Source of the DNA: Flaccisagitta enflata
Lineage: Eukaryota
Length of the DNA stretch: 64,000 nucleotides
Direction of reading: 5' to 3'
Assembly (NCBI GenBank): GCA_965153355.1
Contig: OZ231126.1
Span: 40,486,001 to 40,550,000 of the forward strand
In this document: piece by piece, positions 1-64,000 of the stretch
Layout: each line of letters begins with the position of its first letter
How positions within the stretch are numbered: position 1 is the stretch's first letter
Program-made: the position numbers and the translations under genes
The notes under the pieces: generated by a model
Databases searched by the model: none
What the model saw: only the letters and a program-made list of their open reading frames with translations
Told to the model about the DNA's origin: nothing

Positions 1-252
1 GGTTCACACCACTTCTTAACCATTGCTGAGTTCTGTTCTTTTTCATTTTGTACGGTTTCTCTTCTGACTGTGTTTCTTATCTTACTATATGCGTGTCTGG
101 GTGTTGATTGCGATTGTCTATCTGGCTTTCCTAGTGTAAAATTGTTTGTATGCCTTATCTTTTGTTTCAGCAATCAGTTTTTCGTAAGGTTATTATAATG
201 TTTTTGGTCGGAGTGCTGTCTCTGTGTGTACAAATACGAAATACTGGTGTGG

Positions 253-470
253 TTTTTAGTCGCGTGCTACGCGACTCTACACCCCGCTTTGTCGGTCCGT
301 CCGTTGGGCCGTCCGTCGGTCCGTCCATCGGTCCGTCCGTCACACATTACTTTTTTTGGGTTTTTGGGATTTTTGGCTTCACTGCTCCTGCCTAAATGAT
401 CTGGTGACCTCAATTACGGCCCCTGCCCACCCACACGCGACTGGGGTAGCCGTGTATCCGGCCTTGTTTT
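253..470 (+). mobile_element. Helentron-associated short element (HINE / DINE-1-like)
   Basis: T-run, then 5' hairpin AGTCGCGTGctaCGCGACT (258-276), a (GTCC/GTCG)n tract, a subterminal inverted copy CACGCGACT (434-442), a 3' stem-loop GCCG-tgtatc-CGGC (449-462) and a T-run. This order matches the established HINE layout. Confidence 0.75.
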
Positions 471-1878
<1,408 letters not shown>

Positions 1879-2439
1879 TATTATAGACACACAGACAGCT
1901 AGACAAAGAGAATGAGATTCCATCAAAAAGACAGGCAGATTATCAGACAGATAGACAGACAGACAGACAGACATACGATAAAGAGACAGGGATAGACACT
2001 CACACATAAAGACGACAGTATCTTGTTGAGAATGAAACTAGGAAACTCGTCACAGGCGTGTGAGATGAATGTCTGAGCATTTGGGTCTAAGTGTTGGAGG
2101 GGAACAAGAATCTAAAACCCTGCCTGTGTGTTGTGGTATTAAAAAAAAGGACCCGCAGCTTAGTTTTTTATAAACCTGAATCATTTTTTACGTATATGAA
2201 AATGGCATCTTCATATCACTTTATCTTTGCTCAACAATAATTGGTACAAGTGCCAAATTCCGCATAGTCTCACGTATCAGCCTTTGGGCACTGCTTATAG
2301 TAAAAGAGAACATTCGAGTCAGAAGACGAGAAGATTGGCGGTAGTAAAACACCATATTTGGTAATAGATATCGGTATTGAACATATCAAAGAGTGAGGTA
2401 GAGGCCTAGACGCCATAAACGAGTTGGGATGAGTATGTG

Positions 2440-3125
2440 TGCAGAGGGAGGTGGGGTGGGAAGGTGAAGACTCCACAAAGGAAACAGTGGGTGGGCGAAA
2501 GGAAGATGAAGAAACCCCATTTGGCGGTTGGGTTGGAGTCGGGTTCAAGATACCGCATATCATACGGATAGACAGCGTGGTGGAGATGAAGACAACACAT
2601 ATGGCGGTTAGGGTGGGGGTGGGTTCAAGACACCGCATATCTGACTGATAATGAGCGTTTTGAGGGGAAGACACCACAAGTGGAGTGGGAAGAAAGACAC
2701 GATAAGTGGAGGGTGGGAAGAAAGACGCCATTCGTGTTGGTGAGGGTGGTGGACTGGTGGTGGGTTGGAGACACCGCATTTGGCGGTGAGGGTGGGGGTG
2801 GGTTGGAAGGTAGAGTGAATAGTATAGGAGCACACCACACGAGGAGGGTGGAGTGAATAGACCGCATGTGAAGTGTGGAAGACACCACATTTGGCGGTGA
2901 GGGTGGGGATGGGTTGGAAGGTAGAGTGAATAGTATAGGAACACACCACACTAGGAGGGTGGAGTGAAAAGACCGCATGTGAATAGTGAACAGTGAAGAG
3001 AGACACCAAACGTGGAGGGTGAAGTGAATGATACAGGAAGACACCACACGTGGAGGGTGTAGTGAACACTGAACAGTATAGGAAGACACCACAGGTGATT
3101 TCACGTCGCCTGCGCAAGACACCGC
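2440..3125. repeat. Degenerate purine-rich minisatellite
   Basis: Recurring GAAGACACCACA-CGTGGAGGGTGGAGTGAATAGTATAG units, with a near-exact duplication of about 110 bp (roughly 2770-2875 vs 2880-2985). Confidence 0.75.
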
Positions 3126-3635
3126 AGATGGCGCTCTGACAGATTCAAACGATGAAAGAAAATAAGTACTGCCACCATATCGGATTCTTAGCAGTAAAGG
3201 TTCATGTTGATGAAAAAAGAATATAAGATAAAGAGAACTTGAGAAAAGTTAAAAATGAAAGAAAAAGAGAGAAAATACATGGCCGGGAAAATATCAAGTC
3301 ATCGCCGTCAGAAACCAGGGCTGCAACTGAGTGCTTTGAGTGCTTTGAACAACATAAAGTTACCAACGCTTAACCGCAGTTTTGTAGTAGCAGATGCGCA
3401 GCTTTATCATCCGATCTGGTTGCAACTGAGAGCTATGAATAACGCGAAGAGCAGGTCTGTAGCAGGTGAGCGACGTTATCTCCAAATTACTTTGGATGTA
3501 CCCGCGTGACTCTTGATGCATTCACGCGCTGTGTGAGATTGATGCTACCTTGCTAATGACCTTTTCAGAATGAAATAATGCATTCTGTTTCCCTCACGTG
3601 ACTTCCAGCATCATTTGAAGGAGAAAGCCAAGGCA

Positions 3636-3864
3636 TCCAGGCCCAAACCCCAGTCTTATCTAGAGGCCCAAATCTCAGCCTCGGGGCTAAACTCCCAGTC
3701 TTGAGGCCAAAAACATAGCCTCAAGGCCCAATATCCAGTCTTGAGACCCAAATCCAAGCCTTGAGGCCAACACCCAAGCCTTGAAGCCAAAATATTAGCC
3801 TCTAGGACTAGCACCCTGTCTTGAGGCCCAAATCCCAACCTCAGAGCCCAAATCTCTGCCTTGA
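3636..3864. repeat. 20-bp tandem minisatellite (TTGAGGCCCAAATCCCAGCC-like)
   Basis: About 11 degenerate units in phase. Confidence 0.8.
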
Positions 3865-5050
3865 AAAAAAATTCTTCGAACATATGGGGGAAATGACGAT
3901 TTTACCATAGAACTTATCGGAAGGATTACAAATAAGCCATTAATCCAAATCAGTAGCTAAACACAATATACAATGATACAGAGGTGATTGAAATAATTAG
4001 GAAATTGCGTTCATTGAGCACATTGATGGAAGCTTGTCGATTATGTAACCCGAAAGAAGTTGTGACTTCTTGTGAAAGAGTTTGAGTTGCTGTTGAGGTT
4101 GTGGTTGAGTTTGCTGTGTTTGTTGTTGTTGTTACTGTTGTTGTTGTTGTTGTTGTTGTTTCTGTTTTGTTGCCGAGTTTGTTGTTGAGTTTGAATCGCT
4201 GTTATTGATGTTTAACGTTGGTTTCTCCCCTCTGATTTCCCGTCCGCCTAGGAGTTGAAGAATAACGTGAACGGCCCCAGAAAATAACGATGCTGCGTGG
4301 TAGGCGGTGGGAGAAATCTAGGAGAGGGGAACAAGGTTACAGATGACATTTTTCATGTGTGAATACATACAATATATATATTTGAAGGCAAGACCTAGTG
4401 GATGTCTCCACATATTTAATTCAACCAACTTTGGGCTTTTATCAAAATCCACTCAAACGAGCCCAACACGCACATTGATAAGATACATAAAACCTTTTTT
4501 AACATGTTATCAAGTTCAAGCAAACCAACGGCAATTTAGGGCACAGATCCTACGAGCACCCAAATCTCAGCCATGTGGTTGAAATTGTAGCCCAAAGGCG
4601 CAGACTAACACCTCAGACCATAAGATTCGGGGCCCCTCTCACGATCTCATTGCCACATACACATCGGGTACCGTCGCCCATCCAACGCTTCTGCAACCAT
4701 TACAATTCACAATTCACGAGCATCATATGATCACCACTGAGACTCTCTCCTAACCTTCACTCGATGATGAGGCACAAATGTACCTTGAACTGCCAAAAAC
4801 TCATCCACCTCCCTTGTGTTTCACTCTCTTTGCTTCGTTACCATCAAGCTATCAGTTTCAAACCCACTTGCCTCCCTCGTCTCTCACTTTCTTTGCTAAG
4901 TTGCCATCAAGTTTCAAACCCACTTGCCTTCCTTATCCTTGTGATCCGCTTTGCCACTTTAGAGGCAACTGCTTGTTACCCACCAGCTTCCCTCTCCTTC
5001 ACTCTCCTCCTCTCGGCTCATCAATTACCCATTTCTTTTCTTGACACCCG

Positions 5051-5600
<550 letters not shown>

Positions 5601-6567
5601 GACCGAGACCAAAGTGAGTCACCAAACCAAGCTGAAGAGGGAAGCGAGGGTGTAATTCATAGCTGGCACGTTGTAAACCAGAGCTAAGAATAGCGTTCAA
5701 ACATTGAGTTAATGTAGGATCCTACAAAAGTTATGAAATGGACGAAATAGAATAATTACCAAGCAACAGGCCAGATGAAAGGGCAGATGGATGGGCGAAT
5801 AGACAAAGTGACTAAGGCTTAAACGGACGACGGTAGGACAGACGAATGGACAGACCGATGCGATGTTTCAGAGAGGCCATGCGATCCAGATTTATTGGGT
5901 CATGCCACTGGGTTTTTTTTATTGTGAAAGACTTCTGCCATTATCATGTCACCGTAATATCTTCCTCGGAGAGCCTGTACTTCAGTCAAACAAGACACAC
6001 TACGCTGGCAATTCTACTTCTGAGCGGAGACGCAGACGGGATATGCAAATTGGTGTTCCATACACACGCGAGGATTCGTACTTCTTAAACACTGCAAAAG
6101 GGCAAAATCAGGCGGAAGAAGGATGAAAAACAAATTTCAAACATCACTCGACGTCAATTTCAAAGATTCAATTGTTAGAAATGTACACTTATCAAAGACT
6201 TGTCCTGCCCTTTTGCTATTCTATATCTTAATTCTCGTGGCTCGGCGTGGATACATCTCATTAAACAATTGGGTATTAATACGGCCGACTTGAGATATTT
6301 ACCTTTCTTATCCCCTCTTCTTCTCTTTATCTTCGTTCTTTCGAGGGAGGATGTTAAGTTCTTTATGACAACTTCCCATCACTACTTACTTTTCTTCAGA
6401 ACAGAGAATATGTTTCACAAGTTCTTCTTCTTTTTTTGTTCTTTCGTTTTTACAACTTGTTGCCACCTGAGATCCCTTTCACGTCTTAGCAGATGAATTG
6501 AAAGATAACAGACTCTCTCTTCTCTCTGGCCGAGTGCCTCTGAATTTTCTTATCTTATCTACCCTTG

Positions 6568-6598
<31 letters not shown>

Positions 6599-6846
6599 AA
6601 AGAAAGAAAGAAAGAAAGAAAGAAAGAAAAAAAGAAAGAAAGAAAGGAAGAAAGAAAGAAAGAAAGAGAGGACGAAAGAAAGAGAAAAAGAAAGAAGGAA
6701 AGTAAGAGAGAAAGGAAGAAAGAATTATTGAAAGATAAAAAAAAAAAACAAAAAAAGTTAGGAAGATAGAAAGATAGAAAAAAAGTAATTAACCAAGAGA
6801 GTAAGAATAAAAGTGAGAAAGAAAGAAATAAAGAAAGAAAGAACGA

Positions 6847-6893
<47 letters not shown>
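6568..6893. repeat. (GAAA)n microsatellite
   Basis: Visible directly; abuts the 5' truncation point of the LINE. Confidence 0.95.
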
Positions 6894-6894
<1 letters not shown>

Positions 6895-6929
6895 CAGAAG
6901 CACTCATCGCATTAGAGGAAAATAGAATT

Positions 6930-9741
6930 AGATTGGTTGGAACATAAGAGCCGATGATGAAAAATGGGATAGATTTACCCAAGAATTAAGAAAAAGATGT
7001 GAACGAGCGACCCAAATAATCTCTAACTCAGAAATACCAATAGATGACAAATATAAAAAGTACTTAAATGAAATCGAACGCAGTGCCCTATGTTCTATTG
7101 GGAAAACCACTTTCAAAAATAGACCCAGAGCAAGGACATCAGAAACAGTAAAGAATTTACAAAACAAAAAACGACCACTGAAAGATCAAATTCAAGCTGA
7201 AAAAGATCAGCTTCGACGGGAAATTTTGATCAATGAATACAAAGATATCCAACAAGAAATTCATGACAAAATGAAACGTGAAAAGGTTGAAGAAATAACT
7301 GAAAAATTAGAAAAAATCATGGCAGATGGCAGCAAAAACGCTCTTTGGAATGAAAAACGAAAGATGGAACGTGATCATTCCCTTGATTACCTTGCTATGA
7401 AAAATGAACAAGGGATGTGTCTTTATGACCCTGAAGAGTATAAATCAGAGCATGCAAACTATTTTGAAGGTCTTTACAAGCCAAAAGAATTTGAGTATCA
7501 TCCATACCACACTGAAGTCCTTAAAAAGATCGACGAATACACAAAAGATAGAAATCATGAAGATACCACTTACAATAGAATACCCACTAAACAAGAAATA
7601 GCGGACATCATAAGAAAAAAGAAAAATGGCAAATCAACCCCTGACATAAGAAACGAGATGATTAAAAGAGGAGGAGAACCAATGATTGACATCCTTCACC
7701 CTCTTGTGGTTGAATGGTTTGACACCAAGTATATGGAACCATGGTACAATAACATGTCTGTACAAAGGTAAAGGCGACAAAGAAAAACTGTGCAATCATC
7801 GCGGGATAACAACGTCTTCTTCAATTGGCTCAATTATTGAAACTATGATTGATAACCGCATTACACATTTGGTGGAATTCACTCAAGCACAAGGTGGAGG
7901 AACAAAAGGGGCTGCATGCGCAGACCATTTATTCATTCTCCGTGCTATCATCGATATATCCATTAAAGAAAAACGCTCAACCTTTATAACCTACTATGAC
8001 GTCTCAAAAGCATACGACAATGTAGACAACAACGATCTTCTTGTCACAATGTGGGAAAAAGGTTTGAGAGGCAAGTCGTGGCGAATTCTCAAAAACTTAA
8101 ATTCAAACTTGACAGCATCTATCAAAACCAGATTTGGTCCAACTCGTGACGTTTCCATGGAAATAGGAGGAAAGCAAGGTTCAAGGCTAACAGGGAGAAT
8201 GTTTAGCAAGATGATGGATCTGTTATCAGAAATGTTAAGTGAAACGGATTTAGGATTCAAATTAGATGACGACTTTATCATCAGTGTCCTCCTATGGGTC
8301 GATGATGTCATTTCGTGTACTGAAAGCGAAGAAGACCAAGAAGAAATGCTACTTAAAATCAATGAATTTGCAATTAGACACAAAATAAAATGGGGTCAAA
8401 ATAAGTGCAACATCATGAGAGTTGGTAAGCATAAAAAATCTGAAAGGGAATGGAAATTAGGGGACATGGTCATCCAAGAAACCAAAAAATATAAATATCT
8501 TGGTGACATAGTAACGCCTGATGGCAAAAATACCGAAAATATTCAAAGTTGAGGCACTAAATTACAGTCAACAACAATAAATATAAACACAATAGCCTCT
8601 AGTGAGATCCTCCACCGCATCAAAACTACAGTCCTACTTGATATGCATGAAAAGAAGAGTATCCCTGGCTTCTTAACCAACGCCGAATCTTGGAATCTGA
8701 CCCATAAAGAAGAAAAAGAACTAGAAAAAATAGAGATCCAAGCGGTAAAATACTTGTTTGACTTACCTGTACACATGCCAACGGTTGCCATACTCTACTC
8801 CCTTGGTCTACTCTACACAACCCAACGCATTGACCAAATACAGTTAATATACCTTCACAGACTGCTTCAAAGAGACAACAAAGATCAAACTAAAAATTCC
8901 TTACACACACTAAGAGACAAAAAAGCCGGATGGTTCGAAAGAATATCAAATACTTTACAGAAGTACAACCTCCCAACAGACTTCCAAACCATTGCCTCCA
9001 TACGTCCAAACCGTTGGAAGAATGCAGTCAAACTAGTTGTTGATCAAAAGAATAAGGAGAGATTAAAAGACGATTTGTACAAATGTGAGAATGGAATCAA
9101 TACCTTAAAAACAAAAACTAAGTCCATTCTAGAAAAACTCAACGATCCACTGTACACAAGACAACCTGAACGTGAAATAATAAACACGACAAAAAACGAG
9201 ACCAAAACAATTCTTATAGCCAGATATGGTATGCTACAATGCGGGACTAACTTTAAAGGCACAATAAATCCGACATGTCAAACATGCGACGTCTTAGACA
9301 ACAAAGATCATAGATCAAATTACTGTCCAAAATGGAATACACCCGATGAAATAGAGACAAGAGAATATGTTGACTTTAACTTAATTCATAGTTCGGACAT
9401 TAATGTGATTCGCCCGATAATACAAGAGATAAACCGTTTATGGAATACTAAATGTGCGAATGGATCTATGAACAAATAGTCTTACCTTATGTTTTTCTCC
9501 CGAAATACCCAATGGATTTTAGTTTTAGTTTTAGGCCAATTAATTGACACTCCTTTCGACTGTGTTTTAGCTCTAAAATTTTGGTTATTTATTCATCTAT
9601 GAACACACATACGGACCCACCCTTGGACAAACTAGATTTAGATGTATTTTTCACATGGTACCTTGGTACTGCTCCATAACAATTGTTGTTATAATGTGAT
9701 GAACGCACATATGAGCAATTACAATCAATCAATCAATCAAT
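6930..9741 (+). mobile_element. 5'-truncated non-LTR retrotransposon (LINE, CR1/L2-like), disrupted ORF2 reverse transcriptase
   Basis: RT motifs CLYKGKGDKEKLCNHRGIT, YYDVSKAYDNV, GGKQGSRL, LLWVDDV and KYKYLG, plus a C-terminal CQTC...H...C knuckle. Frameshift near 7715, in-frame TGA at 8550-8552, ORF end at 9479, then a 3' UTR and a (CAAT)n tail at 9722-9741. No endonuclease domain seen. Confidence 0.9.
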
Positions 9742-10605
9742 TCCAGGTAGTGTCCATGCCGCTTCAAAAGTCTGTTGACATTTGGCAGGTATCCACTATG
9801 GGTTATGACAAAATTGACTCTCTTGTCTGTTCTTTTTTCCACCCTTTTTAGCGCCTCACCCCTTTCCATCTTGAATGCTTCCTTCATTTGCTGCCTCACC
9901 TGATTCTTTCCATAACCTCTTGACACCAGCTTCTCCTCAACCTTCTTTCCATATCGCCAATAGTCCTCATTCTCACTGCAAATTCTCCTCAATCTTCTGA
10001 ATTGCCCCTTGGCAATGCCTTCCTTTACATGTCTTGGGTGATCTGACTCCTTATGTAAATACCTTGTTCTGTCCGTCGGCTTAACATACAACTCTGTTTT
10101 TATCCCTCCGTCTTCTCCCTTAATGACCTTCACATCTAGGAACGCCGCCTCCTTCTCACATACATCATAGGTTACCTTAATTCTCTCCTCGTGCCCATTA
10201 CATATCACCACAAATCTCTCAAACTCCCCCTTGCTCCCTTGCCACACTCCCCAGATATCATCCACAAAACGGTACCACATCTTTGGCTTTTTCCCCATCT
10301 CCTTCATTGCCTTGTTCTGAACCTCTTCCTCCCACTTTCCCATATAGGTACACGCATAGTTCTACCCCATTTGGCCGTTCCCTCCTTCTGTCGGTACCTC
10401 TCTCCCTCAAATAAAAACTCGTTGCTACGTAACACCATCTCTCCCAACCCAATCAGATCTTCTGTCGGTATTTTCGTTCCTTTTCTTTTCTCCAGATTTT
10501 CCCTCATTGCTTCCTTTGTCTTCTCCCTCGGTACACTTGGGTACAGCGCCACCACGTCCATTGTGAACATAAATTCATTTCCATCCAACTTCTGTACATC
10601 TGTCT
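9742..10605 (-). mobile_element. Penelope-like element reverse transcriptase fragment (frameshifted, truncated at both ends)
   Basis: TMDVVALYPSVP, YRQKEGTA, WYRFVDDIW and the Penelope-typical YVKPTDRTRYLHKESDHPRHVKEGIAKGQFRRLRRICS. Frameshift near 10365; no GIY-YIG domain. Confidence 0.88.
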
Positions 10606-10904
10606 TAAAATAATTTAGGACAATTGTCCTTAAAAACTTTAAATGGCCATAAAATCTGAAATAATTGTCTGACTGAGCTGTTCTTGTAGTCTAGGATAGG
10701 TGAAATTTTCTGCCGAATCCAATGGTCTGGGTTGATGTCTTCATGCACTTTGATTTCACGAGCTATTTTTTGACAGCCAAACATGTTCAATAATTGAGTA
10801 TTCTAATTGAGCTTTGATGCAGAAAAAATGGGAAGTTTAGAAATTGGAAAGTAAAGTAACAAAAATTAATCCTCCAGTTTTAACTGGGTTTGTTTTAGTT
10901 ATAC

Positions 10905-11410
10905 TGTATCTATGCAGAACATCATGAAATTTTGATGCAGCATTTTATCTAGTCCATCACAGCTCACACTACCCTACTGCAATAAAACTGTATTAAAGTA
11001 CTGCATTAAACTTTAAACTCCCTGCCTTAAAGCCTCTACCAATCTAAAATACTCATGGTTAAAATTCTTCCTCATTTTTTCTTTTCTACCCTTACTCTTA
11101 TTTACCCTATGACAGATTACAGATATCTATGCAGAACATCATGGTAATCTGATGCAGCATTTTATTCAGTCTGCACAGGTTTGCATTACTCATTGTACAA
11201 TATCCTGCAACAAATCCTGAGTAAAGTTCATTAAACTCTGCATCAAAACCTCTTATAAACCCCTGCCTTGTTTTTCCTACCAATCTGCACATTCCTTTTT
11301 GGTTCATAAATTCTCATTTCTTCTTTTCACTCATTTTCCATATGTGTTCTCAAGGTGATTTCACGAAAACATCATGCAAATTTTTGCGCAGCATTTTATT
11401 GCCTGAATAT
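10905..11410. repeat. Three diverged ~220-240 bp tandem units
   Basis: AACATCATG...GCAGCATTTTAT core near 10919, 11134 and 11368. Confidence 0.65.
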
Positions 11411-11669
11411 TCATAACACAAAACTCTGAAGATTTTGCAATAGCGTACATGTATATATTTGCCTATTTGACAATAGAAATCTTTGATTGAAGGCCAGAAA
11501 CCTTACTTCTTAGTGTCTTCTTTTGCCCATCGAGAAAGCTGGGCATCAAAAAGCAGAATGTTTAACTAATCATTTCTAAGTCTGCAACAGCTTTGCATTA
11601 ACCCTTCACCAAAATCCCTTTAAAACTCCTGCCTTAGAGCTCTTCCATTTGGAAAGAAGGTAGACAGGC

Positions 11670-12818
11670 TGCAGCGCAGACCCGGCCGTCAGCTTAGACG
11701 GGGCCGCAGCGCAGACTGGGGCCAGCGCAGACGTGGGGGGCCGTAGCGCAGATCCGGCGCGCAGACTCTCGGCCAGAGCAGACTCAGGCCAGAGCGCAGA
11801 CTCGTGGCCGTAGCGCAGACTCGCCGTAGCGCGCAGACTCCGGCTGAGTGCAGACTCGGGCCGTAGCGCAGACTCGGCCGTAGGCGCAGACTCGGGCCGA
11901 GCGCAGATTGGCCGCAGCGTGACTCGATACCGCAGAGACAGACCATACCGCAGACTCAGACCATACGGCAGACTCGGACCATACCGCAGACTCGGACCAC
12001 ACCGCAGATTCGGACCATACCGCAGACTCGGACGTTACCGCAGACTTGGACCATACCGCAGACTCAGACCATACTGCAGACTCGGACCATACCGCAGACT
12101 CGGACCATACCGCATACTCGGACCATACCGCAGACTCGGACCATACCGCAGACTCGGACCATACCGCAGACTCGCACCATACCGCAGACTCGCACCACAC
12201 CGCAGACTCGCACCACACCGCAGACTCACTGACACCGCAGACTCGCACCATACCGCAGACTCGCACCACATGCAGACTGATTGATGGCCTCAGATCGCAC
12301 CATACCGCAGACTCGCACCACACCGCACTCACTATACCGCAGACTCGCACCATACCGCAGACTCAGATCATACCGCAGACTCGCACCATACCGCAGACTC
12401 GCACCATACCGCAGACTCGCACCATACCGCAGACTCGCACCATACCGCAGACTCGCACCACACCGCAGACTTGGACCACACCGCAGACTCGGACCACACC
12501 GCAGACTCGGACCATACCGCAGACTCGGACCATACCGCAGACTCAGACCATACCGCAGACTCGGACCATACCGCAGACTCGGATCACACCGCAGACTCGG
12601 ACCACACCGCAGACTCAGACCACACCGCACACTCGGACCACCGCAGACTCGGACCACACTGCAGACTCAGACCACACCGCAGACTCGGACCACACCGCAG
12701 ACTCGGACCACACCGCAGACTCGGACCATACCGCAGACTCGGACCATACCGCAGACTCGGACCATACCGCAGACTCGGACCATACCGCAGACTTGGACCA
12801 TACTGCAGACTCGGACCA
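11670..12818. repeat. 18-bp GC-rich minisatellite (CCGCAGACTCGGACCATA)n
   Basis: Dozens of units in phase; the 11670-11935 part is more degenerate. Confidence 0.95.
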
Positions 12819-14556
12819 ATAGGGGACCAATAGGGGCTGACATTCTGCAATAAGGGCTGACAATCTACAAAAAGGGCTGACAATCTGAAGTAGGGATGGA
12901 CAATGTAAAAATGGGATGGACAATCTGCAAATGGGGTGGACAATCTGCAAAAGGGGTGGACAATCTGCAATAGGGGTGGACAATCTTCAATAGGGGTGCA
13001 CAGTCTGCAATAGGGGTGGACAATCTGCAATAGGGGTGGACAATCTTCAATAGGGGTGCACAGTCTGCAATAGGGGTGGACAATCTGCAATAGGGGTGGA
13101 CAATCTGCAATAGGGGAAGATAATCTTCAATAAGGGGTTTACAATCTGCAATAAGGGGTAGACAATCTGCAACAAGGGTAGACAATCTGCAATAAGGGTT
13201 GACAATCTGCAATAGGAGTTGACAATCTGCAATAGGGGTGCACCATCTGCAATAGGGCTGGACAATCTGCAATAGGGGTGGATAATCTGCATTAAGGGTC
13301 AACAATCTGCATAAGGGAAAGATAATCTACAATAGGGGTCAATAATCTGCATTAGTGATCGAAAATCTGCAATAGGGGTCCACAATCTGCAATAGGGGTC
13401 CACAATCTGCAATAGGGGTCCACAATCTGGAATAGGGGTTGACAATCTGCAATAGGGGTTGACAATCTGCAACAGGGGTGCACAATCTGCAATAGGGATG
13501 CACAATCTGCAATAGGGGTGCCCAATCTGCAATAGGGCTGGACAATCTGCAATAGGGCTGGATAATCTGCATTAAGGGTCAACAATCTGCAATAAGGGTC
13601 AATAATCTGCAATAGGGGTTGACAATCTGCAATAGGGGTTGACAATCTGCAATAGGGGTGCACAATCTGCAATAGGGCTGGATAATCTGCATTAAGGGTC
13701 AACAATCTGCAATAGGGGTCAATAATATGCATTAGGGATTGAAAATCTGCAATAGGGATCAACAATCTGCAATAGGGGTCCACAATCTGCAATAGGGGTC
13801 CACAATCTGCAATAGGGAAAGAAAATCTGCAATAGGGGAAGAAAATCTGCAATAGGGATCAAAAATCTGCAATAGGGATCAAAAATCTGCAAAAGGGATC
13901 GAAAATCTGCAATAGGGATCAAAAATCTGCAATAGGGATCGAAAATCTGCAATGGGGATCGAAAATCTGCAATAGGGATCAAAAATCTGCAATAGGGGTC
14001 GACAATCTGCAATAGGGGTCGACAATCTGCAAAAGGGGTTGACAATCTGCAATGGGGTTGACAATCTGCAATAGGGGTTGACAATCTGCAATAGGGGTTG
14101 ACAATCTGCAATAGGGGTTGACAATCTGCAATAGGGGTTGATAATCTGCAATAGGGGTTGACAATCTGCAATAGTTGACAAGTCTGCAATAGAAGGACAA
14201 GCTGCAATAGGGGTTGACATCTGCAATAGGGCGACAATCTGCAGAAGTTGACAATTCACAATAGGGGACAATCTGCAATAGGGGTTGACAATCTGCAATA
14301 GGGTTGACAATCTGCAATAGGGGTTGACAATCTGCAATAGGGGTTGACAATCTGCAATAGGGGTTGACAATCTGCAATAGGGGTTGACAATCTGCAATAG
14401 GGGTTGACAATCTGCAATAGGGGTTGACAATCTGCAATAGGGGTTGACAAGCTGCAATAGGGGTTGACAAGCTGCAATAGGGGTTGACAATCTGCAATAG
14501 GGGTTGACAATCTGCAATAGGGGTTGACAATCTGCAATAGGGGTTGACAATTTGCA
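12819..14556. repeat. 20-bp minisatellite (GACAATCTGCAATAGGGGTT)n
   Basis: Long array in phase with blocks of variant units. Confidence 0.95.
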
Positions 14557-14989
14557 TAGGGTCGAGTCGACAATAGGGCCGAAATAACATAGGCGAGTTT
14601 ACAACAGTCGAAACAACAATAGGCCGAGTTGACAATGTTGGACAATAGGTCAAGTTGACAATAGGGCCGAGTCGACAATAGGGCCGAGTCTACAATAGGG
14701 CCGAGTCGACAATAGGGCCGAGTCGACAATAGGGCCGAGTTGACAATAGGGCCGAGTCGACAATAGGGCCGAGTCGACAATAGGGCCGAGTCTACAATAG
14801 GGCCGAGTCGACAATAGGGTCGAGTCAACAATAGGGCCGAGTCAACAATAGGGCCGAGTTGACAATAGGGCCAAGTCGACAATAGGGCCAAGTCTACAAT
14901 AGGGCCGAGTCTACAATAGGGCCGAGTCTACACTAGGGCCGAGTCTACAACAGGGCCGAGTCTACAATAGGGCCGAGTCTACAGTAGGG
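14557..14989. repeat. 17-bp minisatellite (GACAATAGGGCCGAGTC)n
   Basis: Array in phase, directly after the 20-mer array. Confidence 0.95.
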
Positions 14990-15213
14990 TTTACTTCAAT
15001 CATAACGACAAGCTACGCTAGCAATACTACGTCAGAGAGGGGAACGCAGATGGGGATCCATCAGAAGGTGTATTTTGGCGCATTTGGTGAGCCACTCCCC
15101 TTACCCAATTTTTGGTCGTAAAACTCCCCAAGTTTTGTATTTTTTGTCCGGCTGGTTGGTTGGCTGGCTGGCTAGAAAGAAATGACCTACTTTCTGGATG
15201 GAAACGTAATTGG

Positions 15214-15322
15214 TTTTTAGGTGCGAAAAAGCACCTCTATAACTGGCTAGGCTTGTTGGTTGGTTGGTTGGTTGGTTGGTTGAGAAACGCATTTGTCCTT
15301 ATTAGTCTACAAGGCCTTGTTT
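15214..15322 (+). mobile_element. Short HINE/DINE-1-like element
   Basis: TTTTT, hairpin AGGTGC-gaaaaa-GCACCT, (GGTT)n tract and 3' end GGCCTTGTTT as in the 253-470 element. The paralogous site at 47850-47941 lacks the insertion. Confidence 0.65.
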
Positions 15323-15375
15323 GCTTTTAGCTCCGATTCATTTGGCGGTGTGGCAAGCTCCTAGTGAAAGATGCT

Positions 15376-15530
15376 ATGACATAACATGACATGACATGAC
15401 ATACCACAACATGACATGACATGACATGAGCCAACACAACATGACAGAACATGACATAACCCGACATAACATGATACAACATGACATAACATAACATATT
15501 ACAACTTGACATGACATGAGTGGTTTTGTG

Positions 15531-15597
<67 letters not shown>

Positions 15598-15605
15598 GAG
15601 AAAGA
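15376..15605. repeat. (CATGA)n and (GAAA)n microsatellites
   Basis: Visible directly. Confidence 0.92.
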
Positions 15606-15693
15606 ACAAATTTCTTCTGTAAAACTAGCTCTCTGATTGGTCAATTGAGAGTCTCTGATTGGTCAATTAGAACAGAGAGAGAGAGAGAGCTCA

Positions 15694-15935
15694 GAGGGGG
15701 AGCGGCCCTTCCTACGTGTCTCCCTGGCACTATGCATCCTATAACTCCAATAAATAGAATGGTCTCTGGTGTTGGTAGAGATATACATGTATTTGGAGAA
15801 GAACACAGTGAAGATGCTCAGGAGAATGAATGGATGAATCCAGGTCAAGATGAGGATATACTCTTCCTTATAAAGCCGCGATCTTAATGGGCAGAGAAGA
15901 GGATGAATATCTACGTGAGCTAATGGGGAGAGGGG
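15694..15935 (+). repeat. 242-bp dispersed direct repeat, copy 1
   Basis: Aligns without gaps to 45433-45674; three substitutions seen by eye. Confidence 0.92.
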
Positions 15936-18182
15936 TTGGGGTGGCTCAGATGATATACTGGCAGGGCTAAGGGCGCCCCGTCGTCAAAGAATCTTTTTTG
16001 CAAAAGTAATGAGTAAAAAAGTTCCATCAATAAATCTAATTGGCCTCAGTATATCATCTGATGAACTTACTGATAAAGCAAAAAGCTACGAAAATGGTAA
16101 AAAGCTATAACAAAGGTACAATTCCCATAAAAAAAGCTCAACATTCTATGATCCAATGTAGTCTATAAAAGAAAGGTCAACAGCTTAGTTCACTAAGTAG
16201 AATTGCAAACATTTCAGGATTCTAAACAAGAAATGAGGATTCTAAAGAAAATTTCCGGATTCAAATCAACTTTCCCGGATTCTAATCAATATTTCAGGAT
16301 TCTAATTAACATTTCAGGATTCTAATTAACATTTCAGCAAACCCAGTGATCCAGATTTGATGATATGGTTAAATCGTACCTCTACGGAAAGGAATTACAA
16401 ACTTATGAAAAGTGGAGTAATATCCTTCACTATACCCAAACTGAAATAAGTATATCACCCAAAGAATTATTGTAATTATCATGTATTGCTCAGAATACAG
16501 GAAGCTCACTCAACCATTCTTATTCCAGGAAAAGATCAGTCTAGCTTCTGCGACCATTTCCTGTATGGTCTTCAAAAGACACGGGGTCACGCCACGCCGG
16601 GCCTGATCTGTGACACTTTCATTAATTTTGCTGCTTTGAATGATATTTTTCATTCCATCATTCCATCTCCAGTTCCAACTCTCTCCATTTTTTCCATTTC
16701 TTTTTGTTTTGCTTTTATCTTTCGTTTCAAACTTGTGTCTTTGTATTGCATAGGTTTTTTGTAAACCTAGATTACACGACTAACCATCACTGAGCATTTT
16801 TTGAATTTTTCATGGCAACCTCATTGATACAATCATTTTGAGGTCGTTCCAAGGGCGTCAAAGATGTTTGTAAGCTTAGAAACATAAAATGATTTTTTGC
16901 CTCAGCAAGCAATAAAAGACTGTCATAATACACTTCATCTAAACGTAAAGTCAAAGATATCTAAAAAAAATTTGTAACATAAAATGATAATCACACGCCA
17001 AAAAAAAATGACATTATGTCACATAATGATAAATAGTCAGAGCTAATAGCCATACCAAATGTTCTTAATTGATTCTACAACATGATAACAATACTTATAT
17101 CTGGACTTTAAGACTAATGGTTTAGCTACAATCCACTGAATAAAAAAAAAACAAAGAATTCTCTATTATGAAAAAAAAGAGATAGACTATTGCAATATAA
17201 TGCTTACATCGCCCATTGAAAAAAAAAAACGGAAAAACAAAAAAAGACCGCGGCTTGCATATGTAGAAAGTTTTGACTCTATAAAAGTTAACAAAAAAAA
17301 ACGTAATCGTAACAACCAACATGTTAACTTATTCACAGATGGATATCATCATCTGATAGAAGACCGTTAACTTGAAATCCTTTCAATAAAAACAACCTTG
17401 TCATTTATGATTTGTGTTGGTAAACATAAGAGGTAAACAACTCTTTCCCCTTGACGCTTATTTTCTTCTGATTACTTCATACTTTTACCAATCTTTTTGA
17501 TTTTACACTATCAGACCATAAGTAGAGTTCTACATTACAAGTGTGAGTCACAATCACGTCATAACCCAAATTTTTTTGATCAAACCATTTGTTTTGTAAA
17601 AAAAAGGTTTTTGTTTATAATATGCCGGTGTTGTCGCCATGGACACAGTCAATGTTGATTCCAATGAAACTGAAGATTTTACAGCAAGTGTTGAGAAAGA
17701 CGATGCTGCCGACGCTGTCACTTACTGTCCCAAGTGATGACATATGAATGTCAGGACAGCAAACTCAAATATCAAAATTGGAATGCCATTACCAGTAAGA
17801 AGTTCCGTGGGCCGGCATAATCCTCTAGTTGATGTCAAACCTCAAACTTAAATGTCACAACTGAGTTTCCCGTTTTTGCCGGTAGTAGTCGCTAAATGCT
17901 TCAGCAACAACTACCAGAATACAAGTTTTCTCTGTTTTGAAGTATTCTACTCTTTGGTCGTTGTATTCGCTGTCGTTGTAAGTCTCATCGCCATCATTAT
18001 CACCGCAATCACCAATGTCACTGAACTAATTCTTGTTGTTTTGATGCTGATGATGTTGTTGTTGTACGATAAATCATAATGCCATCACCAAGAGTTCCGT
18101 TTTTGCTGGCAATACGATACAATGGTGTTCGTAAAATGACGGCCAAAACCCACTGCAACTCTCAGAATGCAAGTTATCAATT

Positions 18183-18234
18183 TTGTTGTTGTTGTTGCTG
18201 CTTTTGTTGTGGTGGTTGTGGTTGTGGTTGTGGC

Positions 18235-18313
<79 letters not shown>

Positions 18314-18506
18314 ATGAATGTCGCTGGTTATCATAACATCATTGTAAACTTGTCGTGTTTTTCTCATGAATAGCACACGTGAGCCACGAGAGTTTGTGTG
18401 AAAATGTAGTGCATAAGATTGGTCACACAAAGGAATGGTCCTCTGGTCCTGGAGATGAGCTTATAGATTTGCGTTGCCACTGTTGTTACCAAAATCGCGG
18501 TTGTTT

Positions 18507-18601
<95 letters not shown>

Positions 18602-18799
18602 ATCGATGATGCTGTCAAACATCAGATCGGTTTGAAACAACTGCTGATGATACGGCCAACTGCTTGCCGCAAAGTAATCTATTGTTTATTGTTGTTGTTG
18701 ATGTTGTCAAACATCAAATCGGTGTGAAAGAAACGTCGGAATTTCCGTAAATGATCTTTTTCCCTGATCATGTAGCGTTTTTGCGAAATCTTTTCTTAA

Positions 18800-18830
<31 letters not shown>

Positions 18831-18935
18831 ATTGTTATTGTTATTGTTATTGTTATTGTTATTGTTATTGTTATTGTTGTTGTTGTTGTTGTTGTTTTTG
18901 TTGTTTTTGTTTTTGATGGTGCTGTTATTTTTGTG
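18183..18935. repeat. Cluster of (GTT)n / (GTTATT)n microsatellites
   Basis: Tracts at about 18183-18312, 18507-18600 and 18800-18900. Confidence 0.93.
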
Positions 18936-18944
18936 ATGTCATCT

Positions 18945-19385
18945 TATGTCACACACGAGTTAATGTCATGAGGAGAGAGTTTCGCGCTGAGGAGAATGTC
19001 ATGCCGTATAGATTGTCACATGGACGAGAATATCACGCTGATTAGAGTGTCACGCGCAAAGAGAATGTTGAGCTCAAGGGACTGTCACAATGAAGAGAGT
19101 GTCATTCCGAATAGAATGTCACGCAGCAACAAATGTCACGGGGAAGAAAATGTCATGCTGCAGATTATAACATGCCGTGGGAAATGTCATGCCGCATAGA
19201 ATAACATGCAAAGAATGTCACGCCGGCAAAAATGTCAAGCTGCAGAGAATAACACGCGGAGGAGATTTTGATATCGCAGAGAAAGTCACGTGAAAGAGAA
19301 TGTCACGCTGACTAGAATGACACGCCAAAGAGAATGTTGAGCCATAGTGACTGTCATGTAGCATAGAGAATGTCATGACGAAGAT
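18945..19385. repeat. Degenerate ~21-bp tandem repeat (AGAGAATGTCACGC core)
   Basis: AATGTCA recurs at regular spacing. Confidence 0.7.
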
Positions 19386-21847
19386 ATGTTGAGTTATGGT
19401 GGCGCTGTTTGAGTCATTGTCATTAAGGAAAGACACCAATGACCATCTATTGGAGCGTTGATTACCCCATCGGGTACCGCTGATCATTTTCGATACTTGG
19501 ATGACTAGTTTTAACATCTTTTCTAGTCGGAACAAGTGACCCCTCATTGCTCAGAGATAACACTACTGTTTTAACCACTTTTGTTTTTGCTTATTCATGG
19601 AAAATGTCTTTATCTTAGATCGATAAGCCCAGCAAAGTGACTTCCTCAAAAGTGAGTGCGGCTACCTATTCATTAGTTGTTGGGTTTGCTCACGAAATTT
19701 GTGCTTCAGCTTGCACAGGCCATTGTGCATTATGTTCCGAAAAAAATTTCTGTGAGGATGGGGCCTAAACAACATGTTCTTCTGACCAACGACTCTCACT
19801 GCCCCATAGAAAGGCTCTCTTTGACTGATTGAGTGTTTTTTGTTCATTTCTGATGTATGTCATGTTCATGTTACAAAGAAGGCCAGTGTGATGCGAGCCT
19901 TCCATCTGTCTTTAATTTCTATACTGCGTCCCCACGAAGGAAACATTTAGGGTAACAATCTCATTCTCTCTTTTTTCTGAAGAGAATAGGTGATCCAAAG
20001 GCATGTTCTAGCGTAGAACAAAACGCAGATGTACTCAGGTTTATCCAGTGAAATTTGACTGATAAAAGTGTTAATGGATGAATATACATTAGTGATGTGA
20101 AAGTGAGGTGAAGCACTACATTTATCCATCAAAGATTTGACGTCTTAATTCATGTTTCAAATTACCAACACATAGATCATGCTTCTTGACCCTTTAATCT
20201 GCTCGCATAGCTATCAGCCTGCTTTTCTTTAATGATGCTTCCATCCTTCATTGTCTGCTTGCTTAGAAAATAATAAAAACATATTCAAAGTACTATAAGT
20301 ACTCAATAAGGGCTGCGCCCCGTCGTCATGATGATATTTCCACATGACATGACTGGTCTGAATAATCCTTTGACCTTCTCATTTTGCATCATCTCCGTCA
20401 TGCATGATGGGAAATTGTTCATTTTTTTAGCAAAGTCTTATTCTCTTTCAGCAGTTTGTACATGTTTTATTCTTACTGGATAACTTTTACAAAAAATTGG
20501 GCGCTGCATGTATTAACTGATCAGTGATGTTACACAAGGCTCTCTCTCTCAGTTGATAAGGGGCAACGGACACCTATACTGCTTGCTTACAGCCCGTTTA
20601 TCTTTAAACAAAAATTCAATATGCAGTTTGTACTGATCCAAAGAACGAACTAAGGTTTGATCTCAAAGTGCCATGCGGCTTAATCTTTTAGTATTTAGAT
20701 ACTAGCGCTAATTTGAAATGGCCATAAATTGAAATAGTTGGCAGCACAACGAATCTCCTTTGAAGAAAAGGAGAAAGAGTCAAAATCCCCTTCGCGGTAC
20801 AGGCAAATACAATGTCTTGCTTGCAAGATTTTTGCCTCATCATATCTCCTAATACTAGGAGTAATTATGCTCATTTGACTTTATTCGAAGTTTTCATGTC
20901 AATTGACTGCTCTAAAGTCGAAATATCCTCTTTGTCTAAACTCGAATAGGTCCTTTTCTTAAGATTTCCATCAAACAAATGCACCTATAATTTCTTGACT
21001 AGGTTCTACTAAATTGAAACTGAATTTCATTTTGATCAACGAGCAAATTGCTTTTGCCTTAAGCACCACCATTGACAGATGCATGTCATCTGATTTCTGT
21101 TTTTATCACCTCGCCCCGTCGTCACGATGAAGCCTCATTATTCATGTGACCAGTTTCCTCCATAATGTGATATATTCGCCAGAGCTTCTGGATTTCCTAT
21201 AACCGTTCTTATCTATTCCCTTCTCTAGTAACACTATTACTTCTCATTCACATATCAAAATTCTCCATGAAACAAGAATGATTCTCAAAACGATAACTTC
21301 AGGTTAACTTGATTTCTCTTTGGCTTCATTTTTATTTCTTGTGAAAAGAAATAGCCATCATAATATAATCAGCTCAGACAATATCTAAGCATATTCAATT
21401 GATTGTCAATCACTGTCAACGACACATGGAATGTCAGAGTACCGTTAAGAGAACAAATGTTAATCCGATGATTGTTTCAGGATATGGCCTGACTCATGTT
21501 GTTTCTAAGGTCATCCAAAGTTTGCATCCTTCAATAGGCTTCTGATTCAGCTTGCGCTTCAATGATACTATTTTCTACTCAGCCTTACAAGCAAGATTTG
21601 GCTTAATCTCATCCGTTGCTCTCATAGTTTTCGTTGCACACTGAATTTGGATTCCTAGTTTTCTCTAGTTCTAGGAAGTCAGGGTTCTTTGACCATGGTT
21701 GTATAAAAAGCTGAAAACTTTGCTGTTATAAACAATTTTTTTAGAAAGTTTTCATGACTGAAATACCATTCAATTGCCATATCTGACTTGTGGCATTTTC
21801 ATGACTTGTGCCACAAGAACTATTTCACACAATTTATTTATTGTTGT

Positions 21848-22372
21848 TACACTCGGATGTGTCAATATGCAAAAGGTTTTTTGATGAGATCATCAACATC
21901 AGACAGCATGTGGAATTTAATTCAAAGACTTTTAGCGTTTTTATTTTATCAAATTTCATTTATCTTCCATTTTTTTCAAAACCCTTTTTAAACGTTAATT
22001 TGTATATTGCTGTGTTGATGATTTTCTATCAGTATGATTGTTATTGAACTTAATCAGATTGAACACATGAATATCTTGGTTCTAATTCAAGTTGCAACAA
22101 AGTAACGATTGTTTATTCATCACCAAAGTTGTATAATGAGACAATAACCAATGTTTTCTGTAGTAGTTCTGAGTCTTATTTTCACCAAAACTCAGTGCAG
22201 ATCCTGGAAGTATATATATTTTTGACAATCTCTTCGTGCGCTAAAAAAACGGAAGATGAAGGAAATTTAGATAAACAAAAACGCTAAAAGTCTTGGAATT
22301 GTTTTGTTCACACTCCTTGATGTCGATGATTTAATCAAACATACTTTTGCATATTGACACACCCGATTGTTA
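21848..22372. mobile_element. Old MITE with ~130-bp imperfect terminal inverted repeats
   Basis: TACACTCGGATGTGTCAATATGCAAAAG...AAGACTTTTAGCGTTTTT (about 21848-21977) is the reverse complement of AAAAACGCTAAAAGTCTT...CTTTTGCATATTGACACACCCGATTGTTA (about 22243-22372). Confidence 0.7.
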
Positions 22373-22830
22373 CACACAATCTCCATCTTTTTGCTTTTCC
22401 CTGCAAAGCAGCCCAATAAGAATTATCCCCTGCATGATGTCATCTTCATTTGATATTCATTGGACGTGAAACATCCACGGTTCAATTTTCAGCCTCAAAG
22501 TATCTCAATTTGTTCAGTATTTTTCAGAGTATCTAATTTCTGTCCGGACTGGACAAATGATAAAGAATATATGAGCTTAGGCAACTCATTTGAAATGTTG
22601 GAGGGATAGCAAAGATACCTCCCGCAGCATTGCTCCAATCTTTTCTTTCTTTAAACGTCAATCCTTTTACTGTAACTTATGTGGCTTGATTGTTTCATTT
22701 TCGTTGAATCCCAAGTTTTGCAAAGACTTTCACTTATGTCACCATTTCTCTTGTCACCATTGAACTAAAATGATCTTTATTATTGCACGGGTAGCTTTGG
22801 TCCCTCAAGACGTGATTTCATTTAAAGTGA

Positions 22831-22896
<66 letters not shown>

Positions 22897-25224
22897 CGAC
22901 GAACAAATAGTTCTGCTGGAGAATTATCACACCAGAAAATTGTCATGTTGGATAATTGCCACGTCGAGGAATTGACACATGAGAGAATTGTCACACCAGA
23001 CAATCGTCACACTAGACAATTGCCGCACAATTTGTGGGATACAGGGCAAATGCAATAAGTTGCCCCTGAGCATTGAACATCGAAATAGGTTCTCCATAAA
23101 TGTTTGATCATTTCTGTCATAACTCAAAATGCGTGAAAGGTATTACGCACGCCACGTTTCCATGAACTTGTAAAGAAGGACAGGGTGGTGTGTTGAGGTT
23201 TTTTCTTCTGAAGCATTGCAAACATTTTTTTTTTGGGATTTAACGGTCCCTGCACTCTCTGCTGCTTAGTGTCTGTCTTCACAATAATACAAAAATCTTG
23301 CTTTTTGACCTTTCAATTTAGTTGCCAAGCAACCAGCTTGCATGCCGCAATCTCTGATTCTACCATAATTGAGTTTGTCTATCCTTTGTGAAATGGAATA
23401 TGGAATAGGTAAAACCTATTAGTATGGAAAATTGTGTTGTTGAAATGGCTTTTTGTGGACCTAACAATTGACCTATAGTTATGGAGTTGGATTATGGAAT
23501 ATGGGAAGCATGTAAACTCAGTAAGTCTTTCTTTATTGAGAAACGGTTGTTATCCCTGACCTCTAAAAACTGATCAGTTCTTTTCTTGCTCAAAATGACA
23601 TATTTGTCCCAATGCAATGGTGGGAAAAACTGGTCACCCCTAATTCAAAATTATTATCCCAAGAGATCGTTTTCACTTACACGATCAAAATGAATAACGC
23701 TGCACGAAACCTCAAATAAGGGCTGCGCCCCATCGTCCCGATGATATATCCACACAACATAACCAGATTGAAAAACTCTCTCATCCTCTCAGGTTGCATA
23801 TTCTTTGTCATGCATGACTGGAAATTTGTTTTCAATGAAAATAAGTGGCGCACAATGTTGATGGAGTGGGCTTTTGTCCATTATTCAGAGTGGTCAAATT
23901 TTCCTCATATCGGTTTGCTGATGGTATGGTATTTTTATATAGTTAACTCTTAAAGTTTCACAATGTCAGTCATCTCACTTGCAGTTGTAGTTACACAAAG
24001 CAGGGAAAAGGGTATAACTGACCACGCATTTCCGTCGGCTGTTTATGGTAAGCATTTGGGTTTTGCGAATAGACTCAGGATGAATTTGTCTCAATGTGCC
24101 TTGCCTTTATCTTCAGTTTTTGCTTAGAATTCAAATTCCATACTCCAAGCATAAATTTCAGATTGCAATTTATTTGCAATAGTCAACAACACAATGAATC
24201 TCCTTTGAACAAAAGGAGAAAGAGTAATGATTAACTCCATGGGCATAAACATATGCATGTTTTGTTGTAAGACCTTCGCCTTACCAAATTCCAAAATCCT
24301 AGCAGTGTGTCTGCTTTTCATTTTGAGGATACCTGACTCTATCCATTGCCGTATTGGGCGATTGTTTTTAAGTCAAAATACCTTCTGGGTACATAATGAA
24401 AATTGGTTGCTGATTCATCAAGGTCTTCAACTGACAAATGGATGTCACTTCATTCACTCTTAACTAATTCGCCCCGTCGTCACGATGAAATCGCATTATT
24501 CATGATTCATTTCTCAGATCATTTAATGAATTGCTAGACCTGAGAGCTTCATCATTTATTCTCTCCATGAATGGCAAGTCTCGTTGATCTTTTCTTGGCT
24601 TCACTTTTACAATCATTATTCATTGATTGTCAATTATGACACATAAAATGTCAGACTATCATAAAGACAGCAAGCAAGCAAGCAATGTTATGTGTGTTTC
24701 TGAATGTGGTATGATCCATGCAGACCTCTGCTTTCTTCCTTTTGATTTGGTTCATGGTTTCGTGGTATACATAGAGAGCATATATCCAACTTCAGAAATT
24801 GTACTCAGTCTCATGAGCATGATTCAAATGATCTGCCTTCATTCCATTTGTTACTCTCATAATCTTTCATGACAAGCTTGATGTTGTTTCTTTAGCCCTT
24901 AGGCAAACTTAGGCAAACTTAGGCAAACTTAGGCAAACACTGTGTTTCAGCAATTCCTGAAAACATATTGGCTCTGGTATCTTGGGTGCTTAAAGACGTG
25001 ATTTCATATCAAAAGAACATTTTCTTTCTCCTTGTGGCCATCCTTTACTTTGGTTGGACTGGCTGGTTGGCTGGTCGGATACTTGAATGGTCAGTTTGGC
25101 TTATGTACAAGGTGTGTGGCAATGAAATGGGTTGCTTTCTTAACTGCAGCTGCCAAGAAGAATTTAATGCTCATTTGAGAGAGGTACTCCCAGCACCACC
25201 CGTTAACACACCCTAATTCCTGTT

Positions 25225-25470
25225 TTATGCCATTTTGGCCTCCACTTTAGGTGCCATCTCGGTCTATGCCGTATTGGCTCTCCTATATCACACTATGTGC
25301 CATCTTGGTCTATGCCGTATTGGCTCTCCTAGTCCATTCTAGGTGCCTTCTCAGTCTATGCCGTATTGGCCCTCCTAGTTTCTTCTAGGTGCCATCTTGG
25401 TCTATGCCATATTGGCAGTCCTATTCTACTCTAGGCGCCATCTCGGTCTATGCTGTATTGGCTCTCCTAT
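25225..25470. repeat. ~46-bp tandem repeat (GTGCCATCTYGGTCTATGCCGTATTGGCTCTCCTA...)
   Basis: About five units in phase. Confidence 0.85.
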
Positions 25471-25916
25471 TCTGGTTTTCCAATGATAATGATACATTTA
25501 TCTTCACATTAGTTTCCATTTGCATCATTTACTGAGCCAATTCTGTTATAGATTTTCCTTGGTTCACTATGCTGTAACACTTTGTCATTGCCATCTTGGT
25601 CTTTGCCATTTCGGCCTCATATCATAAAGCGAGGCATGTTATCTTTTGTATAACAGTTAACTGCGATAACATTATGTTTCCATGACTAAATAACGAGAGT
25701 TTATATGGTGATTATGTGTCTCAATCTTTACATTGGCGAGTGACCATTGTGAATCATGTCTCTTCTCTTTTATCCTCAAGAAAAGAAAACTTGCATTTCA
25801 TTCTTAAACTGATATTCTAAACGACATACGTGTAGAAACAATCAAGCCAGACGGTTTTCTCCATCATTACTACATGACGTCTTTCATTAGTCTCATCAAT
25901 AATATGCTTCTTCCTC

Positions 25917-26948
25917 CTACAATGATGTTACAATGCTGTCCCCTGAATTTGGGCCTGAGTTGGGGTACTTATTGCTCTTGACCCCATTTGTATGATTCTT
26001 ATCACTGTGACCTTCTTTGCCACAATAACTACAAAAGGCAGTGTAACAACAGTTTTCTTTTTGATGATCCCACCTCCTGCATTTTACGCACATCAACTTA
26101 TTTCTGTTCCGCTTGAATGTCTTAAACCCCCGCGGAGCTCGTGTAACCAATTCATGACCATGATTTTGATTCAGGAGACCTGGTTGCGAGCTCTCAGTGT
26201 TTGAACTATAATGTGCAACCTCACTGACCAGTGGCGGGGTTGCTTGTCTTTCAAAGTCTTTTCTTTTATGTTCCAAAGCCCTTTCAATGATATCTGGTAG
26301 AAGATCGAGATCGTAACATGCTGCAAGAGACTCAATGATGTCTCTTGGAACATTTCCAGCCTCACAAACCCGATTTTTGATCAAATTTGCTCTGTGATTT
26401 TGGTCAAATCTTGGTGCTCCAAGTTTTCCTTTATCATAGATTTCTGCTAGTCTCTTGGTAAGACTGAAGAAGTCTTCACCTTCACTCATTGTTAGGTCGT
26501 TGAATCTTTCAAAGTAGCCTTTGCTCATGAAAACTCTATCACAATTTTCTAGGGCATTCATTACTATTGCCAAAGTCATTTTGTTGCACCCATTAAATTC
26601 CCTACTGTATCTTTGAGCGACATTTTTCATTGAGGATATGCAATGATGTAAATGCTCAGCGACAAAAGGATCTGGAATTCCTTTATCCAACTGCCTTTTT
26701 GCTTCAGCCTCAACCATTTCAACAAAATTCCCATGATCATGACAATGCGCTCTCTCTGGCCATTCCACTGTTTTCATTGCTTTTTGAAAATCAATAATTT
26801 GGTCCAATGAAAATTCCGTTACGTTGACATGGGTCTTCTCTATTGGCTCGTCATCATTTGATTCAAAGAGGTTACTTTGCTTTTCCAAATTTACAGCTAT
26901 AGACGGAATCATGCACTTATTTTCCTCTGCCATACTTTTATCGATCAC
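25917..26948 (-). CDS. gag: Gag-like protein, 343 aa, with no adjacent pol
   Basis: Intact ORF with a capsid-CTD-like segment (FNDLTMSEGEDFFSLTKRLAEIY) and tandem knuckles CVKCRRWDHQKENC and CSYCGKEGHSDKNH. Confidence 0.75.
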   Translation of the reverse strand: MIDKSMAEENKCMIPSIAVNLEKQSNLFESNDDEPIEKTHVNVTEFSLDQIIDFQKAMKTVEWPERAHCHDHGNFVEMVEAEAKRQLDKGIPDPFVAEHLHHCISSMKNVAQRYSREFNGCNKMTLAIVMNALENCDRVFMSKGYFERFNDLTMSEGEDFFSLTKRLAEIYDKGKLGAPRFDQNHRANLIKNRVCEAGNVPRDIIESLAACYDLDLLPDIIERALEHKRKDFERQATPPLVSEVAHYSSNTESSQPGLLNQNHGHELVTRAPRGFKTFKRNRNKLMCVKCRRWDHQKENCCYTAFCSYCGKEGHSDKNHTNGVKSNKYPNSGPNSGDSIVTSL

Positions 26949-27339
26949 TTTCTAATCTTCAAGTCAATGGGATTCTCTTTTGTTTACCTTATTTCGAGTT
27001 AACAATGGGTTAGCCTGATGCGTTTCTTCCAGGTGGCTCTTATTGCTAAAGCAAAGATGTAAAAAATCAAGTCAGATCTGATAGGCACGATGCCTCCTGG
27101 CCCTATCTTGACCTTTCTCGAAATCTACAGTAAAGGTGACAAACCTCAGATTGTCTGTCATGGCCTTGATTGCTTGGCCTTGATTGCTTTGCCTGGATTG
27201 CTTTATTCCTTGCTTGCGTTATTGCTTGCTAGCCTTATTGCTTATAAGTCATGTTCCAACTTCAATGGATATGTGGCACTTGTCTGTTTCAAACTTCAAT
27301 TGTCGTCACTTGCTGTATTTACTTGATATCCACGGACTA

Positions 27340-27476
27340 AATTTTTGGCTGTCCGGTCCAACAGCCAGTCTGTCAGTTGGTCAGTCTATTGGTCAGTAGC
27401 TCATAAAGTCGCCTTTTGGGATTTCCGTTCCTGTCCACCCATTCGCGACTACGCTTGCTATGTATCCGGCCTTGTC
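27340..27476 (+). mobile_element. Degenerate HINE-like element
   Basis: T-run start, GTCA/GGTC-rich core and 3' end CACCCATTCGCGACT...TGTATCCGGCCTTGT matching the 253-470 element. Confidence 0.6.
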
Positions 27477-28403
27477 TACTCCTACAGTTCCTTGTTACAT
27501 TACATTTACAAGAGACTTGTGCTTACACAAATACTTGAATTACGTTTACATACGTAATTAACCTATGCAGAGTATTTGGTTTTTATTCAGTGCTTGGAAA
27601 TTTAGTCTAGCGCAGAGAGACCCAGTCAACCTCAGACAGAAAAACTTAATTTCCAATAACTGCCTTTTTTTATCTTAGTAGAGGTTATGATTAGTAGTGT
27701 TAGTACACATCTTTCAGGCGCGGACACCCAGAGAGACATTACATCGACCTCAGACGGTACTGCAGGCCATCAAGATGTGCTGGATTCTAACTGAAGGTAG
27801 AAGAAGGTCTTGGCTTTCAACCACGTCTAGTGTGCAATGGCTTTTGTACTTCAGCTCAGTTCGATACTGCGCCTACTTGGTCATACAAAGCGCCTCTAGA
27901 CGAGACCCGACAGAGTCTGCTGACCCGAGTGGTTACACAGACCTAAGGTCTGCTTTCTTTCTTAAATCCTCGTCTTTCTTCTTGCCATCTAAAGGCAACA
28001 GCATGTCAAACAAACATAAAACCCTCCTCACTCCTTCTAGTTCTCATTTGAGATATCCAATTTCAAATGAGAAGTAGTGCTACGCTGCGCTAGAAAATGG
28101 CAATCTTTTTTTTTTTTGCCTGGGGTTGTGGTTGCAATATAGTGACCATCCGCCCCCTACATCCCTATTACTAGGATGTAAGATCCGAGTTCCCTAGGAG
28201 TGCAAGTGTGCCTTTCATGAATGTTTGACATACCTCCAAATCCCTATCGCTAGTGTGGTTGATGGGCACAAAAAAAAAAGGATAATTGAAAAAGTAGACT
28301 CCCTTAACCCACTTGCAAGAAAATTTTGTTAAAAATGTGCGCCCACCGACCCAATCATCAGTCACTCATCTCGAATGCACACACATTCAAACCCATCCAG
28401 ATC

Positions 28404-28447
<44 letters not shown>

Positions 28448-28448
<1 letters not shown>

Positions 28449-28906
28449 GTTAAGTTACTATTCAATGTACTGTTAATAATCTGAATTACTTGTTAGACTA
28501 GAAGTTTTCAACTCTTTCCTGAATACTTAGGTAGCATGGAATAGGCCAGGGTTATTACGTTGCAAGCAATGTTCTATTAATAGGTGACAAGCAAGAACCA
28601 ATAGTTAGGTAACAATTTAAACTTACATGTTTATGGAGCATGTGTTGACCCAAGGTAACTTTAGTGGAGGATCCACATACAATGTGATCCTCCCTTTTAT
28701 AGTCAGATATTTTCTACGTAATAAGCTCCACGTATTTAAGAATAACTATTCCAACATGATTCCACGTAGATTAAAGCCACATAAAGTTAGATGTATGTTT
28801 GAGTTAAACATGATACTTTGAACTAGATTAAAGGCGCCTTTGGAAACAAACATAGATGAGAACAGGAATATGTTTCTATCACGTTGCGCACTTTATATTT
28901 GCAACG
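28448..28906 (-). repeat. 3' LTR
   Basis: Matches 44432-44890 except two substitutions seen by eye (GTTCTATT/GTTATATT and AGATGTAT/AGATATAT). Confidence 0.95.
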
Positions 28907-29427
28907 TGACCAATATACTATTCTTACATTACTCCCACATGGTTAAAGTGCAATGGAACTTTTATAACTCAAGGCAAAGTCATTAACAATTCACAAAAAA
29001 ACTTCATTTAGACAAAATACACAAATTGTATACACTTTTCACCAAGATAGTAACGATCATGTAATGCATCAATTATAATAATCAAACAACACCTACTTCT
29101 AATGCGAATGAACCTTATCATTATTGAAGATTGATCTACATGGGAGGAGACTCATTACTATACATATAGTACACTATTATTGCCACCTCATCACTTCAAC
29201 TGTGCCATTATTTCTTTCTTAACACGCTGTATTCACGTGTCCTCTCATTTTGACTTATATATTGACCTCTAAAATTAGGAGAGATAGAGAAAGAGAGACA
29301 GAAATAAAGGAAGAGAGTGAGAGAGATAAGGAGAGAGACATAAAATCAAAGGGAAAGAGAGAGAGAGAGAGAGAAAAATTCTCCTGTCACCGCTCCATTT
29401 CGTCCCCAAAGTATCACTCCTATCCAG

Positions 29428-29571
29428 CCAATCACGTATCTCCGATGCTTTGTCAACTCTAAACTCGCTTCCTTATTGGATAACGAACCAGACAGCAGCG
29501 CGATAATTCGCTATGTCCTCGCCTTTCAATACCCACAACAATTTTCATCGTTGAACTGTCGCATATATAAA
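29428..29571 (+). promoter_or_regulatory. Putative antisense Pol II promoter inside the LTR element
   Basis: GCCAATC near 29428, ATTGG near 29475 and TATATAAA at 29564-29571, upstream of the ATG at 29687. Confidence 0.5.
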
Positions 29572-29686
29572 CCTGTTCACGCAGGTAACATTGGGGTTTT
29601 ATCACTTTAGTTTTCTTGATTTGCTAAATATTGTATTAGATTTCTTTTGCTTTTGCATTTTTAATCATATCCGTCACATTCTCAAA

Positions 29687-30172
29687 ATGTCGCTCATTTC
29701 GCACATTTCCTTTACTCTACTAATTTCATTTGCGTGCTCGCTCAATTCCGACGGCACCCCAACGGCCTCCCCTTCCACTCGGGGCCCATACGCATTTTTA
29801 CGCATGAAGTGTTACCGTAGGCAAGCCTTACATTCCAAGACTTGTCAACGGTATTTTGCGCTTCTTGCAAATTCGACGACGCCAACCATTATGGCTCGTC
29901 AAAATCTCACGACCGACATTGCGGTCACAACTGCAATTCCAACAGCAGTTTTGACCGTAAAACTGGAAACCGGCGTCCCCACCTGGCTGACCACACTTAT
30001 CAGCCTTTTTTCAGTGTTAGCATCCATCTATGCTGCTATTGTATCTTATTTGAAATTCGCGTGCAAATACACCACTGGGTCCAGTCTCCGGCTTGGCTTT
30101 GGTCCGGGCCGCCATGGTCAACTAGAGACCGAGGCACCCGATTTGCCCGTTGAATTGTCTCCAGTGGCCTAG
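29687..30172 (+). CDS. Antisense accessory gene A: predicted type I membrane glycoprotein, 161 aa
   Basis: AAAATG start, signal-like N-terminus (MSLISHISFTLLISFACS), a Cys pair, sequons NST and NLT, a Thr-rich stalk and TM WLTTLISLFSVLASIYAAIVSYL followed by KFACK. AATAAA at 30215-30220. Confidence 0.7.
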   Translation: MSLISHISFTLLISFACSLNSDGTPTASPSTRGPYAFLRMKCYRRQALHSKTCQRYFALLANSTTPTIMARQNLTTDIAVTTAIPTAVLTVKLETGVPTWLTTLISLFSVLASIYAAIVSYLKFACKYTTGSSLRLGFGPGRHGQLETEAPDLPVELSPVA

Positions 30173-30640
30173 ATGGATTTTATTTAAAAAAAAAACTTAA
30201 TTGTTTTTAGTCCTAATAAATATTTTCTAATCCTTCTTCTTTTTATTCCTTTTTGTTTTCGTCAATAATATTTTATCTCTTAATAACTAATATTTTCATA
30301 GTAGTAGACCAAATGATATAACTTTTGATAACTTTTATTCCAATCCATATTGCTATTATTTCTTTTCTTTTCTTTTTGTCTGACTATACAAAAATAAATG
30401 TTATATGAATTTTATTCCTTTCATTAGTTTAAAAAGGTGGGGATTCCGGACTATTTTATCGTTTCCTCTTATTGTTTTACTCATTTATGCTATTTTAATT
30501 AGGTTTAATTTTACTAGGCCAAAATTTAATCGATTTTACCAAAATTTCGAGATAATCACTTTTCATTTTATCACTATACCTGACTAATAGACAGACATAC
30601 CAACTCACTATCCTACCGACTGTCCTACTGACCTCCCGAC

Positions 30641-32329
30641 ATGAAAGGTGATTATCTCTTTGCTAAGGTCAGGGTTGTGCTATGACGCGCAGCCCTGGCC
30701 GTTTGCCCTTACATTTTTATCACAGGCACAATCCCAACCTCACGACGCTAAGATCATACATGCCTCAACGTCTGCTACAGACGCTGCTCCGAGATGGCCC
30801 TGTCAACCCTGTCGTCGAAAGCCACAAGCCGTCGCAGCTCCGCAGCATCCCCGCGGTTCCTGCCAAAATCTCCAGCCTCCACATCCTGGAAGCCTTATCC
30901 ACATCTCGTATCAATTACGTATCGACACGTCCACCAAAAAAAAACGTCCCAAGCAAAGAATTTCGTACAACGGTACCCAGCCCATCGCTCCTGCCCATCA
31001 CGGCCTCAGCATGGTATGCCTCGTCAAAAGCTATTATCACTTTTTACATCCACACGCGAGTTGTTTTTTCGCGTATCAACAAACCACCGACCGACACATT
31101 TCACCTTTTCTTAATTATAAGAACCTGCTCTATAAGACCATCATGGCATTAGCACATCCTAAGATTAAGAACATCATATTTCACTAGTCGTTATTTATGA
31201 AGGTTCCGAAATATCACGTCCGTACAAAATTGTATCAAACCATCACATCTCTTTTTTTCTTTTAGGACACGCTCTCTTTCGAGGCTCTTGAGGAGCACGG
31301 CTGGGAAAGAAAAGCCTGCTCCCTCGCAGTATCTGCCTTAGGTGAGCATAAACTCATTTGACTCCGTCTGTTTTCCAAGCTCGTTCACTCGCTCATAATA
31401 AAAAAACTCCCATCTACGACTTTTTTTACGGTCGGCGAGAGCCGCTTTTATCGTTAAATTCCACTCTCGTATTTTCTCGTAGGGCATTTAAGTGATTGTT
31501 TACCATCCAAGCCGCTGAATCTGGGCAACTTCATCCAAATCGCCCTCCTCGCCTTTTTGGTTCTCTACGTCATCGCCAAAAACCTCCGCAGAGGTGAGAA
31601 TCCATCTCGGGCAGAAACACCAATTATTATAAGCACCGTGCCTAACCATCCGTTTCATGCTGTTTATAAACCAAATGACCAGACATAACGAACAAATCAA
31701 CAAATGAATGAATAAACGAATGAATGAATGACTAACTGAACGATTGACTGAATCATCGAATGAATGACTGACTAACTGAATGAATGAATGAATCACCGAA
31801 CGAATGAATGACTAATTGAATGACTGAATGAATAACCAACTGAATGAACTAATGAATCACTGAACGAATGAATGATTTAATCACCTCCTTTGCCTGTCCC
31901 CGCCCCCATACAGGTTACAAATGGTGTTTTCGCACCCATAAAGTTTTCGTCTCCGACTGTTTGGATCGTCCATCAACAGATCGAGCCCCATCAACCACCA
32001 ACACCGCCACGGACCTTGCTGTCGTCACGACCACGTTTCACCGTCCATCGATGCAGGATGATGCGTGCCCCGACTACGCCACCATCCATCTACCACCCAA
32101 ACGCAGTACTGGTGAGAAAACCTTCCTTCACTCTTACTCTTTTAACGGCCCCCGCGATCTAACCAACCTATCCTTATTTAGCAGTAAATCCATTATTACA
32201 GTATGCCGTCTATAACAGCCTAACATAACTTCATGCCTACATACTTACTCTTACCCAACCATCCACAATGTAGCCATTGAAGCTCCATCCAGCGTCACCA
32301 CCAATGCTGTTGTCCATCTCCCAGCCTGA
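30641..32329 (+). CDS. Antisense accessory gene B: predicted six-exon single-pass membrane protein, about 250 aa
   Basis: Exons 30641-30667, 30726-31013, 31266-31341, 31483-31593, 31914-32111 and a last exon at 32182-32228 or 32274-32329. All introns are GT-AG with compatible phases and the frame stays open. TM is FIQIALLAFLVLYVIA followed by KNLRRGYKWC. Confidence 0.62.
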
Positions 32330-32586
32330 GACTACACATGGATGAACAGAACACAAACTTTTTATTCGAATATAAAAATTATTACAGTACTAGTAGACAA
32401 AAAGTGAAACTTTATCCTTCATTTCTTAAGACAGCATAACTATCAATGACTAATTTAACTGAAGCATCTGTACTGTTATCTACCATCGCCTTCCAAATTC
32501 CATTTATTAAGACAGTATAACTATCAAGAATACACCAACATGAAAGAAATTCATTGTTATTCACTACTGTCTTATTACAATAGAAA

Positions 32587-33255
32587 CTAGAACGACCAGA
32601 ACAGAGACCTGTATCCTGCCCCAACTGTGTAGGTCTTCCTATCCGTCCATTTAACAAAATTAATCCCATCAATCACAAAAGTGATCAGTTCTTGGTAGAG
32701 GGCTATCCCCTGTTCATTAAGATGGACATTATCTCCTTCAAACAAACATAATCTGGGCAGGGTCCCCCTGTGGTCCTTCTCGGCCACATAGGTATCAGTG
32801 CACCAATGATGGTGCCAGTAGCCGGCCCTGACCATCAACTCATCATACTCATCCACCACCCTTAAGAACCATTCCCCAGACTTAACCAGCGCCTTTTTAT
32901 CCGGTATTCTAGGCAATATGGGCGACGATATGAAGAGACAGCCGGGATTTTTCTCAGCTGTCTCTTTGACCATTTCAGCGATTTGACCCACCAGCTGTGT
33001 TGGTCTCATACCCTTCACTACATCATTACCACCCACTAGGATTAACAGAGCAGAGTAGGCCCCAGCCCCATATTGCAGCTTCTCCAGGATGACCTTCACA
33101 TGCCTCATTCCTCCTCCTGCCACGGAGTAAACGTTGAACCCATTGCGCTGCATAAAAGGCGCAATTCTTGAGACGTGACTATCTCCAAGACAAAGATAGG
33201 AGTACTTTTCGTCAATCCATCTTGACACCTTTTTTCCATGAATCTTTCTCGGAAC
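32587..33255 (-). CDS. SGNH/GDSL hydrolase in the env position, probably expressed by splicing
   Basis: Blocks LCLGDSH, VAGGG, LVGGNDV and GDNVHLN are all present. No ATG start, but an in-frame phase-0 acceptor TTTAATCAG|GTT opens the exon at 33255. AATAAA on the minus strand near 32361-32366. Confidence 0.85.
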   Translation of the reverse strand, partial: VPRKIHGKKVSRWIDEKYSYLCLGDSHVSRIAPFMQRNGFNVYSVAGGGMRHVKVILEKLQYGAGAYSALLILVGGNDVVKGMRPTQLVGQIAEMVKETAEKNPGCLFISSPILPRIPDKKALVKSGEWFLRVVDEYDELMVRAGYWHHHWCTDTYVAEKDHRGTLPRLCLFEGDNVHLNEQGIALYQELITFVIDGINFVKWTDRKTYTVGAGYRSLFWSF

Positions 33256-33936
33256 CTGATTAAATTAACAAGGATATCATCCCGTCAATCATCAATCAGA
33301 GTTAACCCACCACCTAAATTGTCATAACATTATTCTTAACACGATAAAAACTTATTCTTTCATTTCTTTTTAAAATTACATCATATTCAGTCCATATCTA
33401 CTAATTAAACCTTTTTTTTAGGATTTTATCAAAACTCTTTTCATAAAATTTCAACAAAATTTTATAAAAATACATTTTTCCAAAATTATATCAAAATTTT
33501 ATCAAAATTTTATCAAAACTCATTTTTATAAAAATTTTATCAAAATTCTATCAACATTTTATAAAAATTTTGTTATCAAAAAAATTTTTTTTTTTTTACC
33601 AAATTCTATAAAAATGTACCTTACCAAAGTCATACCAAAACTTTATCAAAATTTCATCAAAATTTTATCAAAACTCTTTCTTTTTTTTATAAAAGTTTTA
33701 TCAAAATTCCATCAACATTTTATAAAACCAGTAAAGTTATATCAAATTTCTCCACCCTCAAATTTCAATAAAATTTGAACCAATTCCTACAAAATTATAT
33801 CTTCACTCCAAGAAATCTAATCAAATTTTGTCAAAATCAATCAAATGACACTTGATGTCATATACTGAAATACCCAACTAAAGTTCCTTCAATCACATGA
33901 CATACTAATACCACCTCAATCAGCTATTGCTGACTA

Positions 33937-36900
33937 CTAATTATTATCTAATTTGTTCATTAATGCTTTTGCATCATCCAATGACAGCCTACTCCGTATC
34001 ATTTGATCTATAGGAAGAAGCTTTTTAGTACCATCTAACACATTTTTGCACAAGTACATACTTGTCCCTACCCGTCTTTCTATTGAGAAACACTCGACCA
34101 CACGTTGCTGTAATTTGGGCGCCATGTTCCTAGAGAATTGCATCCGCTTTCTAAAAACAATTGACCCATGTTTTAGGGCCTCGTTTGGAAAAAGATATGC
34201 CTTACGCTGAAGTAATTGCTTAAAAGTCACATCCTTAATTAACTCATGCATTTTGTTAATCTGCAAAAATGTCTCTTTTGCCCTCCCCCCCCCACCAACA
34301 GGTTCCTCCAATGGGGTCAGTGTGGACAAGAAACGCGGACCTTTACGGAATATCAACTCGTTAGGAGAAAATCCACCCAACGATACACAAGGTGAGGAAT
34401 TTATCAAGAATGTTGCTTTACCTAGAACATCCGACCATTTAGATAGGTAATCTTCCCCATCTAGCAGTCTTAATATCACTATAAGCAGATCTCTAAATTT
34501 CCGCTCCACCAATCCTTGGCTCTCGCTCCTGTGATTGCTCCGGATAATCCCCACCCTCAAACCATCCAACAGCTTTTTATCCACCTTTCTAAAGCTGACG
34601 CAATTTCCATCAATCATTACATATTCAGGCAGACCATTTTCCCCAAAATAATTAGTGAGGGCTTCACAAAGTTCTTCTGCCCCCGTGCTTTTCATCTTTA
34701 TCGTCGTCAGCCCCTTATTGTAGTTATCTACTAAGGCCAGTATATATCTATAAGACTTAGATGCCGGGAGGGGACCTAAATAGTCCAATTGCAACCATCT
34801 GCCAGATTGCGTGGACATCAATGTAGAGTTTTTGCCTTTTATCACCTGTTTGACATTGTATTTAGTACAGGGGACACATAAAGCAATCTGATATCTAGTC
34901 ATATTAAACATTCCTGGCGAATACCACACCTCCCTTAGCTTATCAAACACTTTCTTGGTGTGCATGTGGCCATGCTCAATATGCAAATTATTTATTTTCT
35001 CCTTCAGCCCCTCCTCCCCTACATATATTAAAGGAGATATCACACCCTCGGTTGTCACAAACAGCCGAAATATCACCTTTTGTAGGCTAATTTTAAATAA
35101 TGACAGATGTCTTATTACTGACCACCACCTATTATTGAATCTCAAACTATCGCTTTTATCAGGGATATTTTCCACCCCTTCCTTCCAGCCTCTTATCTTC
35201 CTTCCCATTTCATCATCTTGCCCCTTTAGGATCCCTTCAAGATCCTCATCTTTTACCATGGGTAATTCATAGTCGCTATAAATATCATCGATACTCATCT
35301 CCTCTATCCCTTCCTCTAATTCCGCAGTCGTCAAACGCAAGGACGCATCCGCCACACCCTCAACTGCCCCTTCCTCCTCCTCTACCTCTTCTTTCGCGTC
35401 CTCTACCACCTCCTCCTCCTCTTCCACCGCGTCCTCTCCCGCCTTCTCCTCCGCCTTCTCCTCTTCCTCCGCGTCCTCTACTGCCTTCTCCTCCTCCTTC
35501 GCGTGCTCAACCGCATCTCCCTCCTCCACTGCATTCACCACCGCCTCCTCCTCCTTCTCTTCCTCCTCCGCATCCGACGCCACATCTTCCTTTTCCGCCT
35601 CCATTCCCGCTTCCTCCGCTTTCAAGGGCCATGACGAATGCAGGACTCCCTCGCTGCCCAATATCTCATCTCTCATCCGGAGAACAAAGCAGGTACATGA
35701 GCAGTGATCATCTTTCTCCGCATTATTCCATCCCCCACACTCGCAAGGGGAGCATTTTTCTTTCCTACTTTTCAACCCCTTCAATTCTCTCTCCTCACTT
35801 CTCCTCGTCTTTCTCCTCCTCCTAGCCGCCTTTCTCATTCCCCTTTTACCTTTCTTACTGATATTCAGCCCAACGTGAGGGTCAGCCACAACCCCCACCC
35901 ATTCCTCATTACCTTTCCCACCTCCACCCAACCCTGACATAGCAAGGTGGATTTTTTCTGTCACATATTTGTCAGTGCTATTAATCAATCCCTTCATAGC
36001 CAACAATGTGTGTTTGTGTGTCTGCGCTGTTGTGTGAGCATTTGTATGTGTGACTAAGTGGTTCTCAGGGACATTATCATCCCGCCTTGGAGTTACACTC
36101 GGATTTTTACTAAACCTTGGAGCTACGCTCAAACTAGGACATTGCTCACTAATGACAGGTGCGCCGGGAAGATCCTTCCCCTGTAGGGCTTGCATAGGCC
36201 GCTCCGGCGCCCCACTGCCGCACTGGGCAGTTATGTTTATACTATGGGTCGCCGCTCCCCAGCTTCCCAATGATGGGGGCATGTGAGCTCTGGCCCCATC
36301 ATTGGGAATTGCCCCCGCCGCACAAGGGGCAATACCCAAAGTCAAACCCACATCACTTTTAGGTTTAAATGAGTTTCCCCTTTTCACCCGCCCCTCCAGT
36401 CTGTCGGAGGTCAAGTTCACGAGGTCCCCCCCTTCAAGTTCTAAGGGTTTAATTTCCCCCCCTCCCAATTCCAGTCTGGCGGAATTGGGAGGGGCGGGAC
36501 CCCCCACTCCATCTACCTTGGGTATCTTAGCTAGGGGCCCTTTTTTAGTCTCCATAAAGTACCGGTTTATTACCGGTTTATTAGTTCTCTTTTGTCACGC
36601 GAAAAAAGTTTATCAACCCCCAATTGAATTCCATTTGCATTGAAAATCTTTAAGGACCCTAACGGGTTATATTCGTACGGTAATCTTGCTGCTACGTCCG
36701 ATTTGTCCAATCTTGATAGTATGTCTGCCTGCTCCTGACTGGACGGAACGAATCTTACTTCAATGTTATAGTCGCTTATATAAATAAGCCAGCGAGCAAC
36801 CCGCTCACTGACTATCTCCATGGATACCCAAAAACTAAGGGTCCTGTTATCCACAAAGCATACCGCGGGCACTGAGGTTTGGATATAGCACCTCCATTTA

Positions 36901-39383
36901 CGAAGACAGAGATATAATGACTGAAGCTCAAGCAAACACATTGGGAGCAACGTATCTCTATCTGGTATAGATTTTGCATAATATTGAATCAAATATAACC
37001 TTACAGTTTTAGGGTCCAAACCTTCCTCCCTCACCTCCCTCTCGCTCACCCTCTGAAACTGAGAAAGTAAGCCCCCACAGCCTGTCCTTGAACTGTCACT
37101 CCACAGTACAAAGAACTCCTTAGCTGTGGGGTCCCTAGGGGGCCTCAAACACCCGCTCACTGGACAAAGTAGGATGGACAAGGCCTCACAAAGTTGGGAT
37201 TCATTTTCAGAGCTCCAGGAGAAAACTGCCCCTGCCTTGGCCACCTTCCTTAGCCCATGCATGGGGTCTTTCAAGTTAGCCCTCCCTGCGTACCAACTGA
37301 GAAGGCCTAATATTGACCTCAACTCATCCTTATTCCTTGGGGAGGGGATATTTCTCAAGTCCGTCATCTTATTTGAAGCAATTCTTATCATATTATTATG
37401 TTTCAAAGCATAACCTAAAAAATTTACACACTTCCGTGGAAGTTGAGTCTTTTTAGGACCTATGAGTAGTTTAAAAAAACTAAAAGCAGCCAATAGCCCC
37501 TCCACATTGTCTTTTAGCCCTACCAATGACATAGAATATATCATATAATCGTCAATGTAGGCAACTGTTTCCTTACAATGTGCAGTTACCAACTCAGAGC
37601 AAGCCTGACTCATCTGAGGGGAATTTTTCCCCCCTTGCTGAGGTGTTGTAAAGCGATAAACCCCATCATCCCCCACATAAAAAGCAGTTAAATCTCTAGA
37701 GGAGGCCTGGAGGCCGATTTGGTGAAAAAAATTAGTCATATCATAGGTCATGAAATATTTACCACCCCTACAACACGACTCAAGCACATCATCCATGATG
37801 CGTAATTTGCATGTTACGGTCTTCATGATTTGATTCTGATTTCTTGAATCAAGGCAGAACCTATAAGCCATCTTAGGGCCATCAGGGTAATTCTTTATCT
37901 GGCCTAAAATCAAAGGGTTGCAAATATAGCTAGAAGAGTTATTTTCACATCGTTCTAGTATACCTGCCTCTACCCAATCCTTCACAAACTTCCTTAAGAC
38001 CTCCATCTTCTCAGGGGATAGCCTCCTAAATTTATCAATTCTAGGGCCCGACCCCTCCACTGTCTCAATACTAAATTCTGGTATGTTGGCCCTAGTCCAA
38101 CAACTCCAACTACCATTCCAGAATGTATTTCTATATGCCCAGAATAATTCCTTATATTCCTCGGCATATTTCACTGCCCCTTCCCTACCTAGGTCTTCCT
38201 CCAACTCGTTCACCATTTCATCCCATTTGAACATAGACAAGAACTCTTCTTTATTCTTCCACATCCTGTCATTGTCATTCTTTCTTCTTTCCTCCTCCCT
38301 GTCAATCTTATGTTTCCTTCCTACCTCCCCAATCTCTTTCACCTCCCCTTGTGGGGGTTCAATCACTCCTCCATGCTCATAAAAATGATCCAGCTCAGAA
38401 GGGGTCAATTTTCTCCTTTCTGTACCCCCGCTACCCCCACCATCATTCATCTCCGATTTCAACACTCTATCGCCAGACTGACAGACATCTTCAATCACTT
38501 CATTCAGCCTAACAATACAGATTGACTCACTTTGTGCAGCCGCAAATCCTATGGTTTCTCCCGATCTAATTGTTAAAGGTACCTTTCCCTTATTTACAAC
38601 AATCATTTGTAACCCCCCTTCCTCCACTTTCTCATATACAGTGCTGAGGGGAAACCTGGCCTCCGATTCGAAGCCCACTAACGCCAAGGAACCAGTCAGG
38701 CGCGAAGTCAACTCTACATTAACCAACTCTGCTGCATTTCCAGGTAAAATGTACTCCATTGTAGTTACTACGTGTACATAGTCAGCCCCAGTATTCATCA
38801 TTCTCTTGAGATCTGACCTCGAGTTGCACAGAGAGACAATATGTGACCCTATAGACAGTGTACTGTTTTCATAGTTTACAACTGCCCCTAATTTACCCAA
38901 TGCATCACTCCCCATCAAGACTGGGATATCAGTCTCCACCACATAAGCCAACAAAGTTATTTTTAACTGTTTACCCTCCTTGCTCCTAAACCACACCCTG
39001 AGTACTGTGTAGTCATAGCAACTGATTTTTCTACCACCCACCCCTGTAATATCCTTTGGCTTGGCAAACCTTTTCATAGGCAATCTCAATTGCCTGGCCA
39101 AAGATAACGGTATCAACGATCTATCAGACCCGGAATCTAACTCAAGGGCAAATTTTTCCTTCCCCTGCCCAGCCTCCACCTTCCCCACCAAAAATAGGGG
39201 TTGTGCCGGGCCCTGGTCAAAATTTACCCCCTCCATCTGACCTATATCCCTCAGCTCTTCCTTAGTCAAAATATGCACCTTTTCCACCTCAGTATCCTTC
39301 TCCCCCATGAGTGACTGCTCCTGCCCAACCTTTTTGTCAGCCCTCTGAACATAATCCTGCTCAGTGCCCAAAACTCCGTCTAG
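33937..39383 (-). CDS. pol: Pol polyprotein (PR, dUTPase-like, RT, RNase H, long linker, integrase), split by an 11-bp duplication
   Basis: PR LELDSGSDRSLI; RT RFCLDSR, YDMTNFFHQI, QQGGKNSP, AYIDDYMI; RH WSDSS, LLELQS, FVDNR, QADILSR; INT HIEHGH...CVPC, LQLDYLG, MIDGN, SQGLVER. The ORFs 36570-39371 and 33937-36555 fuse if one TACCGGTTTAT copy (36560-36581) is removed. Confidence 0.95.
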
Positions 39384-40310
39384 TCACTCCACATCGGAGA
39401 AGTCTGAATCTTGAAATGTGAAATCCTTAAAATCATCAGCAATTTTCATAACATTTGTCCGTTTTTCCACCACGCTATCCCTCACCCCTAAGAAAGTGGT
39501 CAAATTTCGTGGGGCTTTCCCACAAATCAGAGAATAGTGGCGGCATACCGAGCTCTTTTTCCCACAGAAGCGACAATGAGTTTTCTTACACTCAGTCACT
39601 CTGTGCTTATCCGAAAAACATTGGAAACATCGGTGATTAACCCCTTTGTCCGTGGCGACCTCAAAATACTTTCTAAGTGGGTCATCAAAGATTTTGTGGC
39701 ATACCTCATCCTCTTCTTGACCTTGATCACCCCCTCCCACCATCAACACTGAGTCCCCAGGTTTCTCCGTCTGTAGATTGTTTGAGATGCTCACAGTCAG
39801 CTCCATTATCTCCTTGAACTCAAGGGCCTCAAGGTTGTGGCGTCGCACAGCTGCCCTTAGGCTAGCTGAGGTCAGTCCGTCTATAAACTTGTTAATCTGT
39901 GGCTTCAGCTCAAACCCCATAAGGACACAAAACCCCTTAAATCGTCTAGCATAGTCACGTATGCTCCCCTTAAGTGGGTAGGACTGTGTAAGCTTATCAA
40001 ATCCAATCCGTAGGGTGGATGTAGGGGCAGGCCAAATTGCAGCAAACAGGTCCTTAAAAAACGTATTTAAGTCCCATTTCCCACTTTCTTTGCATTCATC
40101 GTATATGAAATTTGCTTCCCCCCTCAAACGCTTATCACAATTATGCATGACAACCATAACTTGCGTTTTTTGAGTCTCCTCCCCATAGTACAACATAACT
40201 GCACGGTGAAGCAAAGACTGGGATTCTATGAATTCCGTTATGTCTTGTGTATCAACCAGCTTCACATCAATGATTTTGTTGCTCTCACTAATGATTTTTC
40301 TTACGCTCAT
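39384..40310 (-). CDS. gag: Gag (capsid/nucleocapsid), 308 aa
   Basis: Capsid-CTD-like LTQ...SIRDYARRF...KFIDGL and knuckles CFQCFSDKHRVTEC and CRFC...H...C. In frame with pol. Confidence 0.88.
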   Translation of the reverse strand: MSVRKIISESNKIIDVKLVDTQDITEFIESQSLLHRAVMLYYGEETQKTQVMVVMHNCDKRLRGEANFIYDECKESGKWDLNTFFKDLFAAIWPAPTSTLRIGFDKLTQSYPLKGSIRDYARRFKGFCVLMGFELKPQINKFIDGLTSASLRAAVRRHNLEALEFKEIMELTVSISNNLQTEKPGDSVLMVGGGDQGQEEDEVCHKIFDDPLRKYFEVATDKGVNHRCFQCFSDKHRVTECKKTHCRFCGKKSSVCRHYSLICGKAPRNLTTFLGVRDSVVEKRTNVMKIADDFKDFTFQDSDFSDVE

Positions 40311-43300
40311 TCCCGCAGGAGGACGGTAACGACGTCTGCCATGTCCCTGCCATGTCCCGAGGTCGACGTATCGCTGTAATCGTCGTCTTCATCGACATTT
40401 CGCCTTCCTCCATATCCACGTCGTCCATCATCATCACCACGACGGTCCCCGCCATCGTCCCGGCGTCCATCGTGACGAGGATCGTGTTCATCCTGTCCTC
40501 GGTCGCCGCCTCTTTGACCATCGGCGGCCGCCGCCAGAAATGGCGCTGTCGATCTCACCACGTGGTTTCCCGTTGACGCCATCCCGAAGAGCCGTGAATT
40601 AATATCACCCTGATGCACGCCCGTCGACGCTGTGCCCAGACCCAACGACGCTCTCGACATCATCCCCGTTGTTGGAAGGTCGTGAGACTGTGGCGCCACA
40701 CTTTCTGTTGCCGAAAACTTTATCGCTTCCGCCGCCGGTAACTTCGCCGCAGTCGCCGCCTCAATCGCCGTAAGGCGGCGTTCCGACTCCGCCACCCTCT
40801 GGATCACCTCCTGTTGCGTCTTCAAAGCAGCATCTCTCTCTTTGATAGCTTGATCCCTCTCGGCCTCCACTTCAGCCATCGTCTTCCCATCCGAGCTCAA
40901 CATCGATCCAGCGAACCCGGTAAGCTGCTGCTCTTTGCTGTTCAGTTCAGCTCGGGTCAAAGTCAACTTTGATTCCAAATCTTCCAGCCTGTTAGACCAA
41001 TTAACAATACCGTGACCGTCTTTTTCCCTCCCAGATTCTCGATGCGCGCCCAACATCATTCTTGGAAAGCAGAACAACTCACACCACCGCCCCTCAGGTA
41101 AGATTAGTCACCATCAACAAGCGCCTTTCATGAATGATAGACTGACTGATCGATTGAATGAATGAATGAATGAATGAATGAATGATTGAACGAATGATTG
41201 AATGAATGAATGATTGAATGTATGAATGATTGACTACATGAATGAATGAATGAATGAATGACTGAATAAACAAATGAATGAATGAATAAATGAATGAAAG
41301 AATGAATGAATGAATGACTAAACAAATGAATTATTGCATGAATGACTGAATGAAAGAATGACTACACAAATGAATGAACGAATGAATGAATGACTAAACG
41401 AATGAATGAACTACTGAATGAACCAACGACTGAATGACTGAATTACTGAACGAATCAACGACTGAATGAATGAATGAATGAATAACCGAATGAATGAATG
41501 AATGAACAACTGAATGAACAACCGAATGAATGAATGAATGAATGAATAATTGAATGAATGAATGAATGAATAACTGATTGAATGAATGAAAGAATGAATA
41601 ACCGAATGAATGAATGAATGAATGAATGAATGAATGAATGAATAACCGAATGAACGAATGAATGAATGAATAACCGAATGAACGAATGAATGAATGAATG
41701 AATGAACAACCGAATGAACAACCGAATGAATGAATGAATGAATGAATGAATGAATAACCGAATGAATGAATGAATTAATAACCAAATGAATGAATGAAAG
41801 AATGAACAACCGAATGAATGAATGAATGAATGAATGAATGAATGAATGAATGAATGAATGAATGAATGAATGAATAACCGAATATGTGCCAACTTTCATT
41901 ACACAGAATTGCGAACGCAACGACGAGAGAAAATAACATCCGACGGACACACATGCGGCGAATCAATATCCGACATGCCCTAAAAATCTCCGCAAAACGA
42001 AAATAGAGAAAAAGACGACCGGACACTTTAGGTGGCGAGCGCATGCCGAGGACGAAATTGGATAACCAAACGGAGAAAAACAGGTGCGGAGAAATCAGTG
42101 TGAATGATACGAGTTGGTACATGATGAGTTATAGGAAACCCAAAGAAACTTATCAAGTCGCGATACAGCCTAGTTTGCAATAGCTACCGTTAAAAATTTT
42201 ACTAACACTTTCCCACTCTTACCAACTTATATCAATTTAACAACATCTAACACAATTTATAACAAATCTTATCAAAATTCCTAAAATTCTACCAAACCCT
42301 AACAAATTTAATAATTCCTAACAAATCTCATCAAATTTTGAATTTTGGCAGACTTCAACACATTCACACAAATATCATCGCAATTAATATAATATTAAAT
42401 TTCATTTATTTTATTTTACCAACTGTATAAGTTCTATTAACCTTCAATAGCTTTTATTAAATCTTATCAAATCTACACCATTTTAACAAACACTATTCAA
42501 ATCTATCAATTTTACTAAAAATATCAACAATTTTTAACAAATATCAACAATTTCTAATAACTTTTACCAAACTTTAGTAAATTTTAGTAAATTTCAACCA
42601 AAATAAAATTTTACAAAATTTTAACAACTTTCTCAGCAAAATTAACAAACTTTAACAACTTTCAGCAAATTTTAGCATATTTAACAAATTTAACAATTTT
42701 AACAAATTTTTAACAAAATTTTAACAAATTTAAACAAATTTTAGCAGATTTTAGCAGATTTTAGCAGATTTTATCAGATTTTATCAGATTTTAGCAAATT
42801 TAACCAATTTAACAAATTTTACAAAATTTCAACAATTTCTTAACAAATTTTAACAAACTGTAACAAATTTTAGCAAATTTAACATATTTAACATATTTAA
42901 CCAAGTTTAATCAATTCTAACTAATTCTCACAAAATTTAACAAAATTTTAACAAATTTTAACAAATTTTAACAAATTTTAACAAATTTTAACAGAATTTA
43001 ACAAAATTTTACCAGAGTTTAACATACTTCCACCAAATTTTATTTTGATCTAATTTAAGTTATTTGATCATTTCATATCTTATAACATTTTATCATATCA
43101 TTATCTTTCTGATCACACGCCTTTTCTTGTTTTCAACCTACATAGGTCCGATACTCTCCCCACGATGCCAGCCTACTGACCTATCATCCATCAACACAAC
43201 ATACGTGTCCCATCCACAGGTATCTACCTTTCTCTAGCAGCTGCCAGATCAGTACTCAATGTTTGATTCCGTAAACGAAGGTCTTCCTTCTCAGCTTCTA

Positions 43301-43969
43301 TCCTCTGATTAAGTTGAAACAAATTGTCGCGTTCAGTAGTAGTGTCTTGAAGCTTGCTTTCCAATTCAACGTCCACCTCCGGAGAAGTCACATGAAGTGG
43401 CAAAGAATAGTTTTCCGGACAATCCGGCACGCCGCAAGATTTCAGATATGCTGTGGATGCCCCAATCCGGTCCAAGTAATCCTTCTTTTGGCGTATCCCT
43501 TCTCTGTATAACAATTAGAATTGATCTGTCATTACAGGCCCTTGGGAAGAACAATGCCCGAATCTACCATCAAGATGACCACAAGAGACGAACATCCCAT
43601 CGTTTCCCACCCCATCGTTTCCCACCCCTTCGCGTTCCACACGAGTATGGATCAACAACCACATCGGACAATATGAAGACCAAATAAGACAATGTCAAGA
43701 TCTATTACCATCTGTGTGATATACCTTAGATTCTCGTTCTTTTGCCCCCTTCTTCCACAGCCAAATCGTCTGTAGACTTGCCCACCGACAGCCTCTTTGA
43801 TTTTATGACATTCATCAAGAGAAGATAGGTAGCAAACGCTACAGAATGTCTGTAGCAACTCCACGAACTTTACCAATGCCCCGAAAGTGCGTTTCGCGTT
43901 CAATACTTCCTGATTCAATTGATTGTCTTGTTCTATGAGTTCTTTCTCAGTCTCCCTGTTAACAACCAT
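40307..43969 (-). CDS. ORF1: predicted three-exon coiled-coil protein, about 400 aa, upstream of gag
   Basis: Exons 43969-43725, 43503-43228 and 40988-40307. Both introns are phase 2 (AAG|GTATAT...TACAG and AAG|GTAGAT...CTAACAG). The join gives a continuous coiled-coil-like run, LAAARERLEDLESKLTLTRAELNSKEQQL, and a D/R/G-rich tail. Confidence 0.68.
41130..41882. repeat. (GAAT)n microsatellite inside the LTR element (within predicted ORF1 intron 2)
   Basis: Visible directly; a shorter (GAAT)n at about 31700-31875 lies in predicted intron 4 of gene B. Confidence 0.95.
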
Positions 43970-44419
43970 ATTGATACGAATTTACAATCTATCCTCCTAT
44001 TTATGTACTGTCAGTCCGTCTGTCATATGTATGTTAATTTATCATTTACTAAAAATATGTATACTTTCTATCTTTTATAAGAACCTGTTAAGAACATCAC
44101 GCTTTTACTCAATTTAAACCAATAACACATCACTCCTCCACCAATTACCTAAAAGACGTGATGGTCTCAACGTCCTCAAAAACATAAAAAGTGTATCATA
44201 TAGTCCCGCACAATAGAGCACCGACCAACACATCCCTGTGACACAGCCGGTGACTTGGCCTACCCACCCGCTGTGTCACCGGGACATCCATCATCCAATA
44301 CCGACAAAAGACGGAGACTTACAGTAGATACAAACACCCTACTCGATTTTCAATGCAAATGAAGCCCAAAAATTATTCCCCCCCTCCTGATCCCCACATT
44401 GCCCACAACGCGAAATGAC

Positions 44420-44431
44420 CGCTGCTAACCA
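44420..44431 (-). promoter_or_regulatory. Primer binding site, initiator-Met tRNA-like
   Basis: TGGTTAGCAGCG directly follows the LTR end ...TAACA. It matches the complement of an iMet tRNA 3' end CGCUGCUACCA with one extra base. Confidence 0.7.
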
Positions 44432-44890
44432 TGTTAAGTTACTATTCAATGTACTGTTAATAATCTGAATTACTTGTTAGACTAGAAGTTTTCAACTCTT
44501 TCCTGAATACTTAGGTAGCATGGAATAGGCCAGGGTTATTACGTTGCAAGCAATGTTATATTAATAGGTGACAAGCAAGAACCAATAGTTAGGTAACAAT
44601 TTAAACTTACATGTTTATGGAGCATGTGTTGACCCAAGGTAACTTTAGTGGAGGATCCACATACAATGTGATCCTCCCTTTTATAGTCAGATATTTTCTA
44701 CGTAATAAGCTCCACGTATTTAAGAATAACTATTCCAACATGATTCCACGTAGATTAAAGCCACATAAAGTTAGATATATGTTTGAGTTAAACATGATAC
44801 TTTGAACTAGATTAAAGGCGCCTTTGGAAACAAACATAGATGAGAACAGGAATATGTTTCTATCACGTTGCGCACTTTATATTTGCAACG
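44432..44890 (-). repeat. 5' LTR
   Basis: Direct repeat of 28448-28906; TATAAAA on the minus strand near 44680; followed by the PBS. Confidence 0.95.
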
Positions 44891-44897
44891 TGTGGGT

Positions 44898-44947
<50 letters not shown>

Positions 44948-44951
44948 GCGT

Positions 44952-44993
<42 letters not shown>

Positions 44994-45269
44994 AACTGAA
45001 TATGTTAGTCTATCAGCGAGTCAGTTCTGTGGTTCATGTTTTTTGTAAAGGCATTTGTGCAACTGCCCCTGCCCACAGTCACGCGACTAGATTGTGTGTG
45101 TATATGGCCTCTTTGTTTTAGTGTTGGTGACCTCAATAATTTTCGTGCACTCTTTTTCAGTGTAGAAGAAAAGATCAACGTAAGAAAACGAGGAGAAAAT
45201 TCAAATTTCAAAAAGTTTTTAAACTTTTTCTTTTTTAAACTTTTCCGTTACCCTAACGATGACGAAGCA

Positions 45270-45331
<62 letters not shown>

Positions 45332-45432
45332 GGTTCCGAAGTGTGAAAAAAAGTGCGCCGGTTAGCTCATGCTATGTATGGGAATGAAGGGGTTGCATAC
45401 TGTTCGAGCCCCACATAGAAGGGTGCCACTCG

Positions 45433-45674
45433 GAGGGGGAGCGGCCCTTCCTATGTGTCTCCCTGGCACTATGCATCTTATAACTCCAATAAATAGAATG
45501 GTCTCTGGTGTTGGTAGAGATATACATGTATTTGGAGAAGAACACAGTGAAGATGCTCAGGAGAATGAATGGATGAATCCAGGTCAAGATGAGGACATAC
45601 TCTTCCTTATAAAGCCGCGATCTTAATGGGCAGAGAAGAGGATGAATATCTACGTGAGCTAATGGGGAGAGGGG
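45433..45674 (+). repeat. 242-bp dispersed direct repeat, copy 2
   Basis: Near-identical to 15694-15935. Confidence 0.92.
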
Positions 45675-45681
45675 GGGAGGG

Positions 45682-45720
<39 letters not shown>

Positions 45721-45767
45721 AAGGCTGGAATGATGACCAAGTTTTCATCAGCCCATACTGTTATTAT

Positions 45768-45808
<41 letters not shown>

Positions 45809-45829
45809 AGAAAGAGACACACATAAGAA

Positions 45830-45946
45830 AGAGAGAAAGAGAATGAGAGAAAGACTCAGAGAGAGACAGAGAGACACACAAACACACAGACAGGATATCA
45901 ATATACAGATTTGATTTCATGCAATATGATTATAGAAGAGAAAAAC

Positions 45947-46032
<86 letters not shown>

Positions 46033-47325
46033 GAGAGAGAGACAGAGAGAGAGAGAGGGGGGAGATACAGAGGAAAAAAATGTTTAAAAAGATAAAACTT
46101 GTGATTGACACTAAACTTCATGTACTATACAATGAAAAATGAATGGAAATGAGGATTCTGTATTGAATTCTAATGTCTTTGTCCATATTTTTCAGCTTGG
46201 GATTGTAAGGAAATCTGCGATTGATGATAGCTTGGGAAATTTGATTTACTTGACTTTTTCCAACAGGATGCTGTCTTGAGGGATCTATCAATATATCATT
46301 GTTTTGACTATCTTAGAAATACAGTGAACTACCGCAAGAATGTCTTGTTGGTTGGGTACGAGGCTATGATTAGTTGAGGGGCAAAAAGCAATTATCTATT
46401 TTCCAATGAAGCTATAATTGATCTTGCTTATTAGATTGGTGGAGTGATAGATAAAAGTCGTAAAATAGGTGGACAAATCGAGGTTTACGTGTCTCAAGTG
46501 ACAAAAATGCAATCTTCATCAAAGCAGTTTACAATTTTTTGTGTTCTATTTCTTGTGATATGATGTAAGCAACAAAAAATAGGCGTCATGTAAAAATGGC
46601 ACACATTCTCTTGTACTTCCTTTTTCCACTAATTACTGTCTATTCAGAAATGCAAACTGATAAATCTAATTAATAATTTTTTCCATTCACATACAACTAG
46701 AACATGTCTATCTACCTCTCAGTATGTCTGTCTGCCTTCTATTGGACTTCCATTGATATTGACATATTTGTCAAAAAAGTTGCTTACACATCTTTGCATT
46801 TGTTGATTAAACATGTATAAAAGATGTTCAAATTTTCTTCAGAAAAAGTGGTTTTGAAGATTTTTAAAAGATCATTTCTAGGTCTACATTTTCATCAGTT
46901 TACAGATAACTGCATTTTTTTTTCAATAAGAGGTCTCAAAAATGAAATTTCCAATGTTTTTTTTTCAAACTTATGCTAATGGCTAAATCAACAACTCAAA
47001 AAAGTGTTTCCTTTCCAAAATTTGTGAAGTAATATGAAATAAGAATAAAGGAATTTAATTTATTACAATGACAGTCACAAAACAATCAATTTAAAAAAGT
47101 ATGCTAAGATCATAAAAAAGAAAACAAAAAACAGATAAGTAAAAAAGTTTTGATGCAGCAAGAACAATTAATTGTTCCATAGTATGGAAGAAGGTTGTGA
47201 TTTTGTTGGAGGGGGGGGCGGGATGTGCAGAAGAGTATTTTACAAACAAGGATGTCTTTCTTACATCCCTTATTAAACAACCATTGATTGAAAAAAATAA
47301 GAGAGAGAATGAGAGAGAGAAAGAA

Positions 47326-47380
<55 letters not shown>

Positions 47381-47594
47381 TAGAAAGAGAGACTCAGAGA
47401 GAGACAGACAGATACACAAACACACAGACAGGATATCAATATACAGATTTGATTTCATGCAATACAATTATAGAATAAGAAAACAAAAAAAAGTAAAAAA
47501 AAGAGACAGACAGACAAACATAAACACAGACAGGATATCAATATACAGTGTTGATTTCATGCAATACAATAGAATAGGAAAACATAAGAAAAAA

Positions 47595-47641
<47 letters not shown>

Positions 47642-47780
47642 TTAGAAAAAAGAAACTCCTAACATGACGCTGAACTACACGGAAACTATGGAAGAAAGGA
47701 TTCTGCATTTAATTCTAATGCCCTTGTCCTTAATTTTAAGCTCGGGTATAGTGAGGGATATTGTTCCACTTGTCATACTT
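45830..47780. repeat. Diverged local duplications with (GA)n tracts
   Basis: ACACAGACAGGATATCAATATACAG-TTGATTTCATGCAATA near 45885, 47420 and 47525; 46120-46215 resembles 47670-47760. Confidence 0.7.
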
Positions 47781-48028
47781 CTTTAGGTAATGTGAAAGAG
47801 GGGAAGCCAGTCTCTTGAAGCCATCACTCTGGAATCGTTTTTGTCCACTTGATTGGCCGGGTGGCTGGCAGAAGCAATGATCTACTTTTTGGATGCAAAC
47901 ATAATCATTTTTTCGCTTTTAGCTCCGATCAATTTGGCGGTTTTCGTAAAATAGATTGACTGCACAAGTTTTACGAGTCTCAAGGGACATTTCTATATAG
48001 ATTCTTAAAAGGGTTAAGGTTGTAAAAT

Positions 48029-48086
<58 letters not shown>

Positions 48087-48756
48087 GATCTGGTACTTTT
48101 CCATTGAGAGAGAGAGATCTGGATCCGGTACTTTTCCATTGATACATCAATGAAAAAAGCACTTGTGACATTCAAAATATTCTGTCTCATTCTGTTGTTA
48201 CATCAGTCTTATGTTATCTGTCATCAAATCAGACAACTGTCGCAATCACACTCGCCTAGGCATTGTCAGGATATATGTTTGGGCAGGATATATATAAATA
48301 TGGCAGTAGCGCAATTCAATGCCCCTTCTAACAGAGCAATTGACCTATCAACAGTCCAAACTCCCAAGACTTATCTAATATATTGTGTGTCAACGAATAA
48401 AAAGTGTTCCTATTTTTGGACTATTTTCATCTGTTCTTACTATCTTTTTTAAAGAATCTGTTTTGAATGGGTTCTTCAAAATCTTATTCGGCAGAGTTGA
48501 ACCAATGACGTACTAGATAGTAAATCAACGCAAATTGGGTAAGTTACTTGTTATTTCCTTATTTGGTCATGGGGAAATCTCTGCTCCTCCCTCCTCCTCC
48601 TCCTCCTCCTCCTCCCCCTTTCTTCTTGTTATTTCCTTATTTGGTCATGCCGAAAAAGTTGCGTTGATCACGTGGAGACCATGAAAGTCTTAAAAGGAGA
48701 GTTCTATGCTACTTTTTGCATTTGCAACTGCAACGTTTTGCCTGGATGCGAATTTG

Positions 48757-49400
<644 letters not shown>

Positions 49401-49548
49401 AGAAAGAAAGAAGAATTATTATCATAATTATTATAATTGTTATTCTCAAACAGAGTAGACTAAAAAAACACCAAAAGAGATGGTAGAAAGATAAGATAAA
49501 AAATTGACATTTCTCCCATTTTCCTTTCTTTCAGATGTAAAAAACAGT

Positions 49549-52500
49549 ATGTGGCAGGGTGCCACAAGTAGTGAGGAGGAGGAGGAGGAGGAAATCTATC
49601 AAACTTTTAAAACTGCACAAGCGAGTGAACCACCATCTAAAAAAGGTACGAAATCAAAAAGCCATCTAGCTTTGATCAAAATCTGTTCTAACTAACTGAC
49701 AAAATCTGTAAGACAACGAGAGAGCGTCAAAAACATTTTTCTTCAAGTTTCTTTTGTAAAAGACTTTTTGTTACACATTTCATAGTAAAAACGCCAAATT
49801 CTAACCACTAGTAAACGCGGCATTTGTCTCTATGAGTGTCTGTTTGTTTCTGTCTGTTTGTGTCTATTTATCTCTCTGTGCCTGTCTGTGCCTGTCTGTG
49901 TCTGCCTGTTGCTTGTGTGTCTGTGTGTATCTCTCTCTTTCACTATTTCCTCTGTCTGTCTCAGTCTGTAAAGAATGAATGAGTGTGTAAATGTGTGAGC
50001 ATATAATCTCAACATGTATGAGTGCATAAAAATGTAAAACTAGTAAACGCGAGAGCAAATGTGAGAGCAAATGCAACAATTGCAAGTATAAACAGGTGAG
50101 CAAGTGTAAAAGTGTAAGTATGAATGTAAATGAGATCATGTTAGAACGACTGCTTGCGATATCAAAGTCAATTGAATGAAGTATGCCATCACAGACTTCA
50201 AGTTATACCATCATAAACTTCAAGGTATTCCATTGTATAGGGTATTTTGATTACAAAGTATGCCATCATGGGTTTCAATGTATGCCATCATGGGCTTCCA
50301 GACAACAACGATTGACCAACCAACCAACAAACATATAGAATTGGAAGCTGTTCATCATGGACTGAATATTGCAAAGGAAAAAGAGAGAATAAGGCCGGAT
50401 ACAAGGTCAATACCAGTCGCGGACGGATGGGCAGGGGTGGAAATGTGCGTTTTTGCACTTTCTCAACTCGATCACCATGACCAACAGACCAACCGCCGGA
50501 CAAAGCCTTTTATAGAGTTGCTAGTCTGCAACTAAAAAGGCTAGATAAGTCATCAGTCATTATTCTATTCATTTTCGTTTATTCAGCTAAAATTGACATG
50601 AATCGATTGAATTCTCAAGATGAAGTCGAAGATGATGTACAACCTCACTGTTTGCGGTACACAGACAGACAAGATTATGACGCACAAACGGGAAACAGTG
50701 CACGATCAGTCGGCGGTGCACAAAGACTCAGTACACGACGACGAATAGAGAGTAAAAAAAGCAAAGGAAAAGGCAAAAGTAAAAATGAAAGAGGAAAGGG
50801 CAAAAGTAAACGCAAGCGTGAATGGCTTGGTAGAGGACAAGGATATTTTGATTATGAACATACAGCCAAGTCTTTCTTTAAGGTTTCGGACAAGATTGGA
50901 AAAGCACGGTCGAGTTTTGAAAAAAAAAAGAATCGAAAGAGGAAAATAAGAATCCATTTAAGGAAAGAGGACAGATGTCCCATCTGTTACAAAAAACTAC
51001 GGAATGATTTTGAAAAAAACTCACATTTCCGGTCATGTTTATTTGGTGCTAAGTCAAAGCAAGGGGGTGCGGATACAGATGCGGACACAGATACAGAGAC
51101 AGAGACAGAGACAGAAAGAGACAGACAGAATGAAGCTCAGAATGAAGAACAGAATGAAGAACAGAATGAAGCGCAAAATGACACATTCCAAATATGGCGC
51201 AAAAAGTTTTATCATCGGCGTCTCTTTTACACTTATTACAAGAACATAATCATTGAAACAGATCTAAGTTGAAACTTTGGTCGATTACGACCTTTGTTAC
51301 AAACAGAAATTGAACAACGTTTAGAACAAGACAAAAGTATCAAAGTTGGTCTTAACACTTCCATTTTATTAGGCAAAATAATTTGATACTGATGTAGAAA
51401 ATTATCATCTGCAGAGGATTGAATATGTTTTTACTGGCCTGATTGAAATAACATATTCTAATCAGATTGATGACTTACTGGAATTTTTCTACAATCACAC
51501 TGAAAATACAATAGCCTCATACCTTGATTCAGGATCAAATTTTGTCCTAATAAACCTTATTCAATATAGACTTGAGTGTGTCAAGTTAGCTGGTATGGCT
51601 GCGAGAAAATATCAAAAGTTGCCTGATAGCATAAAACCGAAATATGTCATTCAATTATATAATCTCAAGAGAGAATGTCTACTGATGGTTATCACATTGC
51701 ATATTACTATGCAAAAACGATATAGAGGGTTCCCAAAAAGTCATTGGTCGAGCCTGTTACCAAGCATTCTGAATGATGAACAATTTGAGCTGATGTGTAG
51801 TGAAACCTACAACGATTTGTTTGCTAAGAGTGGTCATTTGTTTCCTCTCAAATCAGGGAAACAAAACTTTCAAAAATTGAAATCAGCCCTTGATCTAGAA
51901 GATTATTATTTCAATATAATATGGAGTGGTGAAAATGGTGTTATAACTGTGTACGCCGATGCTGGAAAGAAAAATTTTGTGGGTACAACAGAGGAACAAC
52001 AGATACAAGATTTTGAACAGTTTTCAATCGATATCCTGATTTTCAATGAAAAGCCGGTAAATTTAATGAAAACAATTCAGTCTGGCCATGCGGCTCTGAT
52101 TTGTAATTTGTCCGCTCTCATAGATCAAATACGGGACAGGCGGAGACACGCTCACTTTTACTGTCGTTTATGTTCTTTTCATTATCGTAAGAGGGCCGTG
52201 TTTCTGGATCACATCAAAAATGATTGTTTGAAAAGAAACCCTGATTATCAATCAATTACCATGCCTAGTCCAAATCATAAAAATAGGCTGAAGCCAAAAG
52301 AACCAGAGCTTTTGACAAATGAAAAAAAGGGGCTAATTGGCCCTGTATTCATTGCAGTAGCTGACATTGAAGTATCCTTCGCTAAGACTGAAAATGCTGA
52401 ACAAAGGTTGAATGATGGTGAGATTCTAAATGAAGACTGTTTTGGTGTGGTCGCATCAGCTTGCTTGACCCCCACTATGGAATTTTCATGTTACGATACA

Positions 52501-52659
52501 CCAGAGATACGTTCTTACAAATCGCATACATATCAACCAATCATAACGGACGGCGAATTTTGCGTGTATGATATGATAGTTGCCTTGATTAAGCAATTGC
52601 AAACAGCAAAAATGCACCTTGACCATATTTGTGAGTTCTACACACTGATAAAAAAATGA
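49549..52659 (+). pseudogene. Polinton/Maverick-type protein-primed DNA polymerase B, N-terminal half only, disrupted
   Basis: Motif order typical of Polinton pPolB: SIKVGL, DSGSNF, YQKLPDSIKPKYVIQLYNLKRECLL, HAALICNLSAL, FYCRLC...FLDHIKNDC, ITMP, ExoI-like VFIAVADIEVSF. Stop at 51270-51272 and a frameshift near 51380. Predicted upstream exon at 49535-49645. Polymerase catalytic motifs are absent. Confidence 0.75.
50390..50538 (-). mobile_element. HINE/DINE-1-like element inside the predicted pPolB intron
   Basis: Minus strand reads TTTTT, hairpin AGTTGC-agacta-GCAACT, then CCCCTGCCCATCCGTCCGCGACTGG...TGTATCCGGCCTTATT, the same 3' end as 253-470. Confidence 0.72.
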
Positions 52660-53374
52660 AAATTATATTTGTTGATATTATAATTTTTGGTTCCAAAGTT
52701 ATATTTTTCAAATTTTTGTCTTATTATATAGATTATATAGTTGGGTCGACTCTTTCTTTTTTTTATCAAAATGGTCCTTGGGGAGGTCGCTATCATTGTT
52801 CAAAAGATGAGCATTAGTGCTTCAGCGGTGTGCTAGCTAGGAACGATTAACTGTTATTACACCAGTTATACAATGACGCTCCAAAAAATTTTACTGAAAC
52901 ACTTATTTGAGGATTGATCATGGTCTCCACTATCAGGAAAAATCCATACATTTACATATAGAGTGCTGCAGTTAAAAAAAATGGCTGCAAAGAAAAAGCC
53001 TTAAAGTTATATTGATTGTATTTTCTGCGCCGGCAAGTCGAGAAACTGTATAATCGATCTAATTGGACTCTAAAATTTTGGTCCAAAAATGGAAAAAAAA
53101 AAAAACATTGGAAATCGACAAATTATCGTGAAAAAAGGGCCTAAAAAAATTTGATAAAAAAAGTTAAAGTCCGGGAGTATTATAATCCATATAATAATAC
53201 TTAAAAAAAAAAAAAAATATTCTGGATTTAGACGTTTCAAACAAAAATAAAAATTGGAAAAAAAGTTGAAAAAGAGTTAAAGTTTTTTTAATTATATTTA
53301 GAGTCTAATTTAAAACATAAAATTTTGCCAATCTGACAAAATATCTCAAAACGCCTAAGTTTTTTGTTCTTTTG

Positions 53375-54392
53375 TTTTGGCTGCCAGGATGCTCACTCTT
53401 CTGGATTCCCTTAGTTCACTGTTGCCCTTTTGTCCTTGCTCTAAGCCGGCGGGACTCTGCTGCTCTGCTGCTTCTCTGCTGCTTCCACTGTTCCTCTGTC
53501 CCTAGGCATCCTCTGCTTGGTCCAATGACGTAACTGTCATGGCAGCCTCCTTGCTCTAAGCCGGAGAAACTCCGCTGCTCTGCTGCTTCTCTGCTGCTTC
53601 CACTGTTCCACTGTCCCCAAGCATCCTCTGCCTGGTCACATCACCTAACTGTCATAGCAGCCTCTTTGCTCTAAGCCAGAGGGACTCTGCTGCTCTGCTG
53701 CTTCTTCTCTGCTGCTTCCACTGTTCCTCTGTCCCTAAGCATCCTCTGCCTGGTCACATGACCTAACTGTCATGGCAGCCTCCTTGCTCTAAGCCAGAAG
53801 GACTCTGCTGCTTGGCTGCCAGGATGTTCTTTTGTTTTGGCTGCCAGGATGCTCACTCTTCTGGATTCCCTTAGTTCACTGTTGCCCTTTTGTCCTTGCT
53901 CTAAGCCGGCAGGACTCTGCTGCTCTGCTGCTTCTTCTCTGCTGCTTCCACTGTTCCTCTGTCCCTAGGCATCCTCTGCCTGGTCAAATGACATAACTGT
54001 CATGGCAGCCTCCTTGCTCTAAGCCGGAGGGACTCTGCTGCTCTGCTGCTTCTTCTCTGCTGCTTCCACTGTTCCACTGTCCCCAAGTATCCTCTGCCTG
54101 GTCACATCACCTTACTGTCATAGCAGCCTCTTTGCTCTAAGCCAGAGGGACTCTGCTGCTCTGCAGCTTCTTCTCTGCTGCTTCCACTGTTACCCTGTCC
54201 CCAAGCATCCTCTGCATGGTCGCATCACCTAATTGTTATAGCAGCCTCTTTGCTCTAAGCCGGAGGGACTCTGCTGCTCTGCTGCTTCTTCTCTGCTGCT
54301 TCCACTATTCCTCTGTCCCCAAGCATCCTCTGCCTGGTCACATGACCTAACTGTCATGGCAGCCTCCTTGCTCCAAGCTGGAGGGACTCTGC
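53375..54392. repeat. 118-bp tandem repeat (mirrored at about 61868-62880)
   Basis: GCTCTAAGCC recurs at 54016, 54134 and 54252; about eight units with a higher-order duplication. Confidence 0.92.
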
Positions 54393-57300
54393 CAACCTTT
54401 AAATTTATTTTATTTGCTGTTTTTTTCCCCTCTCTTGCAGAAAAAAAAACTTGGACTTGGACTTGATTTTCTTCTAAGTACCCCAGGGGTACATGTGTTA
54501 ACTTAGAGGCTAAGTAGCCTTATAGATTAACTTGTGTCTATTTTGAAATTATGTGGAGGCTCTGTCTCAACAAACAACAACAGGAACAATAAAAATGAAA
54601 ATAACAACAAATGTTTGTGCTTCTTCTGAAAAGACCAAGCTGTGCATGTGCTGGTAACCTCTCCAGCTTGGTTACACTTCAAATTTTGTGCCTTTTGTGT
54701 TATCAATGACGTCGACAACAGCCCTTCATCAACACAACGTCGCCGACAACAGTTTCCAACAACACCATCACCGACAACAGCAGTTTCAACAACATTGCAT
54801 AACCAGTCAGAACAGGAGTCCTAAAACTTGGCTGGCTTCAGGAGCTGTTTTAGGCAAAGCTGGAAACTCTTATTGGTGAGCCCAACAACAAGGATAATTC
54901 TCCCAACCGTCAGACCCCCCCGGGCTGAAAGTTGAGTGCCCAACAAGTAAGCCTGGGGCCGATTCTTCGAAGTCTACAGTGGCCTTCCGTTCATCTCCAA
55001 AGGTCCCAAGACTTGGCCTCAACTCGAGGCTGTCAAGGGCAAACACTGGATCCGCCAAACGCCTTGGAGAATTTGTAGGTAATTTACAACTTGTTTATGC
55101 TGACTCCTTTGCATTAACTTATTCCACTTGAGGATAAAGTATGTAAAACAACAGAAGTCTTTACAACAGTATAAAACGATGTTGTTAACGATGTTGATGC
55201 AAAACACAGAGTCTTTTAGACTTTATCAACGGACACAAGGCCTTAGTCTTTATAAAACACAAGTCAAATCACATAGGCTATTTGCCTAAGTCTTTTATAT
55301 TTGAGTGGATAACAAATTGGTCTATTTGACCAGAAGGTAAGAACGTTGAGGGAGTGTTGAATGATGTTACAACCTCGAGGTGGTTGTATTTTGCAAGTAA
55401 AGAAGTGGAGAAACGAAAGGAGTCTCGAAATTCAACCATAGAACTTATTAGCAGCTCAAGTTGTAACAGAAGTGCAGAAACGAAAGGAGGCTCGAAATTC
55501 AACCATAGGACACATTAGCAGCTCAAGTTGTAACAGTTGAGAGAATGTTGAATAGATGTTACAACCTTGAGGCGAGTGAAGAAGAATAAGAGTCACACCT
55601 ACTTCGCCGAGTGCCTCTGGCTTTGTGCCACACGTTTTGAAGCTGGATGCTGATGCAGCTGCAGCATTTTGTCAGTCTGTTGTCGTTGGCGAGGAGTTGC
55701 AGCTGATGTTGAAGGCGTGGGAAGCTGTTGACGTTGCCAGGTGATAGGAGAAGAAGTTACCCGGGTGTGGATGTCGTGGAGGCAGCGGTGATGCAGCAGC
55801 AGCTCGTCGAAGATGGTGCAGCCGCAGTGACGTTGACGAAGCGTTGGGGCGTCGTGTGGCGTCGCTGAGGATGCTGTTAGAAGGTTCCTCGACTCGATGG
55901 GATCGTGAAGGATCGTCTCTGCGGCTGTGAGGCGTTTTATTGATGTGGAATTGAAGATAGACTCGTGCTGGAGGCGTTGAGGCTGTTGGACGTTGGCGAG
56001 AGAGTTGGAGGGGCTCGTGACGCTGAGTTGACTCTGTGGCCACGTACTCAAGGTGTTGTTGAAGCCAGTGACGTCGTGATGGCGCCCGAGGGATGTTACA
56101 TGTGGGAATTAAGGCGGGAAAGACACAGCATTAATAAGAATATAAAATGGGTTTGGTGCTCATACACCTACCCTTTCTACAAGGTGAGCCAGATAGACTG
56201 TGGTAGCTTTACAACCAACTACTCAACACCCCTTGACACTCGAACACAGACTTCAACAAATGAACATCGATTTAAACTATTATCAATTCATTTCTTTCAT
56301 GTCCATGACTTTGGGGGCGTCAACAAGGCCTTCAACATTGGTCAATTGACTTCATCTCCTGGATTCACACTCCAGCACCTCGACAACACCTCTCAAAGGC
56401 GACAGACTCGCTCCGCCATCACCCCAACGCCTCGTGGACAACATCCTTCAACGACGACTTCGACAATACGCTGCGACCAAACGGGTCTTCCGAATCAAAT
56501 GAAATTTGGTACACAACTCCCTCAACGTCCTCTCTACTACCCCCTAAGAGCTCAGCCCTCAGAGACGACGACAACATCGAGCAGCTTGACGTCTTCAAAA
56601 ACTGCATCATCTCTGGCACACTCTTGAAGGAATTGTCAACAGCTCGTCAACGACAACTCCCACGCGGCCAGGACGACCCATAAAGCTTCCTCACACTTCC
56701 TCCTACCCTCGACAACAACGACATCACCTCCGACATGTCTGGTTTGTCTGGTAGACATGCTTTTGGCATCCTGCATCCGCAACTTGTTTGTCCTGATAAC
56801 TTCTGAACCGAGCATCATGGAGTGTTGATATTCATAACATAAGTTCTTCATACCCCGGCTCCTGTCTTTCATTCGCTTGTTCTTGGTTGGTGACAACCAT
56901 CCACAGGCCTACAAGAGCTCCTCATCATCACCAATGACCCCATGACATCGTCCTCCATCCCCACAAGCTGTTGCAGCATCCTCAATGACAGCTTTGTCAC
57001 CAAGCAACATCGAGCTTCAAAAAATCAATCTTAACATCCTACGAGGCCGCTGAAATTTTTATCACAGCTTCCCACGTGTTTGAACTACTTCCAGTTTAAA
57101 TTTTAGCCGTAAAGAGGTTCAACAACAGCAGCCAATGACGTCAACAACCGCCGATTCGACTGCCGCCTGTACATCGACATATACCTTGATCAACTTCAGT
57201 TGCTAAAGAATCAATCTTGATATCTTGGGAGCTCTGCGTAGTAGTGGTATTCTTGAGTAAGAAAAGGTAAATGTATTGTGTCTTTTGTTCGTGTCATATT

Positions 57301-60300
57301 AGCCTATTATTAGCCATACCAACATATGGACCAACAATCTCATTTGCATAATATGGTCAAGTATTATGTTATCATGTCCGTGGCCTCATAACCTTTCCAT
57401 AGATGTCATCCCCATGCTTCCATCCCTTGTAGTTCATGAGTTATGGTGCTTTCTATGTTGCACCTTATTTGCATATTATGGCTCTTCCATTTACAAGTGT
57501 CTTATGTGCAATGTTATTCTGTCACTCAGTCTGATCTCAAATCTGATGTCCTTTTTGCCTTAAGTCTCATGGTTCAAAAGATACTAGACCGATGGATTGA
57601 TTTAGTTTAGCCTATGGGTGGTCTGTCCAATGGTGGGGGACTTCATTGGATTCCCTGCATATTGTGGCGACACTAATGAGCCTCAGATGTCATGCTGGGA
57701 GCTCATTAGACTTATATTAACTGTATTCTAAAATCAAGGGTCATTTAGACTGCTCCCGCTTCGTTTAACTCCCGTATACAGACTAGGGGGCGTGTGGCTC
57801 ATTTGCATATTGCCGTCACCATTTGGTGGCATCATGTTCTACTCGTCATTCCAAGTCTCATGGTGCAACTCTCATGTTGCTACGTTGTATGGTGTATGAG
57901 TTATGGTACATTATATGGTGACACCTCATTAGCATATTGTCGTCAATGTGTTTTGGGGTCATATGTTACTTTTTGTTGGAAGTCCAAAAATAATGTTAGA
58001 ATATCAGATATGTGTACGGATGCTGAGTTATTTGCATATTAAGGTTTTTCTCATTAATTAGCTTATAACCGCCATTCCCATGTGGGGGGGCGTCATCGGA
58101 TATGGCCGCATATTGTGGCGCTGTTAATGAGCTTAGTGATAGCTTTCCACACCTCATTAACTCATACTGTAAAATATAGGGCTCAGGTTAGGTTATAAGC
58201 TAATTAATGAGAAAAACCTTAATATGCAAATAACTCAGCATCCGTACACATATCTGATATTCTAACATTATTTTTGGACTTCCAACAAAAAGTAACATAT
58301 GACCCCAAAACACATTGACGACAATATGCTAATGAGGTGTCACCATATAATGTACCATAACTCATACACCATACAACGTAGCAACATGAGAGTTGCACCA
58401 TGAGACTTGGAATGACGAGTAGAACATGATGCCACCAAATGGTGACGGCAATATGCAAATGAGCCACACGCCCCCTAGTCTGTATACGGGAGTTAAACGA
58501 AGCGGGAGCAGTCTAAATGACCCTTGATTTTAGAATACAGTTAATATAAGTCTAATGAGCTCCCAGCATGACATCTGAGGCTCATTAGTGTCGCCACAAT
58601 ATGCAGGGAATCCAATGAAGTCCCCCACCATTGGACAGACCACCCATAGGCTAAACTAAATCAATCCATCGGTCTAGTATCTTTTGAACCATGAGACTTA
58701 AGGCAAAAAGGACATCAGATTTGAGATCAGACTGAGTGACAGAATAACATTGCACATAAGACACTTGTAAATGGAAGAGCCATAATATGCAAATAAGGTG
58801 CAACATAGAAAGCACCATAACTCATGAACTACAAGGGATGGAAGCATGGGGATGACATCTATGGAAAGGTTATGAGGCCACGGACATGATAACATAATAC
58901 TTGACCATATTATGCAAATGAGATTGTTGGTCCATATGTTGGTATAGCTAATAATAGGCTAATATGACACGAACAAAAGACACAATACATTGACCTTTTC
59001 TTACTCAAGACTACCACTACTACGCAAAGCTCCCAAGATATTAAGATTGATTTTTTAGCAACTGAAGTTGATCAAGGTATATGTCGATGTACAGGCGGCA
59101 GTCGAATCGGCGGTTGTTGACGTCATTGGCTGCTGTCGTTGAACCTCTTTACGGCTAAAACTTAAACTGGAAGTAGTTCACACACGTGGGAAGCTGTGAT
59201 AAAAATTTCAGCGGCCTCGTAGGATGTTAAGATTGATATTTGAAGCTCGATGTTGCTTGGTGACAAAGCTGTCATTGAGGATGCTGCAACAGCTTGTGGG
59301 GATGGAGGACGATGTCATGGGGTCATTGGTGATGATGAGGAGCTCTTGTAGGCCTGTGGATGGTTGTCACCAACCAAGAACAAGCGAATGAAAGACAGGA
59401 GCCGGGGTATGATGAACTTATGTTATGAATATCAACACTCCATGATGCTCGGTTCAGAAGTTATCAGGACAAACAAGTTGCGGATGCAGGATGCCAAAAG
59501 CGTGTCTACCAGACAAACCAGACATGTCGGAGGTGATGTCGTTGTTGTCGAGGGTAGGAGGAAGTGTGAGGAAGCTTTCTGGGTCGTCCTGGCCGCGTGG
59601 GAGTTGTCGTTGACGAGCTGTTGACAATTCCTTCAAGAGTGTGCCAGAGATGATGCAGTTTTTGAAGACGTCAAGCTGCTCGATGTTGTCGTCGTCTCTG
59701 AGGGCTGAGCTCTTAGGGGGTAGTAGAGAGGACGTTGAGGGAGTTGTGTACTAAATTTCATTTGATTCGGAAGACCCGTTTGGTCGCAGCGTATTGTCGA
59801 AGTCGTCGTTGAAGGATGTTGTCCACGAGGCGTTGGGGTGATGGCGGAGCGAGTCTGTCGCCTTTGAGAGGTGTTGTCGAGGTGCTGGAGTGTGAATCCA
59901 GGAGATGAAGTCGATTGACCAATGTTGAAGGCCTTGTTGACGCCCCCAAAGTCATGGACATGAAAGAAATGAATTGATAATAGTTTAAATCGATGTTCAT
60001 TTGTTCAAGTCTGTGTTCGAGTGTCAAGGGGTGTTGAGTAGTTGGTTGTAAAGCTACTACAGTCTATCTGGCTCACCTTGTAGAAAGGGTAGGTGTATGA
60101 GCACCAAACCCATTTTATATTTTTATTAATGCTGTGTCTTTCCCGCCTTAATTCCCACATGTAACATCCCTCGGGCGCCATCACGACGTCACTGGCTTCA
60201 ACAACACCTTGAGTACGTGGCCACAGAGTCAACTCAGCGTCACGAGCCCCTCCAACTCTCTCGCCAACGTCCAACAGCCTCAACGCCTCCAGCACGAGTC

Positions 60301-63300
60301 TATCTTCAATTCCACATCAATAAAACGCCTCACAGCCGCAGAGACGATCCTTCACGATCCCATCGAGTCGAGGAACCTTCTAACAGCATCCTCAGCGACG
60401 CCACACGACGCCCCAACGCTTCGTCAACGTCACTGCGGCTGCACCATCTTCGACGAGCTGCTGCTGCATCACCGCTGCCTCCACGACATCCACACCCGGG
60501 TAACTTCTTCTCCTATCACCTGGCAACGTCAACAGCTTCCCACGCCTTCAACATCAGCTGCAACTCCTCGCCAACGACAACAGACTGACAAAATGCTGCA
60601 GCTGCATCAGCATCCAGCTTCAAAACGTGTGGCACAAAGCCAGAGGCACTCGGCGAAGTAGGTGTGACTCTTATTCTTCTTCACTCGCCTCAAGGTTGTA
60701 ACATCTATTCAACATTCTCTCAACTGTTACAACTTGAGCTGCTAATGTGTCCTATGGTTGAATTTCGAGCCTCCTTTCGTTTCTGCACTTCTGTTACAAC
60801 TTGAGCTGCTAATAAGTTCTATGGTTGAATTTCGAGACTCCTTTCGTTTCTCCACTTCTTTACTTGCAAAATACAACCACCTCGAGGTTGTAACATCATT
60901 CAACACTCCCTCAACGTTCTTACCTTCTGGTCAAATAGACCAATTTGTTATCCACTCAAATATAAAAGACTTAGGCAAATAGCCTATGTGATTTGACTTG
61001 TGTTTTATAAAGACTAAGGCCTTGTGTCCGTTGATAAAGTCTAAAAGACTCTGTGTTTTGCATCAACATCGTTAACAACATCGTTTTATACTGTTGTAAA
61101 GACTTCTGTTGTTTTACATACTTTATCCTCAAGTGGAATAAGTTAATGCAAAGGAGTCAGCATAAACAAGTTGTAAATTACCTACAAATTCTCCAAGGCG
61201 TTTGGCGGATCCAGTGTTTGCCCTTGACAGCCTCGAGTTGAGGCCAAGTCTTGGGACCTTTGGAGATGAACGGAAGGCCACTGTAGACTTCGAAGAATCG
61301 GCCCCAGGCTTACTTGTTGGGCACTCAACTTTCAGCCCGGGGGGGTCTGACGGTTGGGAGAATTATCCTTGTTGTTGGGCTCACCAATAAGAGTTTCCAG
61401 CTTTGCCTAAAACAGCTCCTGAAGCCAGTCAAGTTTTAGGACTCCTGTTCTGACTGGTTATGCAATGTTGTTGAAACTGCTGTTGTCGGTGATGGTGTTG
61501 TTGGAAACTGTTGTCGGCGACGTTGTGTTGATGAAGGGCTGTTGTCGACGTCATTGATAACACAAAAGGCACAAAATTTGAAGTGTAACCAAGCTGGAGA
61601 GGTTACCAGCACATGCACAGCTTGGTCTTTTCAGAAGAAGCACAAACATTTGTTGTTATTTTCATTTTTATTGTTCCTGTTGTTGTTTGTTGAGACAGAG
61701 CCTCCACATAATTTCAAAATAGACACAAGTTAATCTATAAGGCTACTTAGCCTCTAAGTTAACACATGTACCCCTGGGGTACTTAGAAGAAAATCAAGTC
61801 CAGGTCCAAGTTTTTTTTTCTGCAAGAGAGGGGAAAAAAACAGCAAATAAAATAAATTTAAAGGTTGGCAGAGTCCCTCCAGCTTGGAGCAAGGAGGCTG
61901 CCATGACAGTTAGGTCATGTGACCAGGCAGAGGATGCTTGGGGACAGAGGAATAGTGGAAGCAGCAGGGAAGAAGCAGCAGAGCAGCAGAGTCCCTCCGG
62001 CTTAGAGCAAAGAGGCTGCTATGACAGTTAGGTGATGTGACCAGGCAGAGGATGCTTGGGGACAGAGTAACAGTGGAAGCAGCAGAGAAGAAGCTGCAGA
62101 GCAGCAGAGTCCCTCCGGCTTAGAGCAAAGAGGCTGCTATGACAGTAAGGTGATGTGACCAGGCAGAGGATACTTGGGGACAGTGGAACAGTGGAAGCAG
62201 CAGAGAAGAAGCAGCAGAGCAGCAGAGTCCCTTCGGCTTAGAGCAAGGAGGCTGCCATGACAGTTATGTCATTTGACCAGGCAGAGGATGCCTAGGGACA
62301 GAGGAACAGTGGAAGCAGCAGAAGAAGAAGAGAGCAGCAGAGTCCTGCCGGCTTAGAGCAAGACAAAAGGGCAACAGTGAACTAAGGGAATCCAGAAGAG
62401 TGAGCATCCCAGCATGAAGCAAAAGAACATCCTGGCAGCCAACAGCAAGTCCTTCTGGCTTAGAGCAGAGATGCCATGACAGTTAGGTCATGTGACCAGG
62501 CAGAGGATGCTTGGGGTCAGAGGAACAGTGGAAGCAGCAGGGAAGAAGCAGCAGAGCAGCAGAGTCCCTCCGGCTTAGAGCAAAGAGGCTGCTATGACAG
62601 TTAGGTATGGGACCAGGCAGAGGATGCCTAGGGACAGATGAATAGTGGATGCAGCAGAGAAGCAGCAGTAGAGCAGCGGAGTTCCTATGGCTTAGTGCAA
62701 GGAGGCTGCCATGACAGTTACAACATTGGACCATGCAGAGGATGCCTAGGGACAGAGGAACAGTGGAAGCAGCAGAGAAGAAGCAGCAGAGCAGCAGAGT
62801 CCCGCCGGCTTAGAGCAAGGACAAAAGGGCCAACAGTGAACTAAGGGAATCCAGAAGAGTGAGTATCCTGGCAGCCAAAACAAAAGAACAAAAAACTTAG
62901 GCGTTTTGAGATATTTTGTCAGATTGGAAAAATTTTATGTTTTAAATTAGACTCTAAATATAATTAAAAAAACTTTAACTCTTTTTCAACTTTTTTTCCA
63001 ATTTTTATTTTTGTTTGAAACGTCTAAATCCAGAATATTTTTTTTTTTTTTTTTGGTAAGCAAAATTATGTGAAATTTTTAAAGTATTATTATATGGATT
63101 ATAATACTCCCGGACTTTAACTTTTTTTATCAAATTTTTTTAGGCCCTTTTTTCACGATAATTTGTCGATTTCCAATGTTTTTTTTTTTCCATTTTTGGA
63201 CCAAAATTTTAGAGTCCAATTAGATCGATTATACAGTTTCTCGACTTGCCGGCGGGGAATTACAATCAATATAACTTTAAGGTTTTTTCTTTGCAGCCAT

Positions 63301-63654
63301 TTTTTTTAACTGCAGCACTATATGTGTAAATGTATGGATTTTTCTTGATAGTGGAGACACTGATCAATCCTCAAATAAGTGTTTCAGTAAAATTTTGGAC
63401 ATTATTGTATAACTGTGTAATAATAGCACTGGTCCATCGTTCATTGCAAGCACACTGCCAAAGCAATAATGCTCATCTTTAGATCAATGATAGCGACCTC
63501 CCCAAGGACCATTTTGATAAAAAAAAGAAAGAGTCGACCCAACTGTATAATCTATATAATAAGACAAAAATTTGAAAAATATAACTTTGGAACCAAAAAT
63601 TATAATATCAACAAATATAATTTTCATTTTTTTATGAGTGTCCCTAGCAACGGC

Positions 63655-64000
63655 TCACAAAATATGGTCAAGGTGCATTTTTGCTGTTTGCGATTGCTTA
63701 ATCAAGGCAACTATCATATCATACACGCAAAATTCGCCGTCCGTTATGATTGGTTGATATGTATGCGATTTGTAAGAACGTATCTCTGGTGTATCGTAAC
63801 ATGAAAATTCCATAGTGGGGGTCAAACAAGCTGATGCGACCACACCAAAACAGTCTTCATTTAGAATCTCACCATCATTCAACCTTTGTTCAGCATTTTC
63901 AGTCTTAGCAAAGGATACTTCAATGTCAGCTACTGCAATGAATACAGGGCCAATTAGCCCTTTTTTTTCATTTGTCAAAAGCTCTGGTTCTTTTGGCTTC
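63655..64000 (-). pseudogene. Mirror copy of the pPolB fragment, cut by the window end
   Basis: The ORF reproduces TNEKKGLIGPVFIAVADIEVSF from 51595-52659. Confidence 0.8.

What the first reader, a model, noticed from the sequence alone, without database searches (positions are those of the whole stretch)
29428..30220. Antisense type I membrane glycoprotein gene with its own CCAAT/TATA and polyA signal
Seen: CCAAT and TATA motifs, a 161-aa ORF (signal-like N-terminus, Cys pair, two N-glycosylation sequons, Thr-rich stalk, TM, ~40-aa tail) and AATAAA 43 nt after the stop. Inference: an element-encoded surface protein, too small for a classical Env. It could act in attachment, fusion or superinfection exclusion.
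Basis: partly seen in the sequence, partly recalled or inferred. Interest (0 to 1): 0.75.

Follow-up and report, generated by a model that had tools for sequence, protein, structure and literature searches.

The report
Retrotransposon's antisense membrane-protein gene pair
A young jumping gene in an animal genome carries, on its opposite strand, a conserved gene for a small cell-surface protein of an undescribed family, plus a second spliced membrane-protein gene, which together may help it pass between cells without a viral envelope protein.

Summary
The 161-aa ORF (29687-30172, +) lies antisense in the 3' region of a young 16.4-kb Ty3/gypsy element (gag-pol-SGNH esterase on the minus strand; LTRs 99.6% identical). 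It is a real gene: relatives occur in seven element families of this genome (20 of 23 loci open; 19 of the 20 convergent with SGNH), dN/dS is 0.29, and 50 unnamed public relatives share signal peptide, Cys loop, Thr/Ser/Pro stalk, TM and basic tail, often ending in a PDZ-type motif. No Pfam, PDB, fold or Atlas match. Corrections: the AATAAA is not conserved, and a splice donor 21 nt behind the TATA is present in 7 of 7 families, so the simple TATA model is doubtful. The one RNA run laid showed no reads anywhere on the stretch, so expression is untested. Best reading (0.45): an Env-independent cell-to-cell transfer module. Function is inferred, not shown.

The parts
28448..28928 (-). 3' LTR of the Ty3/gypsy element (481 nt, TG...CA)
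   Evidence: 461 nt shared with 44432-44892 at 99.57%; full length and a 4-nt target duplication seen in the copy on C3
29428..29479 (+). Two CCAAT boxes (forward 29428, reverse 29475), antisense promoter region
   Evidence: enriched at this position in 7 families, 14 vs 2.7 expected
29564..29571 (+). TATA-like motif
   Evidence: 17-21 nt before the donor in 4 of 7 families
29582..29590 (+). Conserved splice-donor-like site, GT at 29585
   Evidence: 7 of 7 families; background 13% per 140 nt; use not shown
29585..29639 (+). Candidate short 5'-UTR intron (only YAG acceptor before the ATG more than 40 nt from the donor)
   Evidence: inference; no such YAG found in families E and G
29687..30172 (+). 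aORF1, 161-aa type I membrane protein gene (the finding)
29687..29746 (+). Predicted signal peptide, about aa 1-20
   Evidence: hydropathy, helix 3-20; cleavage not tested
29810..29845 (+). Cys42-x10-Cys53 loop in a helix-loop-helix
   Evidence: both Cys invariant in the 42 rows of A2, spacing 10-13; helices 36-42, 45-49, 51-63
29870..29980 (+). Thr/Ser/Pro-rich stalk with sequons N62, N73
   Evidence: no helix or strand, pLDDT 55-64
29987..30043 (+). Transmembrane segment, aa 101-119
30044..30169 (+). Cytoplasmic tail: basic patch, Cys126, conserved L-x-L-G and A-x-x-x-P motifs
30215..30220 (+). AATAAA, possible polyA signal
   Evidence: not conserved across families
30726..31013 (+). Candidate upstream exon of antisense gene 2, ending in its ATG (31011-31013) directly followed by a donor
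   Evidence: ATG|GT in families A, B, D, E; ATG two codons before the donor in C; holds upstream ATGs at 30760 and 30794
31266..31341 (+). Gene 2 coding exon with E/D-H-G-W-x4-5-C motif
   Evidence: families A-E
31483..31593 (+). Gene 2 exon with second Cys and TM
   Evidence: continuous with the previous exon in family C (intron absent)
31914..32215 (+). Gene 2 tail exon (further conserved donor at 32112)
32587..33264 (-). SGNH/GDSL esterase ORF, sense to pol
   Evidence: Pfam Lipase_GDSL_2 E 9e-9; S, G, N, H invariant in 5 families
33937..36594 (-). pol, integrase frame
   Evidence: Integrase_H2C2 E 1.9e-5
36570..39383 (-). pol, protease-RT-RNase H frame
   Evidence: RVT_1 E 5.5e-16, RT_RNaseH; best PDB matches 4ol8 (RT/RNase H) and 7q5b (Ty3-G Gag-Pol)
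39384..41107 (-). gag, in two frames
   Evidence: Retrotrans_gag E 0.021, weak; conserved in families B, E, F
44411..44431 (-). PBS-like site beginning TGG
   Evidence: tRNA not identified
44432..44892 (-). 5' LTR, outer 20 nt missing, GT repeat beyond

Best explanation
aORF1 is one of two antisense accessory genes of a distinct Ty3/gypsy clade. Shown: it is clade-bound, antisense and under purifying selection. Inferred: an internal CCAAT-driven promoter near the 3' LTR makes a short leader that is spliced either to aORF1 or past it to gene 2; antisense orientation lets introns and polyA signals survive reverse transcription of the sense genomic RNA. aORF1 enters the ER by a signal peptide and holds a disulfide-closed helical head on a glycosylated stalk, with a basic tail and, in many relatives, a PDZ-type end that would place it at cell contacts. 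Gene 2 predicts a signal-less, FAST-like membrane protein. Most likely the pair stands in for Env: aORF1 tethers or positions the producer membrane against a neighbouring (germline) cell, gene 2 opens or shapes the contact, and capsids pass directly, as proposed for sORF2.
For: 20 of 23 genomic loci open, 19 of them convergent with SGNH. 15 of 21 elements with RT E<=1e-21 carry an open aORF1; 0 of 11 outgroup gypsy 10-kb stretches do. dN/dS 0.29, 58 synonymous vs 47 non-synonymous changes, p 3e-10, in 11 family-B copies. 50 of 51 public hits are family members. In 41 rows: hydrophobic N-terminus 40, ectodomain sequon 33, C-terminal V/I/L 26, S/T-x-V/I/L 14. Gene 2: 163 codons open over three GT-AG introns, Cys19/Cys32, TM 40-58, 6 K/R after it, no N-terminal hydrophobic stretch; intron 2 absent in family C. 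No env-sized ORF in the element. Precedent for small TM proteins moving LTR capsids to oocytes: PMC11952523.
Against: No expression data: 0 reads on the ORF, and none on the LTR, in 12.2 million records of one run. No sequence or fold link to any fusogen or attachment protein. aORF1 fails FAST limits (long ectodomain, signal peptide; MG start 2 of 41) and residues 123-138 are not amphipathic above shuffles (0.21 vs 0.28). The window's own protein lacks the PDZ-type end. Two full-length relatives (P0026, P0035) lack the Cys pair. Gene 2 was not detected in families F and G, so the pair is not obligatory. 6 of 21 clade elements lack a detectable aORF1 (3 truncated, 1 deleted, 2 not found). Independent antisense control could decouple it from capsid production.
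Confidence: 0.45

Rival explanations
1. Membrane anchor for assembly or export: the proteins recruit capsids to a membrane (with the SGNH esterase) and load them into vesicles or budding particles, acting as a minimal envelope or tether rather than at cell-cell contacts.
For: Conserved basic tail and L-x-L-G motif; SGNH always adjacent with intact catalytic residues; retroelement esterases are linked to membrane targeting in PMC5408684; antisense HIV ASP is reported on cell and virion surfaces, PMC8156140.
Against: An invariant ectodomain Cys loop with a conserved F-L-x-x-x-C face argues for an outside partner. The visible SGNH frame shows no signal peptide or TM.
Confidence: 0.2
2. Superinfection exclusion or self-limitation: expressed from its own promoter in cells carrying the element, it occupies or removes a receptor used by incoming relatives.
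For: Promoter separate from the LTR allows expression while the element is silent (inference); strong divergence between families (22-49% identity) fits family-specific recognition.
Against: Exclusion presupposes an entry route, and no other entry gene exists in the element; several related families coexist in this genome.
Confidence: 0.13
3. Host-manipulation factor: a surface glycoprotein that shields expressing cells from immune cells or alters junctions or signalling through PDZ scaffolds.
For: Mucin-like stalk and sequons; PDZ-type C-termini in 14 to 26 of 41; Tyr-based motif in the gene 2 tail.
Against: No family or fold link to immune modulators; benefit to a genome-bound element is less direct.
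Confidence: 0.15
4. A captured host gene or chance ORF carried passively.
For: No transcript seen; families C and G were found without pol in the stretches fetched.
Against: dN/dS 0.29 among element copies; only this frame stays open in six families; fixed position and orientation; no free-standing host copy among the matches (limited sensitivity for spliced genes).
Confidence: 0.04

Closest known systems
sORF2 of Drosophila MDG1-group LTR retrotransposons (PMC11952523, passages read; PMC13486581, passages)
   Same: Short single-TM accessory protein in an env-less Ty3/gypsy element, basic patch after the TM, purifying selection.
   Different: All sORF2 candidates were sense to gag-pol and selected by N-myristoylation; here antisense, signal peptide, glycosylated stalk, Cys loop, own promoter, and a second spliced gene. 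No sequence comparison to sORF2 was run.
Reovirus p10 FAST proteins (PMC3961370, passages; PMC12945298, passages)
   Same: Size, N-out single TM, ectodomain Cys loop of 10-13 residues (p10: 11), basic patch, membrane-proximal Cys in many members. Gene 2 also meets the under-40-aa ectodomain.
   Different: aORF1 has a signal peptide and about 80-aa ectodomain; its loop is basic rather than a hydrophobic patch; no homology or fold match.
Tor env of Oikopleura (PMC4402516, passages)
   Same: Marine-animal gypsy membrane glycoprotein made from an internal promoter, expressed near germ cells.
   Different: Tor Env yields 60-65 kDa furin-cleaved products with seven Cys and sits in a normal retroviral arrangement; aORF1 is 161 aa and antisense.
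Antisense ORFs of plant Retand/Grande/RIRE2 elements (PMC11963269, passages)
   Same: Antisense accessory ORFs between pol and the 3' LTR, tandem repeats in that region, own promoter reported for Grande.
   Different: Those encode TRP28, probably DNA-binding or nuclear proteins; here membrane proteins, with introns, in an animal clade.
Bdelloid Vesta LTR elements with GDSL/SGNH or small TM ORF3 (PMC5408684, passages)
   Same: SGNH esterase behind pol; small TM ORF3s proposed as env substitutes.
   Different: There alternatives in one ORF3 slot (Vesta4: 220-230 aa, two TMs, RXXR, coiled coil); here esterase plus two antisense TM genes. Relationship of the esterases not tested.
HIV-1 ASP (PMC8156140, passages)
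   Same: Antisense-encoded small surface membrane protein of a retroelement.
   Different: ASP has two TMs and overprints env; aORF1 overlaps no sense ORF.

Membership tests
Ty3/gypsy (Metaviridae) element | LTRs, gag, pol in order PR-RT-RH-IN, target duplication | tested here: met
FAST proteins (aORF1) | 95-198 aa, single TM, N out | tested here: met
   161 aa, TM 101-119 by hydropathy and model; topology inferred
FAST proteins (aORF1) | Ectodomain under 40 residues | tested here: not met
   about 80 aa after the predicted signal peptide (criterion)
FAST proteins (aORF1) | Membrane-proximal basic cluster | tested here: met
   2-6 K/R in 20 residues after the TM in 41 of 41, 3 in the window's protein
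FAST proteins (aORF1) | Acylation site (N-myristoyl or membrane-proximal Cys) | tested here: inconclusive
   MG start 2 of 41; Cys near the TM in the window's protein and many, not all, relatives
FAST proteins (aORF1) | Hydrophobic or amphipathic motif beside the TM | tested here: inconclusive
   123-138 below shuffles; helix 51-63 slightly above, 0.33 vs 0.26
FAST proteins (gene 2) | Small, no signal peptide, ectodomain under 40 aa with Cys loop, basic cluster | tested here: met
   predicted spliced product: 39-aa ectodomain, Cys19/Cys32, TM 40-58, 6 K/R; splicing itself inferred
FAST proteins (both) | Cell-cell fusion activity | not testable with these tools
   needs expression assay
sORF2 | Sense orientation to gag-pol | tested here: not met
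   antisense in 19 of 20 open loci, 1 without a marker; criterion
sORF2 | N-myristoylation motif (most members) | tested here: not met
   2 of 41 begin MG
sORF2 | Match to sORF2 profile | not tested
   no sORF2 sequences were fetched
Retroelement Env (class I, F-type, gB-type, Tor) | Large cleaved fusion ectodomain | tested here: not met
   161 aa, ectodomain about 80 aa and half disordered
Retroelement Env | Fold or profile match to a viral fusogen | tested here: inconclusive
   no match at E<=0.001 or Z>=5; small model, absence does not exclude
Plant Retand antisense ORFs | TRP28 domain | tested here: not met
   no PF04195 match in 42 members

The most novel reading that the evidence does not exclude
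An old animal gypsy clade has built a two-component, Env-free transmission apparatus (a signal-peptide attachment glycoprotein plus a FAST-like fusogen) as an intron-containing, alternatively spliced transcription unit on its antisense strand, regulated apart from the LTR and working with an esterase: an independent route to infectivity that splits attachment and fusion between two tiny proteins.
Probability: 0.25. Interest if true: 0.88.

Novelty: new variant of a known kind. Interest (0 to 1): 0.7.

Why it matters
How env-less LTR elements move between cells or hosts is a newly opened question; the sORF2 screen covered arthropods, kept myristoylated candidates and found only sense ORFs, and its authors note that other variants were excluded. 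Here is an unannotated family of at least 50 small glycoproteins with clear conserved residues to test, beside a second FAST-like gene. If they mediate transfer, they are a new minimal attachment/fusion system. Even if not, conserved spliced antisense genes inside an animal LTR element would be a natural case of introns surviving retrotransposition by orientation.

Tried and rejected
RNA: no RNA holder listed; one same-study polyA run was offered. About 6% of it was read; 2 records lay on a GA repeat, none on the ORF, gene 2's first exons or the LTR: uninformative, element apparently silent in that sample. Search for a spliced gene 2 product in public proteins gave 1 hit, P0077, which reads through intron sequence, so it comes from DNA and is no transcript evidence. 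Context in other organisms: none found in viral contigs or JGI metagenomes; 20 looked-up clusters carry no names or accessions, so host range is unknown. Pfam, NCBIfam, PDB sequence: only weak hydrophobic hits. Atlas: best 0.80 and 0.77, Flu M2 at 0.76, chance level. First model pLDDT 56, second 72; Foldseek and VIA-align no clear match, best Z 3.9 on the TM helix. Complex prediction of aORF1 95-140 with the family C gene 2 exon: no answer, score 0.02, cross-family stand-in. Amphipathic tail helix not supported. Plus-strand ORFs at 30645-31187 rejected as genes: not kept in the C3 copy or other families. L027 and P0019 rejected as low-complexity or chance hits. Earlier scan notes: nothing. Papers: searches listed no description of this family or layout; PMC13524379 and PMC2678813 (term searches) have no antisense, SGNH/esterase passage. 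Repbase, subscription papers and all supplements (including the sORF2 candidate tables) were not seen.

Full report
Observation. Every listed feature is in the sequence: CCAAT 29428, TATATAAA 29564, a 161-codon ORF 29687-30172, sequons N62 and N73, Cys42 and Cys53, a Thr-rich stalk, a hydrophobic segment at 101-119, a 42-aa tail, and AATAAA at 30215. SignalP and DeepTMHMM were not available; signal and TM rest on hydropathy and on model helices 3-20 and 99-125 (mean pLDDT 72).

Setting. The ORF lies inside a 16.4-kb Ty3/gypsy element on the minus strand: LTRs at 28448 and 44432, 99.57% identical over 461 nt; gag; protease-RT-RNase H; integrase; then an SGNH/GDSL esterase ORF. A second copy on C3 shows the full 481-nt TG...CA LTR and a 4-nt target duplication; the window's 5' LTR lacks its outer 20 nt. 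The window's pol lies in two frames that meet near 36.6 kb. No env-sized ORF is present. The host was not determined.

It is a real gene. A protein search of the genome gave 23 matches from 30 candidates; I dropped one (L027, low complexity). Of the other 22, 19 are open full length, one has a stop, one an altered end, one is a fragment. A search with the most distant member added one open locus. So 20 of 23 loci are open, in seven families (A-G); those aligned are 22-49% identical to the window's protein. 19 of the 20 have an SGNH match on the opposite strand, pointing towards them; one (family C) has no SGNH or pol in 20 kb fetched; two broken loci have SGNH on the same strand, probably rearranged. 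Among 21 elements whose RT matches at E<=1e-21, 15 carry an open copy; three are truncated, one has a 400-nt deletion over it, and two gave no match in about 20 kb. Eleven more distant gypsy elements gave no match in the 10 kb behind RT. The RT tree groups the carriers, with weak support (80/78) for the whole group. In 11 family-B copies there are 58 synonymous and 47 non-synonymous changes on 131 and 367 sites (ratio 0.29, p 3e-10); family E pairs give 0.28-0.31; between-family values are 0.28-0.42 with near-saturated dS, one pair not computable; only this frame is open in the six families tested.

A large unnamed family. A profile of 8 genomic members found 51 public proteins at E<=0.001; 50 look like family members, one 4201-aa hit is chance. 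I aligned 35 of the 51 with P0053 and six genomic members (A2); the 16 left out were fragments, near-duplicates, extended or frameshifted calls, the chance hit, and two full-length proteins (P0026, P0035) that lack the Cys pair. In A2 both Cys are invariant, 10-13 residues apart, and Tyr115 and Gly137 nearly so. Of 41 rows (one truncated row dropped), 40 have a hydrophobic N-terminus, 33 an ectodomain sequon, all a basic patch after the TM, 2 start with MG, 26 end in V/I/L and 14 in S/T-x-V/I/L (background 21% V/I/L; rows are related, so p-values are optimistic). Reading the latter as PDZ-binding motifs is recalled knowledge; the window's protein does not end so. None of 20 clusters looked up has a name. 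No Pfam, NCBIfam, PDB, BFVD, VIA-align or Atlas match. The context of these public relatives could not be read.

Promoter and polyA claims need revision. CCAAT boxes are enriched upstream in all seven families (14 vs 2.7 expected). A TATA-like motif occurs in 4 of 7. But a splice-donor-like site lies 86-209 nt before the ATG in 7 of 7 (background 13% per 140 nt; pattern set after viewing the sequences), and where TATA exists it is only 17-21 nt before the GT. A TATA-directed start, 25-31 nt downstream by recalled rule, would fall behind the donor at 29585. Either the start is further upstream and the TATA lies in a short leader exon, or two starts exist. AATAAA within 100 nt of the stop is found in 1 of 7 families, and 10% of shuffles of this AT-rich flank give one.

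A second antisense gene. Between aORF1 and SGNH, plus-strand exons are conserved in families A-E. In the window they are 31011-31013 (an ATG directly followed by a donor, also in B, D, E), 31266-31341, 31483-31593 and 31914-32215; all three introns are GT-AG and the 163 codons hold no stop. Intron 2 is absent in family C, where the two exons are one frame: good indirect evidence that this strand is transcribed and spliced. The product has no signal-like start, a 39-aa N-terminal part with Cys19 and Cys32, a TM at 40-58 and 6 K/R behind it. An acceptor ending at 30725 precedes the ATG exon, so the leader donor could splice over aORF1 to gene 2 (inference); upstream ATGs at 30760 and 30794 count against efficient translation from that exon. 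Gene 2 was not detected in F and G, and one B copy lacks the ATG exon.

Expression. One polyA run was available; 12.2 million records (about 6%) gave no read on the ORF or on the LTR. This neither supports nor refutes an antisense transcript.

Mechanism. Shown: clade-bound, antisense, selected, conserved membrane architecture. Inferred: ER entry, disulfide head on a glycosylated stalk, surface display, splicing pattern. Antisense placement would let introns and polyA signals persist, since the sense genomic RNA does not read them (inference). For function I favour Env-independent cell-to-cell transfer (0.45): the element has no env, small TM proteins are implicated in this in MDG1 elements (PMC11952523), and the two genes divide into an attachment-like and a FAST-like protein. 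FAST proteins are defined by ectodomains under 40 residues, acylation, a basic cluster and, in p10, an 11-residue cystine loop (PMC3961370): aORF1 fails the first, gene 2 meets it. Rivals: assembly or export anchor (0.2), host manipulation (0.15), exclusion (0.13), passenger (0.04).

Comparison and novelty. aORF1 is not a member of Env, FAST or sORF2 by the features tested, though it may work alongside or like them. Pieces have precedents: sense sORF2, internally promoted Tor env, antisense TRP28 ORFs in plant Retand, GDSL ORF3 in rotifers, HIV ASP; all were read as passages around search terms only. Seven searches listed nothing with this family or layout; Repbase, subscription journals and supplements were not seen. 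Verdict: new variant of a known kind, with a new protein family; interest 0.7.

Noticed in passing
window 31011-32215 (+): Second antisense, four-exon membrane-protein gene with a FAST-like predicted layout; a further donor at 32112 is matched in families B and C.
   Followed up: yes
window 32587-33264 (-): SGNH esterase behind integrase with catalytic residues kept in five families 25-57% identical; 29 matches in the genome.
   Followed up: partly
window 28407-28447 and 44893-44990; G000:C3:7295884: The window's element sits in a GT microsatellite; the C3 copy sits in a short tandem repeat with a GTGG duplication. Possible preference for GT-rich targets (two sites only).
   Followed up: no
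window 41130-41875, 31703-31875, 42526-43024, 33423-33727: Two pairs of similar degenerate arrays (ATGA-type and A/T-rich 10-11-mers) occur both upstream of gag and in the 3' region; the ATGA array fills intron 3 of gene 2, also in family B.
   Followed up: no
G000:C5:62353686-62372492; C6:54550002-54563113; also C2:96.78 Mb, C8:26.62 Mb, C7:53.98 Mb: Pairs of the same LTR (92-97%); the two fetched keep only about 0.7-0.8 kb of pol and short LTR-adjacent pieces, no aORF1: probable non-autonomous derivatives.
   Followed up: partly
G000:C1:104-111 Mb: Single, mostly broken or rearranged copies of several families of this clade cluster here; could be a transposon-trap region.
   Followed up: no
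window 52290-64000: Large near-perfect palindrome (arms 53938-58070 and 58191-62322, 99%) with 118-nt tandem units, extending past the window end.
   Followed up: no
window 6932-9479 (+): Fragmented non-LTR-type RT region (RVT_1 E 2.6e-15).
   Followed up: partly
window 50481-52659 (+) and 25917-26951 (-): Long ORFs (263, 425, 344 aa) without Pfam match.
   Followed up: partly
P0026, P0035: Family members whose Cys loop is replaced by an acidic stretch while stalk, TM and tail are kept.
   Followed up: no

Follow-up and report, generated by a model that had tools for sequence, protein, structure and literature searches.

The window, the whole 64-kb stretch of DNA analysed here, contains a young Ty3/gypsy-like LTR retrotransposon, which measures 16.4 kb from LTR to LTR and has the minus strand of the window as its sense strand. 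Its LTRs are co-oriented direct repeats of 461 bp each with 99.566% identity, the 3' LTR lying at 28448..28908 and the 5' LTR at 44432..44892 (both minus strand). A primer-binding-site-like sequence (44400..44431, minus strand) adjoins the 5' LTR, starts with TGG, and opens TGGTTAGCAGCGG when read on the minus strand. No clear polypurine tract was found in the sequence beside the 3' LTR, and the 5-mers flanking the element (TGTGT and TGGGT) agree at four of five positions, an imperfect target-site duplication. Neither blastn nor tblastn detected further copies of the element inside the window.

The domains gag, protease (PR), reverse transcriptase (RT), RNase H, and integrase (IN) follow each other in this order on one strand. 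The gag-like region (39384..41107, minus strand) consists of two overlapping ORFs, carries a CX2CX4HX4C zinc knuckle at 39588-39629, and had no Pfam matches; a single in-frame TGA separates it from pol (TGA-CTA-G junction). The next ORF (36570..39383, minus strand) encodes protease, reverse transcriptase, and RNase H according to Pfam, with matches to RVT_1 (E = 5.5e-16) and RT_RNaseH (E = 6.9e-9) and a weak match to Asp_protease_2 (E = 1.2e-3) below the family cut-off. The integrase ORF (33937..36594, minus strand), assigned from Pfam and the ORF list, has a long low-complexity N-terminal part and matched Integrase_H2C2 (E = 1.9e-5) with 25.1 bits, 0.4 bits under the cut-off of 25.5. The pol of the element showed at most 28% identity to every named protein found, and the locus sits in a pol lineage whose relatives are all anonymous environmental sequences; an RT alignment searched against viral contigs gave 73 matches, none of which was confirmed. 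Downstream of pol, sense ORF3 (32587..33264, minus strand) encodes a GDSL/SGNH esterase-lipase (Pfam Lipase_GDSL_2, E = 9e-9, 36.5 bits against a cut-off of 32.9) with GDSH, GGND, and DNVH blocks. Pattern matches to this ORF numbered 137 in metagenome contigs and 14 in viral contigs, with none confirmed in either set.

The plus strand carries a gene, referred to here as gene A, between the GDSL ORF, to which it lies tail-to-tail, and the 3' LTR, its known exons beginning about 1.8 kb inward of that LTR. Our analysis supports a plus-strand spliced transcription unit that is antisense to gag-pol and lies between both LTRs of one element. A sequence-only reading had proposed six exons encoding about 250 aa. 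The five donors that it named (GTCAGG, GTATGC, GTGAGC, GTGAGA, and GTGAGA) were all located in the sequence, each acceptor ends in AG after a pyrimidine-rich tract, and the phases are compatible: the six-exon join gives 756 nt, or 251 codons, and closes with a TGA at 32327-32329. Putative exon 1 (30641..30667, plus strand), an ATG and eight codons ahead of donor GTCAGG, is predicted from sequence alone. It is followed on the same strand by exon 2 (30726..31013, its 5' end being a prediction), whose last codon is an ATG at 31011-31013 that offers an alternative start; exon 3 (31266..31341); exon 4 (31483..31593), with the transmembrane (TM) helix and the start of a polybasic segment; exon 5 (31914..32111), with a Ser/Thr/Pro-rich cytoplasmic tail and a DYATI motif; and the coding part of exon 6 (32274..32329), which ends with the TGA stop. 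Exons and introns of gene A have GC contents of 0.53 and 0.39, respectively.

A hairpin with an 18-nt inverted repeat (30549..30658, plus strand) overlaps the proposed 5' end, its 3' arm coinciding with the opening 18 nt of putative exon 1 and placing the ATG at 30641 within the stem. The arms are 94% complementary, and the predicted RNA fold has an energy of -25.2 kcal/mol (z = -3.36), which 1 of 200 shuffled sequences equalled. Rfam searches of 28400-33900 (E ≤ 0.1) gave no matches, and hence nothing to suggest a snoRNA host or the like.

RNA evidence for splicing came from runs X1 and X2, which represent one marine metatranscriptome sample. The junction contigs, one of 629 nt from X2 and two of 348 and 285 nt from X1, match the window at about 98% identity, and 12 substitutions and two indels are listed between the RNA contigs and the window. 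The predicted junctions 31013/31266, 31341/31483, 31593/31914, and 32111/32274 appear exactly in these contigs, with 63-184 nt of overlap on the shorter side, so that exons 3, 4, and 5 are bounded by RNA-backed junctions at both ends. The contigs begin at 30950, covering exon 2 over 30950-31013 and leaving the first predicted junction, 30667/30726, uncovered; at the other end they run past the stop to about 32457, in the 3' UTR, where they end with no canonical polyadenylation hexamer. For the last intron, two acceptors had been put forward (32182 or 32274), and the RNA contigs use 32274; acceptor 32182, which leads to a premature stop, was rejected. The contigs thus show gene A to be spliced at no fewer than four GT-AG introns and support a gene with five or more exons and a product of 147 aa or more, which is the part of the six-exon model that stands; doubt attaches to exon 1, to intron 1, and to the N-terminal 104 residues.

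These contigs carry information on neither strand nor transcript ends, the plus strand being assigned from the GT..AG boundaries, and metatranscriptome samples can include DNA. Read depth in X1 and X2 was 0 on the neighbouring sense GDSL ORF (32608-33263) and on the second antisense gene described below, ORF B. The spliced contigs and the zero depth on the GDSL ORF indicate that gene A was transcribed on its own in this one sample; because both neighbouring ORFs are at zero depth, the transcript could derive from a paralogue outside the element. A polyA RNA run (X3), of which about 6% was read, yielded 62 reads, all of them partial and located at simple repeats or microsatellites, with none on the exons, a yield that speaks neither for nor against expression.

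The C-terminal 147 residues of gene A are likely to be coding. The spliced RNA of exons 2-6 holds a 242-codon open frame, a length reached by 1 of 5000 composition-preserving shuffles. Among the listed coding substitutions, six of ten are synonymous in the predicted frame, compared with two and one in the other frames (P = 0.017-0.046 for the excess), and exon 5 accounts for four synonymous changes among its seven listed substitutions. Codons 105-251 show codon periodicity, with G frequencies of 0.30, 0.16, and 0.14 at positions 1, 2, and 3, and the predicted gene A frame ranked top (10.5 vs. 3.1 and -42.6) under a codon model for which ORF B was the training set.

These results bear on the alternative that the spliced plus-strand RNA is long non-coding, that any role consists in pairing with the sense transcript or silencing it via small RNA, and that the open frame is a by-product of a C/A-rich, stop-poor strand. 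The plus strand is indeed poor in stops, with antisense ORFs of up to 228 aa overlapping pol and exon 2 open in all three plus-strand frames (120-180 codons). The C-terminal end is also not fixed, as a 2-nt deletion at 32320 in the RNA copy replaces the last two residues and lengthens the frame by about 37, and regulatory antisense transcription has been proposed for LTR retrotransposons (PMC7264820). A by-product of composition would nevertheless not be expected to stay open over four independently defined junctions at a length matched so rarely by shuffling, to show the synonymous excess in that frame alone, or to have a periodicity and a codon model that cross-validates with ORF B; its product layout is moreover that of a coherent membrane protein. 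The transcript also lies downstream of all sense ORFs, so that its overlap with the genomic RNA is confined to the 3' untranslated region. We therefore consider a non-coding transcript improbable.

The upstream part of the frame presents a different picture. Because all three frames are open in exon 2, its open frame carries no weight, and in a crude codon-usage test the proposed frame was the worst of the three. The N-terminus encoded by exon 2 looks more like 5' UTR than protein, and a start at the AUG at 31011-31013, giving 147 aa, is at least as likely as the 251-aa model and is mildly preferred. Similarity searches provided no relative for gene A, a result that fits the non-coding alternative as well: the exon 5 peptide had no matches among proteins of 115-2000 aa, exons 2, 3, 4, and 5 translated separately matched no Pfam family at E ≤ 10, and a 24-nt pattern from exon 3 had no matches in metagenome contigs. 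The 119-aa frame containing exon 5, compared with 1.84 billion representatives, had P0001 as its sole match (E = 4.6e-6); this 1963-aa repetitive protein was rejected as a relative, the match being compositional and confined to a Thr-rich stretch.

Gene A most likely encodes a membrane protein that crosses the bilayer once and has a basic juxtamembrane segment containing Cys. A Kyte-Doolittle scan agreed with the sequence-only reading in finding one hydrophobic segment, at residues ~141-166, with a maximum of 2.27 over 19 residues in exon 4. The proposed KNLRRGYKWC segment is present and spans the exon 4/5 junction, and the DYATI motif is likewise present. Six Lys/Arg occur among the 15 residues after the helix, and the 14 residues before it have a net charge of about 0. 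On this basis of hydropathy and charge counts, the protein would be oriented N-out/C-in, with a short N-terminal part containing two Cys, one TM helix, a polybasic juxtamembrane Cys segment, and a probably disordered, Ser/Thr/Pro-rich tail with a Yxx-hydrophobic motif. The juxtamembrane Cys might be acylated, and the Tyr motif might act in sorting.

The second antisense gene, ORF B (29687..30172, plus strand), is a single exon for a 161-aa protein in which a signal peptide and one TM helix are predicted. It is preceded by a CCAAT at 29428-29432 and a TATA box, TATATAAA, at 29564-29571, and followed by an AATAAA at 30215-30220. Relatives with an intact 161-aa frame occur in public assemblies, namely P0041 (99% identity) and P0034 and P0036 (84% identity); these relatives differ solely by in-frame indels. 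Searches with an ORF B alignment gave 39 matches in prokaryote genomes and 35 in viral contigs, none of them confirmed. In the ESM Atlas, the best score of ORF B was 0.80 with a recognition of 1737, which is below the informative range, and the similarity to an influenza M2 cluster (0.76) was not accepted as evidence. The best blastp E value between gene A and ORF B was 0.4, which does not indicate paralogy.

Base composition connects both genes with the element. Across 28909-32586, introns and spacers included, the plus-strand GC skew is -0.245 and is shared by all nine windows; it is indistinguishable from that of the element core (-0.304; P = 0.48) and differs from that of 118 windows outside the LTRs (~+0.03 to +0.05; P = 2e-4). 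The excess of C over G on the plus strand sets in at the boundary of the left LTR; in the adjacent 8 kb beyond the element, the skew averages -0.07. This uniform skew ties genes A and B to the element.

The skew also weighs against the reading that makes genes A and B ordinary cellular genes with no role in the element, merely enclosed by the LTRs of this copy through a recent DNA-level capture or rearrangement or because a solo LTR lies next to a 3'-truncated element, with the RNA coming from the parent locus or allele. A recently captured segment would not be expected to show, through A and B exons, introns, and spacers alike, the skew of gag-pol. The LTRs are, in addition, co-oriented and 99.6% identical, the left LTR is not itself flanked by a matching duplication, and A and B stand antisense with their own signals, the sole configuration that would survive passage through the genomic RNA. 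The lack of a convincing polypurine tract beside the left LTR and the 4/5 target-site duplication do fit enclosed cellular genes, as does the coverage in X1 and X2 of gene A exons with zero depth on the GDSL ORF and ORF B. The 84% variants of ORF B could equally represent a small family of cellular genes or element subfamilies, and gene capture by plant LTR retrotransposons is well documented (PMC7264820). Weighing both sides, we regard enclosed cellular genes as unlikely, yet as the foremost of the alternatives.

The explanation that we favour, and hold to be probable, is that gene A is an accessory (passenger) gene placed antisense in the region between pol and the 3' LTR of a young Ty3/gypsy-like element. 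Transcription of gene A would run along the plus strand and be independent of the genomic RNA that the LTR drives. On the sense RNA, the introns of the gene read CT..AC and its polyadenylation signals are inverted, and the gene would therefore pass through reverse transcription unspliced, so that the whole intron-containing gene may be copied along with the element. Engineered antisense-intron reporters of retrotransposition use the same principle. The proposal of the sequence-only reading that antisense introns survive retrotransposition is accordingly logically sound as a prediction from the sequence, and the element-wide GC skew, which takes in the introns and spacers as well, lends it indirect support. 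Together, genes A and B would form a two-gene antisense membrane-protein cassette beside the sense GDSL esterase. A role for gene A as a membrane-acting accessory factor of the element can be put forward with low certainty, and it is almost as likely that the gene came from the host and is a hitch-hiker kept by selection. Family-wide carriage of the cassette, which has the shared GC skew as its sole indirect support, and the function of its genes we infer.

A bolder version assigns the cassette to an env-less, GDSL-bearing lineage of LTR retroelements in a marine eukaryote that would carry A and B permanently, with products acting as surrogate envelope, fusogen, or viroporin-like factors. These products would serve membrane association or cell-to-cell spread, and gene expression would comprise two programmes, a sense one driven by the LTR and an antisense one that is spliced. 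Their antisense orientation would let the genes pass through the RNA intermediate and be copied intact. We judge this version the least probable of the readings considered.

Among plant LTR retrotransposons, some have antisense accessory ORFs, which are acknowledged but unexplained, and a few retroviruses possess antisense genes. The locus adds a natural case of a multi-intron gene, with its splicing demonstrated, that lies antisense within an otherwise complete gag-pol element. The second antisense membrane-protein gene and the sense GDSL esterase point to membrane biology rather than to the nuclear regulation suggested for the plant ORFs. Should the cassette prove family-wide, retroelements would be able to carry spliceosomal genes and spread them, and the locus would offer a concrete system in which to study the purpose of antisense accessory genes; should it prove a one-off capture, it would still represent a clean case of an LTR element duplicating intron-containing host genes.

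Among known membrane proteins, the FAST fusogens of reoviruses had been suggested as a loose parallel. They are small (under ~200 aa) bitopic N-out/C-in proteins with no signal peptide and a polybasic cluster after the TM helix, and their ectodomains carry an acylation signal or a hydrophobic fusion patch, myristoylation requiring an N-terminal Met-Gly. The likeness holds at the level of architecture: the TM helix and the polybasic cluster are shared, the 147-aa model has a short ectodomain, and the size and signal-peptide features fit the 147-aa model but not the 251-aa model, with topology judged from hydropathy and charge alone. It does not extend further, since both candidate N-termini of gene A lack Met-Gly, one segment only exceeds the hydropathy threshold, leaving no second hydrophobic patch to act in fusion, and no family match was found; gene A is, moreover, encoded by a retrotransposon and not by a reovirus. 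Membership of the FAST family was rejected on these grounds.

HTLV-1 HBZ is a spliced, protein-coding minus-strand transcript of an LTR retroelement that is independent of the sense promoter; its start lies in the 3' LTR, and its product is a bZIP regulator of the nucleus. Gene A resembles HBZ in being a spliced antisense gene and differs in that its start appears to be internal and its predicted product transmembrane; neither a bZIP nor any other Pfam domain was found in gene A with the exons searched separately.

The closest positional counterparts are the aORF-3R of plant Retand/Tat Ty3/gypsy elements (Grande gene23, RIRE2, and Retand TRP28), as described in PMC11963269 and PMC7264820. In both cases, the ORF is antisense to gag-pol and occupies the region from pol to the 3' LTR; the plant elements likewise have an unusually long region there, which also contains tandem repeats. 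According to these sources, aORF-3R function is unknown and an origin by transduction is discussed. Plant aORFs mostly carry a TRP28 domain or are nuclear and DNA-binding-like, whereas gene A encodes a predicted membrane protein, and its exons 2-5, translated separately, gave no match to Transposase_28 (PF04195) in Pfam at E ≤ 10. Gene A has at least four spliced introns, and its host lineage is apparently marine and not plant-like. The word "intron" does not occur in the main texts of PMC11963269 and PMC7264820, and the supplementary element lists of the former might show intron-containing antisense ORFs.

Antisense transcripts with multiple spliced introns are described for the Drosophila telomeric element TART (PMC1636488). 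TART is a non-LTR element, and the abstract of that report describes no antisense membrane-protein gene. In bdelloid rotifers, the LTR elements Vesta, Juno, and TelKA carry a GDSL esterase/lipase ORF after pol, and for small TM-domain ORFs in such elements a membrane role replacing env is proposed (PMC5408684). The rotifer ORF3s sit alongside ORF1 and ORF2, whereas here the GDSL ORF is sense and the two TM genes are antisense, one of them multi-exonic; the available text of PMC5408684 mentions neither antisense ORFs nor introns, with "antisense" occurring once (for small RNAs) and "intron" not at all. A precedent for the movement of introns is provided by a Penelope-like element in Adineta vaga that moved a host gene with all of its introns, the authors noting that antisense introns go unrecognised (PMC3846280). 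That event is described there as acting in trans, with the gene flanked by pLTRs and accompanied by no element-internal sequence, whereas gene A lies inside an otherwise complete gag-pol element.

The window is eukaryotic and repeat-rich, and a 461-bp direct repeat, with copies 99.566% identical, lies at 28448–28908 and 44432–44892. Enclosed between these two LTR copies, all on the minus strand, are a gag-like region with a CX2CX4HX4C zinc knuckle (39384–41107), a protease/RT/RNase H ORF (36570–39383; RVT_1, E = 5.5e-16; RT_RNaseH, E = 6.9e-9; protease match), an integrase ORF (33937–36594; Integrase_H2C2, 25.1 bits, slightly below the 25.5 cut-off), and a 225-aa GDSL ORF (32587–33264; Lipase_GDSL_2, E = 9e-9, passing the cut-off) with GDSH, GGND, and DNVH blocks. 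The LTR pair, the minus-strand domains, and a primer-binding-like sequence starting with TGG that adjoins the right LTR on the minus strand identify the carrier as a 16.4-kb Ty3/gypsy-like LTR retrotransposon in minus orientation, with 28909–32586 as its pol-to-3' LTR region. No clear polypurine tract was seen beside the 3' LTR, and the flanking 5-mers, TGTGT and TGGGT, agree at only four of five positions; both are weak points of this assignment.

Protein searches revealed that RT relatives at 43–73% identity were anonymous environmental proteins only, and the named relatives among the matches listed were all fish proteins, each at 28% identity or less; the RT lineage is poorly sampled. The GDSL/SGNH esterase constitutes the sense ORF3 and sits in a pol lineage very unlike that of bdelloid rotifer elements. 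Only one TGA, with CTA-G directly after it, divides gag from pol, which share one frame (39366–39401, minus strand). The sequence UGA-CUAG is known to permit efficient read-through, and this junction would suggest gag-pol expression through stop-codon read-through. The pol and integrase ORFs, which differ in frame, share 25 nt, and residues 1 to about 500 of the integrase ORF, ahead of the H2C2 zinc finger, are low-complexity and Glu/Lys-rich, with no Pfam match. A degenerate (GAAT/GACT)n microsatellite occupies about 0.9 kb of the element leader upstream of gag (41046–41962) and recurs at 31674–31893. Elsewhere in the window, a separate plus-strand RT ORF (6932–9479; RVT_1, E = 2.6e-15), with long flanking ORFs that lack Pfam matches, is probably another retroelement, and a 46-bp unit is repeated four times in tandem at 80–83% identity (25241–25470, plus strand).

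Antisense to this element, the sequence-only reading had placed a plus-strand gene of six exons at 30641–32329 (gene A). Its five donors (GTCAGG, GTATGC, GTGAGC, GTGAGA, and GTGAGA), AG acceptors behind pyrimidine-rich tracts, and compatible intron phases were all found in the sequence; joining the exons through the acceptor at 32274 gave an open frame of 756 nt (251 codons), with one transmembrane-grade segment in a hydropathy scan (residues about 141–166), KNLRRGYKWC behind it, and DYATI farther on. GC content was 53% in exons versus 39% in introns. The (GAAT/GACT)n tract at 31674–31893 fills intron 4.

A search for RNA runs yielded two metatranscriptome runs from a single marine sample (X1 and X2) and one polyA RNA run (X3), which were aligned to 29000–33900 at a minimum likeness of 90%. 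One X2 contig (629 nt) and two X1 contigs (348 and 285 nt) covered 30950–31013, 31266–31341, 31483–31593, 31914–32111, and 32274 to about 32457. Their four joints omit 252, 141, 320, and 162 nt, each GT..AG on the plus strand after the cut offsets, and reproduce exactly four of the five predicted junctions (31013/31266, 31341/31483, 31593/31914, and 32111/32274); the fifth, 30667/30726, lies outside coverage, as do exon 1 and most of exon 2. The alternative last acceptor at 32182, through which the frame hits a stop, was discarded, and the RNA uses 32274. Relative to the window, the contigs carry 12 listed substitutions and two indels; thus, the RNA came from a close, non-identical copy or allele. 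Plus-strand spliced RNA bearing a long frame with coding signatures originates inside the element, as seen in one sample whose contigs reveal neither strand nor true transcript ends, and the evidence supports a gene with five or more exons. X3 contributed no reads on the exons; its 62 reads were all partial and at simple repeats, accumulating on the (GAAT/GACT)n microsatellite. A 27-nt direct repeat (32420–32446 and 32501–32527, plus strand; 93% identical, 81 nt apart) lies between the 3' end of gene A and the GDSL stop codon, and the contigs stop beside its first copy.

The finding is real and better supported than sequence inspection could show, and it needs trimming. The proposed exon 1 is unsupported, since it has no RNA coverage, the ATG and the rest of its first 18 nt make up one arm of an inverted repeat (30549–30566 and 30641–30658; 94% complementary, one mismatch, 74-nt loop), exon 2 is open in all three plus-strand frames with the lowest codon score in the proposed one (-20.3 bits versus -4.9 and -6.7), and out-of-frame ATGs occur within exon 2 at 30760 and 30794. 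The predicted RNA fold of the repeat has -25.2 kcal/mol (z = -3.36); the repeat may serve as a regulatory hairpin or may represent a very small foldback insertion. The first ATG past the contig start at 30950 is the final codon of exon 2 (31011–31013; spliced context A..ATGG). A protein begun at this codon would have 147 aa, with an N-terminal part of 39 residues (two of them Cys) ahead of the transmembrane helix, six Lys/Arg among the 15 residues after it, and a Ser/Thr/Pro-rich tail of 88 residues. We consider this product the more likely one, by a modest preference over the 251-aa model.

Because the junctions were set by RNA and not picked for openness, the 242-codon frame over exons 2–6 is informative: its length was equalled in one of 5000 composition-preserving shuffles, in which the longest frame averaged 98 codons. 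Six of the ten listed substitutions that fall inside this frame were synonymous in it, compared with two and one in the others (binomial P = 0.017–0.046, depending on the assumed transition bias). In codons 105–251, G showed its usual first-position excess (0.30, against 0.16 at the second position and 0.14 at the third). When ORF B, the second plus-strand gene, was used to train a small codon model, the predicted frame scored best (10.5 versus 3.1 and -42.6); the test held in the reverse direction as well (4.9 versus -23.2 and -9.0). Counting against coding, two very large protein collections held no relatives, and in the RNA copy a 2-nt deletion swaps the last two residues and lengthens the frame by about 37. 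On balance, we regard gene A as probably protein-coding; a non-coding regulatory antisense RNA is a quite unlikely reading.

ORF B (29687–30172, plus strand), between the left LTR and gene A, has one exon and encodes 161 aa; a hydropathy scan shows a hydrophobic N-terminus resembling a signal peptide, along with one transmembrane helix and a short tail. The ORF is preceded by a CCAAT motif (29428–29432) and a TATA-type box, TATATAAA (29564–29571), and followed by AATAAA (30215–30220). Public assemblies contain intact 161-aa versions at 99% (P0041, on three contigs no longer than 1318 nt) and 84% identity (P0034 and P0036). These relatives vary by substitutions and in-frame indels only, with the helix and juxtamembrane KFACKY invariant, which indicates that ORF B is a real, constrained gene. 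Its depth in X1 and X2 was zero at a threshold that relatives below 90% nucleotide identity would escape, and it has no detectable similarity to gene A.

Throughout 28909–32586, plus-strand GC skew stayed between -0.20 and -0.33, whether taken over gene A exons, its introns (microsatellite included or excluded), ORF B, or either spacer, a range shared with GDSL, IN, RT, gag, and the leader; it was +0.06 in the LTR and -0.07 and +0.13 in the adjacent flanks. In 400-bp windows, the antisense-gene region (mean -0.245, n = 9) could not be told apart from the element core (-0.304, n = 21; P = 0.48) and differed from windows outside the LTRs (n = 118; P = 2e-4). As the windows are autocorrelated and outside repeats have skews of their own, this indicates with moderate support that the region has long shared the element's strand-asymmetric history. 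That host genes were trapped once by the element is an unlikely alternative given this skew. No second genomic copy was found in metagenome contigs, viral contigs, prokaryote genomes, or elsewhere in the window.

For a resident gene A, we propose expression from a promoter of its own. Its introns would read CT..AC on the sense strand and, like its inverted polyadenylation signals, would be invisible in genomic RNA, so that the gene could be reverse-transcribed intact. The product may be a small N-out/C-in membrane protein, and, speculatively, gene A, ORF B, and the sense GDSL esterase might act at membranes on the element's behalf.

HBZ of HTLV-1 is a spliced antisense retroviral gene. Literature searches of partial coverage brought up no LTR retrotransposon whose antisense strand bears a membrane-protein gene with several introns. 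In plants, ORFs that lie antisense in the interval from pol to the 3' LTR mark the Retand/Tat lineage (TRP28 ORFs, Grande gene23, and RIRE2), and their function is reported as unknown (PMC11963269; PMC7264820); introns go unmentioned in both texts, whereas gene A has them. A GDSL ORF3 module is described in bdelloid rotifer LTR elements (PMC5408684), and membrane action has been proposed for the small transmembrane and GDSL ORF3s of rotifer elements (PMC5408684; PMC6431247). Penelope elements have mobilised an intron-containing gene, and the authors remark that introns in antisense orientation escape splicing (PMC3846280).

Follow-up and report, generated by a model that had tools for sequence, protein, structure and literature searches.

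Retroelements are copied via RNA, and sense-strand introns should therefore be lost unless the element controls which of its RNAs is packaged. LTR retrotransposons that keep an intron inside their own coding sequence are, to our knowledge, limited to a few cases. In the literature, Ogre in plants was the one such case found, and we found no animal or marine LTR element with a split gag. Ogre belongs to the Tat clade of Ty3/gypsy elements in legumes, and its splicing was shown experimentally. The animal Ty3/gypsy element Cer1 of Caenorhabditis elegans has a long Gag with a leucine zipper in its N-terminal part; its genomic RNA retains conventional splice sites within gag, and these sites serve to make a five-exon spliced mRNA for the CERV protein (PMC10309623). 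As described for Cer1, Gag and Pol come from the unspliced RNA and splicing gives rise to an accessory protein. In Ty1/copia elements (EVD, BARE) and retroviruses, splicing divides translated RNA from packaged RNA; in these accounts the unspliced RNA encodes Gag-Pol and splicing generates a Gag-only or env mRNA (PMC5580714; PMC3735527). Penelope-like elements are reported to keep spliceosomal introns in their copies (PMC4209133; PMC6431247), but they differ in having a GIY-YIG endonuclease or a terminal location, and they carry no LTR, gag, or integrase.

Here we describe an LTR retrotransposon of Flaccisagitta enflata in which, judging from its sequence, gag is probably divided by two introns that the DNA copies keep; spliced RNA would be translated and unspliced RNA copied. 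Such a split gag would probably be a variation on the type described for Ogre in plants. Like Ogre, the element is a large Ty3/gypsy element with extra coding capacity. Ogre represents a plant clade, whereas the present element comes from a marine eukaryote, and the closest named proteins share only 24-25% identity with its Pol (the nearest named match, at 24%, is from an arachnid genome). In contrast to the Ogre-type arrangement, nothing but an in-frame UGA stands between gag and pol, and the gaps lie in 5′ gag, so that even Gag would need splicing; splicing is here deduced from gene structure. The gag frame is discontinuous on the unspliced RNA, in contrast to what is described for Cer1, and compared with the published Ty1/copia and retroviral schemes the logic would be inverted, with the spliced RNA serving as the Gag/Gag-Pol mRNA.

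Overall organization of the element

All coordinates are positions in the window, the whole 64,000-nt stretch of DNA that was analysed (F. enflata assembly GCA_965153355.1, contig OZ231126.1, 40,486,001-40,550,000). The element is a 16.4-kb Ty3/gypsy-like LTR retrotransposon on the minus strand, and the split-gag locus forms its 5′ third. The features outside gag are as follows.

44432..44890, minus strand: 5′ LTR (element orientation), 459 nt, 2 mismatches to 28448-28906
43970..44431, minus strand: leader, with a PBS-like TGG directly after the LTR
36573..39383, minus strand: pol with protease, RT, and RNase H (Pfam; 66% identity to P0012)
33940..36594, minus strand: second pol frame, a 486-aa linker of no known family, then integrase (Pfam)
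28448..28906, minus strand: 3′ LTR, direct repeat of 44432-44890

The two LTRs are 99.6% alike and enclose an internal part of 15.5 kb. TATAAA is found at 44685 and GTAAGT at 44610 in the 5′ LTR. Pfam matches in the pol frame are Asp_protease_2 (residues 74-160), RVT_1 (513-659, 5.5e-16), and RT_RNaseH (756-872), and Integrase_H2C2 (1.9e-5) is matched in the next frame downstream of RT-RNase H. The direct LTR pair, the order protease-RT-RNase H-integrase, and a CX2CX4HX4C knuckle place the element among Ty3/gypsy-like retrotransposons (Metaviridae in the broad sense), with LTR termini of CG..CA in element orientation as against the TG..CA expected of Ty3/gypsy-like elements. The flanks are a (TG)n microsatellite, so the length of the target duplication is uncertain: 4-6 bp would be expected of Ty3/gypsy-like elements, 3 bp (TGT) fits, and 4 or 5 bp do not fit exactly. 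Troyka elements, as characterized in PMC12440569, share the aquatic hosts, an LTR starting with CG, and the 3-bp duplication that fits best here. Their termini are CG..CG rather than CG..CA, their knuckle is CX2CX8-10HX4C rather than CX2CX4HX4C, and their internal parts reach at most 7.7 kb as against 15.5 kb (PMC12440569). Membership in Troyka was rejected on the CG..CA termini and the X4 knuckle spacing given the published description, the duplication length being ambiguous in the (TG)n flanks.

The element is young, and several diverged copies of it exist. On the repeat-free part 43045-44890 fall 54 pieces of X1 contigs, distributed 17/30/7 by likeness band. The 64-kb window contains no second copy of the element and no tRNA gene, and Rfam gave no match over the element.

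Predicted exon-intron structure of the 5′ gag region

Upstream of the main gag frame, three minus-strand ORFs can be joined with GT..AG borders and matching phases, giving 1203 nt with 400 codons and one terminal stop (computed by script from the coordinates). The joined frame starts at the ATG at 43969 and stops at the TGA at 40309-40307. The parts of this region are the following.

43725..43969, minus strand: exon 1, ATG plus 81 codons plus 2 nt; conserved domain with C-x2-C-x8-H...C residues (homologs P0014-P0029)
43504..43724, minus strand: predicted intron 1, 221 nt, GT..AG
43228..43503, minus strand: symmetric exon 2 of 276 nt, in phase 2 at either end; supported by codon usage and synonymous changes
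40989..43227, minus strand: predicted intron 2, 2239 nt, GT..AG
42526..43040, no strand assigned: AT-rich minisatellite inside intron 2, unit about 10 nt (Tandem Repeats Finder, period-10/20/119 arrays)
41130..41875, no strand assigned: (GAAT)n-type array inside intron 2, period 4, 186.5 copies (Tandem Repeats Finder)
40310..40988, minus strand: exon 3 up to the frame break, an N-terminal Gag extension with a coiled coil, then an Arg/Gly/Asp-rich disordered stretch (36% identity to P0005)
40336..40358, minus strand: perfect 11-nt tandem duplication, where the upstream frame changes to the gag frame
39387..40310, minus strand: gag body, capsid-like part and CX2CX4HX4C knuckle (63% identity over 316 aa to P0005, E 4e-152)
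39384..39386, minus strand: in-frame UGA followed by CUAG, between gag and pol

The predicted intron 1 runs from the donor ...CTAAG/GTATAT at 43725/43724 to the acceptor ...TTATACAG/AG at 43504/43503, and intron 2 from ...GAAAG/GTAGAT at 43228/43227 to ...GGTCTAACAG/GC at 40989/40988. Both junctions are in phase 2 (contexts ...QKNENLREGIRQK... and ...LAAARERLEDLES...), and both donors lack G at position +5. If intron 2 is not spliced, its donor GTAG places a TAG in frame. A 15-nt tandem repeat inside intron 1 (43596-43632) differs in copy number among copies: an X1 contig omits 15 nt there, and P0017 is 5 residues shorter at this place. In the same protein comparison a stop is read as W. Folding of the unique 650 nt of intron 2 was no better than that of shuffled sequences (z = -0.09).

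Exon 2 is an open frame without ATG whose C-terminal half is coiled-coil-like. Over the joined protein, our heptad score (a home-made measure and not a published coiled-coil program) peaks at residues 157-184, across junction 2 at residue 174, with a value of 0.68; the maxima from 200 shuffles had a 95th percentile of 0.65. A single heptad register runs from residue 149 to 204, unbroken across the exon 2/exon 3 junction. An ESM Atlas search with exon 2 returned only unnamed clusters at 0.90-0.91, with coiled-coil families below 0.9, and these serve as leads only; at E 0.01 Pfam gave nothing for exons 1 to 3 or gag. The codon-usage score per codon is +0.20 for exon 2, in line with gag (+0.14) and pol (+0.22), and exon 2 scores highest of 29 untrained sense ORFs of at least 50 codons. 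Exon 3 does not look coding by this score (-0.08 to -0.10).

A preliminary description had proposed three ORFs joined through two phase-2 introns into about 400 aa, low-complexity DNA inside the second intron, and coiled-coil-like sequence continuing across the second junction; each of these was reproduced. GT/AG pairs with a fitting phase are easily found by chance and are no proof by themselves. The excess over chance comes from the relatives and from the variation among copies.

Comparative evidence for splicing

Compared with a second family, the window has the same residue at 53 of 81 exon 1 positions, a figure that drops to 2 of 20 once the donor is passed. Among the members of the second family themselves, 2 of 82 columns are variable on the exon side and 9 of 20 on the intron side (Fisher p = 3e-6). 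All 17 of 17 rows share the L-R-Y read across the donor (CTA AG/G TAT), and this conservation pins the predicted intron 1 donor. Frameshifting cannot link the exon 1 and exon 2 frames, because the exon 2 frame does not open until 210 nt past the donor.

DNA contigs provided a second line of evidence. One X1 contig has no substitution in 521 exon nt as against 8 in 411 flanking nt (p = 0.0015), and the fully listed X1 and X3 contigs together have 4 changes in 991 exon nt as against 15 in 837 flanking nt (p = 0.004). All four listed exon changes are synonymous third-position changes (chance 0.002 to 0.016), the listed exon 2 substitutions being synonymous in 3/3 cases, and 10 of 10 listed indels fall outside the exons; these counts cover the differences listed, next to 19 others, of which up to 4 in X2 contigs may be exonic. 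Relative to their flanks, exons 1 and 2 are under purifying selection, in keeping with the earlier view that the pieces behave as coding exons. For exon 1 there is in addition the conservation in the second family; for exon 2, conservation is suggested by the three synonymous changes and the codon usage.

The other end of intron 2 was approached through the metagenome ORF P0005, whose similarity to the window begins at the predicted acceptor (R/LEDLES vs IITIF-R/VEELES), with 3 identities in about 10 residues upstream. We infer the intron 2 acceptor only from this boundary of protein homology. Both families have in-frame ATGs 11 to 25 codons ahead of the exon 3 homology boundary, and an internal Gag start is possible. 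The region might then hold two genes: exons 1 and 2, with intron 1 spliced, would encode a 174-aa accessory coiled-coil protein, and translation of Gag would start at an ATG within the final 75 nt of what we call intron 2, on an RNA begun at an internal promoter in the AT-rich DNA or by internal ribosome entry. The in-frame stop exactly at the second donor (TAG within GTAG) suits this reading, as do the ATGs themselves, 25 codons ahead of the boundary in the window and 11-14 codons in the P0005 family (6/6), and Cer1 offers a precedent in spliced accessory proteins that share gag exons (PMC10309623). We nevertheless consider two genes unlikely. The stretch from ATG to boundary is conserved neither in length nor in sequence, and even among the P0005-family ORFs the ATG shifts position (2 rows read MATIGY and 4 read MGY). 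The heptad register passes unbroken from exon 2 into exon 3, both gaps are in phase 2, and no evidence points to an internal promoter. Scanning to the internal start is implausible, because the unspliced RNA carries 40 ATGs from 43966 to the closest in-frame internal ATG, which is at 41059. Cap-dependent initiation at 43969, as the split-gag reading has it, is itself awkward because the leader holds 11 upstream ATGs with short uORFs.

Introns in DNA copies

Two families whose Gag proteins are about 35% different have the interruption in common. The X1, X2, and X3 DNA contigs contain no exon-exon joints, and 16 of 16 database ORFs (P0014-P0029) read from exon 1 into intron 1. Because the introns are kept in every DNA copy seen, the window included, the RNA that is copied must be unspliced, as had been proposed. 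Searches for the relatives' DNA found none in JGI metagenome contigs (queried with exon 3 and with the gag alignment), in IMG/VR, or in GTDB genomes. A search for sequencing runs that contain this sequence listed no RNA run. None of 12.16 million RNA reads sampled fell on 43045-44890, the repeat-free part (one run, from the same study as the best-matching DNA run, X10), which is no test of splicing; the 43228/40988 joint lies beyond this stretch.

Continuity of gag and the gag-pol junction

The exon 3 region and gag form a single frame in 6 of 6 full-length related metagenome ORFs (562-565 aa; P0005 and 5 more). Exon 3 is 36% identical to P0005 residues 5-158 (E 6e-16), and the HMMER match spans query residues 2-214. 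A search with the exon 3 frame among proteins of 146-466 aa gave no match; the fused relatives are longer and were found without a length limit. Exact look-up of the window gag, two versions of the upstream frame, and the SGNH ORF described below gave no match in the protein collection. The gag knuckle CFQCFSDKHRVTEC (CX2CX4HX4C) is invariant in 8 of 8 aligned rows.

In the window copy, the gag frame and the pol frame are each broken at a perfect 11-nt tandem duplication, and the copy is defective. The alignments to P0005 end in one frame at residue 247 and resume in the other at residue 250, abutting at the frame switch on the first duplication. The second, at 36560-36583, leaves the integrase frame offset from RT-RNase H; the pol relative P0012 ends before this break and is silent on it. 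No other such duplications occur outside the low-complexity DNA and the acidic repeat.

The preliminary description had taken the three pieces as an ORF1 separate from gag, a spliced gene ending at 40307, with gag starting independently at the overlapping ATGA (40310). The window does display this layout, the TGA of the upstream frame overlapping the gag ATG. It appears there because the gag frame is broken in this copy, and the frame is continuous in every full-length relative. The relatives have Asn at the position of the window's gag Met, which is not conserved, and similarity in the gag frame continues upstream of that Met. A separate ORF1 is therefore very unlikely; by homology, the third piece is the N-terminal region of gag and not a free-standing ORF upstream of it. 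For annotation this is a warning, since a young but broken copy made 5′ gag resemble an extra gene. Programmed frameshifting between the ORF1 and gag frames was considered and rejected, with no slippery heptamer seen by eye in the overlap.

The notion that the upstream ORFs are leftovers or chance frames, the low-complexity DNA being a secondary insertion or expansion that destroyed 5′ gag in a dead lineage with no splicing, can draw on the two breaks in this copy, on the ease of finding phase-fitting GT/AG pairs, and on the absence of RNA reads (which counts as no test), but it is hardly tenable for a young element with several diverged copies, an interruption common to both families, and purifying selection on exons 1 and 2.

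Downstream, UGA CUA G (39386-39380) separates gag from pol, which is open from the next codon in the same frame as gag. All related ORFs (7/7) stop at the same ...DFSDVE. One stop in a leaky context within a common frame is the layout of gag-pol stop-codon read-through, as in gammaretroviruses, and points to putative read-through here.

Proposed expression of the split gag

We favor the reading in which gag would be interrupted by two introns of the spliceosomal type, one of 221 nt and one of 2239 nt that bears the AT-rich and (GAAT)n arrays. Full-length RNA from the 5′ LTR would retain both introns and be the form that is reverse-transcribed. Doubly spliced RNA would join exon 1 (ATG at 43969), exon 2, and exon 3 into a long Gag with five parts: the conserved domain at its N terminus, then a coiled coil, a linker that is disordered and rich in Arg/Gly/Asp, a capsid-like domain, and a CCHC knuckle. 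Pol would be produced by read-through of the in-frame UGA-CUAG. The use of both junctions in RNA, the Gag start at 43969, and the role of spliced RNA as mRNA are what we infer from this structure. If splicing is confirmed, the element would be a natural system for studying how a retroelement separates translated from packaged RNA, and would allow a test of whether intronic satellite arrays take part in that separation.

A stronger version, which we regard as speculative and rather improbable, is a lineage with obligate splicing: Gag and Gag-Pol would be made only from the doubly spliced mRNA, the intron-bearing RNA would be an RT template only, and the intron 2 arrays (1.3 kb) would mark it for export or packaging or slow its splicing. 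The mRNA and the genomic RNA would in that case be physically distinct molecules, and reverse transcription would have passed the introns on in two families that differ at about a third of Gag residues.

Features of the 3′ region

The array pair of intron 2 recurs after pol, and the unique part of intron 2 has no match in the 3′ region. An ORF for a GDSL/SGNH esterase is also found after pol, at 33264-32590. The Vesta LTR retrotransposons of bdelloid rotifers carry a GDSL/SGNH esterase ORF3 after pol, described as expressed from spliced messages as is typical of ORF3s (PMC5408684). The likeness to Vesta, as described there, is confined to this 3′ ORF and is not a claim of kinship.

Organization of the element

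The three-piece frame described in the preliminary description sits on the minus strand within a 16.4-kb LTR retrotransposon, whose domain order is that of Ty3/gypsy.

Features of the element (all on the minus strand)
44432-44890 and 28448-28906 (-): LTR pair, 459 nt each, 2 differing positions
43725-43969 (-): exon 1
43504-43724 (-): intron 1
43228-43503 (-): exon 2
40989-43227 (-): intron 2
40310-40988 (-): exon 3
40310-39387 (-): gag with a CX2CX4HX4C knuckle, downstream of the three-piece frame
39383-36573 (-): pol (protease, RT, RNase H), downstream of gag
end at 33940 (-): second pol frame (486-aa linker and integrase)

The 5' LTR is immediately followed by TGG. The closest database pol sequences were ENA metagenome ORFs (62-66% identity), and the closest named pol proteins were 24-25% identical. 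No second copy of the element was found inside the 64-kb window. Words sampled from the stretch were present at a fraction of 0.76 in the DNA run of coded organism A, and in smaller shares in marine metagenome runs and in coded organism B. The insertion site is a (TG)n microsatellite (flanks 28420-28447 and 44891-44960); in element orientation the LTRs begin with CG and end with CA, and the flanks fit a duplication of 3 bp (TGT) better than one of 4 or 5 bp. Between RNase H and integrase lies an open stretch of 486 aa (35101-36558, minus strand) that contains an acidic repeat of Glu, Ala, and Val; it scores as coding-like in codon usage (+0.13), and a Pfam search gave no match for it. A further reverse-transcriptase ORF at 7686-8549 on the plus strand (Pfam RVT_1, 2.6e-15), with long open frames on either side, belongs to a second retroelement in the window, unrelated to the 16.4-kb element.

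The three-piece frame is the front of gag

The three joinable pieces were confirmed, and their coordinates proved exact: ATG at 43969, gaps at 43724-43504 and 43227-40989, each starting with GT and ending with AG, and a stop at 40309-40307. Joined through two phase-2 junctions, the pieces make 1203 nt, or 400 codons without internal stop, as against the about 400 aa proposed. The low-complexity DNA lies inside intron 2 as described (period-4 array 41130-41875, AT-rich arrays 42526-43040), and the peak of a home-made heptad score straddles the second junction, where coiled-coil-like sequence had been noticed, with one register over residues 149-204. Fitting GT/AG pairs can arise by chance, so the case for the exons must stand on other evidence.

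We searched the exon-3 frame against 1.84 billion representative proteins and obtained 2 matches. P0005, a metagenome ORF of 565 aa, aligns with exon 3 over residues 5-158 (36% identity, E 6e-16) and with the window's gag over residues 250-565 (63% identity, E 4e-152), and thus holds the exon-3 region and gag in a single frame. Seven ORFs make up its 90% cluster, six of 562-565 aa with the same unbroken frame and one 254-aa fragment; all seven end in ...DFSDVE, as does the window's gag. At the position of the window's gag Met the relatives have Asn. The alignment of the upstream frame stops at P0005 residue 247 and that of the gag frame begins at 250, and between the two, 11 nt of the window are duplicated perfectly in tandem (40358-40336). 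Another perfect 11-nt duplication (36583-36560) marks the exact point at which the RT-RNase H frame closes and that of the integrase opens. The element has no other perfect tandem duplication of a 9-14-nt unit outside the low-complexity arrays and the acidic repeat. Young as it is, the window's copy thus carries two breaks, one in gag and one in pol, that are alike in kind and length. The apparent separate ORF1, with its ATGA overlap with gag, exists because the gag frame is broken in this copy. The proposed ORF1 upstream of gag is thus kept as a split coding region on the comparative evidence, and given up as a separate gene.

Conservation of exon 1 and its donor

An exon-1 protein search gave two clusters of metagenome ORFs, 3 from the window's own family (99-100% identical) and 13 from a second family, which were aligned with the window in 17 rows. 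The residues L-R-Y, the translation of CTA AG/G TAT (last exon codon and donor, the slash marking the border), are invariant in 17/17 rows. The window and the second family agree at 53/81 residues up to the donor and at 2/20 beyond it, and within the second family 2/82 columns vary before the donor vs 9/20 after (p = 3e-6). The start Met column is shared by 4/4 rows of the window's family and 8/13 of the second; in the remaining 5 rows this column is Leu, and an in-frame ATG stands ten codons before it. The codon-usage score of exon 1 alone is +0.12. We concluded that the predicted donor of intron 1 is conserved. A C-x2-C-x8-H pattern with a later Cys (43780-43860, minus strand) is invariant in all 17 aligned exon-1 sequences, perhaps forming a small zinc-binding motif at the Gag N-terminus.

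Constraint on the exons and coding character of exon 2

We counted substitutions in DNA contigs of three sequencing runs (X1, X2, and X3) over 43045-44890, using only contigs with all differences listed. In the X1 contig (43155-44086), 0 of the 521 exon nt vs 8 of the 411 flanking nt are substituted (p = 0.0015), and the X3 contigs have 4 in 470 vs 7 in 426; pooled, the counts are 4/991 vs 15/837 (p = 0.004), with differences partly common to several runs and hence not independent. All four exon changes fall at third positions of the predicted frames and are synonymous (chance probability 0.002, or 0.016 if all are transitions), and all ten listed indels fall outside the exons; 19 differences are not itemised, up to 4 of which, in X2 contigs, could be exonic. 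We concluded that constraint is limited to the predicted exons 1 and 2.

Exon 2 is an open frame without ATG, which opens only 210 nt past the end of exon 1, so that frameshifting cannot join the two. A spliced RNA that skipped exon 2 (joint 43725/40988) would remain in frame. With gag, pol, and integrase as the training set, its codon usage scores +0.20 per codon, vs +0.14 for gag, +0.22 for pol, and +0.16 for integrase, and it ranks highest among the 29 sense-strand open frames of at least 50 codons in the element that are outside the training set. Exon 3 scores -0.08 to -0.10, and the case for it is therefore homology, not codon usage.

Borders of intron 2

The predicted borders of intron 2 are less well supported. 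The window begins to resemble the P0005 family at the predicted acceptor (...VNWSN-R/LEDLES vs ...IITIF-R/VEELES), with about 3 identities in the ten residues upstream of it. A T-rich tract with AG after it would be translated as I-I-T-I-F-R, the residues that the proteins of the relatives have there. The alternative acceptor near 41061 also keeps the frame; its use would add 24 non-conserved residues, Gly and Pro among them, and would break the heptad register. If intron 2 is left unspliced, its donor GTAG gives an immediate in-frame stop, and in unspliced RNA 40 ATGs lie between the exon 1 start and the nearest internal in-frame ATG.

Intron retention and a model of expression

All 16 exon-1 database ORFs read on into intron 1. 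P0017, an exon-1 relative from the window's own family, has Trp at the position of the window's intron-1 stop and is five residues shorter at a 15-nt tandem repeat of intron 1 (43596-43632, minus strand); the copy number of this repeat is variable, one unit being absent in an X1 contig and in P0017. No joints, i.e., copies without intron 1, appeared in X1, X2, or X3 contigs; contigs drop rare variants, so these data show that the intron-bearing form is present, not that other forms are absent. Both families (~35% apart in Gag) therefore propagate with the interruptions, and the RNA copied must be unspliced. Of the retrovirus-like division of RNA suggested in the preliminary description, the copying of unspliced RNA is supported by the retained introns; splicing itself we infer from sequence.

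In the model, part of the transcripts would lose both introns, and the spliced RNA would encode a Gag about 700 aa long, comprising a conserved domain at the N-terminus, a coiled coil, a disordered linker rich in Arg, Gly, and Asp, a capsid-like part, and the knuckle. Gag-Pol would be made by read-through of UGA-CUAG, and the unspliced RNA would serve as the reverse-transcription template. At 39380-39386 (minus strand) the gag-terminal UGA is followed by CUAG, with pol open in this frame directly after the UGA, and the stop position is common to 7/7 related gag ORFs and the window; this looks like stop-codon read-through, not frameshifting. The 462-nt leader carries 11 ATGs, which fit poorly with simple scanning to 43969. 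In the 5' LTR, some 75 nt beyond the TATAAA at 44685, a GTAAGT consensus at 44610 (minus strand) is a candidate donor for a further leader intron, which could take out some of the 11 upstream ATGs.

Comparison with known elements

The CG at the LTR start and a possible 3-bp duplication made Troyka a candidate group for the window's element; membership was rejected on knuckle spacing and the second terminus, which differ from those of Troyka (PMC12440569). Ogre membership was also rejected: the introns are placed differently, and gag and pol of the window's element are joined by an in-frame stop codon. In Ty1/copia elements and BARE, splicing yields a Gag-only RNA (PMC5580714 and PMC3735527). 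Cer1 of C. elegans keeps splice sites in the gag region and has a five-exon accessory mRNA; its Gag comes from unspliced RNA (PMC10309623). Our literature searches on this point turned up no LTR element with introns inside gag, and on that ground we take the element as a new variant, although such an element may have been published. Comparative evidence backs the split coding region and the retained introns as real, and the interpretation given in the preliminary description is partly supported.

The region downstream of pol

An SGNH/GDSL hydrolase ORF follows pol at 32590-33264 on the minus strand (Pfam Lipase_GDSL_2, 9e-9); bdelloid Vesta elements also have a GDSL ORF after pol (PMC5408684). 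The GDS motif precedes the first Met, and an acceptor-like TTAATTTAATCAG/G follows three codons after the frame opens, so that the ORF probably also has to be spliced to a start further upstream. The donors of exons 1 and 2, both in phase 2, are incompatible with its frame. The match between intron 2 and the post-pol region is limited to arrays, the unique DNA between them being without match. The array pair of intron 2 repeats after pol in the same order, AT-rich (unit ~11 nt) and then (GAAT)n, at 33423-33727 and 31703-31875, and these post-pol arrays flank the SGNH ORF.
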